This document shows positions 1 through 64,000 of a stretch of 64,000 nucleotides of DNA, piece by piece. How positions within the stretch are numbered: position 1 is the first letter of the stretch; every line of letters starts with the position of its first letter. The notes beneath the pieces were generated by a model that saw only the letters and a program-made list of their open reading frames with translations, did not search any database and was not told where the DNA came from. Where the stretch lies: assembly GCA_963621875.1 (NCBI GenBank), contig CAVFFR010000003.1, positions 405 through 64,404 on the forward strand. The letters run 5' to 3'. The DNA comes from Bacteroidaceae bacterium. GTDB taxonomy: Bacteria > Bacillota > Clostridia > TANB77 > CAG-508. A program made the translations under genes and the position numbers.

Positions 1-57
1 AAACAAATAAAAGAAAATATTAAGCAAAACAATAATTTTCACAAATATTTATGGAAT

Positions 58-669
58 GTGATTATCTATAGTATATTAGGATTAATTGCAGAAACTTTAT
101 ATGGATTTGTTATAACAAAAAAAGGATTTATATTAGGGCCTTTGTGCATAATATATGGAATAATAGCTACAATCAGTATTCTTATGCTAAATAAATATAA
201 AGGGCACAAAATAAAACTATTTATTTTAGGAGCAATTTTAGCAACCTCAATGCAATACGCAATAAGCTTTTTACTGGAATGCACATTAGGAGCGACATTA
301 TGGAATTATTCAGAAATAAAATTTAATATAAATGGTAGAGTATCTGTTCTAACATCTGCAATTTGGGGAATACTAACAGTAATTATTATAGACTTTATAC
401 AAAAATGGATTGACAAAATAGTAGATAGAAAAACTAATAAAACTATTAAAATTATTGATGTAATAATAACTGCATTAATTTCAATAGTGATAATATTAAC
501 ATTTTGGGGAATAATAACATACAAAATAAGAATGAAAGAAACATTAGAAGGAAAAAACTATATTAGCAATAACAATATAATAGAAATATTCCAGAACAAA
601 GCATTTTCAAATGAGAACATAGAAAAAGTATTCCCAAATTTAAAAATAACAATCATCTCGAAACAATAA
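58..669 (+). CDS. Polytopic membrane protein (CmpB-like putative ABC-transporter type IV family)
   Basis: 203-aa ORF with several long hydrophobic segments. The N-terminal pattern IYSILGLIAETLYGF...GPLCIIYG recalls the PF06541-type membrane family (from memory, not searched). A hairpin terminator follows. Confidence 0.5.
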   Translation: MIIYSILGLIAETLYGFVITKKGFILGPLCIIYGIIATISILMLNKYKGHKIKLFILGAILATSMQYAISFLLECTLGATLWNYSEIKFNINGRVSVLTSAIWGILTVIIIDFIQKWIDKIVDRKTNKTIKIIDVIITALISIVIILTFWGIITYKIRMKETLEGKNYISNNNIIEIFQNKAFSNENIEKVFPNLKITIISKQ

Positions 670-675
670 AAAATT

Positions 676-716
676 AACTTGCAGACAACAAAACTTGTCA
701 GCAAGTTCGTTTTTTT
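676..716 (+). terminator. Rho-independent terminator after the first membrane-protein gene
   Basis: AACTTGCAGACAA (676-688) pairs with TTGTCAGCAAGTT (695-707) with one mismatch. The loop is CAAAAC, followed by a T7 run (710-716). Confidence 0.6.
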
Positions 717-870
717 ATAAATTTGTTGTAAACTTTCCACACTTGGTGCACAAAATGTTAAGTATTTGTGAAAATTTTGTGAATTACAAAAAAAGTGTTG
801 CAGTAATAATTATATAGTGATAAGATATGACATATAAACTTAGGGAAATAATAGATTGGAGGAAAAACAA

Positions 871-1974
871 GTGATAGAAGTAAAGAACGTCACCAAAAAG
901 TATGGAAAATTTTTAGCAGTTGACAACATCAGTTTTACTGTTAAAGATGGAGAAGTCGTTGGATTTTTAGGCCCAAATGGAGCTGGAAAAAGTACAACAA
1001 TGAATATGATAACAGGCTTTATAGAACCAAACGCCGGAACAATTGTAGTTAATGGCTACGATGTGCTAAAAAAACCAACTCAGGCAAAACAACAAATAGG
1101 ATATATGCCAGAGGGAGTACCACTATATACAGATTTAACTGTAAAAGAATTTGTAACATATATGGCAGAACTAAAAAAAATTAAAAGAAAAGAAAAAAAA
1201 GAAAAAGTAGAAAAAACTCTTAAGGAAACAGGACTTGAAGAAGTTTCTAATAAACTTATCAGAAACTTATCAAGAGGATACAAACAAAGAGTAAGCCTTG
1301 CAGGAGCTTTAGTAGGTGACTCAGAAGTAATAATACTTGACGAGCCAACAGTCGGGTTAGATCCAAAGCAAATTACAGAAATCAGAGAGCTAATAAAAGA
1401 ATTAGGCAAAAAACACACTGTAATATTAAGCTCACATATATTATCAGAAGTAAGTCAAATATGTGAAAGAGTTGTTATTATAAACAAAGGCAGAATAATA
1501 GCAATAGACACACCAGAAAACCTAGAAAAGAAAGTTCAAGAAAAAAATGTAATATTACTAACAGTAGAAGATAAAAACAATTATATGAAAGACATACAAA
1601 AAGACATTACAGATATGCTAGAATGCAAATTAGTAAAAGACAATGAAGACGGAACAAAGCAATATATGATCAAATCAAACGCGGAAATTGACTTGCGTAA
1701 ACAACTATTTGATGTATTGCCTAAAAAAGATGTTACAATATTTGAACTAAAAAAAGCAGAAAAATCATTAGAAGACGCTTTCTTAACATTAGTTGATACA
1801 AGTACAAAAGAAATAAAAGAAAAACAAGAAAAAGAAGCAAAGGAAAAGCAAATACAACAAGAAGAAAAAAAGAAAGCCAAAGAAGCAAAAAAAATAAATA
1901 AACAAGAAAAAAAAGAAGAGAAAAAAACTCCTAAAAAAACAAGCAATAAAAAACAAAAAGGAGGAAACAAATAA
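871..1974 (+). CDS. ABC transporter ATP-binding protein with a Lys/Glu-rich C-terminal tail
   Basis: Walker A GPNGAGKST, ABC signature LSRGYKQRV, Walker B VIILDEPT, H-loop SSHIL. A GGAGG at 858-862 favours GTG 871 over the track start TTG 856. The last ~60 aa are K/E low complexity. Confidence 0.9.
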   Translation: MIEVKNVTKKYGKFLAVDNISFTVKDGEVVGFLGPNGAGKSTTMNMITGFIEPNAGTIVVNGYDVLKKPTQAKQQIGYMPEGVPLYTDLTVKEFVTYMAELKKIKRKEKKEKVEKTLKETGLEEVSNKLIRNLSRGYKQRVSLAGALVGDSEVIILDEPTVGLDPKQITEIRELIKELGKKHTVILSSHILSEVSQICERVVIINKGRIIAIDTPENLEKKVQEKNVILLTVEDKNNYMKDIQKDITDMLECKLVKDNEDGTKQYMIKSNAEIDLRKQLFDVLPKKDVTIFELKKAEKSLEDAFLTLVDTSTKEIKEKQEKEAKEKQIQQEEKKKAKEAKKINKQEKKEEKKTPKKTSNKKQKGGNK

Positions 1975-2657
1975 TGTGGGCAGTAGTAAAAAAAGAATTT
2001 AAATCATATTTTTTAACACCAATAGGATACGTATTTATAGGACTATTTTTAGCACTATTTAGTCTTATATTCTACATAACAACAATAGCTCAAGGAGCGT
2101 CAACATTCCAATATGTATTTGGATATGCGGTAATGTATGGAGTAGTTTTCTTAATGCCACTTTTAACAATGAGAATGTTTTCAGAAGAAAGAAAAAATGG
2201 AACTGAACAACTACTAATAACATCACCAAGAAGTATGATATCAATTACACTTGGAAAATTCTTAGCAGGAATTTTGGTAGTAATTATAGCAGAAGTTTTA
2301 ACACTTATATATTTTGGAATATTATGTGTATTTAAAGTGCCAGACATACCAGTAGTTGCAATATCAATGCTAGGATTTTTATTAATATCAATGGCATATA
2401 TTGCATTTGGAATGTTTATATCAAGCCTTACAGAAAACCAAATAATAGCTGGAGTTATAACAATAGCAGCATTTATATTAACATGGTTAGCACCAACAAT
2501 ATCAGAAAATCTAAGCATAATCTCATTAATGGACAAATTCTATCCATTCGTATCAGGAGTATTTCCAATAACAGAAACAATTCAATTAGTGACAATAACA
2601 GTAATGTTTGTAGCATTAACAATGGTTGTTATGAAAAGAAGAAAGCTTGTAAAATAA
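1974..2657 (+). CDS. ABC-2 type transporter permease
   Basis: 227 aa with about 6 hydrophobic helices. The start overlaps the ATPase stop (TAATG), which implies translational coupling. Confidence 0.8.
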   Translation: MWAVVKKEFKSYFLTPIGYVFIGLFLALFSLIFYITTIAQGASTFQYVFGYAVMYGVVFLMPLLTMRMFSEERKNGTEQLLITSPRSMISITLGKFLAGILVVIIAEVLTLIYFGILCVFKVPDIPVVAISMLGFLLISMAYIAFGMFISSLTENQIIAGVITIAAFILTWLAPTISENLSIISLMDKFYPFVSGVFPITETIQLVTITVMFVALTMVVMKRRKLVK

Positions 2658-2669
2658 GGAGGGATTAGA

Positions 2670-4136
2670 GTGAAAAAAAATACAGATAACACAATAAAAA
2701 AAGGAAAATATTTAAGAAGTTTATCAATAACAATTACAATAATGCTATTGATAGTTGCTGGATGTATAGGAATAAACATAGTATTAGACAAAATAAAAAT
2801 TTCTGATATAGACTTAACAAAAGAAAAACTATACTCACTTTCTCAAGAGTCGAAAGATAAAATAGCAAGTGTATCAAAAGACACAAAAATAATATTATAT
2901 AATATGGACGATTACTCAACAGTCGAAACATTTGCAGAATTATACAATAAAGAAAATTCGCATATCACATATGAAAAATTAACAGATGCTTCTCAAAGAC
3001 CAGACTTAGAAATGAAATATGGAATTGGATATGGAGTAGAAAACCTAATCATAGTAGAAAATGACGAAAGAGCAAAAGCTGTTACAACTAGTGACTTATA
3101 TACAACAGACTATAGCACTTACGAAAGTATAGACACAACAGAACAAGCATTAACAAATGCAATATTAGATGTAAACCTAGAAGAAAATCCAAATGTTTAC
3201 TTTGTAACAAACCACATTAGATATGCTAGTGCATATGATACAGCTAAGGAATTATTAAAAAACGAAGCAAACAAAGTTCAAGATGTAGATTTATTAGTAG
3301 AAGGTAAAGTTCCAGACGACTGCAAAGTATTAGTTATAACCACACTAAAAGAAGATTTTACCGAATATGAAAGAGAACTAATTACAACATACATAGAAAA
3401 TGGCGGAAATGTAATGATTATGACAGAGCCAAACTATAGAAAAATAGATTTAACAAATTTTAACGCAATACTAAGCTTATATGGAGCTTCTGTATCAGAT
3501 GGCGTAATATTTGAAACAGATTCTAGCAGAGTAATTAATGGCTATCCAAACTTTATAATACCTGATGTAAGTTCATCAATGGAAATAACCAAATACATAT
3601 CATCTGATGGAGCAGTTGCCTTAATGAACTGTGGCAAAATCACAACAAAATCTTTTGACGAATTAACTGATATAGGAGTGGTAAAAAATGATATTATAAC
3701 AACCACTGATGGAACATTTTTAAGAAATGATATGTCTTCAACTTCAGCTAGTAGAATAGACTCTGATGAAGATGCTGACAACAGTGCAGTTGCAACAGTA
3801 CTTACTAAATATTTTGGAGCAGAAAAAACATCAAGTTTAGTACTATTCTCAAGTGACTTCTTCGCAAGTGACTTATATGTAGTACTAAATGGAAGCCAAG
3901 GAACTGCACAAAAAACAGGAATATCATTCTATAACAACAAAGACTTAGTTATTAATTCAGTATCATACCTAACAGAAAGAACAGACAATATAACAATCAG
4001 AAAAGATACGGGAGTTACTCTATATACAGCAACAGAGCAACAAGACAAAATAATAAAAACAATAATAACAGTATTACCAATTGCAATAGTATTAACAGGA
4101 ATAATAATATGGCAAAAACGTAAAAGACAAAAATAG
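2670..4136 (+). CDS. GldG-like auxiliary component of the ABC-2 exporter (N- and C-terminal TM anchors, large extracytoplasmic domain)
   Basis: 488 aa with a GTG start 7 nt after GGAGGG. There is one TM at each end (ITIMLLIVAGCIGINIVL; TVLPIAIVLTGIIIW). Its position directly after the ABC ATPase and permease matches the GldA/F/G-type trio architecture. Confidence 0.65.
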   Translation: MKKNTDNTIKKGKYLRSLSITITIMLLIVAGCIGINIVLDKIKISDIDLTKEKLYSLSQESKDKIASVSKDTKIILYNMDDYSTVETFAELYNKENSHITYEKLTDASQRPDLEMKYGIGYGVENLIIVENDERAKAVTTSDLYTTDYSTYESIDTTEQALTNAILDVNLEENPNVYFVTNHIRYASAYDTAKELLKNEANKVQDVDLLVEGKVPDDCKVLVITTLKEDFTEYERELITTYIENGGNVMIMTEPNYRKIDLTNFNAILSLYGASVSDGVIFETDSSRVINGYPNFIIPDVSSSMEITKYISSDGAVALMNCGKITTKSFDELTDIGVVKNDIITTTDGTFLRNDMSSTSASRIDSDEDADNSAVATVLTKYFGAEKTSSLVLFSSDFFASDLYVVLNGSQGTAQKTGISFYNNKDLVINSVSYLTERTDNITIRKDTGVTLYTATEQQDKIIKTIITVLPIAIVLTGIIIWQKRKRQK

Positions 4137-4150
4137 GTAATAAAATATAA

Positions 4151-4181
4151 ACCCTCTCATAAAGTGTTATGAGGGGGTTTT
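4151..4181 (+). terminator. Strong hairpin terminator whose 3' arm is also the RBS of the next gene
   Basis: An 11-bp stem pairs CCCTCTCATAA (4152-4162) with TTATGAGGGGG (4167-4177). The loop is 4 nt, followed by TTTT and then ATG at 4182. Confidence 0.7.
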
Positions 4182-5213
4182 ATGAAAAATAATATAAAAG
4201 CTATTTCAGTAATAATAGGCACAATGATAGGAGCTGGATTTGCTTCAGGAAAAGAAGTATACATATTTTTTGCACAGTATAAAACAATAGGGCTAATGGG
4301 AGCAGTAATATCATCTGTAATAACAGCAATAGTAATATATGCAACATTGAAAATAAGTAAACACTACAAATTAAAAAGCAATAATAATTTTTTGGATACT
4401 ATATCCAAAAAAGAAAATATTACTACCACCATAAAAAGCACAATAAATACATTTTTACTAGTTTCGTTTTGGATAATGTGTGCTGGTCTATGTTCATTTT
4501 TTAAACAAGAATTCAATATACCAATATTTATAACATCAGCAATAAGTGGATGTACAATTTATATACTCCTAATGACAAACATAGAAGGAATAATGAGACT
4601 AAACACGCTAATAGTACCAATAATGATATTAGCAATAATCTATATAAGTATCATAAATAGCCAACCAATACAAATATTAAAAACAACAAACATAACAAAT
4701 GCTAGTGCAATAAAAGCAATTATAAAATCAATATTATATACCAGTTACAATAGTATCTTACTAATTCCAATAATAGTTTCTATTAGTAAAGACATAAAAG
4801 ACAAAGATATAAAATTTATAGCAATAATATCATCACTAATAATACTTATATTACTAATACTAATATACCAAATGCTAATATGCTCTAAAACTGATATATC
4901 AAAAACAGAAATGCCAATATTAACAATACTAGAAAAAGAAACCTTACAAAAAAGCATTTATGGAATAGCTATAGTTTCAGCAATAATAACCTCTGTCGTT
5001 TCTGCAAGTTACGGAGCATTAGAAAATATAAAAGATAAAAATAAATACAAACTATCAGCAATTGCAATATGTTTATTAGAAATACCAATTTCATATATTG
5101 GCTTTGGCAATTTAGTTTCAACTTTATACCCAATATTTGGAGCAATTGGAATAACACAGATTATATTAACACTAAAAACTTCAAATAGTATTGCAAAAAC
5201 TGTTAAAAACTGA
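4182..5213 (+). CDS. YkvI-like polytopic membrane protein / putative transporter
   Basis: 343 aa with about 10 hydrophobic segments. The N-terminal IGTMIGAGFASGKEVYIFF matches the remembered YkvI-family signature (IGTVVGAGFATGrEi..FF). Confidence 0.65.
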   Translation: MKNNIKAISVIIGTMIGAGFASGKEVYIFFAQYKTIGLMGAVISSVITAIVIYATLKISKHYKLKSNNNFLDTISKKENITTTIKSTINTFLLVSFWIMCAGLCSFFKQEFNIPIFITSAISGCTIYILLMTNIEGIMRLNTLIVPIMILAIIYISIINSQPIQILKTTNITNASAIKAIIKSILYTSYNSILLIPIIVSISKDIKDKDIKFIAIISSLIILILLILIYQMLICSKTDISKTEMPILTILEKETLQKSIYGIAIVSAIITSVVSASYGALENIKDKNKYKLSAIAICLLEIPISYIGFGNLVSTLYPIFGAIGITQIILTLKTSNSIAKTVKN

Positions 5214-5255
5214 TATAAATTATTATAGATTTTGTATAAAAGTCAGGAGAAAAAA

Positions 5256-6506
5256 ATGAAATCCAAAAAAAATAATCAAAAGAAAGAAAATATAAACTTG
5301 CTGTATTTTAACAAAAACGAAACAAAAACAATAAATAAAAAAAGAATCCTTGGGATTGTAATGTTAGCTATAATAATATTAGCTATAACAATTTTGTATA
5401 TAGTATATGCAAACAATGAAGACTTTAGAAAATTTGCTGACGAAAATATACTAAAAAAAGATATAGCAGAAAACGATTTAAAAACCATAGAAATATCAGA
5501 CTACGAAAAACTAAACATATTTTCATACTATAAATATATAGCAATCTTAAAAGAAAACACACTAGAGACATACAACTATAATGGAAAAAAAGAGTCTGAA
5601 CTAAAAATAGAAATAAGCAAACCGATTATAGCAAGCAATGGAAAATATGTGCTTATAGCAGAACAAGACTCACAAAAAGTTTATATGATTTCTGACAATG
5701 TTATAAAATGGGTAAAAGAACTTGAAGGGAACATATCAAGAATAAGTGTTAATGCAAATGGCTATTCATCAATAATAGTATCTGGAACATCATATAAATC
5801 TGTAATAATAGTATTAGATGATGCAGGCAATGAACTCTTCAGAAACTACTTATCAGACACAATAGCAGTTGACTCTGGAATATCAGACGACAATAAATAT
5901 ATAAGTTATGCAGAAGTAAACACAAGTGGAACATTAATCCAGTCAAACATAAAAGTAATATCAATAGAAAAAGCAAAACAAAAAAATTCTAATATTCAAA
6001 AAGGGCAAGACGCCTCTGATTCTATAGTATATACTTATAACGCTCCTGCAGACAGTTTAATATTAAACATTAAATATCAAGATAGAACGAAACTAGTTTG
6101 TATGTATGATGATTCAATACATATTATAAAAGATAACACAGACAAAGAAATAGCAAAAATAGATGACAAAGAAGAAAAAACAACCTTTGAAAGCATAAAC
6201 TCAAACAACTACATTATAAAAAATGTAGAGGAAAGTAAAGGACTTCTAAACACAAATACAACACTAAAAATAATTAATACAAATTCACTAAAAGAAAATA
6301 TATATAATTTTGTGGGAGTCACAAAAGAACTATATAGTTGTGGAGACAAAATCGCTTTAAACTTAGGCTCAGAAATACATTTTGTTGACACAAACGGTTG
6401 GTTAATAAAAAAATATACTTCAAGCCAAGAAATAAGAAAAATAGTAATGTCCAACGAATTGGCAGGAATAGTATATAGAAATAAAATAGAAATAGTAAAA
6501 TTTTAA
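5256..6506 (+). CDS. Membrane-anchored hypothetical protein (basic N-terminus, one TM, large repeat-like extracellular domain)
   Basis: The ORF is uninterrupted. AGGAGA at 5244-5249 favours ATG 5256 over the track start 5232. The single TM is ILGIVMLAIIILAITILYIVY. No catalytic motif was recognised. Confidence 0.6.
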   Translation: MKSKKNNQKKENINLLYFNKNETKTINKKRILGIVMLAIIILAITILYIVYANNEDFRKFADENILKKDIAENDLKTIEISDYEKLNIFSYYKYIAILKENTLETYNYNGKKESELKIEISKPIIASNGKYVLIAEQDSQKVYMISDNVIKWVKELEGNISRISVNANGYSSIIVSGTSYKSVIIVLDDAGNELFRNYLSDTIAVDSGISDDNKYISYAEVNTSGTLIQSNIKVISIEKAKQKNSNIQKGQDASDSIVYTYNAPADSLILNIKYQDRTKLVCMYDDSIHIIKDNTDKEIAKIDDKEEKTTFESINSNNYIIKNVEESKGLLNTNTTLKIINTNSLKENIYNFVGVTKELYSCGDKIALNLGSEIHFVDTNGWLIKKYTSSQEIRKIVMSNELAGIVYRNKIEIVKF

Positions 6507-6518
6507 GGAGAAAATAGT

Positions 6519-7163
6519 ATGGGAGTAATTACTGATTTAATCTTAATAGCCATAGTAATGGTATTTATAATAATTGGTTATGTAAAAGGGCTAACAGGAA
6601 GCTTAATCAAACTAGCTTCGTTCGTAATAGCCGTAATATTAGCATTAATATTATACAAACCTTTGTCAAATGTAGTTATGCAAAAAACACAAATAGACGA
6701 AAAAATAGAAGAAGCAATAGTACAAAATTTTAGCAAAACAGAAAATCAGAATGAAGAAAATATGCCTACCACATTAGTAGAGAGCATAAATAATAAAATT
6801 GAAAAAGAAACTACAGAAACAAGAAATGAAATTGTAGAAAAAACAGCAAAAAGCACTACATTAACAATTATGAAAGTAGGAACAGCAATTGCTATTTACA
6901 TAGTGGCAAGACTTATATTATTCATAGTAGCAGTACTTGCCAAAGGAATTACACAACTACCACTAATTAAAGAAGCTGATAAAGCAGGTGGAATTGCATA
7001 TGGATTAGTACAAGGAATAGTAATGGTATATGTACTATTAGGTATAGTTTCTTTAACAAGCGTAGTATGGGCAAACAATCCACTTGTAGAAGCTATAAGC
7101 CAATCATATATAGGATTAATATTATACAACAATAACATAATATTAAAATTAATATTTAAATAG
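6519..7163 (+). CDS. CvpA family membrane protein
   Basis: 214 aa. The N-terminus DLILIAIVMVFIIIGYVKGL..LIKLASFVIAVILALILYKPLS is typical of CvpA (colicin V production) family proteins. There are 4 hydrophobic segments. Confidence 0.7.
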   Translation: MGVITDLILIAIVMVFIIIGYVKGLTGSLIKLASFVIAVILALILYKPLSNVVMQKTQIDEKIEEAIVQNFSKTENQNEENMPTTLVESINNKIEKETTETRNEIVEKTAKSTTLTIMKVGTAIAIYIVARLILFIVAVLAKGITQLPLIKEADKAGGIAYGLVQGIVMVYVLLGIVSLTSVVWANNPLVEAISQSYIGLILYNNNIILKLIFK

Positions 7164-7211
7164 TGTTGATATTTCATAGAGTATCTGATATACTTTATGC
7201 CATAAAGATTT

Positions 7212-8318
7212 ATGGGGGTAAAGCAATTGAGAAGTGATAAAAAGACTAAAGACAAAGTAAAGGCAAAACATTCTAAAGTAGAAGAAAAGCCAAAAAAAGT
7301 AGAGAAGCCTAAAAAAACAAAGAAAAAAGTATCAGCTACCATTATAACAAAAAGAATAGTAGTAACAATACTATGTATGTTACTAATTGCAAGTGGATCA
7401 TACGTAGGATATGGACTATACAATAAAAAACAAAGTGGAATAGCACTATCATCAGCACTACTTGCAACATTACTTGGAGAAAGCTCAGAAACAATAAAAA
7501 ATCTACAACCAATACAAGTATTAATAATGGGAATAAGCGGAGTAGATGACTACAAATTGGCAGACACAATAATGGTTGCTTCATATAATCCAAAAACACA
7601 AGAAGCGTCAATTATGTCTATACCAAGAGACACATATGTAGGAAAAAAAGACAGAAAAACAGCTACTCAAAACTATATAGCAAGTAATAAAATAAATACA
7701 GTATTTAGAAATGGAACAAAAATACCAGATGCTTTAGATAGAATTAACGATCTAACAGGGCTAAACCTAGAAAACTATGTAATAATAGACACAGAAGCAT
7801 TAATAAAATTAGTTGATGCAATAGGTGGAGTTACATTTAATGTCCCAATAGATATGTATTACACAGATGATATTGAACAAAATCTATACATAGACCTAAA
7901 AGCAGGAGAACAATTAATAGATGGAGCAAAAGCAGAGCAACTACTACGCTTTAGACACAATAATGATGGCTCAACATATCCTTCAAGTTATGGACAACAA
8001 GACCTAGGAAGAATGAGAACACAAAGAGAATTTATAATTGCAACATTAAAACAAACTCTAAAGATACAAAACATATTTAAGCTAAAACAAATAATAGATA
8101 TAATGAATGAAAATGTAACTACAAATATGGATTTAACAGAATTAAAATCTTATGTATCTGTAGCAGTTGAATTTAATCCAGACAACATAAAAACAGATAT
8201 GGTGCCAGGAACAACAGAAATGTGTAATGGTGTATCAATATATGTTGCAAACCAAAAAAAGACTCAAGAAATAGTTAAAGAGTTATTCCCAGAAACAGAA
8301 ACAGAAAACGAAAATTAA
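7212..8318 (+). CDS. LCP (LytR-CpsA-Psr) family cell-wall polymer ligase
   Basis: Lys-rich cytoplasmic N-terminus and one TM. LCP-type core motifs are present: QVLIMGISGVD...DTIMVASYNP...SIMSIPRDTYV...LLRFRHNN. Confidence 0.85.
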   Translation: MGVKQLRSDKKTKDKVKAKHSKVEEKPKKVEKPKKTKKKVSATIITKRIVVTILCMLLIASGSYVGYGLYNKKQSGIALSSALLATLLGESSETIKNLQPIQVLIMGISGVDDYKLADTIMVASYNPKTQEASIMSIPRDTYVGKKDRKTATQNYIASNKINTVFRNGTKIPDALDRINDLTGLNLENYVIIDTEALIKLVDAIGGVTFNVPIDMYYTDDIEQNLYIDLKAGEQLIDGAKAEQLLRFRHNNDGSTYPSSYGQQDLGRMRTQREFIIATLKQTLKIQNIFKLKQIIDIMNENVTTNMDLTELKSYVSVAVEFNPDNIKTDMVPGTTEMCNGVSIYVANQKKTQEIVKELFPETETENEN

Positions 8319-8329
8319 CAAATAAAAAA

Positions 8330-8361
8330 ATAGGGGTTACAAATAAATACCCTATTTTTTT
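8330..8361. terminator. Bidirectional hairpin between the convergent LCP and carboxypeptidase genes
   Basis: ATAGGG (8330-8335) pairs with CCCTAT (8350-8355), followed by a T-run to 8361. It overlaps the stop codon of the minus-strand gene. Confidence 0.45.
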
Positions 8362-9605
8362 GTGCGTTTTTTAAACTTCAAAAACTTTGCAAATAATATT
8401 AATGCCATAATCAAAATAGCAAGCTCCATAGCAGTTTTTAACAAATTGTTACTATAAACAGTATGAGAGGCAATTAAATTACAAGAATAATTAACCCCAT
8501 CAATATCATACGAAATACTACCTAAAATAGTGCCTTCTGATATTGGTGCAAACAAACCATCAGTAAGTTTTATATTTGGCGTTACACTCGAAATATCAAA
8601 TCCATCAGGAACCAATACAGACAAATCTTCAGAATATAGCAAATCTAACGAAGATGTTTCTGAAGTTGCATTAACAACATTAATAGTGTGTCCTACATCA
8701 CCTTTGTTAGCAATAGAAACAATAGAAAAATTATTAAATCCATATTCAAACAATGTTTTACAATCAATAGGACGCTGGTTAATATTATCATCTGTAAAGC
8801 CATCATTTAAAACCACAGCAATAAGAGAAAGATTATCTTTAGTAGCAGTAGCAACAATACAATGTCCTGCAGGAACAGTATATCCTGTTTTAGCCCCTGT
8901 TGCATACTCATAATAATAATTCCTTGGCGAACTAGAATAATTAGGTTTTAATAATTCATTTGTAGTATTAAAAATACGATCTTCTTTATCATATTTGTTA
9001 GTAATTGGTAAAGAATAGCGTGTCTTAGAAACAATACTTTTAAAAGTTGAAAGTTGCATTGCATACTTACCAATAATAGCTAAATCATAAGCTGTAGAAT
9101 AATGATTTTCGTCGTGAATTCCATTAGGATTTACAAAATGAGTGTTCTTACAACCAATTTCAGTAGCCTTAGTATTCATCATTTCACTAAAAGACTCAAC
9201 AGAGCCGGCAATATGCTCTGCAAGTACAACTGCAGCGTCATTAGCTGAAGGAATTAATAAAACATTCAACAATTGATCAATAGTTAATTCTTCACCCTCA
9301 ACAAGGCTGGCAGTAGAATAACCACTAGGAATTGAAAAAACAGCATTATGGCTAACTGTTGCAACATCAGATAAATCACAATTTTCTATTGTAAGTATTG
9401 CTGTCATTATTTTTGTTGTACTAGCTGGATACATAACAGAATTAGCATTTTTACTATATAAAATTTTTCCAGAGCTTTCTTCCATTAACAAGCAAGAAGG
9501 GGAATAAGTTTCTGGAACACTATTTGCAGACACGCAAATAAAGCTACACATAAAAACAATTAAAGTTAATAAAAAAATTTTACGCAATTTACAAAAATAA
9601 TTCAT
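8352..9605 (-). CDS. D-alanyl-D-alanine carboxypeptidase (PBP5/DacB-DacF-like, S11 family)
   Basis: Signal peptide, then SxxK (ASTTK), SxN (IPSANDAA) and KTG (AKTGYT) motifs in the correct order, plus a C-terminal amphipathic/TM anchor. Confidence 0.9.
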   Translation of the reverse strand: MNYFCKLRKIFLLTLIVFMCSFICVSANSVPETYSPSCLLMEESSGKILYSKNANSVMYPASTTKIMTAILTIENCDLSDVATVSHNAVFSIPSGYSTASLVEGEELTIDQLLNVLLIPSANDAAVVLAEHIAGSVESFSEMMNTKATEIGCKNTHFVNPNGIHDENHYSTAYDLAIIGKYAMQLSTFKSIVSKTRYSLPITNKYDKEDRIFNTTNELLKPNYSSSPRNYYYEYATGAKTGYTVPAGHCIVATATKDNLSLIAVVLNDGFTDDNINQRPIDCKTLFEYGFNNFSIVSIANKGDVGHTINVVNATSETSSLDLLYSEDLSVLVPDGFDISSVTPNIKLTDGLFAPISEGTILGSISYDIDGVNYSCNLIASHTVYSNNLLKTAMELAILIMALILFAKFLKFKKRTKK

Positions 9606-9686
9606 TTAAAGCTCCTCTACAAAATGTATATACATCATATATTAAAATGCAAAAAAATTCAATATTAAAACGAAAGGAAGTAAACT

Positions 9687-10277
9687 ATGCAAAACATAAG
9701 TACAAAAATGAAAATAGTAATAGTAGCAATTTCAATTATTATAATTGCTACTATAGGATTATACATATTTAAACAAACACAAGAAAACGAGATAAATTAT
9801 TACTACGAAGCAGAAGAAAACATAGAAACAGAAGATAATAACAAAAATAAAATTACAATACATATAACTGGAGAAGTAAACAATCCAGGAATTGTAATAC
9901 TTGATGAAGGGGCAAGAATAGTAGACGCTCTAGAAGCGGCGGGAGGAGAAACAACTAATGCAGATATAAATAAACTAAACTTGGCATATGTACTAGAAGA
10001 CGGAGAAAAACTCTATATACCAGGCAAGAATGAAGAAGAAAAAGAATATATAACACAAGGCAATGGAGAACAAACAGAAACAGCAAAAGTCAACATTAAT
10101 ACAGCACAAATAGAAGAACTATCCACTCTACCAGGAATAGGAGAAGCCACAGCAAACAAAATAATTGAATATCGTAAAGAAAACGGTAAATTTGAAAAAA
10201 TAGAAGATATAAAAAATGTTGCAGGAATTGGAGACAGTAAATTCCAAAACATAAAAGAAATGTTAAAAGTAAAATAA
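9687..10277 (+). CDS. comEA: ComEA family DNA-binding competence protein
   Basis: N-terminal TM, an SLBB-like segment (ITIHITGEVNNPGIVILDEGARIVDALEAAGG), and a C-terminal tandem helix-hairpin-helix (LSTLPGIGEATANKII...IKNVAGIGDSKF). Confidence 0.85.
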   Translation: MQNISTKMKIVIVAISIIIIATIGLYIFKQTQENEINYYYEAEENIETEDNNKNKITIHITGEVNNPGIVILDEGARIVDALEAAGGETTNADINKLNLAYVLEDGEKLYIPGKNEEEKEYITQGNGEQTETAKVNINTAQIEELSTLPGIGEATANKIIEYRKENGKFEKIEDIKNVAGIGDSKFQNIKEMLKVK

Positions 10278-10281
10278 CCAA

Positions 10282-10315
10282 TTGACTTATGATAACAAAT
10301 ATGTTATCATAGAAT
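10282..10315 (+). promoter_or_regulatory. Promoter with an embedded perfect palindromic operator for the TA operon
   Basis: TTGACT at 10282-10287. A perfect 10-bp inverted repeat pairs TATGATAACA (10288-10297) with TGTTATCATA (10302-10311). Candidate -10 elements are TATCAT and TAGAAT at 10305-10315. Confidence 0.55.
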
Positions 10316-10335
10316 ATGATATAAGGAGAGAGTTT

Positions 10336-10698
10336 ATGTACAAAGTTACAATATATCAAGATGAAAATGGAAGGAGCGAAATAGAAGAATATATAAAAAG
10401 CCTGAGTATAAAAGAAGACAAAACAAGCAAAATAAAATATAGCAAAATAATAGCGTATATAAGATTATTAAAAGAAGAAGGAATAAAAATAGGGCAACCA
10501 TATGTAAAATATATAATGGATGACATATGGGAATTAAGACCGTTAAGAGACAGAATACTATTTGCTTATTATAAAGACAATGAATTCATATTATTAAGTT
10601 TTTTCATGAAAAAGACACAAAAAGCTCCCTTAAAGGAAATTACCAAAGCTAAAAAATTATTAAAAGAGTTTAAGAAAAGGAGGAATAATAATGAATAA
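10336..10698 (+). CDS. Type II toxin, RelE/ParE superfamily (HigB / phage Gp49-like)
   Basis: About 120 aa from ATG 10336, with RBS AAGGAGAG upstream. The motif WELRP...RILFAYY..NEFILLSFFMKKTQKAP is typical of Gp49/HigB-like toxins. The gene overlaps the downstream HTH gene by 8 nt. Confidence 0.75.
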   Translation: MYKVTIYQDENGRSEIEEYIKSLSIKEDKTSKIKYSKIIAYIRLLKEEGIKIGQPYVKYIMDDIWELRPLRDRILFAYYKDNEFILLSFFMKKTQKAPLKEITKAKKLLKEFKKRRNNNE

Positions 10699-10984
10699 AA
10701 GCTTTAAAACTTGGGAAGAAGTTGAAAAAGAATTAAACATTACACCAGAACAAGAAGCTGAAATTCAATTAGAAATGGATATAATAAAAGCTACAGTAGA
10801 AGCTAGAAAAAAGAGAGGTTTTACTCAAAGAGAATTAAGTGAAAAAAGTGGAGTGAAGCAACCAATAATTGCACGAATAGAAAAAAACGTTAATTCCCCA
10901 CAAGTGTCTACACTTATGAAATTGTTATATTCAATGGGCTATACACTAAAAGTAGTACCATTAGAAGATATAAAAAACAAATAA
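10691..10984 (+). CDS. XRE-family HTH antitoxin (HigA-like)
   Basis: 97 aa. The HTH is FTQRELSEKSGVKQPIIARIEKN. The toxin-first gene order is typical of HigBA. Confidence 0.75.
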   Translation: MNKSFKTWEEVEKELNITPEQEAEIQLEMDIIKATVEARKKRGFTQRELSEKSGVKQPIIARIEKNVNSPQVSTLMKLLYSMGYTLKVVPLEDIKNK

Positions 10985-10991
10985 AACAAAA

Positions 10992-11023
10992 ATACAAGCT
11001 AAAAACAATAGCTTGTATTTTTT
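10992..11023. terminator. Bidirectional terminator shared by the TA operon and the tRNA gene
   Basis: ATACAAGCT (10992-11000) pairs with AGCTTGTAT (11010-11018). A-runs and T-runs lie on either side. Confidence 0.7.
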
Positions 11024-11027
11024 AAGT

Positions 11028-11103
11028 TGGTTGCGGAGGATAGACTCGAACTACCGACCTTTGGGTTATGAGCCCAACGAGCTGCCAACTGCTCCACTCC
11101 GCG
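11028..11103 (-). tRNA. Initiator tRNA-fMet (anticodon CAT)
   Basis: The reverse complement reads CGCGGAGTGGAGCAGTTGGCAGCTCGTTGGGCTCATAACCCAAAGGTCGGTAGTTCGAGTCTATCCTCCGCAACCA. It has a C1xA72 mismatch, three G-C pairs closing the anticodon stem (GGG/CCC), a CAT anticodon and an encoded CCA. It closely resembles the E. coli tRNA-fMet sequence as I recall it. Confidence 0.9.
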
Positions 11104-11122
11104 ATATTTAATAACTTATATT

Positions 11123-11151
11123 AGTATACAGCATATAAAGAACAATGTCAA
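11123..11151 (-). promoter_or_regulatory. SigmaA-type promoter for the tRNA-fMet gene
   Basis: On the minus strand: TTGACA (11151-11146), a 17-nt spacer, then TATACT (11128-11123), about 20 nt upstream of the tRNA 5' end. Confidence 0.55.
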
Positions 11152-11542
11152 TACATTAAACAAAATTTTTCTAATAATTAGACGACAAAAAATACATAAA
11201 ACGAAAAAATTAAAAGAGCTTGCAAAACTTAGGGAAATAAAGACTTTTTGGAAAAGAGTAAAAAATATCACAAACACAAAGAGTATACATAATTCGACAA
11301 TAAAAAGAGAAAAACCTTACAACTCTAGACTTTTATATAAACTAAAAAATGAAGAACAAAAAGCAAACTCGAAATACTAATACAAAAAATGTAATAGAAA
11401 CTTAATAAATGTCGAAGAAAGTGCTTCCGCAAGGGAGTTTGAAATAGGTAAAAGAATGCAAGAAAAAACATATTGAAAAAAAAATAAAAGAATGCAATAA
11501 TGAGATAACTAAAGATAATACATATAATTTTTAGCAAAAGCA

Positions 11543-11571
11543 TTGAAAAATGCTTAAAAATAGCGTATAAT
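11543..11571 (+). promoter_or_regulatory. SigmaA-type promoter for the giant surface-protein genes
   Basis: TTGAAA (11543-11548), a 17-nt spacer, then TATAAT (11566-11571). Confidence 0.55.
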
Positions 11572-11604
11572 AGAGTTATGAGTGAAAATAAAGGAGGAAC
11601 AAAA

Positions 11605-14600
11605 ATGCAACAAAAAATTATCAAAACAATTTCAACACTACTAGCAATAGTATTACTATATGCTAATTCAGCAGCAGTTGTAAGCTATGCAGTAGATGAA
11701 CTTTTAACAGCACAAGAACTTGAAAAACAAAAAACGACAACAAATAACTCAAACGTAGAGTTTGATGTTTACTACGAAGGAGGTAGCCATACAGGCAATT
11801 TAGATATTACCTCAGAGAGTAACAAGTTAAATTTAAAATTAAAAGTTAAAGACACTGGATATCTAAAAGATGCTACAGTGACTTTTAATGATGCAAACTT
11901 TAAAATATCTGATGACGGAACAAACTCAGACAGAATAAAAGAATTTAATTCAGACACAAACTTAATCAAATTTAATCAGATAAACGCAGAAGAAGAAGTT
12001 GTAAAATCATTAAACTTAGCAATTAAACAAGAAGAAAAAGTTAGCCAAAACATAATGAACAAAGATAATAAAATAACTTTAAATGCAACATATGTTAATT
12101 CAAAGGGTAATGAGGAGTCAGTTTCAAAAGATATAATGATCAACACAAACTGGAACCTAAAATCAGAAGATAAAGATCAATCAAAAGCAGTATTAGATTA
12201 TGAGCAACTAGCATTTGTTCCATATGAAATAAACAATACAAAAAAATTAATTGTACAAGCCAACATAACATCAAAAATTGAAGGAGTATCTTTACCAATT
12301 GAAAGTACAACCATAGAAGTAGATGTTAAGAAAATAAACAATGAACTTCCAGAAGAAGTTATAGTTATGGCAAGAAAAACATCTGCAACAAATGGCGATG
12401 GAGATGGAGTAAGCTTTACAAAAGCAAATTATAATTACGATAAAACAGCTGGAAAGACAACAATAAACATTGCAAACAATGCAAATAGCGAAGGAAATAT
12501 AAGCTGGCAAAAAAATACATCTGATGATTTTGTAGTAACCTACATATATTCAGAAGATGTGTTAAATGCGGTAAAAGACCAAAAAACAAAAGTAGAATTT
12601 TCAGCAAATTCTAAAATAAGCATATATCATGGAAATGATGGAGTAACAGGATTTACAGCAAATGTAAGTGGATACCAAGAATATATAGATAAAACAGGAA
12701 ATATTATAGAATTTGAAGTTGGAGTACCAGCAAATACTCAACTAAATAAAGGCTATATGTATAACAACAAAACTACAGCAGAAGAAAACAAAAAAGAAAC
12801 AAAATTTACAGTTAATTATGTAGCAAAAATATTATATTCAAATATAGCTGACGAAGTAGTAATAAACCAAGACGAAGATAAATTTGTAACAGCAGACAAT
12901 ACAGAGATTTCTGCATCAACAAACACATACAATACAAGAATTGCAATACAAAAAACTGAATTTGTAAAAATACTTGGAGAAGAAGGAACTGTAACAGTCT
13001 TAAATGGAGAAGAAGAAATTGCTGTAATAAACAAAGACTCTGAAAGCGATGGCTGGCTTGTAGCAAATCTTAACAATGTAAACAAAATATCATTAAAAAC
13101 AAGCAAACCACAAACAGAAGGACTTCTATATATATCAGTTGATAAAGCAATACAAACAGAAACATCATACACAACAGAACAAATACAAAAATTCGCAAAA
13201 CTAAAAACTTCAGCAACACAAATAGTAAAAAGTGGAAACGAAGAAGTAACATCAAACACACAAACATCAGAAATAACTTTAGTAGAACCAACACAAAAAG
13301 CAAACATAAAACTAAGCAAAGACACATTATCAACAATAATAAAAAATGAAGATGTAGAAATAAATGTTACATTAGAAAACGATAGTATAGATGATATTAT
13401 GTTCAAACAACCAACAGTTAAAATAGACTTACCAACAAACATAGAAACATTAGAAGTAAAATCATCAGAATTATACTTTGATGAGGAACTTTCTATAAAA
13501 GAAACAAAAGGTGTAGAAAATGCTGATGGTACAAAATCTATTATAGTAACATTAGATGGCACTCAAACAAAATATAACAATGTTGCAGCAAAAGGCGCAA
13601 CAATAAAACTAAACACAAACATAACATTAAACAAACTAACACCAACAACAGATACACAAGTAAAATTAACAGTACAAAGTGATGACAATACAATAGAAGG
13701 AAGTGCAAACATAAAATATGTTGCACCAGTTGGAATAGTAACAACAAATTCTGTAACAGGATATAATGAAGAAAACAGCGAATTAACTGTAATATCAGGA
13801 GAAGGAAAAACTGCAATAATAAAAACAAACACAGAGGCAAGACAAGCAACATATACAATGAATGTAATAAACAATTACACAAACACATTAGACAATGTAG
13901 TAGTTCTAGGAAGAACTCCATTTGCAGGAAATAAAGACTTAGCAAACAATAATGAATTAGGATCAAATATAGACTTAACATTAGCAACAGGAATAACAGT
14001 ATCAAATATAGATACTTCAAGAATAACAGTATATTATTCAGAAAATGGAGAAGCTACAACAGACCTAAACAATGCAAACAATGGATGGAACACAAGTGCT
14101 TCTGATATGAGCAAAGTAAAATCATATATGATAGCACTATCAGGAACAATGAATATTGGAGAGATGTTTACATTCTCATACAAAGCAAATATACCAGCAA
14201 ATCTAGAACACGAAAAATCAGCATACGAAACATATGCAATGTTCTTTACAAACAACAAACCAGAAGGCTCAATATCAGATAAAGCATATGCAAGCACAAT
14301 AGGGCTTACAACAGGAACAATACCAAAGTTAACAGCAAGCTTAAGCTCTGATATAGCAGACGGAGCATCAGTACAAAGCGGAACACTATTAAAATATAAA
14401 TTAACAGTAGAAAATGAAGGCTCAGAAGACTCAACAGATGCAACATTAACAATACCACTTGACTCATCAATAACATATGTGGAAAAAGACGAAAGTTCTA
14501 CAAATGGTTACAAAGAAGTATATGATACAATAAAAACAATTACAGATGAAGAAAGCGGAACAACCAGTTATGTTCTAACATTAAAATTAGACACAATAAA

Positions 14601-16605
14601 AGCAAAATCAAAATTAGAAAAAGAAATATGGTTATTAACACAAACTTCATCAGAAGAAAAAGAACTTTCTATAACAGGAACAGTTACATATAAAGAGAAT
14701 TTAACTGCTGTAACAAACACTCTAAATGTAAAATTAGCTGCAAAATATTTTAATATATCACTTCAATCACAACAAAGTAAATTAAAAGAAGATGAACAAT
14801 ATCTAGTAGGAATATTCTTAAATGCCATAGATGTTCATAAAGAAATAAAAATAGATGATAATGTGTTACAAGAAGAAAAAATAATGCATAATACAAAAGT
14901 CACAATAAATCTACCAGAAGAGTTGACTTTAGTGAAAGTGGAAAAACAAAAGAATGAGGACATAACTTCAAATGTATTAAATGATGGTAATAAAATAACA
15001 ATAGAAGTTGGAAATATACAAGATGATAATTCCATTAAATATACATTAACATTTATGCCAAAAATAAAACAGCAAGATGTATATTCTAAAGATATATCAT
15101 TAATTGCAAAAATAAAAGCAGATGAATCTTCAGAAGAACAAAGTAAGCCACTTACAGCAGTTATAGGAAAACCTGCAATAACAGTAGAGCAAACATCTAA
15201 TATACCAAGTACAGTAGCAATAAATGCAACAGAAGAATTTACATATAGATTTGAGATAAAAAATATATCATCAATAGATGTTACTGGAATAAAACTAACA
15301 GATCACTTACCAAAAGAATTAGTTTACAAAAATATTAAAACAACATATGAAGGAGTTACACCAGAAATAACAACTAACAAGGATAATGAAGGCAACCCTG
15401 TAGTTGGAATCACTGTACTTGAGCCGGGAGCTACTGTAATAGTAGAAGTAAATGCTTTAGCAAACAGAGTGGATGAAGATACAACAATAACAAATAAAGC
15501 TATAATAACACAAGACAAAATAGGAACAATAGAAACAAATGAAATAAAAAATACAATTAAAAAATATTCTCCAAATACAAATCCAGACCCAGATAATCCA
15601 GATGTACCAGTAGGAACAGTACAAAAAATAATAGGAACAGTATGGGTAGACGCAAACGGAAATGGAGAAAAAGAACAAGGGGAAACAAAAGTTTCAGGAA
15701 TAACAGTATTGTTATTAAACAATAATACTGGAAAAATAGCAAAACAAACAGTAACAGCCGAAAACGGAATGTATGCTTTTGATGGAGTAGTAAAAGGAAA
15801 ATACACAGTAATATTCTTATATGATTCATCAAACTATAGTGCAACAAAATATCAAGCACAAGGAGTATCAACTTCTTCAAACTCAGATGCACTAGACAAA
15901 CTAATAGAATATGAAGGAAAACAAGTAACAGCGGGAGTAACAGAAGAAATAATAATAGAAAAAGAAAACAAATATGATGTAGACTTTGGAATTGTAGAAG
16001 ATGCCAAATTTGATTTAAAACTAGATAAAGTAGTATCAAAAATAACAGTAAACAATAAAAAAGGCTCAACAGAGCACAACTATGATAAAAACTTTGCAAA
16101 AATAGACTTTGAATCAAAATATGTAGACTCATCAACAATGATAGTAGAATACAAAATAACAGTAACAAACGAAGGAGCGGTTCCAGGATATGCAAAAAAA
16201 GTTGCAGACTACTTACCAAGCGAATTAAAATTTAATAGTGAATTAAATACAGACTGGTACGAAGGAAAAGACGGAACAATATATAATGCATCACTAGCAA
16301 ATACAATAATAAATCCGGGAGAAAGCAAGGAATTAAAATTAATCTTAACAAAGAGTATGACACAAGAAAGCTTTGGACTAATAACAAACAAAGCAGAAAT
16401 ATACGAGGCTACAAACGATTATGGACTTGCAGATATGGACTCAGTTCCAGGAAACCAATCAACAAATGAAGATGATTACTCAATAGCAAATGTTTTAACA
16501 GGAGTTAAAACAGGTGAAGCAGTAATATATATTACATTAGCAATAACAATAATAACAATTATAGGAGTTGGAACCTATATAATTAGAAAGAAAGTAATAA
16601 AATAG
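11605..16605 (+). CDS. Giant surface protein with DUF11-type repeats, an SdrD-B/Cna-B-like domain and a C-terminal sorting-signal-like anchor
   Basis: AAAGGAGG precedes ATG 11605 (the track start 11578 is less likely). The signal peptide is IKTISTLLAIVLLYANSAAVVSYA. DUF11-like segments include GTLLKYKLTVENEGSEDSTDATLTIPL and EEFTYRFEIKNISSIDVTGIKLTDHLPKEL. The SdrD-B-like segment is GTVWVDANGNGEKEQGE..VSGITVLL...ENGMYAFDGVVKGKYTV. The C-terminus is GVKTGE, then a 23-aa hydrophobic stretch, then RKKVIK. Confidence 0.85.
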   Translation: MQQKIIKTISTLLAIVLLYANSAAVVSYAVDELLTAQELEKQKTTTNNSNVEFDVYYEGGSHTGNLDITSESNKLNLKLKVKDTGYLKDATVTFNDANFKISDDGTNSDRIKEFNSDTNLIKFNQINAEEEVVKSLNLAIKQEEKVSQNIMNKDNKITLNATYVNSKGNEESVSKDIMINTNWNLKSEDKDQSKAVLDYEQLAFVPYEINNTKKLIVQANITSKIEGVSLPIESTTIEVDVKKINNELPEEVIVMARKTSATNGDGDGVSFTKANYNYDKTAGKTTINIANNANSEGNISWQKNTSDDFVVTYIYSEDVLNAVKDQKTKVEFSANSKISIYHGNDGVTGFTANVSGYQEYIDKTGNIIEFEVGVPANTQLNKGYMYNNKTTAEENKKETKFTVNYVAKILYSNIADEVVINQDEDKFVTADNTEISASTNTYNTRIAIQKTEFVKILGEEGTVTVLNGEEEIAVINKDSESDGWLVANLNNVNKISLKTSKPQTEGLLYISVDKAIQTETSYTTEQIQKFAKLKTSATQIVKSGNEEVTSNTQTSEITLVEPTQKANIKLSKDTLSTIIKNEDVEINVTLENDSIDDIMFKQPTVKIDLPTNIETLEVKSSELYFDEELSIKETKGVENADGTKSIIVTLDGTQTKYNNVAAKGATIKLNTNITLNKLTPTTDTQVKLTVQSDDNTIEGSANIKYVAPVGIVTTNSVTGYNEENSELTVISGEGKTAIIKTNTEARQATYTMNVINNYTNTLDNVVVLGRTPFAGNKDLANNNELGSNIDLTLATGITVSNIDTSRITVYYSENGEATTDLNNANNGWNTSASDMSKVKSYMIALSGTMNIGEMFTFSYKANIPANLEHEKSAYETYAMFFTNNKPEGSISDKAYASTIGLTTGTIPKLTASLSSDIADGASVQSGTLLKYKLTVENEGSEDSTDATLTIPLDSSITYVEKDESSTNGYKEVYDTIKTITDEESGTTSYVLTLKLDTIKAKSKLEKEIWLLTQTSSEEKELSITGTVTYKENLTAVTNTLNVKLAAKYFNISLQSQQSKLKEDEQYLVGIFLNAIDVHKEIKIDDNVLQEEKIMHNTKVTINLPEELTLVKVEKQKNEDITSNVLNDGNKITIEVGNIQDDNSIKYTLTFMPKIKQQDVYSKDISLIAKIKADESSEEQSKPLTAVIGKPAITVEQTSNIPSTVAINATEEFTYRFEIKNISSIDVTGIKLTDHLPKELVYKNIKTTYEGVTPEITTNKDNEGNPVVGITVLEPGATVIVEVNALANRVDEDTTITNKAIITQDKIGTIETNEIKNTIKKYSPNTNPDPDNPDVPVGTVQKIIGTVWVDANGNGEKEQGETKVSGITVLLLNNNTGKIAKQTVTAENGMYAFDGVVKGKYTVIFLYDSSNYSATKYQAQGVSTSSNSDALDKLIEYEGKQVTAGVTEEIIIEKENKYDVDFGIVEDAKFDLKLDKVVSKITVNNKKGSTEHNYDKNFAKIDFESKYVDSSTMIVEYKITVTNEGAVPGYAKKVADYLPSELKFNSELNTDWYEGKDGTIYNASLANTIINPGESKELKLILTKSMTQESFGLITNKAEIYEATNDYGLADMDSVPGNQSTNEDDYSIANVLTGVKTGEAVIYITLAITIITIIGVGTYIIRKKVIK

Positions 16606-16618
16606 GAGGGAGGTAAAA

Positions 16619-19600
16619 ATGAGTATAAAACAAAGTAAAATAACTAAATTTATAAAAACGCTTATAGCACTAGTTATTATATTAGCAAGTTCACTAAATT
16701 TTGCAAAAGTGGTTAGAGCTACTTGGAGCGTTGAATCATATATGCTTACAGGTACGTCGTTGGGTGTAATGCCTATAACGGATGGAACATACTGGTATTT
16801 TTGCAAGGACAGAGGAAAAATGTTGAGAACAGGAACTTTCGATGTAAAAACATATTATGCAGATGATTTTGCGATAGTAGAAGCAAGTGGAATGAGATAT
16901 ATGGACGAATGCATAGAGTCGGGTTTGGTTCCAAAAGCAGAAAAGATACTAAATGCACAATTAAGTGCGTTACAAGATAATAAAGGCTGGTCTGGCGATA
17001 TGGTAGATAACAGAGAGGAGATACTTTCTAATACCAAGTATAATGTAAATAAAAAGGTTCAGATATTTACAGATGGAGCAAAATTTGAAGATATTTGGCA
17101 GTTCTTAGGAGAGAGGATTAGTAATTTTATATTAAAAGATTTAGATGCTTTAGAAATATCCAAAGACTATTCTGATGATATAGATGCTGACAAGCCCGTT
17201 GAACAAGAAATTAAAACGGTAACGGTAATTGAAGATAAAGATGGAAATAGAGGTTATAATGAAAGTGGAGAAAAGACAGCTATAAATGACGCAAATTCAT
17301 ATATTTTGAATGGAACGTTTTTTAAAGATGATGTTAAGAGAAACTGGGGATACAATGAAGAAGACATACAAGTTGCTTATTGGATGAACAATGATAGGAC
17401 ACCATATCTTTATGGCCCAGAAAATTTGGGATTATCAGAAAAAGCTATGAAGAATGGGCGAAAATTATATGCAGAAGCTTTAGCTTATCAAGAATGGGTT
17501 AATGCTGGAAATGCAGATAATTATAATACATCAATGAGCAAAAAGGATACACAGATATTTGTAAATAGAAGAGACGGAGCAAGAAACGAAGATGAATATA
17601 TAATTGGACCAATATCTATAAGTTATCCATCTGCAAAAACATATGAAGATGCAACATATTCTTTACCGGAGCAACCTCATTTTTCATATATAGCTGATTT
17701 GCAGATAACCACAGATACTGGTGCAAATTTAAGCTACAGAAATGGAGATTTTCAAATATATTCAGAAAGGATGGGAAAATGTACAGGCAGTACTACTTAT
17801 CCAGATGAAACAGTATATCCAAATACAAATTATTGCCCCGAAAACGGAGAAAATTTCTACATAATATTAAATGCTTCCAAAGCAAATTATCCTAAAAAAT
17901 TGAATATACAAGCTAATTTTGAATATGTAGAAAAATCAGAAGCTAGATACATAGATTTGACTGGTGATGCGGTATTATATCAATATAAAAAACATGGAAT
18001 TGACGCTAGAGACATTGGTGTAACATACAAAGCTTCTAGAGCTTGGTGGCAAAGTATTCCGCATAAACATTCAGGATATACAGATAGTGATGGAAATTAT
18101 CATTCAGGATATACTACTTATGAAAATCATAGTGGAACTTTTACCGTTGAAATAAGTTTCCGTGTGTTCCAGCCATTCGTAAATATGTATAAAGAAGAAG
18201 AATATAAATTAGGAGATCTTTATGATGAAAAGAATGAAGTGGACAGACTTGAAGCACAACCATTAATAAGATTAATCTATACAATAATTGGTTCTCCTGA
18301 AGAGCCAACACCTCCAGAGCCAACATCTCCAGAGCCAACATCTAATGGGTCAATATCTCAGGCGTCAACATCAATAGAAATAGACCTAACCATGGAAATG
18401 GGAGGAACTGTATGGGTCGATGGAAAGAGCGGAAAAGAATCTGCACTAGATGGACAATATGGCACAGACAGTTTAGGAAATCCATCAGCCACTCAAGGAG
18501 GAACTTCAGACATACCAATGTCAGGAGTAACGGTAAAATTACATCAACTAGATCATACAGGAGCAGAAAGTATAGTAGACGAAACAAAAACAGACGGAAA
18601 AGGAGAATACCTATTCAAAGAACTAAATGCACAATATCAATACTATATAGAATTTGTTTATAATGGACAATATTATGAACCAACAAAACACAAAGCAACA
18701 AACGCTACAGATACAAACGAATCAAGAGGTTTAGACTTCTTATCAGACAAACAAAGCATTAATAGTACATATTATAATTTTGAGGTAGATATAGAAGGAA
18801 GAGCATCATTTAATGTTAAATTCGAAGAAATCGCATCAACGCCAAATAACTATAAAACAAAAGGCGGAGATTATGCAGAAGTATTTACAAGAGACTATCT
18901 AAGAGAAAATGGATTTATAGACGAATTTGGAAATCCAGCAGGAGGAGCACCACAATATGTAAGAGATTGCTTAATGTCAGCATTTACAATGGACGACGCA
19001 AGTGGTGACAAATTAGAAGTAAAAGATGGAGATAAAAATCCAGTACAAAAAACAGAAGACAAGAGAAATATAGAATTTTATCCAAGAGATAGTAGATTTG
19101 TAATTGATGAAATGCTAAATACAATAAACCAAAAAAGTTTGGCAACAGATAGTCAAAATGTAGCAATAAGCACATATACACCAGTATATAGTGAAGAATA
19201 CAACATCAAAGAAATAAATCAAGGATACGCTGAAAGACAAGAGTCAGATGTAGCTTTAAGCAAAGATGTATACAAAGTTGTACAAGAAATAAACGGAAAA
19301 ACAGAAACATACAAATATAATAAGAGAGAAGCAACACAAGATGCAGATAAATGTTGGACAGTAGAAACAAGAATAGAAAGTCAATACTATAACAAAGGAT
19401 ATACAAGAGAAATATACAGAGAAGACTGGATATATCAAGCAGAAGACACAGTAATAACAGATTTAGGAGGAACATTAAAAGATCCAAAAACAGAGTTAGA
19501 AATATTTGTAACATATAGAGTAAGAATACGTAACTTATCAGACTCTTTAGGAGTAAGAATAACAGAGATTGTAGATTACTATGATGAAGACTTTACCCCA

Positions 19601-22192
19601 GTGCTAGAAAGATCATTTGTAGGCGACAAAAAAGAAAATAAATTACAAGATATAACAATAAAATCAGATGAGCACTATATAGCAGAAGACCATATAACAC
19701 AAAAAAATGCTAATGGAAGTGGAAGTATTTACTCAAATGATGCAGAAAATAGCAAAAATGCTCCAAATGAATTTAAAAAGCTTTATGTAACAGGATTTGA
19801 AAACATATTATTAGACTCAGATGACAGCAAAGAAATGTATATATACTTAACATTTAGAGTAAATAAATCAGGACTAGATCAGAGTGCTAATAGTAATGGA
19901 TATGAGTACATTATATTAGATCAAAACATAATAACTAAAGAAGAATATGCAAGAGGAAAAGACAATGTAGTAGAAATAAATGGTTACAAAACATACTATG
20001 GAACACATACAAGCAACAATGGCAAAGGAGACTATGGAAAAGCAGCAGTTTCTCCAAATGGAGAATATGGCCCAAGCAACATAGCTGGTATAGTAGATAA
20101 AAACTCTAAACCAGGAAATGTTCTATATGAAGACGAAGTAGGAATAGGACTTAAAGCAGATGGAACAATTGTAGAAGAAAACTTCGAAAACGATACAGAT
20201 AATGCTCCAAGTATTAAGATACTACTACTAAGTGAAGATACAGTAAGAAAAATAGACGGAATAGTATGGGAAGATGGTAGAACAGAAACTGTTGAAAACT
20301 CTAAAATAGGAAATGGTAAAAAAGAAGAAACTGAGGAAGGAGTAAACAATGTAATAGTTCAATTAGTAGAGATTGTTGATGCAGATAGCACCACACTTGG
20401 ACGTGATTGCGAATATGTATGGAAAGAGATGAAATCTGGAGATACATCCTCTCAAGATCCTGTTGTAAACCTATATGACCTAATTAAACCAGACAATGTA
20501 ACTTCAGATGGACAGTATATGTTTAAAGGCTACATACCAGGTAACTATTATGTAAGATTCATATATGGAACTGATGACAAAACAACAGGAGAAACAGAAA
20601 ATTACCAAAAATATAATGGACAAGATTATAAATCGACAATATACAATCCGGGAGGATCATCATTTAGCTCAGAAAATCCAGATAACAATGAATCGTTCTT
20701 GTCGTTAGAATATTTAGATGAAAATGCAGAAACTACTTACTCATATGCAAGAGATACAATGACAACGCACACAACAGCAGATTATAAAAATAATTTCTTA
20801 AGAAGAGGAGATTACTATAAGAGCAAGTACCTAGAAGGAACAAATACACTTGTATATCCAAATGATACGCAGAACTATAACGGAAACACACTTATAGCAG
20901 GAACAAGAACATATGTCAATGAGTATAAAGATGGAAACATAGAAATGAAGAACGGTTTAGCTCAAGAGCTAAGCGATAAAACGCCAAATACATTTATAAT
21001 ATCAAAAACAGCAAGAATTAATGCAGAGGGTGAATATGACAGAACAGAAAGTGATATGCCAGATGGAATCTTGACAGAGTTAAGTACAGAAATGGGAGGA
21101 AAGAATACAGCAGGAAGTAACGATGATGGATATGGATACTATCGCATTCTTAACTTAAGTTTTGGACTACAAGAAAGACCAAAAGCACAATTAAAAGCAA
21201 CAAAGCAAGTAAGGCATGTAGAAGTAAAACTAAGTAACAACTCAATACTATTTGATGCAAAAGGAAGAGCTACAAATGTTCTATGGATAAACCACAAAGC
21301 CCATAAGCAAGATGAAAATAATACTTATACAGAAAATAACAACTATGATAATAAGTTTATGAAAGTACCCGAAATAAGAACATCTAAGGGGTTAATTGAA
21401 TTAACAATGGACGAAGAACAAATGCATGGAGCACAATTGAAGATAACTTACTTAATAACAATAGCAAATGTTGGTGAAGTAGACTATAAAGATAATCAAT
21501 TCTACTACTGCGGTGTAGAAAGCGATAAACAAAATAATATAGCAAAAACAAGACCAATGCAAATAGTAGATTATGTAGGATATCAGACTGTTAACGATGA
21601 CAAGACAACAAGAAACAACTTGAGATATATAGCATCAGATAATACAGGATGGACAGTAACAACAGCAGAGGAACTACATAGAGATGATTACAAGTTATTA
21701 AGTGACTATGCATATGAAGGAAATCCGGATAATGGAAACATGGGTGCAAACAAATATACAACAATAGTAACAACAGAATTTAATAATGAGTTAGTACCAG
21801 TACTTGTTGACAACGAAGCAACAAAGGTAAAAGACAAGATAACAGATTTATTCCAAACAGATGAGAATATAACCTGTAACTCAGTAGTAGCAAAAACATT
21901 AGTATTAACACAAACATTAACAGCAGATGATGGCGGAGACGACAAAACATACAACAACCTAATGGAAATTGTAAAAGTAAATAATACAGTTGGAAGAAGA
22001 ATGGGATACTCAGTAGTCGGAAATCAAAACCCAACAGAAGAACCAAAAGAGATAGACTCTGATGATTCACAACAAGTAAGAATAATGCCACCATTTGGAC
22101 AAAACTACATTTACTACATACTAGGAGGAGCGGTAGCAATTATACTAATAGCTGGTATAGCTATAACAATAAGAGTAACAAGAAAGAAGTAA
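16619..22192 (+). CDS. Giant surface protein (1,857 aa) with a possible thioester domain, Pro-rich linker, two SdrD-B-like domains and a C-terminal anchor
   Basis: GGAGGGAGG RBS. The signal/anchor is IKTLIALVIILASSLNFA. The linker is EEPTPPEPTSPEPTS. SdrD-B-like segments are GGTVWVDGKSGKES...MSGVTVKL..DGKGEYLFKEL and IDGIVWEDGRTETVEN...GVNNVIVQL...DGQYMFKGYIPGNYYV. The C-terminus is MPPFGQN, then a hydrophobic stretch, then RVTRKK. Confidence 0.85.
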   Translation: MSIKQSKITKFIKTLIALVIILASSLNFAKVVRATWSVESYMLTGTSLGVMPITDGTYWYFCKDRGKMLRTGTFDVKTYYADDFAIVEASGMRYMDECIESGLVPKAEKILNAQLSALQDNKGWSGDMVDNREEILSNTKYNVNKKVQIFTDGAKFEDIWQFLGERISNFILKDLDALEISKDYSDDIDADKPVEQEIKTVTVIEDKDGNRGYNESGEKTAINDANSYILNGTFFKDDVKRNWGYNEEDIQVAYWMNNDRTPYLYGPENLGLSEKAMKNGRKLYAEALAYQEWVNAGNADNYNTSMSKKDTQIFVNRRDGARNEDEYIIGPISISYPSAKTYEDATYSLPEQPHFSYIADLQITTDTGANLSYRNGDFQIYSERMGKCTGSTTYPDETVYPNTNYCPENGENFYIILNASKANYPKKLNIQANFEYVEKSEARYIDLTGDAVLYQYKKHGIDARDIGVTYKASRAWWQSIPHKHSGYTDSDGNYHSGYTTYENHSGTFTVEISFRVFQPFVNMYKEEEYKLGDLYDEKNEVDRLEAQPLIRLIYTIIGSPEEPTPPEPTSPEPTSNGSISQASTSIEIDLTMEMGGTVWVDGKSGKESALDGQYGTDSLGNPSATQGGTSDIPMSGVTVKLHQLDHTGAESIVDETKTDGKGEYLFKELNAQYQYYIEFVYNGQYYEPTKHKATNATDTNESRGLDFLSDKQSINSTYYNFEVDIEGRASFNVKFEEIASTPNNYKTKGGDYAEVFTRDYLRENGFIDEFGNPAGGAPQYVRDCLMSAFTMDDASGDKLEVKDGDKNPVQKTEDKRNIEFYPRDSRFVIDEMLNTINQKSLATDSQNVAISTYTPVYSEEYNIKEINQGYAERQESDVALSKDVYKVVQEINGKTETYKYNKREATQDADKCWTVETRIESQYYNKGYTREIYREDWIYQAEDTVITDLGGTLKDPKTELEIFVTYRVRIRNLSDSLGVRITEIVDYYDEDFTPVLERSFVGDKKENKLQDITIKSDEHYIAEDHITQKNANGSGSIYSNDAENSKNAPNEFKKLYVTGFENILLDSDDSKEMYIYLTFRVNKSGLDQSANSNGYEYIILDQNIITKEEYARGKDNVVEINGYKTYYGTHTSNNGKGDYGKAAVSPNGEYGPSNIAGIVDKNSKPGNVLYEDEVGIGLKADGTIVEENFENDTDNAPSIKILLLSEDTVRKIDGIVWEDGRTETVENSKIGNGKKEETEEGVNNVIVQLVEIVDADSTTLGRDCEYVWKEMKSGDTSSQDPVVNLYDLIKPDNVTSDGQYMFKGYIPGNYYVRFIYGTDDKTTGETENYQKYNGQDYKSTIYNPGGSSFSSENPDNNESFLSLEYLDENAETTYSYARDTMTTHTTADYKNNFLRRGDYYKSKYLEGTNTLVYPNDTQNYNGNTLIAGTRTYVNEYKDGNIEMKNGLAQELSDKTPNTFIISKTARINAEGEYDRTESDMPDGILTELSTEMGGKNTAGSNDDGYGYYRILNLSFGLQERPKAQLKATKQVRHVEVKLSNNSILFDAKGRATNVLWINHKAHKQDENNTYTENNNYDNKFMKVPEIRTSKGLIELTMDEEQMHGAQLKITYLITIANVGEVDYKDNQFYYCGVESDKQNNIAKTRPMQIVDYVGYQTVNDDKTTRNNLRYIASDNTGWTVTTAEELHRDDYKLLSDYAYEGNPDNGNMGANKYTTIVTTEFNNELVPVLVDNEATKVKDKITDLFQTDENITCNSVVAKTLVLTQTLTADDGGDDKTYNNLMEIVKVNNTVGRRMGYSVVGNQNPTEEPKEIDSDDSQQVRIMPPFGQNYIYYILGGAVAIILIAGIAITIRVTRKK

Positions 22193-22213
22193 TAAAATTA
22201 TTACTATAGATAG

Positions 22214-22244
22214 AAATAGAGGTGAAATTCACCTCTATTTTTTT
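22214..22244 (+). terminator. Rho-independent terminator of the giant-protein operon
   Basis: AAATAGAGGTG (22214-22224) pairs with CACCTCTATTT (22230-22240), followed by a T-run. Confidence 0.8.
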
Positions 22245-22630
22245 ACGCACTAAAATAATACAAAAATAATAAAACAGAAAAAACGATTTTTTAAAAAAAC
22301 AAAAAAATAACAAAAAATAAATAGAAGCCAAAACAAGAAAAAAGACGAAAAACCCCAGAATAAAGCTAAATAATCAAAAAAGATAATAAAAATAAACAAA
22401 GAAAAAATAAACAAAACCGAAAAAATGATTTTTAAAATAAATGTAATAAAATTGTAATATTTTTATTAATCAACATAAAAATATGTAACCGTAATTAGCT
22501 TGTATCAAGGCTTTTGAAAAGTAGATTAACAAAAAGCTGAAAAAATCAAGAAAATTTGCAAAAAATACCATTTGCTATAAGCCTTGATATTAGCGAACAA
22601 TAAAGAATAAATTACATAATAGGTACTTTT

Positions 22631-22659
22631 TTGACATTATAATGAGCATATTATAATAT
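22631..22659 (+). promoter_or_regulatory. SigmaA-type promoter upstream of nrdD
   Basis: TTGACA (22631-22636), a 17-nt spacer, then TAATAT (22654-22659). An overlapping TATAAT lies at 22652-22657. Confidence 0.5.
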
Positions 22660-22755
22660 CTAGTCACGATAACAAAAGAGACTTTATAACTAAAGTAATA
22701 TAAAAAGCGGTAGAAGTAAAGTTATAATAATAAACAAAATGGGGAGGAATAAACA

Positions 22756-24915
22756 ATGAAGATTATCAAGAGAGATGGAAATATAGTAGAATATAATCCA
22801 GAGAAGATAAAAACAGCCATCAAGAAAGCAAATGAGGAAGTATCAAGAAAGAATAGAGCAACAGAAAAAGAAATACAAGAAATAATTGAATATGTAGAAG
22901 ATTTAAGAAAAACAAGAATATTAGTAGAAGATATTCAAGACATTATTGAAGAAAAATTAATGTCTTTTGGCAAGTACGAATTAGCCAAAAAATATATTAC
23001 ATACCGTTATACAAGAGCTCTAGTAAGAAAAGCAAATACAACAGACCAATCTATTAAAGAATTAATAGAAGGTGAAAATGAATATTGGAATAACGAGAAT
23101 TCAAATAAAAATGCAAAAGTAGTTACAACACAAAGAGACTATTTAGCAGGAATAACGAGTACAGACATAACAAGAAGATTTTTATTACCTGAGGATGTTG
23201 TTAAAGCACATGATGAAGGAATTATACACTTTCATGACGCAGACTATTTTGCACAAAATGCACTTCACAATTGCGACTTAATAAACCTAGAGGATATGTT
23301 ACAAAATGGAACAAATATAAATGGTGTAATGATAGAAAAGCCTCATAGATTTTTAACAGCTATGACAATAGCAACACAAATAATAACAGCGGTAACATCT
23401 AGCCAATATGGTGGAGCAACTGTTACAATGACACACTTAGCCCCATTCGTAAGAGACAGTTATAACAAATATTTAAAGAAATATCAAGGAAGAAAATTAT
23501 CTAAAGAGCAATGTGAAAAATTTGCAAAAGAAGATTTGAAAAAAGAAATAGAAGATGGAGTACAAACATTCCAATATCAAATAAACTCAATGACTACAAC
23601 AAATGGACAATCTCCATTCTTAAGTGTTTGCTTCTATTTAGGGGAAACAGACGAATATAAAGAAGAATTAGCAGCAATTACAGAAGAATTCTTTAAACAA
23701 AGAATAGTAGGAATGAAAAATGAAAAAGGTGTTTATATAACACCAGCCTTCCCAAAATTACTATATGTTCTTGAAGAAGACAACATACACGAAAACAGCA
23801 AATATTGGTATTTAACAAAATTAGCTGCAAAATGTACTGCAAAAAGAATGGTTCCAGATTATATATCAGAAAAGAAAATGCTAGAACTCAAAAAAGACAA
23901 AAATGGAGATGGACAATGCTATCCTTGTATGGGATGTCGTTCTTTCTTAACACCATATGTAGACCCAGAAACAAACAAACCTAAATATTATGGAAGATTT
24001 AATCAGGGTGTTGTAACAATAAACTTAGTAGATGTAGCATTATCTTCTGGAAAGGATGTAGAAAACTTCTGGAAAGTATTTGAAGAAAGATTAGAATTGT
24101 GCCATAAAGCATTAAAGCTAAGACACGAAAGACTAGCAAAAGCTACTAGTGATGTAGCCCCTATATTATGGAGATATGGTGCACTTGCCAGACTTCCTAA
24201 AGGAGCAAGCATTCATCCATTATTACACGGCGGATATTCAACAATATCTCTTGGATACGCAGGATTATATGAGTGTGTAAAATATATGACAGGAGACAGC
24301 CATACAGACCACGGAAAAGGCGAAAAATTCGGACTAGAAGTAATGCAAAAACTAAATGATAAATGCAAAGAATGGAAAACAGCTGAAGATATAGATTATA
24401 GTGTATATGGAACACCAATAGAATCAACAACATACAAATTTGCTAAATGCCTACAAAAGAGATTTGGAAAAATAGAAGGAATAACAGACAAAATGTATAT
24501 AACAAACTCATATCATGTTCCTGTATTTGAAGAAATTGATGCTTTTTCTAAGCTAAAATTAGAAAGTGAATTCCAAAGATTAAGCCCAGGAGGAGCTATA
24601 TCTTATGTAGAGACTCCTAATCTACAAAACAACTTAGATGCAGTAATAGAAATTATTAAATTCATATATGACAATATTATGTATGCAGAGCTAAATACTA
24701 AATCTGATTACTGCCAAAAATGCGGATTTGATGGAGAAATTCAAATAGATGACAACTTAGAATGGTACTGCCCTAACTGTGGAAACAGAGATCATGCAAC
24801 ACTAAATGTAGCAAGAAGAACTTGTGGATACATTGGAAGCAATTTCTGGAATAAGGGAAGAACACAAGAAATAAAAGAAAGAGTATTACATGTAGATAAC
24901 AAAGATGATAAATAA
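22756..24915 (+). CDS. nrdD: Anaerobic ribonucleoside-triphosphate reductase (class III)
   Basis: N-terminal ATP-cone (MKIIKRDGNIVEYNPEKI). The C-terminal Zn site is CQKCGF...CPNCGN and the glycyl-radical motif is RRTCGYIGS. It is followed by its activase gene. Confidence 0.95.
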   Translation: MKIIKRDGNIVEYNPEKIKTAIKKANEEVSRKNRATEKEIQEIIEYVEDLRKTRILVEDIQDIIEEKLMSFGKYELAKKYITYRYTRALVRKANTTDQSIKELIEGENEYWNNENSNKNAKVVTTQRDYLAGITSTDITRRFLLPEDVVKAHDEGIIHFHDADYFAQNALHNCDLINLEDMLQNGTNINGVMIEKPHRFLTAMTIATQIITAVTSSQYGGATVTMTHLAPFVRDSYNKYLKKYQGRKLSKEQCEKFAKEDLKKEIEDGVQTFQYQINSMTTTNGQSPFLSVCFYLGETDEYKEELAAITEEFFKQRIVGMKNEKGVYITPAFPKLLYVLEEDNIHENSKYWYLTKLAAKCTAKRMVPDYISEKKMLELKKDKNGDGQCYPCMGCRSFLTPYVDPETNKPKYYGRFNQGVVTINLVDVALSSGKDVENFWKVFEERLELCHKALKLRHERLAKATSDVAPILWRYGALARLPKGASIHPLLHGGYSTISLGYAGLYECVKYMTGDSHTDHGKGEKFGLEVMQKLNDKCKEWKTAEDIDYSVYGTPIESTTYKFAKCLQKRFGKIEGITDKMYITNSYHVPVFEEIDAFSKLKLESEFQRLSPGGAISYVETPNLQNNLDAVIEIIKFIYDNIMYAELNTKSDYCQKCGFDGEIQIDDNLEWYCPNCGNRDHATLNVARRTCGYIGSNFWNKGRTQEIKERVLHVDNKDDK

Positions 24916-24949
24916 AATCAAAGATATAATTGAAAGAAGGAATTGCTAA

Positions 24950-25444
24950 ATGAGATACAATAAAATTAGAAAAATGGACATTGCAGATGGACCAGGAGTA
25001 AGAGTTTCTATATTTATGCAAGGATGCTGTTTTAACTGTAAAAATTGCTTTAACCCTGAAACGCACGACTTTGCGGGTGGCAAAGAATTTACAAAAGAAA
25101 CAATTAACAGAGTTTTAGAATTATGTGACAAAGACTATATAAAAGGCTTATCAATACTTGGTGGAGAGCCAATGCACCCAAAAAACATACAAGCAACAAC
25201 AGAACTTGCAAAATGTTTTAAAGAAAAATTCCCTGAGAAAAACTTATGGGTATGGTCAGGTTTTACCTTTGATAAAGATTTGAAGGATAAAGAAACTTTG
25301 AAATACATAGATGTTTTAGTAGATGGACAATATGTAGACGAATTACACAATCCAAAATTAGAATGGAGAGGCTCATCAAACCAAAGGGTTATAGATGTAC
25401 AGCAAAGTCTAAAAGCAAATAAAGTAATATTATTAAATGCTTAA
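24950..25444 (+). CDS. nrdG: Anaerobic ribonucleotide reductase activating protein (radical SAM)
   Basis: 164 aa. The Cx3Cx2C cluster motif lies in GCCFNCKNCFN. Other motifs are DGPGVRVSIFMQGC and LSILGGEP. The gene sits immediately downstream of nrdD. Confidence 0.92.
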   Translation: MRYNKIRKMDIADGPGVRVSIFMQGCCFNCKNCFNPETHDFAGGKEFTKETINRVLELCDKDYIKGLSILGGEPMHPKNIQATTELAKCFKEKFPEKNLWVWSGFTFDKDLKDKETLKYIDVLVDGQYVDELHNPKLEWRGSSNQRVIDVQQSLKANKVILLNA

Positions 25445-25450
25445 AAACAA

Positions 25451-25480
25451 GGTAGATGTAAAAAGCATCTACCTATTATT
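25451..25480 (+). terminator. Hairpin after nrdG (weak T-tract)
   Basis: GGTAGATG (25451-25458) pairs with CATCTACC (25466-25473), followed by TATTATT. Confidence 0.45.
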
Positions 25481-25500
25481 ATAATAAGGAGATTGCAGTG

Positions 25501-26742
25501 ATGAAATTAGAAAAAGAAGATATAGAAATATATAACTATATACAAGAAGAAAAACATAGACAAGAAAATAATGTAGAATTAATAGCATCAGAAAACTTTG
25601 TAAGTGAAGCTGTTTTAGAAACTATGGGATCAATATTAACAAATAAATATGCAGAGGGATATCCAGGGAAAAGGTATTATGGTGGATGCGAGTTTGTAGA
25701 CAAGATAGAAAGCACAGCAATAGAAAGAGCTAAGCAATTGTTTGGTGCAGAACATGCAAATGTTCAGCCACATAGTGGAAGCCAAGCAAATATGGCAATA
25801 TATATGGCAATGCTAAAACCAGGTGATACAGTAATGGGAATGAGCTTGGCAAATGGAGGGCATCTTACACACGGAAGCCCAGCAAGCTTTTCTGGAAAAC
25901 TATATAATATAATTTCGTATGGAATTGATAAAAATGGATATATAGACTACGAACAAGTAAGAAAATTAGCTAATGAAAGTAAGCCCAAAATGATAATTGC
26001 GGGAGCAAGTGCTTATCCGAGAAAAATAGATTTTAAAAAATTCAGAGAAATCGCAGATGAAGTAGGTGCATACTTAATGGTAGATATGGCACATATAGCA
26101 GGACTTGTTTGCACTGGTTATCACGAATCGCCTGTCCCATATGCTGATTTTGTAACATCAACAACACACAAAACCTTAAGAGGACCAAGAGGTGGACTAA
26201 TTTTGTGCAAAGAGAAATATGCAAAAGAAATAAATAAAACAATATTCCCAGGAATACAAGGTGGTCCACTAGAACATATAATTGCAGGAAAAGCAGTATG
26301 CTTTAAAGAAGCAATGCAGGAAGATTTTAAAGAATATATTGGGCAAGTAATAAAAAATTGTAAAGCATTAGCAGATGAACTAATAAAAAGAGGATATAAT
26401 TTGGTATCTGGTGGAACAGATAATCATTTAATGTTAATAGACCTAATAAATAAAGAAATGACTGGAAAAGAGGCGGAAAATCTGTTGCACGAAGTTAATA
26501 TAACAGTAAATAAAAATGCAGTTCCAAATGACCCACAAGGACCATTTATAACAAGTGGAATTCGTGTTGGAACAGCGGCTTGTACAACTAAAGGGTTAAA
26601 AGAAACAGATATGGTAAAATTAGCAGAAGCCATGGACTTAGTGCTTTGCAAAAATGTAAAAAAACTATCAGATGAAGAATTGGAAAATAATAAAAAGAAA
26701 GCAAAAGCAATAGTACAGGAGCTAACAAAAAAATATAAATAA
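25501..26742 (+). CDS. glyA: Serine hydroxymethyltransferase
   Basis: The PLP-lysine motif is [12 protein letters not shown]. Other motifs are [16 protein letters not shown] and a GGHLTHG loop. The ATG at 25501 lies one codon after the track GTG at 25498. Confidence 0.95.
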
Positions 26743-26879
26743 ATTTGAAAATAGGAGTTTTCTTGTTGAAAGCTCCTTAATATTATAGTTAAAAATATGT
26801 GAAATTGTACACGCAGATTATGCAAGAAAACTAATTGTACAACAAATTGCAAAAAAATGTAAAAAATCAATTTTTTCTA

Positions 26880-26909
26880 TTGACATAACTATAAAATTAA
26901 GTGTATAAT
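26880..26909 (+). promoter_or_regulatory. Candidate sigmaA promoter giving rpoB a leader of roughly 340 nt
   Basis: TTGACA (26880-26885), an 18-nt spacer, then TATAAT (26904-26909). Confidence 0.45.
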
Positions 26910-27035
26910 AAAAATATATGATATTATGGAACAATATCAACATAATTAGATTATTAATCTCCGAAGGGAAATAGTAAGGGTGGTTAATATAAAAACGATT
27001 AATTGTAATATAATTTAAATAAATACAAAAAGAAG

Positions 27036-27081
27036 TTGGCAAAGGTAATTGAGGTTTGCCAATGAATTTTTGTTGTCTTTT
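27036..27081 (+). promoter_or_regulatory. Terminator-like hairpin inside the rpoB leader (possible attenuator)
   Basis: TTGGCAAA (27036-27043) pairs with TTTGCCAA (27055-27062), followed by TGAATTTTTGTTGTCTTTTT. Confidence 0.35.
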
Positions 27082-27249
27082 TATCGCTATGTAAATTTAC
27101 AAAAAAGAGGAATTGTTTTTAAAAAGCTTACGGAAAAAGGAACTTAAAGGAGCAGTGAGTTTTATTATCCTAAAAGCATTAAAAACAAGAAGGACTTTTT
27201 TGAAAATCATATATATATTAATTCTGCTTTAATTTTTTATATGAGGTGA

Positions 27250-30200
27250 ATGACTTTGAAGCTAAAGGAAGTAAAACACGAAAAATGCACAAGAAAAACC
27301 TTTTCAAAAATAGGTGATTTTATCGAAATGCCAAACTTAATCCAAGTACAAAAAGATTCTTACAATTGGTTTATAGAAGAAGGCCTAGGAGAAGTATTAA
27401 GAGATATTTCGCCTATAGTAGACTATTCTGGAAACCTTGTATTAGAGTTTTTGGATTATCATATGGAAGAAACAACAAAGTACACAATGGAAGAAGCAAA
27501 AGAAAGAGATGCAACATATTCTTCAAGATTACATGTTAAGGTTAGATTAATTAACAAAGAAACTGGAGAAATTAAAGAGCAAGAAATCTATTTAGGAGAT
27601 TTCCCTTTAATGACAGACAGTGCAACATTTATTATCAATGGAGCAGAAAGAGTAATTGTAAGTCAATTAGTTCGTTCTCCATCTTGTTATTATGCACAAG
27701 ACTTTGACAAAGTGGGAAAGAAAATATACACATCAACAGTTATGCCTATCAGAGGAGCATGGCTAGAATATGAAACAGACGGAAATGATGTTTTTTATGT
27801 AAGAGTTGATAGAACAAGAAAACTACCTGTTACTTCATTATTAAGAAGTATAGGATTTGTTACTGATGAACAAATATTAGATCTATTTGGAAATGATCCA
27901 AAAATTAAAGCAACACTTGACAAAGATCCAATAAAGAAACAAGACGAAGCAATAATTGAAATATATAAGAAATTAAGACCAGGGGAACTTCCAACAGCTG
28001 ATGCTGCCAGAAACTTATTTGATGGTTTATTCTTCGATAACAGAAGATATGACTTAGCAAAAGTAGGAAGATATAAGTTTAACAAAAAATTAAGATTAGC
28101 AACAAGAATTACAGACCAAATTGCTTATGACGACATAATAAATCCAGAAACTGGAGAAGTTCTTGTAGAAAAAGGAAATAAAATTACTGCAGAGGTTGCA
28201 GAAGAAATACAAGATTCAGGAATTAACATTGTAGATGTAAATGTTAAAGACGAAAAAGTTAGAGTTATAGGAAATGGAATAGTAAATATTTACAAAATGT
28301 TGCCAAATGTAGACTTAAAAGATTTACACTTCAACGAAGGAGTTAACTATAATGTATTAAAGTCAATAATAGATACAACTCCAGAAGAAAAATTACATGA
28401 TGTAATAAAAGAAAGAAGAAGTGAACTAGTTCCTTTAACAATAACAACAGAGGACATGGTTGCATCAATAAGCTATTTACTAAACTTAGACTATGGAATT
28501 GGTAAAATAGATGACATAGACCACTTAGGAAATAGACGTATTAGATGTGTTGGCGAATTACTACAAAACCAATTTAGAATTGGTTTAACAAGATTAGAAA
28601 GAGTTGTTCGTGAAAGAATGACAATTCAAGATTTAGATGCAGTAACACCACAAACATTAATAAACACAAAACCAATAAGTTCTTCAATAAAAGAGTTCTT
28701 TGGAAGCTCACAATTATCACAATTTATGGATCAAACAAACCCATTATCAGAGCTTACTCATAAAAGAAGAATCTCAGCATTAGGACCTGGTGGTCTTTCA
28801 AGAGAAAGAGCTGGTTTCGAAGTTCGTGACATTCACTATACTCACTATGGTAGACTATGTCCAGTTGAATCACCAGAAGGACCAAACATTGGACTTATAT
28901 CAGCACTTTCATCATTTGCAATGATAGACGAATATGGTTTTGTTGAAACACCATATAGAAAAGTAGATAAAAAGACTGGAAAATTAACAGATATAGTAGA
29001 ATATATGCCAGCAGATGAGGAAGATAAATACATCATAGCGCAAGCTTCAGAGCCAATTGGCAAAGATGGAAAATTTGTAAATAAGAAAATAAAAGTTAGA
29101 CATAAAGAAGAAATAACAGAGGTTGATGCAAGTGAAGTTGATTATATTGATGTTTCACCAAAACAATTAGTTTCAGTTGCAGCAGCAATGATTCCTTTCC
29201 TAGAGCACGATGATGTTAAGCGTTCTCTAATGGGATCAAACATGCAAAGACAAGCAGTTCCTTTACTTATTCCAGAAGCTCCAATAGTAGGAACAGGAAT
29301 GGAATACAAGGCTGCTAGAGATTCAGAAATAACAGTAACAGCCATAAATGATGGTGTAGTAGAAAAAGTTACAGCAGATGAAATAACTGTTAGAAATAAA
29401 AAGAAAGAAGTAGATACATATAAACTTCGTAAGTTTAAAAGAACAAATGGAGGAACTTGTATCAACCAAAGACCAGTTGTTCAAAGAGGAGAAATAGTAA
29501 AAGCGGGAGATATTCTAGCTGATGGACCTTCTACACAAAATGGGGAAATGGCACTTGGAAGAAACGTTCTTATAGCTTTTTCGACTTGGGAAGGTTACAA
29601 CTACGAGGATGCTGTATTAATTTCTGAAAGATTAGTTAAAGAAGATGTATATACTTCAATTCATATAGAAGAATATGATTGCGAATGTCGTGATACAAAA
29701 TTAGGACCAGAGGAGATAACAAGAGACATTCCAAATGTTGGAGATGATGTGCTAAAAGACCTAGACGAAAATGGTATCATAAGAATAGGCGCAGAAGTAA
29801 GATCTGGAGATATTTTGGTTGGTAAAGTTACTCCAAAAGGAGAAACAGAGCTAACTGCAGAAGAAAGACTACTTCGTGCAATATTTGGAGAAAAATCTAG
29901 AGAAGTTAGGGATACATCACTTCGTGTGCCACACGGAGAAGCTGGAACAATAGTAGATATTAAAGTATTTACAAGAGAAAATTCAGAAGAACTAGCTCCT
30001 GGAGTAAACCAAGTAATTAGATGCTATATAGCAACAAAGAGAAAAATATCAGTTGGAGATAAAATGGCTGGTCGTCATGGTAACAAAGGTGTTATTTCAA
30101 GAATATTACCAGAAGAAGATATGCCATTCTTACCAGATGGAACACCAGTAGACATAGTTTTAAACCCAATGGGTATTCCTTCTCGTATGAACTTAGGACA

Positions 30201-30987
30201 GGTTCTTGAAGTGCATTTAGGAATGGCTGCAAGAGCATTAGGCTGGAAAGTTACAACACCAGTATTTGATGGTGCAAAAGACTACGAGATAGAAGATTTA
30301 CTAGAAGAAGCTGGACTACGCAGAGATGGTAAAACAGACTTATATGATGGTAGAACAGGTGAAAAATTCATAAAACCAATTACTGTTGGAGTAATGTATA
30401 TGATGAAACTACATCACTTAGTAGATGATAAAATACATGCTCGTTCAACTGGACCATACTCAGTGATAACACAACAACCTCTAGGAGGTAAAGCACAATT
30501 CGGTGGTCAACGTTTTGGAGAAATGGAAGTTTGGGCATTAGAGGCTTATGGTGCTGCATATTCGCTACAAGAGATGCTAACTGTTAAGTCAGACGATGTT
30601 GTAGGACGTGTTAAAACATATGAAGCTATAGTCAAAGGCGAAAATGTACCAAAACCAGGAGTTCCAGAAGGATTTAAAGTATTAGTAAAAGAACTTCAAT
30701 CATTAGGTTTAGACATAAAACTATATACTCAAGACGATCAAGAGATTCAATTAAAAGAGGATATAGAAGATGCAATAAGCTTTAGTAACATAGAAAATAA
30801 ATCACTTAATGAAGATAGTGTAATCGACGAAGACGAACTTTCTGATGGTTATACAGAAGAAGACGAAGGTTCGGACGACGAAATTTTATATGATGATATG
30901 GACAACATTGAGGAAAATATGTTAATTGGGGAAAACGAAGATAACATATTGGAAGATGAAGACATATTAGATGATGAAAATAAATAA
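27250..30987 (+). CDS. rpoB: DNA-directed RNA polymerase subunit beta
   Basis: 1,245 aa with hallmark segments [24 protein letters not shown] (rifampicin region), [16 protein letters not shown] and [13 protein letters not shown]. Confidence 0.98.
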
Positions 30988-31014
30988 AAAGTATAATTCA
31001 GGGGGGCAAAAATA

Positions 31015-34000
31015 GTGGATGAATTAGAAAACTTTGATAAAATGAAAATTGGCATCGCATCTGATGAACAGATAAGAGAGTGGTCACATGGAGAAGTAAA
31101 AAAACCAGAAACTATTAACTACAGAACATTAAAGCCAGAAAAAGATGGACTATTTTGTGAAAAAATATTTGGTCCAACAAAAGACTGGGAGTGTCATTGT
31201 GGAAAATATAAAAGAGTAAGATATAAAGGAATAGTTTGTGATAGATGTGGTGTTGAAGTTACAAAAGCTAAAGTTAGGAGAGAGAGAATGGGGCACATAG
31301 AACTTGCTGCCCCAGTAGCTCACATATGGTATTTCAAAGGAATACCAAGCAGAGTTGCTTTAATGCTTGATGTATCACCAAAAGCTTTAGAGAAAGTCAT
31401 ATATTTTGCATCTTACATTGTAACAGACAAAGGAACTACAACATTATCAAAAGCACAAATATTAAACGAAAAAGAGTATACAGAAGCTGTTGAAAAATTT
31501 GGAAGAGATTCTTTTAAAGCAGAAATGGGTGCAGAGCCAATAAGAGATTTACTAGCAGAAATTGATCTAGATAAATTATCTGCAAAACTAAAAAAAGAAC
31601 TTGAAAAAGCAAGTGAGCAAAAAAAGGCTAAATTAGTAAAAAGACTTGATACAGTAGAATCATTTAAATTGTCAAAAAATAGACCTGAATGGATGATAAT
31701 GCAAGTAGTACCAGTTATACCACCAGATTTAAGACCAATGGTACAATTAGATGGTGGAAGATTTGCAACATCAGACTTAAATGATTTATACAGAAGGGTT
31801 ATAAACAGAAATAACAGATTAAAAAGATTATTAGAACTTGGAGCACCAGAAATAATAGTTAGAAACGAGAAAAGAATGCTTCAAGAATCTGTAGATGCTT
31901 TAATAGACAATGGTAGACGTGGAAGACCAGTAACAGGAGCTGGAAACAGACCATTAAAATCTTTATCAGATATGCTTAAGGGAAAACAAGGAAGATTTAG
32001 ACAAAACTTACTAGGAAAACGTGTTGACTATTCAGGACGTTCAGTTATAGTTGTTGGACCAGAGCTAAAAATTTACCAATGTGGTGTTCCAAAGGAAATG
32101 GCAGTAGAGTTATTCAAACCATTTGTAATGAAAGAGTTAGTTGGTCGTGGAATAGCGCACAACATCAAAAATGCAAAAAGAATGGTAGAAAGATTACGTC
32201 CAGAAGTATGGGATATATTAGATGAGGTTATAAAAGATCACCCAGTTCTTCTAAACCGTGCACCTACACTACATAGATTAGGTATACAAGCATTTGAGCC
32301 AGTTTTAGTAGAAGGTAGAGCAATAAAATTACACCCATTAGTTTGTACAGCGTTCAACGCTGACTTCGACGGAGATCAAATGGCTATACATTTACCATTA
32401 TCACCAGAGGCTCAAGCAGAAGCAAGATATTTAATGCTTTCAGAGAACAACCTACTAAAACCACAAGATGGTAAGCCAGTAACAACGCCTACACAAGATA
32501 TGATTTTAGGAAGCTATTACTTAACAATGGATGTTGATGGAGAGCCAGGAGAAGGAACATATTTCTCATCTCCAGAAGAAGCAATAATATCACTTGCAAA
32601 TGGCGATATAACAATGCACTCAAAAATATTTGTTAGAAGATCAAAAATTGTTGATGGAGTAGAAGTACATAAAAAGATAGCAACAACAGTAGGAAGAATA
32701 ATATTCAATACAGGAATTCCACAAGATTTAGGATTTATAGATAGAAGCAAACCAGAAAATGAATTTGAATATGAAATCGGGTTTGTTGTATCAAAGAAAA
32801 ATCTAGGAAAAATAATTGGAAAATGTATTAGTGTACATGGATTAAACAGAACAGCAGAACTTCTAGATTACATCAAAGCAACAGGTTACAAATACTCTAC
32901 ATTAGGAGCTGTAACAGTTTCAGTAGCAGATGTTCAAGTACCACCTGAGAAAAAAGCAATTCTTGCAGATTCTCAAGCACAAGTTGATAATATATTAAAA
33001 CAATACAAACGTGGTTTAATTACTGATGATGAAAGATATAGCCAAGTAATTAAAATATGGGAAAAAGCAACTGATGATGTAAAAGAAGCAATGAAGAAAA
33101 ACTTCGATAAAGAAAACCCAATGTTTATGATGTCTGACTCTGGAGCCAGAGGTAACTTAGACCAGTTAAAACAAATTGCTGGTATGCGTGGACTTATGGC
33201 AAGTACAACAGGTAAAACAGTAGAAATACCAATTAAATCATCATTTAGAGAGGGTCTAGATGCACTAGAGTACTTTATATCAGCCCATGGAGCTCGTAAA
33301 GGACTTTCAGATACAGCTTTAAGAACAGCAGACTCTGGATACCTAACAAGAAGACTTGTTGATGTTTCACAAGATATCATAGTAAGAGAAGATGACTGTG
33401 GAACAACAGAAGGTGTTGAAGTATTTGACATAAAAGACGGAAATCAAATAATAGAAAAAATGCAAGAAAGACTACTTGGAAGATATCCATTATATGATGT
33501 AATAAATCCAAAAACTAAGGAAGTAATAGTTGATACAAACACACTTATTACAGAAGATTTGGCAGATAAAATAGTAGAAGCAGGAATAACAAAAGTTTCT
33601 GTTAGAAGTGTATTTAGATGTAGAACAAAACATGGCGTTTGCTGTAAATGCTATGGTATGGGATTAGCAAGTAGAAAAGAAGTTGATATAGGAGATACAG
33701 TTGGAATAATTGCAGCACAATCAATAGGTGAGCCGGGTACACAGCTTACAATGAGAACTATTCACTCTGGTGGTGTTGCAGGTGTTGCCGACATTACACA
33801 AGGTCTTCCTAGAGTTGAGGAGCTATTTGAAGCTCGTAAACCAAAGGGACTTGCAATAATCACAGAAATAGCAGGAACAGTATCAATTAAAATAGACGAA
33901 AAGAAGAGAAAAGAAGTTATAATTACTTCTAAAGATGATAGCAGAACATATGTAATACCATTTGGCTCTAAGCTAAAAGTAAAAGAAGGAGATGTCCTAG

Positions 34001-34623
34001 AAGCGGGAGATCAAATTACAGAAGGATCTAAAAACCCTGCAGAAGTTCTTGCTATTAATGGACCTAATGGAGTATACGAATATTTAATTCAAGAAGTTCA
34101 AAAAGTTTATAGAAACCAAGGTGTTGATATAAACGACAAACACATTGAAGTTATCGGTAGACAAATGCTTAAAAAGGTAAGAGTTGAAGATAATGGAGAT
34201 ACAGATATGTTTGCAGGTTCTCTAGTAGATATGTACGAATTTGAAGATAAAAACAAAGAAGCTGTAGAAAAAGGTTTAAGACCAGCAGAAGGAAAGAGAG
34301 TATTACTTGGAATTACAAAAGCATCTCTTGCAACAGAAAGCTTCTTATCAGCAGCATCATTCCAAGAGACAACAAGAGTATTAACAGAAGCAGCAATTAA
34401 AGGAAAAACTGACGAATTAATAGGCTTAAAAGAAAATGTAATTATAGGTAAATTAATTCCAGCAGGAACAGGAATGAAAAGATATAAACAAGTTCGCATA
34501 AATACAGATGAAATAGAAAATGTAGAAGAAAATAACGAAATGCTTACAGAATTGGAAAATACAGAAAAAGCTTCAACTGTTGCAAATTCAACAAAAACAT
34601 CTGCAGAAACAATAACTGAATAA
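31015..34623 (+). CDS. rpoC: DNA-directed RNA polymerase subunit beta'
   Basis: 1,202 aa. The Zn-finger is [23 protein letters not shown] and the catalytic motif is [10 protein letters not shown]. Trigger-loop and bridge-helix regions are present. Confidence 0.98.
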
Positions 34624-34631
34624 TAAATAAA

Positions 34632-34668
34632 AAAAGTATGTACTATTTTATATAATACATACTTTTTT
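34632..34668. terminator. Bidirectional terminator between convergent rpoC and the fibre-operon adhesin gene
   Basis: AAAAGTATGTA (34632-34642) pairs with TACATACTTTT (34656-34666), flanked by A-runs and T-runs. Confidence 0.75.
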
Positions 34669-34669
34669 A

Positions 34670-36583
34670 TTATTGTAATGTTTGATAAGAATCAAACCAA
34701 GCCCAATTTTCTTGCACTACAAATGGGTCGCTGCTTGAACCAGTTCCAGATAAAATGGTGTCGTTTTTTAAATATACAGTAGGTCTTAAATATCCAGGCC
34801 AACTAGTAGTAGATGGACGAGATAAGAACTCTTTATCATTCAATCTCCAATATTGTCCATTTTTTCCTGAACAGCCAGTCATTGACCATTCGTTTCTATC
34901 TGAATGATACATCCAAGCATTATCTGCAAAGGTAGATTTATTTAGCTGTTGTGATCTAATATTGAATACTTTTGAACTACTACACGATTTTATATAATCT
35001 GAAACAGTAGGAAGTGCTAATTTTGTTACCCAAGCTGCAGATGCACCATCTAATAAGGTATTTTGAGTTCTTTCCCAATTTACTTCTTTTAAAGTACTTG
35101 AATTGCTAGAGATTACAGGTCTTTCAACACCGCCGACATAAAATGTTGCAGTTGCAATATGTCCAGAGTCTGAAAAATCAATATTAAGATCATTGCTGTT
35201 ATCTCCAACTAAACCACTTGATGCCCAACTTACTAATTTTGAATACAAAGTGGTTTTATAAAAGTTACCCTGTTCAGATGAACTATCATTCATATTATAT
35301 CTGTCAGTTAATCCCTCAGAATGAGTTATTTTCACACAATCATTTTCTGGAATATTTATAATTCTCCAAGTTGTAGCAGAACTTTGATCTCTGCTCGTAT
35401 TAGGAAATGATACATAATTATTAACATTTTTACCACTATAGAAATACTTGCTAGCAAAAGGAAGTGAAGTATCCTTACCAGTATCTGCGTTATCAGTCCA
35501 CAAACCATCACTACTACTTAATCCAGTTCCAACAGGAGTTTGCCTTGCTAGTACATATTTTCCAGCTAATGGCCAACGAATTAATACTTCTCTCTCAATA
35601 GTAGATACATTTCCAACTTCATCAGATACAGTGTATGTTACTGCATATCTACCAACTTGAGTAAATGTAGAGGTAGAAGTTATAGCTTGGCTATTTCTTG
35701 TACAGCTGATTCCTACTTCTGAAACTCCACTTTGAGTATCAACTGCACTCATTCCAGTAAGAATGTCTACAGGATTATCTACTCGTGTTACCAATGTTTT
35801 AACGGTTTTCTCAGAACCATTTGCATTATATTCTATACTATCTGCAATTGTAAATTCCGGTGGTGTTTTATCTATTTTTGTTATATCAACTACTAAAGGA
35901 CCGATAATATCACCATCTACATTTTTTGCATATAGTGTAATATTATTTGTATTTTGTTCATAAGTATTTGATGAACTTGTTGACCAAGTTTGTCCTCCAT
36001 CAAAAGAATATTCTGAAAGTTGCAACCCCTCTGTTTTTGGCACAATAGTAAGAGTAACATCATCTTTGGTCCAATTTATTGGATTTCCAGTTACATCTAT
36101 TTCTCCATTTGTTATTGTTACAACAAAACTTTTGGTAAAAGTATATGGATAATTTGCAGAAATTGTTACTGTTACAGTTTCTTTTGCTGGAACATTTGTT
36201 GTAACTAAACGATTAAATATAATATGTAGTGTAGATGAATTTCTAGCACCACCATCTAAAACCAATGATAATTTATTATCTGTAGCGTCAGCTCCGTCAA
36301 CAGAAAAAGTATAATTGCTATTATCTATAGAAATTGTATATTGTATATTTTCTATTGTATAATCTTGATCTATATAGTTATGGAGCGTTAAATCAATATT
36401 TGCAGTATTATTATCATATGGAATTGTCATATCTGTTCCAGTATGGTCGAAGTAAAGGGGAGTAGATGATATAGATAAATTAAGTTGACTTCTTTCCTTA
36501 TATTGTGCTTTAGAAAGTTGCAGAATCCAGATTACACTTATTAATGAAGTTAATATGAAGAAAAAGTATATGTATCTTTTCAT
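34670..36583 (-). CDS. Secreted multidomain adhesin-like protein (last gene of the SipW/TasA-like operon)
   Basis: 637 aa with a hydrophobic N-terminal signal (YIYFFFILTSLISVIWILQLSKAQY). The N-terminal module resembles the small TasA-like proteins upstream. The central Ig-like segment (KTPPEFT...VDILTGMSAVDTQSGVSEVG...GRYAVTYTVSDEVGNVS) is DUF5011-like from memory. The C-terminal ~300 aa are Trp/Ser/Asn-rich. Confidence 0.8.
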   Translation of the reverse strand: MKRYIYFFFILTSLISVIWILQLSKAQYKERSQLNLSISSTPLYFDHTGTDMTIPYDNNTANIDLTLHNYIDQDYTIENIQYTISIDNSNYTFSVDGADATDNKLSLVLDGGARNSSTLHIIFNRLVTTNVPAKETVTVTISANYPYTFTKSFVVTITNGEIDVTGNPINWTKDDVTLTIVPKTEGLQLSEYSFDGGQTWSTSSSNTYEQNTNNITLYAKNVDGDIIGPLVVDITKIDKTPPEFTIADSIEYNANGSEKTVKTLVTRVDNPVDILTGMSAVDTQSGVSEVGISCTRNSQAITSTSTFTQVGRYAVTYTVSDEVGNVSTIEREVLIRWPLAGKYVLARQTPVGTGLSSSDGLWTDNADTGKDTSLPFASKYFYSGKNVNNYVSFPNTSRDQSSATTWRIINIPENDCVKITHSEGLTDRYNMNDSSSEQGNFYKTTLYSKLVSWASSGLVGDNSNDLNIDFSDSGHIATATFYVGGVERPVISSNSSTLKEVNWERTQNTLLDGASAAWVTKLALPTVSDYIKSCSSSKVFNIRSQQLNKSTFADNAWMYHSDRNEWSMTGCSGKNGQYWRLNDKEFLSRPSTTSWPGYLRPTVYLKNDTILSGTGSSSDPFVVQENWAWFDSYQTLQ

Positions 36584-36592
36584 ACCAGCCTC

Positions 36593-37198
36593 CTAATCTA
36601 TTTGCTCTGCATCTACAACAATATTAATTTCATCTGTCAAATTTGCATAAATAACTTCATCTAAACCATTTTGCCATATAACATCTAATCTATATTTATG
36701 TATTTGAGCATTGCTACTCACTTCTATGTAATCAGATATATTATTAGTAAGAGCAATCTCTACAGGATTTGCTTCATCATCTATATTGTACAACTTGTAA
36801 TCTAAAGGCAAGTTAGCAACATTTACAGATTCTATTTTTATTGTATATTTTAATTTTACTTCATTTACATAGGTAGGATTTTCTAAATCCCCTTTAAAAT
36901 TTCTTATCTCAAAAGTTGTGCTTCTTACCGTGTTTGGTATAAATTCTGTTATAGAAGTTTGTTGACCTGATAAATCTAAAACATATCTTGCAGCTCTAGC
37001 TACATCAGCAGAAGCTAAAGTACCTTTAAACTTACCAAATGTAAGACATACTAAAAATGAGGTTGCTACAGCAAGAGAACTTAAGCACGCACTAAATCTA
37101 GCATACAATGGATTGTATACTATTAATTCATTTTTAGAATGTTTTCCACACTTTGGTGCAAAAAATATTACTTTAGTGCTTGCGTGCTTTCCTTTCAT
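36593..37198 (-). CDS. TasA/camelysin-like exported protein (minor paralogue)
   Basis: GAGGGAA precedes ATG 37198 (track start 37210). The signal region SSLAVATSFLVCLTFGKFKGTLASADVARAARYVL parallels the GTLAKY...ARVAKFAY of the 224-aa paralogue. A beta-rich body ends in YRLDVIWQNG. It overlaps the upstream sipW-like gene by about 26 nt. Confidence 0.7.
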   Translation of the reverse strand: MKGKHASTKVIFFAPKCGKHSKNELIVYNPLYARFSACLSSLAVATSFLVCLTFGKFKGTLASADVARAARYVLDLSGQQTSITEFIPNTVRSTTFEIRNFKGDLENPTYVNEVKLKYTIKIESVNVANLPLDYKLYNIDDEANPVEIALTNNISDYIEVSSNAQIHKYRLDVIWQNGLDEVIYANLTDEINIVVDAEQID

Positions 37199-37688
37199 AG
37201 TTTCCCTCATCTTTCTTTTGTTTTTTTGAAGCGTTTAGTAGTAAGAAAAGTAATGCTATAAATATTGTTATTCCAATAGGAGAAGATACAAATTTAACTA
37301 TCTTCCCAGCATAACTAATTTTATAAACTACTTTACCCTGTATTTGAGATAAGCTTACAGGATCATCATCTACATTGTTACTGTCACCTTTTGTATAAAA
37401 TTTATTGTCCTCTATTTTTATAATTCTATGTGTTACTAAAGAATTTTCTGACTGAAATGTTATAATATCATTTTCTTTGTAGCTATCTTCTTTTATTATT
37501 ATTAAGTCATCCACATAAAGCTCTGGAGCCATACTTCCAGATATAACTATTAGTGCCGAATATCCAAAAACTTTAACTAGATTTTGCTTTTTTATAGCTT
37601 TTACATAGAAGATATACGAATTAAGTAATATAAATATTATTGTAAGGAATACTAATATTGCGTTAATAAACTTTTTAGCTATTTCCAT
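37173..37688 (-). CDS. Signal peptidase I, SipW (ER/archaeal) type, copy 2
   Basis: N-terminal TM. The catalytic Ser box is ISGSMAPEL, the His box LVTHRII, and TKGDSNNVDDDP follows. A C-terminal TM is present. Confidence 0.85.
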   Translation of the reverse strand: MEIAKKFINAILVFLTIIFILLNSYIFYVKAIKKQNLVKVFGYSALIVISGSMAPELYVDDLIIIKEDSYKENDIITFQSENSLVTHRIIKIEDNKFYTKGDSNNVDDDPVSLSQIQGKVVYKISYAGKIVKFVSSPIGITIFIALLFLLLNASKKQKKDEGNYERKARKH

Positions 37689-38359
37689 AGACTGTCACCC
37701 TCAAGTTTTGAGTATATATCAAGATATACTGTATATGTAGCTAGTCCGTCTTTTGCAATTTCTAAATCATTATTAAAATCCTCCCATTTCCACTCTAATG
37801 TATAAAGCTCTTGAGAATTTTTTAAAACATAGATATTATCCAATTTCATTTCATCTATTGAAACATAAGAATCTTCATCTCCTATTACATAAACATTGTT
37901 CATTTTTAATTTATATTTTATATTTATGTTTTCGGTATTTTTATCTGTCATACTAAATTTATAATATACTGGCTGACTTGTTGTATTTTGAATAATAAAT
38001 GTGTATGCTCCAGACTGACCTGGCCATATTATTTTTTCTCCATACTTGTTTAAATATTCAAATAAATTAATATTTTCATTTTTGTACCAGTCTTTTCCTT
38101 CACTTGTAACACTAATTACTTTTGTTTCATATGGATTATATATAGCCATATTGAATACGCTTAGTATGTAAGCAACAATTAAAGTTAAAACAATAAATAT
38201 TATAATGACGCTCCAAATTAAGATCTTCCACCTTTTAGTGTACTTTTTGTTTAAAGCATCCATATCTATATATACTTGTTGTTTGTCTTGAACTTTATTG
38301 ATATTAGTGGAAGGATTAATTGGTTTTTGTTTTGCTTTTTGCTTATCTTTAGTAATCAT
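37679..38359 (-). CDS. Membrane-anchored TasA-like protein (possible fibre anchor/accessory)
   Basis: AGGAGA precedes ATG 38359 (the track start 38419 would run through two hairpins). Lys-rich N-terminus and TM WKILIWSVIIIFIVLTLIVAYILSVF. The body shares IIWPGQSGAYTFIIQNTS and YTLEWKWEDF...AKDGLATYTVYLDI with the 224-aa paralogue (LVAPGSEGSIDVILTNKS; ISLGWAWAF...GKAGTATVELQV). Confidence 0.7.
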   Translation of the reverse strand: MITKDKQKAKQKPINPSTNINKVQDKQQVYIDMDALNKKYTKRWKILIWSVIIIFIVLTLIVAYILSVFNMAIYNPYETKVISVTSEGKDWYKNENINLFEYLNKYGEKIIWPGQSGAYTFIIQNTTSQPVYYKFSMTDKNTENINIKYKLKMNNVYVIGDEDSYVSIDEMKLDNIYVLKNSQELYTLEWKWEDFNNDLEIAKDGLATYTVYLDIYSKLEGDSLWK

Positions 38360-38385
38360 AACTATTTCTCCTTCTAAAGTCCCTT

Positions 38386-38437
38386 GCAAAAGAAATACAC
38401 TATTATATTTCTTTTGCAAAGAGCTTTAAGCTCTTTG
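38386..38437 (-). promoter_or_regulatory. Two adjacent perfect hairpins between the major TasA-like gene and the next gene
   Basis: GCAAAAGAAATA (38386-38397) pairs with TATTTCTTTTGC (38406-38417). CAAAGAGC (38417-38424) pairs with GCTCTTTG (38430-38437). Neither hairpin is followed by a U-tract on the transcribed strand. Confidence 0.5.
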
Positions 38438-38447
38438 TATTATGGTA

Positions 38448-39122
38448 TTATACATCTAATTGTGTAACATCACATTTAACTTGTAATTCAACAGTTGCTG
38501 TTCCTGCTTTTCCTAAAGTAGTATCAGTAGTATCAGATTGTGTTGTACCATCACCAGTAAATGCCCAAGCCCATCCTAAAGATATAGTTGATGTAGCATT
38601 TTGAGCTAGTCCTTCAGCCTCACCAACTGCTGTAGCTAATGCATCTAAATCGCCAGTTACAGTAACTTTGTCAGTTGTACCATCATGTAGTGTTACTTGA
38701 GAGTTTGCAGGCAATACACTTGAATAATATTTATCATTGTATTTGTATACGATTGGAATGCTGCTTGTATTTGTTTCTGTTAATGTAAATCCTGCAGATA
38801 TTTTAACTTCACTTTTATTTGTTAATATTACATCTATAGATCCTTCAGAACCAGGAGCTACTAATTTTTTGTTATCATCAGTTAAATTGGCAAGTATACC
38901 TGTATCATTAGTAGTATCAAATAGATTTAAAGTTCTAGTATCTCCTGTACCATCCATTCCTTCTAGAGTATATGCAAATTTTGCAACTCTAGCTGAGTCT
39001 GTACCAGTTACACTTTCAACATATTTTGCAAGTGTTCCAGATATAACACTCATTGTAACAACTGCTAATAAAAGAACTAATAGAGCTAATCTTAAAGTTT
39101 TATTTTTCATTTGTTTATTCAC
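38448..39122 (-). CDS. TasA/camelysin-like exported protein with SipW-type signal peptide (likely major subunit)
   Basis: 224 aa. The signal is KNKTLRLALLVLLLAVVTMSVISGTLAKYVES. The body is beta-rich and Thr/Gly-rich, with PGSEGSIDVILTN and GWAWAF motifs. The gene lies directly downstream of a sipW-type peptidase, as in tapA-sipW-tasA. Confidence 0.75.
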   Translation of the reverse strand: MNKQMKNKTLRLALLVLLLAVVTMSVISGTLAKYVESVTGTDSARVAKFAYTLEGMDGTGDTRTLNLFDTTNDTGILANLTDDNKKLVAPGSEGSIDVILTNKSEVKISAGFTLTETNTSSIPIVYKYNDKYYSSVLPANSQVTLHDGTTDKVTVTGDLDALATAVGEAEGLAQNATSTISLGWAWAFTGDGTTQSDTTDTTLGKAGTATVELQVKCDVTQLDV

Positions 39123-39243
39123 CTCCTCTTATGTAATTTTTTTATTTATTAATTGCTTTATTTTTTAAGCAACAAATAATAACTTAAATTATGTTTGCAA
39201 TATTTTTAGCAATAATTTCTACTGTAATTGCAAAATTTGTATC

Positions 39244-39840
39244 TTATTCTTTTTTATCTTTTTTTAATTCTTGTAATTCTCTTTCTAGTTGTTCTTGTTT
39301 TTCTTTTTGTAATTGAGTATCTTTTCTTCTTTGAACAACATCAGTTATCATAAATAATATAAATGGTATTGAAATAAATATTACTGCGCCTAATGTTGTT
39401 TGTAAAAACATTGCAAAATTTCCAAGTTTTGCAATTCTACCTATGTAAATTCCCTCTACGGAGCTTAAACTCACTAAATTTCTATCTTCTGTATTGTTGT
39501 TATCACCTTTTGTTACAAAAAAATTTTGACCATTTTCCGTTTTGACATCTATAATCCTGTGGGTAATAACAGAAGATCCGCTTCTAAAAGCAATTATATC
39601 TTCCTTTTTTAAATCTTGAGCATTACATTCTTTAATTATTACAATATCTCCTGTCATAATTGTTGGTTCCATAGAACCAGATAGTACAATAAATGGCTTA
39701 TAACCAAAAATGTCTGGTGCTTGGTCTGGATGCATATAAGATTTTACGATTAATGTTGTGTTTACTAACAGTAAAGGTAAAAATATTATTAATATTATTA
39801 TTCCTAATATATTAATTTTTGAATTTTGTTTTTTTTTCAT
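39244..39840 (-). CDS. Signal peptidase I, SipW (ER/archaeal) type, copy 1
   Basis: The start MKKKQNSK at 39840 is preferred over track start 39879. N-terminal TM, LSGSMEPTI Ser box, VITHRII His box, TKGDNNNTEDR, C-terminal TM, and a K/E/Q-rich tail. Confidence 0.85.
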   Translation of the reverse strand: MKKKQNSKINILGIIILIIFLPLLLVNTTLIVKSYMHPDQAPDIFGYKPFIVLSGSMEPTIMTGDIVIIKECNAQDLKKEDIIAFRSGSSVITHRIIDVKTENGQNFFVTKGDNNNTEDRNLVSLSSVEGIYIGRIAKLGNFAMFLQTTLGAVIFISIPFILFMITDVVQRRKDTQLQKEKQEQLERELQELKKDKKE

Positions 39841-39897
39841 GAGTACATCTCCCTTTATTTTATACAATATTATTGTCATTTTATATTACAATTTTAT

Positions 39898-39925
39898 TGT
39901 ATACTTTTTTGTAGAAAAAAGTCAA
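39898..39925 (-). promoter_or_regulatory. Candidate promoter of the SipW/TasA-like operon
   Basis: On the minus strand: TTGACT (39925-39920), a 16-nt spacer, then TATACA (39903-39898). Confidence 0.35.
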
Positions 39926-40103
39926 TATATTTTATTAAATTCCATAAATTTCTAAAAGACACCAAATAAACTCAAAAAATGTGAAAAATAAACAAATTCT
40001 TGAAATATAAGTGTAAGAAATTATTATTTATAAAATAATAGTAATAAAATATTTTTAAATTCATATATTGAAAATAGAGTTTTAGATGTGAAAGAGGTAT
40101 TTT

Positions 40104-40830
40104 ATGCTTGTTTTTAATAAAAGAAGAATAGTTTTTTTAACAATGAGTATTATAACTCCAATAATGATTTTTACAATTCAAACTACTTCTCAAGATTTAA
40201 AGAAAAATAAAGCATCAATAGAAACAATGTCAGTTCCAGTAACATCAAAAATAATAGTATTAGATGCAGGACATCGGAGGAGAAGATGGAGGAGCTGTGA
40301 GTAATAATGGGGTAAGTGAGGCGTCTATTAATTTAAAAATAACTCTAAAACTTCAAAATTTATTAGAACAAAGTGGTGCAACAGTAATACTTACAAGGTC
40401 TGACGAAAATGCAATATATGATTTAAATAAAAAAACTTTAAGAGAAAAGAAAAACTCAGATATAAAAAACAGAGTAAAAATAGGAAATTCTGCAAGTGCA
40501 GATGTTTTTGTAAGCATACATCTAAACAAAATTCCACAAAGTCAATACAGTGGGTGGCAGACTTTTTACAAAAAGGATAATGAAGATAGCAAAAAATTAG
40601 CTATCTGTTTGCAAAATAATCTAAATGAGGCAATGCAAAAAGAAAACAAAAGAGTACCCCTTCAAATTGATAATGTTTATATAATAAAATATGTAGAAAT
40701 TCCAACATGTATTGTAGAGTGTGGATTTTTATCAAATCCAGATGAAGAAAAAAATTTACAAGATGATGTATATCAAGACAAACTTGCCTGGGGAATTTAT
40801 AATGGAATTATGAGTTACTTTTCTGAATAA
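40104..40830 (+). pseudogene. cwlD: CwlD-like N-acetylmuramoyl-L-alanine amidase (Amidase_3), broken by a +1 frameshift
   Basis: Frame 1 gives a TM and then ...SKIIVLDAGH, followed by RRRRWRSCE*. Frame 2 continues GGEDGGAVSNNGVSEASINLKI...FVSIHLN...VECGFLSN. Removing the single C at 40275 (CAT-C-GGA) restores the conserved DAGHGGEDGGA motif. Confidence 0.8.
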
Positions 40831-40946
40831 AAAATAAAATGTCTAATTTTGAAAAAAGATGTTGAAAAAAATATTTTAATATGGTAATGTTATATTATGA
40901 TATTTAGTTTATAAGAACTGAATTGAAAACGAAAGGGGGGAAAAAT

Positions 40947-41429
40947 ATGGACTATTCATACTATTATACTACAGCAGAAGCAGATTCACTAGCAACAGCT
41001 GGCGCAACGGCCACATTAGGTGCAATGTTTGCAACATATGGACTAGTAATGATTGCTGTTTATGTATTATTAATAATAGCACAATGGAAAATATTTACTA
41101 AAGCTGGAGAGGCAGGTTGGAAATCATTAATTCCAATTTATAATTTGGTAGTTTTATACAAAATAGTAGGATTATCACCTTGGTTACTATTGATTTATTT
41201 AACAGCAATTATTCCAGTGGTTGGCTATATTGCAATATTAGTATTGTCTATTATTTCAATGGTAAAATTAGGACAAGCTTTTGGTAAATCAGGTGGATTT
41301 ATAGTAGGACTTGTATTATTAGGGCCTATATTCCAAATGATTTTAGCATTCGGATCATCAGAGTATATTGGAAATGGTGAAACACCAGTTGCAAATACAG
41401 ATGTATCAAATGACAATAATGTACAATAA
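40947..41429 (+). CDS. Small polytopic membrane protein (DUF5684-like)
   Basis: AAGGGGGG precedes ATG 40947. WKIFTKAGEAGWKSLIPIYNLVVLYKIVGLSPW matches the remembered DUF5684 signature. There are 4 hydrophobic segments. Confidence 0.6.
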   Translation: MDYSYYYTTAEADSLATAGATATLGAMFATYGLVMIAVYVLLIIAQWKIFTKAGEAGWKSLIPIYNLVVLYKIVGLSPWLLLIYLTAIIPVVGYIAILVLSIISMVKLGQAFGKSGGFIVGLVLLGPIFQMILAFGSSEYIGNGETPVANTDVSNDNNVQ

Positions 41430-41471
41430 AAATAAATGAAATGAATAAGTTTTCCACTTCTTGGAGAAAAT

Positions 41472-44400
41472 ATGTGTAAAACATATACCAAGGAGTGGAT
41501 TTTTTTGAGCGAAAAAAAGAAATTAAATATAAAAGGAGCGATTTTAGATAAAACGCAACTAGAAGACTATTTAAACAAAATTGCTTCTGACCACATATTA
41601 ACAGAAAAATCTAGTAAAGAAACAAATCCTTTACCAAGATTAAAGGAGAACTTTTTTGTTATAAAAGAAGTGTATAAATTGCTAAATGAACATATAAAGC
41701 AATGTATTCCAATACATCCAGCAGGAGAATGGATTTTAGATAATTTATATATTATAGAAGAAGCTGTAAAAAGTATATCTAAAGAACTTACTCTAAAAAA
41801 ATATACGAATTTTTTAGGTCTTGCTAATGGAAGATATAAAGGTTTTGCCAGAGTTTATGTGTTAGCAACAGAGATGGTTGCTTATACTGACGGAAAAATA
41901 AATTCTGAAAACTTAGAAGAAATGTTAAAAGCATACCAAACTAAGAAAACACTTAGTATGAATGAGATATGGAGTATAGGCTTGTTTATCCAAATAGCAT
42001 TAATTGAAAATATAAGAGAAATATGTGAAACAATTTATATGTCACAACTTCAAAAATATAAAGTAGAAAATATTTTAGCCAAATTTTTTGATGAAGAAAA
42101 AAAGAAAAATAGAGTGCTTCAATTAAACAAAATATCGCAAATAAAAACTAATCAAATGAAAAACGCATTTGTAGAATATATGTCATATAAACTAAAAAAA
42201 TATGGAAGCCAAGCTTACCCGTATCTAAATATATTAGAAGAAGAAGTGGCAAAAACAGGCTCAGATATTTCTGAGATAGTAAAAAAAGAACATTTTGATA
42301 TTGCAGTAAAAAAAGTATCAATAGGAAACAATATTATATCTTTAAAAACAATGTCAAGAATAAATTTTTTAGAAATTTTTGAAAGAATAAATAGAGTGGA
42401 AGACATACTAAAACAAGATCCAGTTGGTCAATATCAATTGATGGATGGAGATACAAAAACATATTACAGAAATGCAATAGCAGAAATATCTAAAAAGACT
42501 AAAATATCTGAAATATATATAGCAAAGAAGTGCTTAGAATTAGCACAAAAAGAAGAAAAAAACGAAAAGAAAAAACATATTGGCTATTATCTAATAGCAG
42601 ATGGAAAAGAAGAACTTTTAAATAATTTACTAGACAAAAAGATAAAAATAAAAACAAATTATGAAAGAACAAAAACTTATATAAAATCAATATGGGGGAG
42701 CAGTATAGCAGTAAGCTTGCTATTTTGTATCAATATGTATTTTATATTAAATAATCAATGGTGGTTAAAAATATTATTGTCAGCTATATTATTTTGTGTG
42801 ATACTCGTACCAATAGAAAATATAATGTCAAAAATTGCTCAATACATTCTTAGCAAAATTGTAAAGCCAAAACTAATTCCAAAATTAGATTTCCAAAATG
42901 GAATTCCAGAAAAATATAAAACAATGGTAGTAGTTCCAACAATAATAAAAAGCAAGGAAAAAGTTAGAGAATTAATGAAAAAACTCGAAGTTTATTACAT
43001 TGCAAATAAAAGTGAAAATTTATATTTTACTCTTTTAGGCGATTGCAGTTCTGGAAGTAAAGAAATCGAAAATTTTGATGAAGAAGTTATAAGAGCAGGG
43101 ATAGAAGAAATAGAAAAATTAAATAAAAAATATGGAGAGAAATTTAATTTTATTTATAGAAAAAGAAAATGGAATGCAAATGAAGAATGTTATATGGGTT
43201 GGGAAAGAAAAAGAGGTTTGCTAAATCAATTTAATGAGTATTTGTTAGGAAATATAGCAAATCCGTTTAGAATAAGCACTTTTAAAGATATTGAAGAATT
43301 TAAAAATACACAATATATAATTACACTAGATTCTGATACAGATTTAACATTAAATTCGGCTTTAAAGCTAGTTGGAGCCATGGCTCATATATTAAATAAA
43401 CCAATACTAAATAATAACAAAGATTTAGTAATATCTGGACACGCAATAATGCAACCAAGAGTCGGAATAGGTTTGCTAGAAAGTAGAAAAAGTATATTTA
43501 CTCAAATTTATGCAGGAGAAGGAGGAACAGATTCTTATACAAATGTCATATCAAACACATATCAAGACAATTTTGATGAAGGAATATTTACAGGAAAAGG
43601 AATATATGATGTAAATATTTTTTCAAAAGTATTGGAAGGGGAAATAAGAGAAAATGCAGTATTAAGTCACGATTTATTAGAAGGAAATTATTTAAGATGT
43701 GGTCTATTATCAGATGTAATGTTAATGGATGGATATCCAACAAATTATTTAAGTTTTAGAACGAGATTATATAGATGGATAAGAGGAGATTTTCAGATAC
43801 TTCCGTGGCTAAAAAGGACAATAGTAAACAAAAAAGGAGAAAGAAAAAATAATCCGTTAGGATTACTAAGTAAATACAAAATATTTAGCAATATAGTAAG
43901 AAGCAAAGTGGAATTTTTTGCGTTAATGACAATTATATATTCTTTGCTACTTGCAAAAATACTAAAATTAGAATTAATCAACTTTGCACTAATAGGGTTA
44001 ATAGCAATATTAATTCCTACTGTAATAGATATTGTAAATGTTGCTATAAGCAAAAAAGATAGGATAATAAAAACTAAAAAATTTGTAAACACAATAGATG
44101 GGCTTAGAGCTAGTTTACTTAGAGGAGTTTTAGATTTTCTATTAATACCTGATAAAGCTTATATAACAACAAAAGCAGAAATAAAAACTATATATAGGAT
44201 GACAAAAACGAAGAAGTATTTATTAGAATGGACAACTTCGGAAGAAGCGGAAAGAACAGCAAAAACTGATTTAATATCTTATTATAAAGAGATGAGAGCA
44301 AACTCAATATTGGCTATATTGGGACTTATAGCATATTTTTGCATAACAATCACAAAGCCAACATTTTTAGTGGAATTAATAATATTAATTTTAAGCCTAT

Positions 44401-47400
44401 TATGGTTGATAACTCCAGCGATAATGTGCCAAATAAGCAAGAAAAATAAACAAGTATTAGCGATAGAGAAAATAAACAAGCAAGACAAAGAATACATTAT
44501 GGATGTGGGCTATAAAACTTGGCTATATTTTAAAGAAAACTTAATTCAAAGAGGGAACTATTTGCCTCCAGATAATTATCAAGAAGACAGAAAACCAAAA
44601 ATAGTAATGAGAACATCGCCAACCAATATAGGACTTGCCCTTCTTGCTGTAATGTCAAGCTATGACTTAAAATACGAAGATTTAGAAAATACAATAGAAC
44701 TTTTATATAAAATGATAAATACAATAAGTAATCTAACAAAATGGAATGGACATTTATATAATTGGTATAACATAGAAACCTTAGAACCACTTATACCAAG
44801 ATATATTTCATCAGTTGATAGTGGAAACTTTATAGGGTATCTTTATGTATTAAAACAATTTTTATTAAAGAAAAAAGAAGAAATAGAAAAAAACGAAACA
44901 ATATCAAAAATAAATGTAATGCTAGAAAATATAAAAAACATAATAAAACAAACAGACTTTGAAAAATTATATAACCACGAGAACAGACTATTTTCAATAG
45001 GATTTAATGTAGAAGATAATCAATTAACAGATTCTTACTATGATTTATTAGCATCTGAAGCAAGGCAAACAAGTCTAATAGCAATAGCTAAAAAAGATAT
45101 TTCAGAAAAACATTGGTACAACTTAAGCAGAACTTTGACAACATTGAATGGATATAAAGGCTTGGTTTCTTGGTCTGGAACATCATTTGAATATTTGATG
45201 CCAACAGTAAACATTCCGCAATACTCAGGTAGTATATTAGATGAATCTTGTAAATTTATGATAATGAGTCAGTTGGAATATGCAAAAAAATTAGGAATAC
45301 CATGGGGAATATCAGAAGCGGCATTCAATTTAAGAGATCTAAATAATAACTACCAATACAAAGCATTTGGAATTCCTTGGCTGGGACTAAAAAGAGGACT
45401 CTCTGACGAAATTGTGGTATCAACATATGGTTCAGTACTTGCAATAAATGAGTTACCAAAAGAAGTTTTGAATAATCTAAAAATATTAGAACAAGAAAAA
45501 ATGTATGATAAATATGGATTTTATGAAGCAATAGACTTTACACCTGGCAGAACAAAAAATGGATATACACCAGTAAAAACATATATGGCACACCACCAAG
45601 GTTTAATACTATTATCAATAAATAATTTGATAAATAAAAATATAATACAGAAAAGATTTATGAATAATCCAGAGATTCAAGCTGTAAATATTTTATTGCA
45701 AGAAAAAATGCCAGAAAATATGATAATAACAAAAGAAGAAAAAGAAAAGGTAGATAAAATTAAATATCAAGATTACGAAAATTATACGCAAAGGCAATAC
45801 AGTAAAATAAACGAAAATTTAAATATATCTAATGTAATAGCAAATGACAAATATACAATAATAATGGATCAATTTGGAAATGGATATAGCAAATACAAAA
45901 ATTTGCAAGTAAATAGATACAAAGAAACTGATGAAGCTCAACAGGGAATAATGTTCTATATAAAGAATATTAGAAACAAAAATATTTGGACAAATACGTA
46001 TTCAAAAGTCGGAAAGAAACCAGACAAATATAATTTAGTATTCGCACCAGAAATGGATAAAACAATAAGGGTGGACGAAAGCATTGAAACAATAACAAAA
46101 ACGATAGTAGACACGGATGAACCTGTGGAAGTAAGAAGGTTAGAATTAAAAAATACAGGAGCTATAGAAGAAATATTGGAGATTACAGCATTTATAGAGC
46201 CCATAATATCTGATAGAATGCAAGACTACGCACACAAAGCATTTAATAATTTATTCTTGTCATATGAGTATATAGACAGTACAAATACAATTTTAATAAA
46301 GAGAAAAGCACATACAGCTTCAGAACAAGATGTCTATATGGCAGTAAATTTATTTGCACAAAACAACACAATAGGAGAAGTTGAATATGAAATAGACAAA
46401 GAAAAATTTTTCGGAAGATGCAATTATAAAATTCCAAGGGAAGTAGAAAATTCAATACCATTTAGCAGAAAAATTGGTTATACAACAGATCCAATTGTTG
46501 CAATGAAACAAACTATAAATATAAAACCAGAAGAAACGACATATATAGACTTGATAATATCTGTGGGAGAAGACAAAGAAACTGTATTAAAGAATGTTGT
46601 TAGATTTATGAATAATGAAAACACAAAAAGAACTTTTGAACTTTTAAAAGCTAAGAGTGAAGCGGAAAATAGATATTTAGGCTTAAAGGGAAAAGATATA
46701 GAGATATATCAACAAATTTTGTCATATATATTATTTGCACCAAAAGTAGATATAAAGAAGAATCAATACAATGAAAACACTCAATATCCAGTATCAAATT
46801 TGTGGAAATATGGAATATCAGGAGATTTACCAATATTACTGGTTAAAATAAAAGATATTAATGATATAGATATAATCAAAGAAGTATTAAGTGCATATGA
46901 ATTTTTTAGAGTTAAAAATATAAATATTGATTTGGTAATATTAAATGAAGAAAAAGAAAGCTACGAAAATTATGTAAGAGATGCTATACAAACAGCGGTA
47001 CTAAACAAAAACCTGGCATATTTATTAAATATTCCAGGGGGGATATTTTGTTTAGAAAATGTGGAAAGCAAAGATAAGAAACTATTGGAAATGCGAGCAA
47101 ACTTAATAGTAAATGCAAATTACAGTTCACTGGAAATTCAAATGAAGGAAATAGAACATAAAATATTAGACAATGTAAAAGAGGTTGCTTACGATTCAAA
47201 TAAAGAAATAAATTTTGAAAGCGAAATAGACACGGAAATGATATTAGACGAAAAAGAGTTAAAATATTTTAATGAATTTGGTGGGTTTGCCAAAAACGGA
47301 AAAGAATATCAAATCAAATTAAGGTCAAATAGCACCTTACCAACTGTTTGGAGTCATATCATAACAAACGGTAAATTTGGAACATTAACGACAGAAAATA

Positions 47401-49184
47401 TGGGTGGATACACTTGGAATAAAAATAGTAAACTAAATAGAATAACAGCGTGGTCAAATGATCAAGTAACAGATACTCCTTCAGAAATAATATATATAAA
47501 AGATAAGGACACAAATAAGAAGTGGTCAGTTGGATATAATCCATTGCATGACGAAAATGAATATTATGCTATTTATGGATTTGGTTATGCAAAGTATATT
47601 CATACTTCTTCAAAAATAAAGCAAGCAGTAGATATATTTGTGCCGAAAAATGATAATGTTAAAATAAATTTATTAACACTAGAAAACAAAAATCCTAAAA
47701 GAAAAAATCTAAAATTGATATATTATATAAAACCTGTGTTAGGAGAAGATGAAATAAAAACTAACAAATATATATATACAAACTTTAACACAGCATCAAA
47801 TACAATATTTTTAAAAAACTTAATGAATGAGAAAAAAGAAGACTTGACTTTTGTAACATCTAGTGAAAAAATAAAATCTTATACAGGTAGCAAAAGTTCC
47901 TTTTTAAAAAATTCTGGAATAAGTTCTCCTGCTGGATTAGATCAGATAGAGTTAAGTAGAGAAAACTCTTTTGGAAAAAATAGTATAATGGCAATAATGA
48001 TAGATGTAACAATAGAAGCTTTTTCGACTAAAGAAATATCATTTGTACTAGGAAGTGCAGAAAACAAAGAAGAAGCTTTGGATATTGCATATAAATATTC
48101 AAATATAGGAAATTGCAAAAATGAATATGAAACTATAAAGAAATATTGGAATGACTTGGTAAATAGATTGCAAGTTAATACACCAATGGAATCTACAAAC
48201 ATTTTATTAAATGGGTGGCTGATATATCAAACAATTTGTGCAAGGTTATGTGGAAGAACAGGATTTTACCAATCGGGTGGAGCATATGGATTTAGAGATC
48301 AGCTTCAGGATACTATGGCTGCAAAATATATTGAGCCAGAAATGGCAAGGAAGCAGATATTAAAAAGTGCAAGACATCAATTCATAGAAGGTGATGTTGA
48401 ACATTGGTGGCACGAGGAGACAAGCAGGGGAATAAGAACAAGAATTTCAGATGACTTGTTATGGCTAGCATATGTAACAGAAGACTATATAAGCTTTACC
48501 AATGATTATCAAATTTTAGATGAAGAAATAACCTACAAAGAAGGCAAAATTTTAGCACCAGACGAAAATGAAAGATATGATTTATATAAAGATTCTCAAA
48601 CAAAAGAAAGCTTATATATGCATTGCATAAAAGCAATAGAAAAGTCACTAAACTTTGGTAAGCACGGACTTCCTAAAATAGGAACAGGAGACTGGAATGA
48701 TGGGTTTAGCAATGTGGGTAGTAAAGGAACAGGAGAAAGTGTATGGCTAGGATTTTTTTTATACGAAGTATTAAAAAAGTTTATACCAATATGCAAGTAT
48801 AAAAATGATAACGCAAGAGCAGAAAAATATATGGAAATAATGGAAAAACTAAAAAGAACATTAAATACAGAAGGCTGGGACAGCAGATGGTATAAAAGAG
48901 CATTTACAGATAATGAAGAAACATTAGGAAGCTTGCAAAACGAAGAATGTAAAATAGACAATATATCTCAAAGCTGGGCAACAATTTCTGAAGCGGGAGA
49001 AAATGACAAAAAATATATAGCCATGGAAAGTTTGGAGAACCACTTAATAGACAAAGAAATAGGAATAATAAAATTACTAGATCCACCGTTTGAAAAAAGT
49101 AAATTAGAACCAGGATATATAAAATCATATCTACCAGGGACAAGAGAAAATGGAGGACAATACACACATGAGTGTTGTTGTTAG
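41472..49184 (+). CDS. Cyclic beta-1,2-glucan synthase-like giant protein (GT84-like transferase plus GH94 phosphorylase), 5' portion, truncated by insertion
   Basis: The start could be the TTG at 41505, 8 nt after GGAGTGG. GT motifs are ITLDSDTDL, AIMQPRV, LSHDLLEG and RLYRWIRGDFQILPW, with multiple TMs. PPDNYQEDRKPKIVMRTSPTNIGLALL is also present. GH94 motifs are GFRDQLQD, HWWHEETSRGIRTRISDDLLWL and GTGDWNDG. The ORF ends ...RENGGQYTH followed by the foreign ECCC*. Confidence 0.85.
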   Translation: MCKTYTKEWIFLSEKKKLNIKGAILDKTQLEDYLNKIASDHILTEKSSKETNPLPRLKENFFVIKEVYKLLNEHIKQCIPIHPAGEWILDNLYIIEEAVKSISKELTLKKYTNFLGLANGRYKGFARVYVLATEMVAYTDGKINSENLEEMLKAYQTKKTLSMNEIWSIGLFIQIALIENIREICETIYMSQLQKYKVENILAKFFDEEKKKNRVLQLNKISQIKTNQMKNAFVEYMSYKLKKYGSQAYPYLNILEEEVAKTGSDISEIVKKEHFDIAVKKVSIGNNIISLKTMSRINFLEIFERINRVEDILKQDPVGQYQLMDGDTKTYYRNAIAEISKKTKISEIYIAKKCLELAQKEEKNEKKKHIGYYLIADGKEELLNNLLDKKIKIKTNYERTKTYIKSIWGSSIAVSLLFCINMYFILNNQWWLKILLSAILFCVILVPIENIMSKIAQYILSKIVKPKLIPKLDFQNGIPEKYKTMVVVPTIIKSKEKVRELMKKLEVYYIANKSENLYFTLLGDCSSGSKEIENFDEEVIRAGIEEIEKLNKKYGEKFNFIYRKRKWNANEECYMGWERKRGLLNQFNEYLLGNIANPFRISTFKDIEEFKNTQYIITLDSDTDLTLNSALKLVGAMAHILNKPILNNNKDLVISGHAIMQPRVGIGLLESRKSIFTQIYAGEGGTDSYTNVISNTYQDNFDEGIFTGKGIYDVNIFSKVLEGEIRENAVLSHDLLEGNYLRCGLLSDVMLMDGYPTNYLSFRTRLYRWIRGDFQILPWLKRTIVNKKGERKNNPLGLLSKYKIFSNIVRSKVEFFALMTIIYSLLLAKILKLELINFALIGLIAILIPTVIDIVNVAISKKDRIIKTKKFVNTIDGLRASLLRGVLDFLLIPDKAYITTKAEIKTIYRMTKTKKYLLEWTTSEEAERTAKTDLISYYKEMRANSILAILGLIAYFCITITKPTFLVELIILILSLLWLITPAIMCQISKKNKQVLAIEKINKQDKEYIMDVGYKTWLYFKENLIQRGNYLPPDNYQEDRKPKIVMRTSPTNIGLALLAVMSSYDLKYEDLENTIELLYKMINTISNLTKWNGHLYNWYNIETLEPLIPRYISSVDSGNFIGYLYVLKQFLLKKKEEIEKNETISKINVMLENIKNIIKQTDFEKLYNHENRLFSIGFNVEDNQLTDSYYDLLASEARQTSLIAIAKKDISEKHWYNLSRTLTTLNGYKGLVSWSGTSFEYLMPTVNIPQYSGSILDESCKFMIMSQLEYAKKLGIPWGISEAAFNLRDLNNNYQYKAFGIPWLGLKRGLSDEIVVSTYGSVLAINELPKEVLNNLKILEQEKMYDKYGFYEAIDFTPGRTKNGYTPVKTYMAHHQGLILLSINNLINKNIIQKRFMNNPEIQAVNILLQEKMPENMIITKEEKEKVDKIKYQDYENYTQRQYSKINENLNISNVIANDKYTIIMDQFGNGYSKYKNLQVNRYKETDEAQQGIMFYIKNIRNKNIWTNTYSKVGKKPDKYNLVFAPEMDKTIRVDESIETITKTIVDTDEPVEVRRLELKNTGAIEEILEITAFIEPIISDRMQDYAHKAFNNLFLSYEYIDSTNTILIKRKAHTASEQDVYMAVNLFAQNNTIGEVEYEIDKEKFFGRCNYKIPREVENSIPFSRKIGYTTDPIVAMKQTINIKPEETTYIDLIISVGEDKETVLKNVVRFMNNENTKRTFELLKAKSEAENRYLGLKGKDIEIYQQILSYILFAPKVDIKKNQYNENTQYPVSNLWKYGISGDLPILLVKIKDINDIDIIKEVLSAYEFFRVKNINIDLVILNEEKESYENYVRDAIQTAVLNKNLAYLLNIPGGIFCLENVESKDKKLLEMRANLIVNANYSSLEIQMKEIEHKILDNVKEVAYDSNKEINFESEIDTEMILDEKELKYFNEFGGFAKNGKEYQIKLRSNSTLPTVWSHIITNGKFGTLTTENMGGYTWNKNSKLNRITAWSNDQVTDTPSEIIYIKDKDTNKKWSVGYNPLHDENEYYAIYGFGYAKYIHTSSKIKQAVDIFVPKNDNVKINLLTLENKNPKRKNLKLIYYIKPVLGEDEIKTNKYIYTNFNTASNTIFLKNLMNEKKEDLTFVTSSEKIKSYTGSKSSFLKNSGISSPAGLDQIELSRENSFGKNSIMAIMIDVTIEAFSTKEISFVLGSAENKEEALDIAYKYSNIGNCKNEYETIKKYWNDLVNRLQVNTPMESTNILLNGWLIYQTICARLCGRTGFYQSGGAYGFRDQLQDTMAAKYIEPEMARKQILKSARHQFIEGDVEHWWHEETSRGIRTRISDDLLWLAYVTEDYISFTNDYQILDEEITYKEGKILAPDENERYDLYKDSQTKESLYMHCIKAIEKSLNFGKHGLPKIGTGDWNDGFSNVGSKGTGESVWLGFFLYEVLKKFIPICKYKNDNARAEKYMEIMEKLKRTLNTEGWDSRWYKRAFTDNEETLGSLQNEECKIDNISQSWATISEAGENDKKYIAMESLENHLIDKEIGIIKLLDPPFEKSKLEPGYIKSYLPGTRENGGQYTHECCC

Positions 49185-49200
49185 CACCAGTTTTTAAGTT
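49140..49200. repeat. attL junction (host GGQYTH codons | element)
   Basis: ...GGAGGACAATAC-ACACATG-AGTGTTGTTGTTAGCACCAGTTTTTAAG. The element arm carries GTTGTTGTT and TTTTTAAG, which mirror the right-end arm. Confidence 0.7.
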
Positions 49201-49386
49201 AGCCGTTCGAACGCAGTGAGTTACAGATAACTTATGCAACTGAGCGATAGCGAAGTTGTAATCCTTATAAAAAATATTGATACTCTTAAAAATACATATT
49301 GTTATTGATTTTGCATCAAAAGTATAAAAAAACACGCCTTATTGATACAAAATTAGTGATAAAATCAAAATAATACAGCAAATTTT

Positions 49387-49514
49387 AAAAAATGTGAAAC
49401 AAATTAAAGAAAAAATGCAAAAAAGTTTCACATTTTTTAAAATTTATGATATAATAAAAATGTGAAACAAAATCAAATAAATTAAGCAAAAATGTTTCAC
49501 ATTTATAAGGAGGA
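49387..49514 (+). promoter_or_regulatory. Promoter of the Fic-like operon bracketed by two copies of a long-spacer palindrome
   Basis: IR-1 is perfect over 14 bp: AAAAAATGTGAAAC (49387-49400) pairs with GTTTCACATTTTTT (49425-49438), spacer 24 nt. The promoter is TTCACA (49427-49432), a 17-nt spacer, then TATAAT (49450-49455). IR-2 pairs AAATGTGAAAC (49458-49468) with GTTTCACATTT (49494-49504), spacer 25 nt. The RBS AAGGAGG is at 49508-49514. Confidence 0.6.
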
Positions 49515-49519
49515 AAATC

Positions 49520-50452
49520 ATGGAAGAAAAAATTGAAATTATGAATCTTCTTCAAAGTAAACAGGTTCTTGAACATGAATTACAATCACTTGCATATGGA
49601 TCAGTAGAAATAAGAGAAAATGAATCTAATAAATATATATATGTACATTATAGAGAAGATGGAGTAGCTTTAACAAAATATGTTGGAGAATATTCTGATG
49701 AATTATATAATTTAGTATTAAATAATAGCATTAAAGCAAAACAATTGAAAAAGCAAATAAGAGAGATAATAAAAAAACTAAAACAATTAAATTATACAGA
49801 AGAAGAATTATCAGAAAAAGTAGAACAAAATATAGACTTTGCGAAAAGACATTTAGTAGATACAATATATAAACAAGCTATATTAGAAGGTGTTGCAACT
49901 ACATTTGCAGATACAGAAAGTATTATTGAAGGTGGAAAAGTAAATAATATGACATCTGAAGATATACTAAAAATAGTAAATCTAAAACATGCTTGGGAAT
50001 TTATATTAAATAAAAATGTTATTTTAAGCGATACAAACTTTGCCTTATTATGCGAAATAAATAAAATGGTAGAAGAAGGATTTTATTATACAGCAGGTAA
50101 AGTAAGAAATACACCAGTAACAATAGGTGGAACAACATGGAAACCAGATTTGCCTATTGAAAGTGTAATAAAAGAAGAATTAGAAGAAATTTTTAGTAAG
50201 GAACTGGATGATATAGACAGAGCAATCGAACTTTTATTATACACAATGAAAAAACAAATATTTATTGATGGAAATAAAAGAACAGCTGTAATTTATAGCA
50301 ACCATTATTTAATTTCAAAAGGAAAAGGTATTATAGCGATTCCAGCAGAGCTAACAGAAGAATTTAAGAAATTACTTATTCCATATTATGAGGAAAAAGA
50401 TGAAAAACAAATAAAAAAATTTATTAAGGGAAAATGCTATATGAATATATAA
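49520..50452 (+). CDS. Fic/Doc-family protein with a degenerate active-site motif
   Basis: 310 aa. The Fic-core-like region is ILEGVATTFADTESIIEG...NLKHAWEFI...GKVRNTPVTIGG. The motif position reads QIFIDGNKRTA instead of HxFx(D/E)GN(G/K)R, so the catalytic His is replaced by Gln. Confidence 0.65.
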   Translation: MEEKIEIMNLLQSKQVLEHELQSLAYGSVEIRENESNKYIYVHYREDGVALTKYVGEYSDELYNLVLNNSIKAKQLKKQIREIIKKLKQLNYTEEELSEKVEQNIDFAKRHLVDTIYKQAILEGVATTFADTESIIEGGKVNNMTSEDILKIVNLKHAWEFILNKNVILSDTNFALLCEINKMVEEGFYYTAGKVRNTPVTIGGTTWKPDLPIESVIKEELEEIFSKELDDIDRAIELLLYTMKKQIFIDGNKRTAVIYSNHYLISKGKGIIAIPAELTEEFKKLLIPYYEEKDEKQIKKFIKGKCYMNI

Positions 50453-50488
50453 AAGAAACAGTAAATATAAAATTGAAGGGGTTAAAAT

Positions 50489-51481
50489 ATGGGAGAATAT
50501 AATGGAAGAATAAATGTAACAAAAGATACAATGATATTCGTAGTAAATAGTGTATTTGAAAACAATATTAAAGAAAGCACAACTAAAGAAGATATACTAA
50601 AAATGATGCCAGATATATATGAGAACGCAGATGAAGAGAAAATTATAGAAATGCTACCATATAGAACTTATAAAGATTTAGAAAGGTTAATTGAATATGC
50701 TAAGACAAGCGATGATATAAAAACATTTTTCTTAAAAAGAGAACATCCAGATATAAGATTTTTAGAAGAGGCTATGATTATAGTTTTAAGAGTTAAGTAT
50801 CATGATTATAATTACACATTAAATCCAGGGGTAATAGAAAAATTAAAAGGATTATTTTCAGAAGAAAATAAGAAAATAGCAAAAAGATATGGAGAAATAG
50901 AAGATTTAACTAAATGTATGTTATATGCATATGGGATAGTGGATTTTGAATTTATAAGAAAACAATTAAGTAAGTATATGCATGAAATAATAACTGAAAC
51001 AGAATTAAGAGATATTTATTTTACGAGATTAAACTTAAATACTTTTATAAATGATTACAATATTAGATGGACAAATACTAATGAAATACAACCATTTGTT
51101 ACATACTTAGATGAGGAGGAAGTGCCTATTGACATAGGTCAAATTGCTGAAGAACAAAAAGCAAGAAGAATGAAATATAAACAATTTAGTAAGCAAGAGT
51201 TATTAAAAAGAGAAGAATATCTATATGACGAAAGAGCAAAAAAATTATACAAATTTCTAAAATCTAAAAATGACAATATATATGAATGGACATTTAAGAG
51301 ACTATTAAAAAATAACGAATTAGGAATAGATATTTTAGGCGATTTATCTAATATGTGTATGTTTGAGGATGATAAAGAATTAAAAAAATTTATGAATTTA
51401 TTTACAGATTGGTACAATAATAGTCCTCAATATATGTTAGGTGGATATTCACCAATTGAGTTTAGAAAAATATTTAAATAA
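50489..51481 (+). CDS. Hypothetical protein (330 aa), second gene of the Fic-like operon
   Basis: Uninterrupted ORF with RBS GAAGGGG. No catalytic motif was recognised. The C-terminus is WYNNSPQYMLGGYSPIEF. Confidence 0.6.
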   Translation: MGEYNGRINVTKDTMIFVVNSVFENNIKESTTKEDILKMMPDIYENADEEKIIEMLPYRTYKDLERLIEYAKTSDDIKTFFLKREHPDIRFLEEAMIIVLRVKYHDYNYTLNPGVIEKLKGLFSEENKKIAKRYGEIEDLTKCMLYAYGIVDFEFIRKQLSKYMHEIITETELRDIYFTRLNLNTFINDYNIRWTNTNEIQPFVTYLDEEEVPIDIGQIAEEQKARRMKYKQFSKQELLKREEYLYDERAKKLYKFLKSKNDNIYEWTFKRLLKNNELGIDILGDLSNMCMFEDDKELKKFMNLFTDWYNNSPQYMLGGYSPIEFRKIFK

Positions 51482-51497
51482 AAAAAAGGAGTAGAAT

Positions 51498-51899
51498 ATG
51501 GTAACATTATCTAAAATAATAGAAGGATTAGAAATGGTAGATGATATTGTTGATTGCTATTATAATCTACATAAAGATGAAATCTTTTTATCAAATATAG
51601 GAGAATATGGAGATTTGTCAGAAGATGAAATTGATGAATTATTTGAAGAGTCAATAATACTTCCAACACAATATGAAATAAATGAATATAAAATGATGGA
51701 AGATTTTATAGAAACAATTGATAACTCAGAAATAAGTAATAATTTACAACGACTAATACAAGGTAAAGGAGCTTTTAGAAGATTTAAAGACTATTGTATT
51801 GAAATGGACATAATTCAAGAATGGTATAATTTTAGAGATAAAAGATATAAGGAAATAGCAATTAGTTGGTGTAAACAAAATGAATTAGAATATATGTAA
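51498..51899 (+). CDS. UPF0158-like small protein
   Basis: 133 aa. GKGAFRRFKDYCIEMDIIQEWYNFRDKRY matches the remembered UPF0158 C-terminal signature. The RBS is AAGGAG. Confidence 0.55.
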   Translation: MVTLSKIIEGLEMVDDIVDCYYNLHKDEIFLSNIGEYGDLSEDEIDELFEESIILPTQYEINEYKMMEDFIETIDNSEISNNLQRLIQGKGAFRRFKDYCIEMDIIQEWYNFRDKRYKEIAISWCKQNELEYM

Positions 51900-51903
51900 A
51901 TAT

Positions 51904-51945
51904 AAAAATGTGAAACAAAAACGATATAAAAAAAGTTCCACATTT
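51904..51945 (+). repeat. Third copy of the element-specific TGTGAAAC/GTTTCACA palindrome
   Basis: AAAAATGTGAAAC (51904-51916) pairs with GTTCCACATTT (51935-51945). It has one mismatch and an 18-nt spacer, and lies immediately after the UPF0158 stop. Confidence 0.6.
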
Positions 51946-51948
51946 GAG

Positions 51949-51987
51949 ATAAGCCTTAAGAGTGAAAGCTTAGGGCTTATTTTTTTG
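51949..51987 (+). terminator. Terminator of the Fic-like operon
   Basis: ATAAGCCTTAAG (51949-51960) pairs with CTTAGGGCTTAT (51969-51980), followed by a T7 run. Confidence 0.8.
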
Positions 51988-52068
51988 CCCTAAATTTATA
52001 TTAAAAACAAATAAAAAAGCATAGAAATCGATTGTGAAGCTAATTAAAAACAAAGGAAGGAGAGTTAT

Positions 52069-52599
52069 ATGAGCAAACAAAAATTAAAGGGATTATGGAT
52101 TCCAGCAGAAATTTTATTAAACAATGAATTATCAGACAAAGAAAAAATAGTATTATCAATGGTTTTATATTTAAGTGATGCTACAGAGAGTTGCTTTGCA
52201 AGTAATAAATATATAGCAAGTATTGTAAATGTAACCTCCGATAGAGTTTCAAAAATAGTAAGTTCATTAAAAGAAAAAGGATATGTAGATGTTAATCTAA
52301 AATATAAAATAGATACCAAAGAAATTGAGGAAAGACAGATTATACCTATTACAGAAAGTATTAATAGGTATAGTGAAAAATACCTAGAGGATATAGGTAA
52401 AAATAACTATTCAGGTAGTCAAAAAGAACCACACCCTATAGGTGAAAACGACAAAGATATAATAAATAATATAAAAAATAAAAATAATTGTAATAAGGAA
52501 TTACAAATTAAAAAGAGTAATAAAGCTAACTTTGAACAGCGTGATTATACTGGCTTTGACTTTACTAAATTATATGCAAATGCAGATGCTTTTTTATAG
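52069..52599 (+). CDS. Winged-helix/HTH DNA-binding protein (replication-initiator or regulator-like) of the element
   Basis: 176 aa. LSDKEKIVLSMVLYL....CFASNKYIASIVNVTSDRVSKIVSSLKEKGYV is a typical HTH seen in plasmid/ICE Rep-like or DnaD-like N-termini. Confidence 0.55.
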   Translation: MSKQKLKGLWIPAEILLNNELSDKEKIVLSMVLYLSDATESCFASNKYIASIVNVTSDRVSKIVSSLKEKGYVDVNLKYKIDTKEIEERQIIPITESINRYSEKYLEDIGKNNYSGSQKEPHPIGENDKDIINNIKNKNNCNKELQIKKSNKANFEQRDYTGFDFTKLYANADAFL

Positions 52600-52620
52600 T
52601 TACAAACATTTGCATATATA

Positions 52621-52665
52621 AAATCAGCTACTAGAGTATAAAACTACTTTGGAGCTGATTTTTTA
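52621..52665 (+). terminator. Terminator after the HTH gene
   Basis: AAATCAGCT (52621-52629) pairs with AGCTGATTT (52653-52661), followed by a T-run. Confidence 0.6.
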
Positions 52666-52732
52666 TCCTAAAATTGCAATAAAGTAACTTTAGGATAAAT
52701 CAAAAAAATATTAAGAAATATTTTTTTGAAAA

Positions 52733-52815
52733 TGGGGTGTGGGGAAAAATTTTTCCCTGCCACAACTAACACTTTTTGCGATTAGCATAAAAAAGTGTTG
52801 TAGTTGTGTTACAAG
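52733..52815 (+). other. Candidate oriT (nested inverted repeats plus GTGTTA) upstream of the MobV relaxase
   Basis: A 16-bp perfect palindrome GGGAAAAATTTTTCCC lies at 52742-52757. A second IR pairs CACAACTAACACTTTTT (52761-52777) with AAAAAGTGTTGTAGTTGTG (52790-52808), with a 2-nt bulge. It ends in GTTGTG-TTAC, which resembles the pMV158 nick region GTGTG/TTA as I recall it. Confidence 0.45.
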
Positions 52816-52903
52816 ACAAAAGAGAAAAGTAAAATTTTAGGAATAATGTGTCTTATTAGTAAGCCTGTCAAAGAAGAATTTATATAAAGAAGGATGATTA
52901 AAA

Positions 52904-54151
52904 ATGAGTTATGCAATTATTAGAAACACAAAATACAAAAGAGAAAATTTAAAAGGAATATTTAGACATAATGAAAGAAAAAATAAAAATTATTCGAATG
53001 AAAATATAGACAAAGAAAAATCATATTTAAACTATTCGTTAAAATCTCCACAATATAGTTATGAAAAAGAATTTGATAAAATAAGAGAAAAATATAATTT
53101 AAAAGGACAAATTAAAACAGTAAGTAATATAGCTTGTGAATATATAATAACATCAGATCATGATTATTTTGAAAGAATAGGAGAAGAAGAAACAAAGAGA
53201 TTTTTTGAAACTGCATATAGATTTGTATCTGAATACAAAGACTTAGGAGAACAATATATAATGTCTGCAAAAGTGCATATGGATGAACAAACACCTCATA
53301 TGCATTTAGTATTTTTACCAGTAGTCCATACAACAGATAAAAAAGGAAATTCTATTGAAAAATTAGCTTGTAGTGAATTTTGGAAAGCAAAAGATAGTTA
53401 CAGACAATTACAAAATGGTTTTTACGAGTATATGGTAGAAAATGGGTTTGATTTGCAAAGAGGCTTGCCAAAGGAAGAAACTAATAGAGAACATTATTCT
53501 GTTGAAGAATATAAGAAGATAACTAATTTTAAACAAACAAAAGAAATATTACAAAACATAAAATTAGAATTACCAGAAGTTCCAGATTTAAAAGATATAA
53601 AAAAGGTTATGATAGGTAGAGATGAAAAGATTTTAAATGATATCATAAAACCTAAAGATAAACTTATTGAAGAATTGTATCAAGATAATGTAACATTGCA
53701 TAAAGAATTATCAAAACAAGCTAAAACTATTGAAGAAGCAGAAAAATATCAAAATGAAAGAGATAAAATAATTGCTGATAACAAAGAACTAAACAATACA
53801 GTTAAGATTTTAGAAAAAGAATATAAGAAAAAGAGTGATACGCTTGATGTAAGATTCAATAATAGAAAAGATGAGCTTGAAAAAGAATTTAAATATAAAA
53901 CATATGATATAGAAAATCAATATAAAAGTAAAATTCGTAAATTAGAAAAAGAGAATAACTATTTGAATAAAATAATAAATAAATTTTGGGAAATTCTTGA
54001 TAAATTTATACATTGCATTTGTAGAAAATTTGATATTGCTGAAGAAGATAATTTGATTAGAGATTTTCAAGAAGAAACAAATACTTTTATAGATACAGAA
54101 AAACAGATAAAACACGAAGAAATAGAAAGGGAATGGGATTTGGAAATGTAA
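52904..54151 (+). CDS. mob: MobV-family relaxase (Pre/Mob plasmid recombination enzyme)
   Basis: The N-terminus is MSYAIIRNTKYKRENLKGIFRHNERK and the HxDExTPHxH motif is HMDEQTPHMHLVF. A coiled-coil C-terminal half follows. Confidence 0.85.
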   Translation: MSYAIIRNTKYKRENLKGIFRHNERKNKNYSNENIDKEKSYLNYSLKSPQYSYEKEFDKIREKYNLKGQIKTVSNIACEYIITSDHDYFERIGEEETKRFFETAYRFVSEYKDLGEQYIMSAKVHMDEQTPHMHLVFLPVVHTTDKKGNSIEKLACSEFWKAKDSYRQLQNGFYEYMVENGFDLQRGLPKEETNREHYSVEEYKKITNFKQTKEILQNIKLELPEVPDLKDIKKVMIGRDEKILNDIIKPKDKLIEELYQDNVTLHKELSKQAKTIEEAEKYQNERDKIIADNKELNNTVKILEKEYKKKSDTLDVRFNNRKDELEKEFKYKTYDIENQYKSKIRKLEKENNYLNKIINKFWEILDKFIHCICRKFDIAEEDNLIRDFQEETNTFIDTEKQIKHEEIEREWDLEM

Positions 54152-54227
54152 GAAAAAATATTGCAAAAAAAAATCAAATATGCAATAATAAAATAGAAAA
54201 ATTGTATAATAAAAAGGATTCTTATTA

Positions 54228-56375
54228 ATGGAAAAAATTACATTAGATGAACAAAATAAGAGAAGAATACAAAAGTTTATAAGACAAGAAATTGGTTTTT
54301 ATGGCTATGAGAAGGATATAGAACTATTAGAACAAACTGGAGAATTAACAGAAGAATTAGCTAGAAAAGTTTTTACAGAGATCATGAATGATGCACATAG
54401 AACTAGAACTATGCTAGAGCCAGAAGAAGATAGTGAATTTAAAGAAGAAATTGAAGAGGCATTTGCTAGATATGATAAAATTCCTAAACCAGAACATTTA
54501 GAAGAATATGGATTTTATGATGGTGTATATAATAATATGGAATTAGAAGATATATATTCTAATATGCAAATTGCATTTGAATTAAGGGAATTAGACAACA
54601 AGTATTATGGATGTAGGGATTTAAGAAATATTGCAGATACAGTAATAAATTCTATTGATGGAATAGAAAAATATCAAATTGAATTGCAACCAGAGGCAAA
54701 AGAAGAATTACAAAGAATACAGGAAGAACTGAGAACTTTATTAAGTGCAGAAAAAACTGATATTCAAGGTATTCAAGAAAGAATAGAATTATATAATGGA
54801 CATGCTACAAATATATGGAATGATTATTTGACAGATATAAATGATGAACAAAATAATCAATATAGGTGGGTTATTCATAACTTAACAAAAGGAGAATTAG
54901 AGGGCAATTTTAGAAACAAATATATGTCTACATCACTTATGACTAATAATGTAATGGGAAGATATGGCAACTCTGATTATGGACTAATAATACAACCAAA
55001 GCATATTGTCTGTGCAAGTTATAGAGATACATATACACTTAATACAAGAGATGATGAAGAAAATCTATTTAATATTAGACCACCTCTTATGTTACCACAA
55101 GAAATAGAAGATATTTGCATACAGCAAACTATTGAAGAAAATGGGGAAATGTTAAATTATGAAACAATACCTATTTATTCAGAGCTTGTTGCAGATGAAT
55201 TTGAAATTGAAGGAGTTTATTACATAAGTTATGGAGAACATGAACTTGCAAGAGATTATGAAAGGGCAAAAAAGGTAGCAGATGAAAGAGGTTTACCTTT
55301 AATAGAAAGAGATATTAGTAAATATAGAGCAGAACATGGACTTGAGCCAATGACAGACAAAGCAAAAATGAATTTGTGCAGAAATATATTGTGGAAATGC
55401 TGTGCAGGAGATAGAGAATTAGAACAAGCATACAGCCAATTTGCTAATGGATTTATCAAAAGTAATTTTAAAGATTTTTATGAAAAGTTTATGCAATTAA
55501 AGGAAAATCCAGAATTTTCTAAAGAAGATATATTGAGAGCTTTTGCAGATGTTACAAGAGGAGTTATAGACTTTGGAAAAATATCACAAAACATAGATAA
55601 AATGTATTTAAGTGAAGAACAAAAAGAAATCATACAAGCTATGCAGGAATATGGATTAACAGATATAAAAGATGTGCAAACTTTACAACAAAGATTAGAA
55701 AAATGTATTTCAGATGGCATATTTTATAGTGCAGACCAACAAAATCCAGAAAAAATGAAAAGATTTGAAACTATAAAAAAAGCTATACCACAATATGAGG
55801 AACTAAAAACAGTATATTTACAATTAAGACAAGCAGGATTAGAAGATGAATTATATAAAGGTGTTGATTTAAATAATATAAGTTATTCAGAATTATTAGA
55901 AAGAGCAACAAAAATATTGGGAGAAAAAGAAAATGCAGAAGAAGTGCAACCAGATATAATTGATGAAAGTGCAATAGCAACAGCAGATGAAGAAAGTATT
56001 ATACAACCATCTGAAGAAACAAGAACAGAAGTGCAAGAGGTAGCAGATATTAGTGGTTTTAGAATAAATGAATTTGGAGAAATTATAAGAGAAAATAGTA
56101 CAGGGGAAAGTGTAATACAAAATTCATATATTGGTGCTGATATAACACCAAACAAAGCAACAAGTAAACAACTTGCACAAAAACAACCAATTAAAGAAAC
56201 ACAAACAACAAATATTTGGAAAAGTAGATTTCAAAATTGGTATGGTGCAATAGATAGAGTTTCACAAAATTCAAAAGGTAAATTTTTAAAAATGAAAGCA
56301 GATATAGTAAAAGCAATTAGTGATAAAATGAAATCAAGAGATAAAAATATCGATAATCAAGAAAGGGATATTTAA
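54228..56375 (+). CDS. Large hypothetical element protein (715 aa) with a C-terminal module shared with the next gene
   Basis: Uninterrupted ORF. The central segment is QYRWV...KYMSTSLM...DDEENLF. The C-terminus is NIWKSRFQNWYGAIDRVSQNSKGKFLKMKADIVKAISDKMK. Confidence 0.65.
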   Translation: MEKITLDEQNKRRIQKFIRQEIGFYGYEKDIELLEQTGELTEELARKVFTEIMNDAHRTRTMLEPEEDSEFKEEIEEAFARYDKIPKPEHLEEYGFYDGVYNNMELEDIYSNMQIAFELRELDNKYYGCRDLRNIADTVINSIDGIEKYQIELQPEAKEELQRIQEELRTLLSAEKTDIQGIQERIELYNGHATNIWNDYLTDINDEQNNQYRWVIHNLTKGELEGNFRNKYMSTSLMTNNVMGRYGNSDYGLIIQPKHIVCASYRDTYTLNTRDDEENLFNIRPPLMLPQEIEDICIQQTIEENGEMLNYETIPIYSELVADEFEIEGVYYISYGEHELARDYERAKKVADERGLPLIERDISKYRAEHGLEPMTDKAKMNLCRNILWKCCAGDRELEQAYSQFANGFIKSNFKDFYEKFMQLKENPEFSKEDILRAFADVTRGVIDFGKISQNIDKMYLSEEQKEIIQAMQEYGLTDIKDVQTLQQRLEKCISDGIFYSADQQNPEKMKRFETIKKAIPQYEELKTVYLQLRQAGLEDELYKGVDLNNISYSELLERATKILGEKENAEEVQPDIIDESAIATADEESIIQPSEETRTEVQEVADISGFRINEFGEIIRENSTGESVIQNSYIGADITPNKATSKQLAQKQPIKETQTTNIWKSRFQNWYGAIDRVSQNSKGKFLKMKADIVKAISDKMKSRDKNIDNQERDI

Positions 56376-56397
56376 TTATATAAATTGGAGAAAATAT

Positions 56398-58287
56398 ATG
56401 AAAAGTAAAGAAGAAATTGAAAAGTATTTGGGATTTAAAATTGTATCTAGCAATGAGGAACAAGTTAGAGATAGTAGTTTTGCTATGTCGCCTGATTTGG
56501 ATCGTTATGTATCCAAATACCAACAATATTATACAGTAACTGTTAAAGTCTTATCAAAAGAAAGTGAAAAAGCTTTAACAGACTTATTAAAAGAATCAAT
56601 GACAAAAGGCGATTTAGAAACTGCATCAACTTGCCATTCAATATTGATGAAAGAATCATCTTATTATAAAGCACATCCTAATGCTATCGGACTTAATTTT
56701 AAACAGGGTGCAATATTGAGTGAATATGAAAAACAACAAAAAGCGATAGAAGAGGAACAAGCGAGAATAAAAGCTGAACAAGAGGCAAAAGCAAGAGAGG
56801 AAGAACAAGCGAGAATAAAAGCTGAACAAGAGGCAAAAGCAAGAGAGGAAGAACAAGCGAGAATAAAAGCTGAACAAGAGGCAAAAGCAAGAGAGGAAGA
56901 ACAAGCGAGAATAAAAGCTGAACAAGAGGCAAAAGCAAGAGAGGAAGAACAAGCGAGAATAAAAGCTGAACAAGAGGCAAAAGCAAGAGAGGAAGAACAA
57001 GCAAGATTAAAAGCTGAACAAGAGGCAAAAGCAAGAGAGGAAGAACAAGCAAGATTAAAAGCTGAACAAGAGGCAAAAGCAAGAGAGGAAGAACAAGCAA
57101 GATTAAAAGCTGAACAAGAGGCAAAAGCAAGAGAGGAAGAACAAGCAAGATTAAAAGCTGAACAAGAGGCAAAAGCAAGAGAGGAAGAACAAGCAAGATT
57201 AAAAGCTGAACAAGAGGCGAAAGCAAGAGAGGAAGAACAAGCAAGATTAAAGGCTGAACAAGAGGCGAAAGCAAGAGAGGAAGAACAAGCAAGATTAAAG
57301 GCTGAACAAGAGGCGAAAGCAAGAGAGGAAGAACAAGCAAGATTAAAGGCTGAACAAGAGGCGAAAGCAAGAGAGGAAGAACAAGCAAGATTAAAAGCTG
57401 AACAAGAAGAAAAAGAAAGACAAGCTTCAATAGATAAAGATATTGCAGAATATCAACAATATGAAGAATTGATCAGCAGAAGACCAGAATTAGATAAGCT
57501 ATTAGAAGAATTAAAATATGAAGAGTTTTCCGTTGCAGTGAACGGACATATATCTGAAAGATTTGGAGAACTATTAAATGATTTGAAGAAACTACCACAA
57601 AACGAAAGAGAAATTATATTACAACAATATAATAGATTTGCTGATATACCAATAAACGAACAAGGCGATATTATTAGAGATGGAGTTGTGCAGACAGCAT
57701 CAGAGCCAAAAGTAAAAGATAGTGAACAGGAAAGCAAAGGTACAGAGCAAGATATAATAGAAACAATAAAAAACGATTCAAACGTGGTAGAAGAAACAAC
57801 AGGTACAAGTATTGATAGTGCAGATATAATGGAGGCACAAGAAAAAACAAGAGAAGAAATTGATAGACAATTAAGAGAACACGAGGAATATATGGCAAGT
57901 GTAGAGCCACAAATAAAAGCAAGAGTGGATAGGACAATGGAAGAATACTGGCAAAGTTGGGGAAGTTCGGAAGTTACAGCAAGTAAACAATATGAGGAAC
58001 AACAGCCAGGAAAGATAAGACCACGAGAGAAAAGTTTGAAAGATGAAGTTGGAGATGAATTTAGAACAACAGAGCAACAGATGCAAAAACAAGACAATCC
58101 ATCAGTAGATTTTTGGATGAATAGATTTAATGGATGGTATAGTGCAATAGATAGAGTTTCACAAACTGTAAAAAATAAATTTGTGAAAATGAAATCTGAT
58201 ATAATAAAGACTATAAGTGAAAAATTAAAAGAAAGAAATAATCACAGACAATTTTATACACAAGAACAAGATACGAATGAAAGGTAG
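56398..58287 (+). CDS. Hypothetical element protein (629 aa) with a 14-unit ER/K-type repeat rod
   Basis: The RBS is TGGAGAAAA. The repeat unit is EEEQAR(I/L)KAEQEAKAR. The C-terminus is DFWMNRFNGWYSAIDRVSQTVKNKFVKMKSDIIKTISEKLK. Confidence 0.7.
   Translation: MKSKEEIEKYLGFKIVSSNEEQVRDSSFAMSPDLDRYVSKYQQYYTVTVKVLSKESEKALTDLLKESMTKGDLETASTCHSILMKESSYYKAHPNAIGLNFKQGAILSEYEKQQKAIEEEQARIKAEQEAKAREEEQARIKAEQEAKAREEEQARIKAEQEAKAREEEQARIKAEQEAKAREEEQARIKAEQEAKAREEEQARLKAEQEAKAREEEQARLKAEQEAKAREEEQARLKAEQEAKAREEEQARLKAEQEAKAREEEQARLKAEQEAKAREEEQARLKAEQEAKAREEEQARLKAEQEAKAREEEQARLKAEQEAKAREEEQARLKAEQEEKERQASIDKDIAEYQQYEELISRRPELDKLLEELKYEEFSVAVNGHISERFGELLNDLKKLPQNEREIILQQYNRFADIPINEQGDIIRDGVVQTASEPKVKDSEQESKGTEQDIIETIKNDSNVVEETTGTSIDSADIMEAQEKTREEIDRQLREHEEYMASVEPQIKARVDRTMEEYWQSWGSSEVTASKQYEEQQPGKIRPREKSLKDEVGDEFRTTEQQMQKQDNPSVDFWMNRFNGWYSAIDRVSQTVKNKFVKMKSDIIKTISEKLKERNNHRQFYTQEQDTNER
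56743..57432 (+). repeat. In-frame 48-bp tandem repeat array (5+4+1+3 near-identical units plus degenerate ends)
   Basis: Units start at 56761 and recur every 48 nt. There are 5 x GCGAGAATAAAAGCT...GCAAAA, 4 x GCAAGATTAAAAGCT...GCAAAA, 1 x ...GCGAAA and 3 x GCAAGATTAAAGGCT...GCGAAA. The last unit (57385-57432) is degenerate. Confidence 0.95.
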
Positions 58288-58296
58288 GTAATTCAT

Positions 58297-64000: not shown

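Follow-up and report, generated by a model that had tools for sequence, protein, structure and literature searches.

Six co-directional genes on the minus strand of a low-GC gut Clostridium-like bacterium (34670-39879 of the window, the 64,000-nucleotide stretch of DNA that was analysed) combine two ER/archaeal-type signal peptidases with three small proteins and a protein of 637 amino acids. We consider it moderately likely that this cassette specifies a surface fibre of TasA-like beta-sandwich subunits that are exported by the Sec pathway and matured by the two SipW-like peptidases. A distribution analysis, suggested by an earlier, sequence-only reading of this DNA, recovered the five-gene order peptidase-1, A, B, peptidase-2, C (S-T-T-S-T) in 37 of 54 related loci spread over many species, indicating that the arrangement is not a product of chance.

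Organization of the locus

The six open reading frames of the sequence-only reading were all recovered at the same positions in the ORF listing. Its overlaps around sipW-2 were likewise correct, with 10 nt between B and sipW-2 and 26 nt between sipW-2 and the start of the 201-aa form of C (38 nt if the first ATG of C is taken), and these overlaps suggest that sipW-2 is translationally coupled with B and C. Upstream of sipW-1, the promoter-like hexamers TTGACT-18-TACAAT (39896-39925, minus strand) agree with the consensus at 10 of 12 positions and are a candidate operon promoter only, because the scan returned no more sites than in shuffled sequence and agreement with the consensus therefore carries no evidence of function. 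At the other end, a bidirectional intrinsic terminator (34630-34668) is common to the cassette and the convergent rpoC gene. Its 17-bp stem lies between an A-run and a U-run and has a fold energy of -16 kcal/mol (z = -6.8); none of 200 shuffled sequences folded equally well. An Amidase_3 gene, divergently transcribed, is adjacent on the side opposite to rpoC. The cassette is self-contained, with its own terminator and with a gene order that is kept in a different genomic neighbourhood.

The proposal that the cassette is an acquired island was not borne out, as the GC content is the same as in the flanks and no integrase flanks the cassette. In the sister clade, as in this DNA, nrdD-nrdG are found close to the cassette, which points instead to a local rearrangement, and the glyA gene upstream of rpoBC indicates that rpoBC lies here outside its canonical ribosomal-protein context. 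TasA was first described as the spore-coat-associated protein CotN. It is still labelled 'Spore coat-associated protein N' in PDB entry 5of1, and together with the adjoining Amidase_3 gene this could assign the cassette to a spore-associated appendage or coat. Such a role appears highly improbable to us, however: the amidase neighbour is not conserved, since prsA and ahpC adjoin the cassette of the sister clade, and neither a sporulation gene nor promoter evidence for sporulation was found.

Two signal peptidases of the SipW type

Both peptidases (sipW-1, 39244-39879; sipW-2, 37173-37688; minus strand) exceeded the cutoff of 51.85 bits for TIGR02228, the model of archaeal/ER-type signal peptidases of the SipW type, with 103.4 bits for sipW-1 and 82.6 bits for sipW-2, in agreement with their earlier assignment. 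The ER-type boxes SGSM, HRI and GD(N/S)NN on which that assignment had drawn were found in both proteins, and the two paralogues are thus catalytically intact. In sipW-1, an N-terminal TM helix is followed by SGSM (S67-M70), HRI (H107), GDNNN (125), a C-terminal TM helix and a K/E-rich cytoplasmic tail, and the ATG at 39840 behind AAGGGAG is its likely true start, giving 198 aa. The corresponding boxes of sipW-2 are SGSM (50), HRI (87) and GDSNN (101). Neither enzyme reached the cutoff of 190 bits for NF046067, the equivalog model of Bacillus SipW (118.2 bits for sipW-1 and 79.9 bits for sipW-2), indicating that both are of the Bacillus SipW type without being SipW orthologues.

When the peptidases of 36 loci were compared, each of the 72 sequences, whether sipW-1-like (P1) or sipW-2-like (P2), had its nearest neighbour within its own class, and one clade of the NJ tree contained 36 P1 and no P2 sequences. 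Judged by these comparisons, P1 and P2 are old clades with a clean separation between them. Both consensus sequences keep the Ser (SM) and His (HR) boxes. Given the age of the two clades, it is plausible that the two peptidases reflect two substrate classes. P1 always lies beside A and P2 always overlaps C, and for this reason P1 would probably serve the bulk subunit and P2 the B/C/D set for initiation and anchoring.

Three paralogous small proteins

Subunit A (38448-39122, minus strand; 224 aa from a GTG) likely starts at the ATG at 39110 behind AGGAGG, which gives 220 aa and the strongest RBS among the components. Its signal peptide ends with ISGTLA↓KY, with predicted cleavage after Ala32 (arrow), and the G-T-x-A↓x-(F/Y)-type end is invariant across the family. 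It is followed by the conserved segment DSARVAKFAY (residues 42-51), a candidate donor strand in which D42, A44, R45, V46, A47 and F49 were invariant in the A2 alignment. The body is a beta-sandwich with the motifs APGxxG, SEV, WAWAF and DTTLG. All 91 homologues of subunit A are unnamed and without Pfam domains, and the A family comprises about 8,970 cluster representatives (50%-identity clusters). With 82% against the closest relative, compared with 89-93% for the other components, A diverges fastest, and this divergence and the strong RBS fit an abundant, exposed subunit; we regard A as the putative major fibre subunit.

The AF2 model of subunit A (pLDDT 84.5) had a single significant Foldseek match in the PDB, the TasA fibre 8aur_A (E 4e-5, probability 1.0, TM-score 0.37, rmsd 9 Å). 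The next matches were the donor-strand fibrils TLP-1b and TLP-1a, followed by type-1 pilus subunits, all non-TasA matches having E > 0.01; Fim and Pap subunits were among the weaker ones. TLP-1 forms its fibril by donor-strand exchange (PMC11494351). At the sequence level, none of the six cassette proteins matched Peptidase_M73 (PF12389/IPR022121) at E<=1, none of 71 A-family members did so at E<=0.1, and the A1 profile retrieved no TasA chain from the PDB at E<=10. Nor was any sequence link found to TapA or to the TIGR04088-type models, so that the family-model searches put forward earlier returned no match. In NCBIfam, A and C had no matches at all, and B and the 637-aa protein did not match a model of SipW-cognate signal peptides. 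The sole sequence similarity to TasA was a weak one, an hhalign alignment with 1.8% probability that covered only the signal peptide and placed ISGTLA↓KY of A1 on GGGTWA↓AF of TasA, for which the mature start A28 was confirmed against 8aur. Subunit A does combine a SipW-type signal peptide of the form G-T-x-A↓x-(F/Y) with a peptidase in the same operon. Ten members of the A family gave weak N-terminal matches to the haloarchaeal DUF7266. The earlier designation as TasA/camelysin-like thus holds for the fold, as seen in the Foldseek comparison of A at a TM-score of 0.37, but not for the sequence, and for B and C the TasA-like fold is predicted from homology to A alone.

That the three small proteins are related, as the sequence-only reading had held, was confirmed by hhalign comparison of class profiles (A and B, 99.6% over 194 columns; A and C, 99.6% over 172 columns; B and C, 97.7%). 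Comparison of single sequences with A1 gave 90.8% for B and 85% for C, and iterated HMMs seeded from A, B or C all converged on the same approximately 175-183 ORFs. On these profile comparisons A, B and C are paralogues, although none of them matched a Pfam or NCBIfam model, TasA/Peptidase_M73 included. The motifs described as common to the 224- and 226-aa proteins proved real and family-wide (APGxxG, WxW, DTxLG).

In subunit B (37679-38419, minus strand; 246 aa from a TTG, 226 aa from an ATG), a Lys-rich cytoplasmic tail and one TM helix (~66-90) precede an extracellular domain that shares homology with A. The protein contains neither the A(K/R)Y cleavage motif nor the ARVAKF segment, and the predicted uncleaved TM helix is kept in nearly all species. 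These features fit the membrane-anchored base that had been proposed for the 226-aa protein, and B is a putative membrane anchor or basal subunit. Subunit C (36593-37210, minus strand) is 205 aa long, or 201 aa if translation begins at the second Met. Its signal peptide ends with LTFG↓KF and is followed by ADVARAARYVL, the equivalent of DSARVAKFAY in A; the consensus of its class is GLYA(R/K)Y...DSARVAKF. The N-terminal likeness between the 224- and 201-aa proteins is therefore real, but the register given for it earlier was not, the co-linear alignment being TLAKY-x7-DSARVAKFAY with TFGKF-x7-ADVARAARYVL. The body of C is homologous to A without the APGT and WxW motifs, making C a putative minor or adaptor subunit. 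Since a frameshift interrupts gene C in the sister clade, the gene may be dispensable or regulated.

Across the family, A and C combine a GTxAKY-type cleavage motif with DSARVAKF, position D including the 637-aa protein has A(K/Q)Y only, and B has neither; these class-specific N-termini are conserved in about 30 species per class. From its position after the cleavage site, we infer that the DSARVAKF segment acts as a donor strand. Alternatively, A, B and C could be beta-sandwich surface proteins that are secreted or tethered but do not polymerise, perhaps as a small hetero-complex held by B, with the peptidases serving only export and maturation. The generic nature of beta-sandwich folds, the E values above 0.01 of all PDB matches other than TasA and the low TM-score to TasA itself would agree with this. 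We nevertheless consider it unlikely, as donor-strand fibres account for the three best structural matches and a highly conserved segment of 8-10 residues directly after the predicted cleavage site, as in A and C, would be odd for a monomer and is typical of a donor strand. Furthermore, the division into donor plus acceptor, acceptor only, and donor plus diverged body parallels the subunit classes of heteropolymeric pili.

The 637-aa protein

The last gene, in position D (34670-36583, minus strand), encodes a 637-aa protein with a signal peptide ending with LSKA↓QY, a disordered stretch (21-41), an N-terminal beta-sandwich (~45-160) weakly similar to the small D-class subunits, two Ig-like repeats (~162-336) and an alpha/beta C-terminal domain (~338-637). 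The similarity of the N-terminus to the small D class reached only 60% in hhalign. The AF2 model (pLDDT 84.0) matched only tandem Ig-like stalks and adhesin repeats in Foldseek, and the repeats are homologous to those in a 'GBS Bsp-like repeat-containing protein'. The C-terminal domain of 300 aa had no sequence match in Pfam or the PDB. The label 'large adhesin' hence goes further than the Ig-like stalk repeats and the unassigned C-terminal domain allow. In other loci, position D is usually taken by a small member of the subunit family with an A(K/R)Y motif. In P0112-P0115, residues 161-637 were also found joined to another N-terminal module, and because this part occurs behind other display modules, the first 160 residues appear to be a module for incorporation. 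We regard the 637-aa protein as the putative distal, displayed component.

Proposed assembly and comparison with known systems

In the fibre that we favour, cleavage after the small residue of xxA↓(K/R/Q)Y would free a strand at the N-terminus, which in A and C is DSARVAKF, just as TasA is cleaved at the analogous GTWA↓AF, and the freed strand would insert into the open sheet of a neighbouring subunit by donor-strand exchange. With donor strand and acceptor body, A would be the repeating shaft subunit. B, which has an acceptor body and a TM helix predicted to be retained but lacks both a cleavage motif and a donor strand, would form the membrane-proximal end and anchor the fibre, and C, whose body has diverged but which has a donor strand, could act as adaptor or initiator. 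The 637-aa protein, with its cleavable signal, free N-terminal stretch, Ig-like stalk and globular head, would be displayed at the distal end.

A close parallel is tapA-sipW-tasA of B. subtilis (8AUR), whose products assemble by donor-strand exchange (PMC9674648, PMC10151520). Both systems have a dedicated ER-type peptidase in the operon, beta-sandwich subunits of the TasA type and signal peptides ending with G-T-x-A↓x-aromatic, and the order B-sipW-2-C mirrors the accessory protein upstream and the subunit downstream of the peptidase in B. subtilis. However, the cassette shows no detectable TasA/Peptidase_M73 homology, contains two peptidases of two old clades instead of one, both below the Bacillus SipW equivalog cutoff, and has three to four subunit classes compared with one plus TapA; its B subunit is TM-anchored and lacks a cleavage motif. 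The description as a more elaborate relative of tapA-sipW-tasA is supported by the conserved cassette, but not by kinship at the sequence level.

Among clostridia, the sipW-bsaA-bsaB-bsaC operon of C. perfringens similarly combines SipW with a pair of distant TasA-like paralogues and a third, large protein, and its membrane-anchored BsaA oligomers were modelled as donor-strand exchanged (PMC7395162, PMC11580942). Its authors point out that heteropolymers could arise where one operon carries several paralogues, and 632 of 2,172 BsaA-like proteins belong to IPR022121 (PMC11580942), whereas the A/B/C family of the cassette has no Pfam match. The bsa operon differs further in having one peptidase, and BsaC has a VWA domain and needs type IV pilus genes, in contrast to the Ig-like repeats and unassigned domain of the 637-aa protein.

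Because those characterised systems that come closest form matrix fibres (PMC9674648, PMC7395162, PMC11580942), the cassette might instead produce a biofilm-matrix scaffold that is shed like TasA or BsaA, in which B would nucleate assembly in the manner of TapA and the 637-aa protein would be a matrix or surface protein in its own right, like BsaC. The tapA-like gene order around sipW-2, the weak link of the 637-aa N-terminus to the subunit family and the fact that BsaC is also large, co-operonic and without a demonstrated fibre role are compatible with such a scaffold. It seems quite unlikely to us, because B keeps a predicted, uncleaved TM helix in nearly all species, while the signal peptide of TapA is cleaved. 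The small A(K/R)Y subunit in most D positions also suggests that D is part of the polymer, as does the modular build of the 637-aa protein.

For a surface-anchored fibre, the tafi system of the archaeon Haloarcula hispanica provides a model of subunit roles, since TafC, which has an additional globular domain, was proposed to form the tip, TafE to serve as adaptor, TafA to make up the shaft and TafF to anchor the fibre, the S24/S26 signal peptidase TafD is needed for processing of the major subunit, and donor-strand exchange was proposed from AlphaFold models (PMC11821415). The cassette would resemble it in building a thin heteropolymer whose subunits divide the roles of tip, adaptor, shaft and anchor among them, and in having dedicated peptidases. 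No sequence homology between the two is established, tafi has one peptidase per cluster, and tafi subunits use Tat (twin-arginine) signals, whereas RR is present in the first 40 residues of none of the six cassette proteins. Chaperone-usher pili (Fim/Pap) and the type V pili of Bacteroidia (FimA/Mfa) divide the roles among their subunits in a similar way, from a tip that carries an additional domain through adaptors and shaft to an anchor or terminator. In type V pili, proteolytic loss of an N-terminal segment is required for strand exchange. Both are outer-membrane machines of Gram-negative bacteria that involve a chaperone, usher or lipoprotein precursors, none of which the cassette contains. 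Features of sortase-dependent pili were not found either: a C-terminal LPXTG-like motif was present in none of the six proteins, the only similar motif, LPFAS in the 637-aa protein, being internal (residue 374), and the six genes are the two peptidases, the three subunits and the 637-aa protein, flanked by rpoC and Amidase_3.

Neither Pfam and NCBIfam nor the annotations of the homologues provide a name for the cassette, and its layout recurs in dozens of gut Firmicutes, most of them uncultured. The cassette is probably a widespread and as yet unstudied surface-fibre system.

Organisation of the cassette

As called from open reading frames, the cassette occupies the minus strand of the window, whose GC content is 25–35%, and consists of the upstream peptidase gene sipW-1 (39244–39879), the small proteins A (38448–39122, 224 aa) and B (37679–38419, 246/226 aa), the internal peptidase gene sipW-2 (37173–37688), the third small protein C (36593–37210, 205/201 aa) and, at position D after C, a 637-aa protein (34670–36583). 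The start of sipW-1 is most likely the ATG at 39840 behind AAGGGAG, giving a protein of 198 aa. Reading of the DNA refined the start of A to the ATG at 39110, with AAGAGGAGG before it, and the resulting 220 aa equal the length of the window's own A in the database (P0001). Overlaps of 10 nt between B and sipW-2 and of 26 nt between sipW-2 and C had been described in the sequence-only reading and were recovered, the second extending to 38 nt if the first ATG of C is used.

The cassette is flanked by a convergent rpoC gene (31015–34623, plus strand) and a divergent Amidase_3 gene (40264–40830, plus strand). A hairpin at 34630–34668, with a 17-bp stem between A- and U-runs (−16 kcal/mol, z = −6.8), closes the cassette and rpoC alike, so that the six-gene block looks like a single operon. 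The promoter candidate at 39896–39925 is a match to the consensus only, and consensus scans for promoters and terminators gave no excess over shuffled controls. RNA structure in the intergenic region between sipW-1 and A was not significant (z = −1.3).

Family, N-termini and fold of the small proteins

A belongs to an unnamed family of very large size. When 1.84 billion cluster representatives were searched with a profile, 8,970 matched at E ≤ 0.001, 5,244 at E ≤ 1e-10 and 1,997 at E ≤ 1e-30, the clusters being drawn at 50% identity; all 91 database homologues of A are unnamed or annotated as 'hypothetical protein', and none has Pfam domains. The earlier description of the small proteins as TasA/camelysin-like was not borne out at sequence level, as A, B and C have no credible Pfam or NCBIfam match, Peptidase_M73/TasA included. 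Pfam and NCBIfam scans, run on the six cassette proteins and on 71 members of the family, returned neither TasA/camelysin (Peptidase_M73) nor SipW-cognate signal-peptide matches. When PDB sequences were searched, single proteins and profiles alike yielded only chance-level matches, such as RhoGDI at E 0.08. A camelysin-like metalloprotease was ruled out by the absence of an HExxH motif, sortase pili by the absence of LPXTG and Tat fimbriae by the absence of RR.

We collected 54 related loci, a 29-sequence subset of the family alignment serving as one query, and searched the ORFs called in them with iterated HMMs; profiles seeded with A, B or C converged on the same ~175–183 ORFs. Comparison by hhalign of class alignments assembled by gene position matched A to B (99.6% probability, 194 columns), A to C (99.6%, 172 columns), B to C (97.7%, 170 columns) and C to the small position-D proteins (96.3%, 161 columns), the link from the latter to the N-terminus of the 637-aa protein (residues 6–175) being weak (60%, 162 columns). 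On profile similarity, A, B and C are paralogues. The motifs previously noted as shared among them were seen correctly, but the N-terminal match of A with C had been placed in the wrong register.

The classes differ in their N-termini. Class A has a short basic n-region, a hydrophobic helix, ISGT(F/L)AKY and, after ~7 residues, D(S/T)ARVAK(F/W), and in class C the helix is followed by GLYA(R/K)Y, DSARVAKF and a more diverged body that lacks APGT and WxW. Class B carries a longer Lys-rich cytoplasmic tail, a helix and a (G/S)RL-type sequence; A(K/R)Y and ARVAKF are absent, and the APGT, WxW and DT motifs of A are present. The position-D class has a helix followed by xA(K/R)Y and no ARVAKF, the window's 637-aa protein reading LSKAQY, and residues 21–41 are the only long low-confidence stretch of its model. 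The mature TasA chain begins at A28, directly after GTWA, and the similarity of the family profile to TasA in hhalign is confined to the signal-peptide end, where ISGTLAKY aligns with GGGTWAAF. With the TasA site between GTWA and AF as model, the predicted cleavage site follows the Ala or Gly preceding (K/R/Q)(Y/F). Cleavage there would put the conserved ARVAKF segment of A and C close to their new N-termini, the position of the donor strand in TasA.

An alignment of 71 sequences gave a confident AlphaFold2 model of A (pLDDT 84.5). Only the TasA fibre (8aur_A, E 4e-5, probability 1.0) matches it significantly in the PDB, followed in rank by TLP-1b, TLP-1a and then type-1 pilus subunits. TLP-1 fibrils are themselves donor-strand-exchange fibrils (PMC11494351). 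The TM-score of the model against TasA is low (0.37), and the model includes the signal peptide and the flexible N-terminus, so that a TasA-like fold for A is supported by the structural match but not tightly.

Two peptidase clades in a conserved gene order

Both peptidases exceed the cutoff of 51.85 of TIGR02228, the model for archaeal/ER-type signal peptidase I (sipW-1 103 bits, sipW-2 83 bits), score under the cutoff of the Bacillus SipW equivalog and retain the SGSM, HRI and GD(N/S)NN boxes. Judged by sequence, they are SipW-type enzymes and not orthologues of Bacillus SipW. Across the related loci, the nearest neighbour of a peptidase was of its own class in all 72 cases when upstream (P1) and internal (P2) enzymes were compared, and one NJ clade contained all 36 P1 and zero P2 sequences. 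Mean identity was 43% among P1 and 37% among P2 enzymes, but only 27% between P1 and P2 of one locus, and the Ser and His boxes are kept in the consensus of each clade. On this clean separation, the second peptidase is an ancient and maintained feature rather than a recent duplication.

The order peptidase, subunit, subunit(s), peptidase, subunit was found in 37 of the 54 loci, and it often continues with an extra subunit or a large protein. Among the hosts that the records name are uncultured Clostridium, Ruminococcaceae, Oscillospiraceae, Lachnospiraceae, Faecalimonas, Faecousia and Saccharofermentans as well as uncultured Bacilli, with samples from human, sheep, roe deer, yak, horse and apparently rabbit ('Lapin'). 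From these comparisons, the cassette is conserved and old. Clostridium sp. OF09-36 (L039, NZ_QUMD01000022.1), the only locus with a record not labelled as MAG or uncultured, carries the cassette, but several of its subunit genes appear fragmented (T131+T91, T78+T111), whether through frameshifts, pseudogene formation or errors in sequencing. Should the genes prove intact, this strain is a possible experimental handle. In some lineages the subunit at position B or D is enlarged to 700–1000 aa with its subunit HMM match kept (L040:6724-9750; L045:9796-12813; a 900-aa ORF in L034; L015:12092-14233), indicating that anchor and tip positions tolerate large insertions or stalks.

The window's A is 82% identical to that of its closest relative (L005:9989-10660), as against 89–93% for the other five cassette proteins; at larger distances A ranks among the best-conserved cassette proteins. 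The divergence from the closest relative could be due to diversifying pressure on A as a major subunit that is exposed.

Gene C, intact in the window, is split in three sister-clade species at one identical 15-nt site, ATAGAACGGATTTGT, with the second half in the +1 frame (L001:9914-10520, L006:11957-12563 and L011:11902-12517, corresponding to 36593–37210 in the window). Reading the site as GAA (C)GGA would give a protein co-linear with the window's C. Low-GC Firmicutes rarely use the codon CGG. Purifying selection acts on both halves (dN/dS 0.10–0.33 at dS 0.5–0.74), and the 348-nt downstream half is free of stops and indels. The split gene is a candidate for programmed +1 frameshifting, or its halves may be translated separately.

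The 637-aa protein

The model of the 637-aa protein is confident (pLDDT 84) and comprises a signal helix, a disordered linker, a beta-sandwich at ~45–160, two more beta-sandwich domains at ~162–336 and a 300-residue alpha/beta domain. Foldseek returned only tandem Ig-like stalks (hydin, RTX adhesin repeats, GhpA, antigen I/II), and in the whole-model search against PDB and BFVD these generic Ig-like repeat matches left the C-terminal domain unmatched. This domain also had zero Pfam and zero PDB sequence matches, and Pfam searches with the N- and C-terminal parts taken separately were empty. Homologues of the Ig-like repeats occur in a 'GBS Bsp-like repeat-containing protein'. Residues 161–637 recur in other proteins (P0112–P0115) behind a different N-terminal module with Listeria-Bacteroides (Flg_new) repeats, so that residues 1–160 behave as a separate, exchangeable module. 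The earlier designation as an adhesin is no more than a reasonable guess from this architecture.

Genomic setting

The suggestion that the cassette is an acquired island finds no support, as its GC content of 28–33% matches that of the flanks and the closest relative, with 82% identity in A, shares the Amidase_3, DUF5684 and giant-gene neighbours. The related expectation of rpsL after rpoC is inapplicable, since rpoBC lies here outside the canonical ribosomal-protein context. In the sister clade (A identity 66–73%), the cassette is located between a prsA-like rotamase gene and ahpC, just after nrdD-nrdG. In the window, nrdD-nrdG (22756–26742) is ~10 kb from the cassette, which is inverted, with glyA-rpoB-rpoC between, while in the sister-clade locus L001 (3226–7144) only the prsA-like rotamase gene intervenes. 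The closeness of nrdD-nrdG in both indicates, from gene order, that local rearrangement of a long-resident cassette brought rpoBC beside it, rather than a recent acquisition.

Farther downstream, 49520–61757 (~49.5–62 kb) is a probable integrated mobilisable element, encoding Fic/DOC, UPF0158, HTH_36, a Mob_Pre relaxase (52904–54151), several ORFs without Pfam match, a DUF6076 protein and a large serine recombinase (60036–61757). Between it and the cassette lies a giant ORF of 2570 aa (41472–49184) with glucoamylase-like and GH94 supersandwich and catalytic domains, resembling cyclic beta-1,2-glucan synthase by domain content; it covers the GH94 catalytic model only up to position 340 of 420, so that truncation or a frameshift at ~49184 is possible. 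Two further giant ORFs are adjacent to each other, one of 1675 aa (11578–16605) with SdrD_B and DUF11 surface-protein domains and one of 1857 aa (16619–22192) with zero Pfam matches at E ≤ 1e-5.

Assembly and significance

Only a few model organisms are known to make TasA-like donor-strand fibres with the help of a dedicated SipW. TasA fibres assemble by donor-strand exchange (PMC9674648) and are nucleated by TapA (PMC10151520). Clostridium perfringens has a sipW-bsaA-bsaB-bsaC operon, whose authors recovered 2,172 BsaA/TasA-like proteins by iterative HMM searches, noted operons with several paralogues, signal peptidases and sortases, and suggested heteropolymers as possible products of these (PMC11580942). 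In haloarchaeal tafi, subunits for tip, adaptor, shaft and anchor come with a single dedicated peptidase (PMC11821415), whereas the window's cassette has two, and its order B-sipW-2-C mirrors tapA-sipW-tasA of B. subtilis. Given the TasA, Bsa and tafi precedents, the general idea of SipW-dependent TasA-like fibres is already known; what appears new is a sequence family without model or name, a conserved two-peptidase architecture of two old clades, a clear donor/acceptor class structure and the breadth in gut Firmicutes. A limited literature search found no papers describing a two-SipW cassette, this family, its class structure or its breadth in gut Firmicutes.

The six-gene arrangement seen in the sequence-only reading was confirmed, and its interpretation as a fibre system is partly supported. 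We lean towards the view that the cassette builds a heteropolymeric donor-strand fibre, and assign specific subunit roles with less confidence. A, with donor and acceptor, would form the shaft; B, with acceptor only and an uncleaved helix, would be the membrane-proximal anchor and terminator; C, with a donor and a diverged body, would be an adaptor or initiator; and the 637-aa protein would be the distal, displayed component. A has the strongest ribosome-binding site of the cassette, which together with its fastest divergence (82% versus 89–93%) fits an abundant, exposed protein. P1 always adjoins A and P2 always abuts C, suggesting a division of labour between bulk elongation and an initiation and anchoring set.

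We consider it unlikely that the cassette represents a distinct and widespread route of pilus assembly in gut Firmicutes, one in which the cutting of the signal peptide constitutes the assembly step, with a P1/P2 split, a stop by B and a frameshift in C. Subunits would then wait in the membrane, held by their uncleaved signal peptides, until a cut by a dedicated SipW paralogue releases the donor strand that the growing fibre has next to the membrane. This strand would pass to the next tethered subunit, so that growth would proceed from the base. P2 would initiate with tip and adaptor (D and C), P1 would elongate with A, and the uncleavable, donor-less B would halt growth and anchor the fibre, while in some lineages programmed +1 frameshifting in gene C would tune the adaptor dose.

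The appeal of the cassette lies in its breadth, its absence of annotation and its testable assembly logic. An unnamed family of ~9,000 clusters recurs in a stereotyped five-to-six-gene layout, in gut Clostridia and Bacilli, mostly uncultured, from human and animal hosts, and deserves Pfam/NCBIfam models, by which thousands of 'hypothetical proteins' could be named. The peptidase clades and the donor-plus-acceptor, acceptor-only and donor-only-like classes provide direct hypotheses on how heteropolymers may be ordered, terminated and anchored without chaperones. If fibres are indeed made, they would be common, overlooked surface appendages of gut Firmicutes for adhesion, aggregation or biofilm formation that dispense with sortase, usher and type IV machinery.
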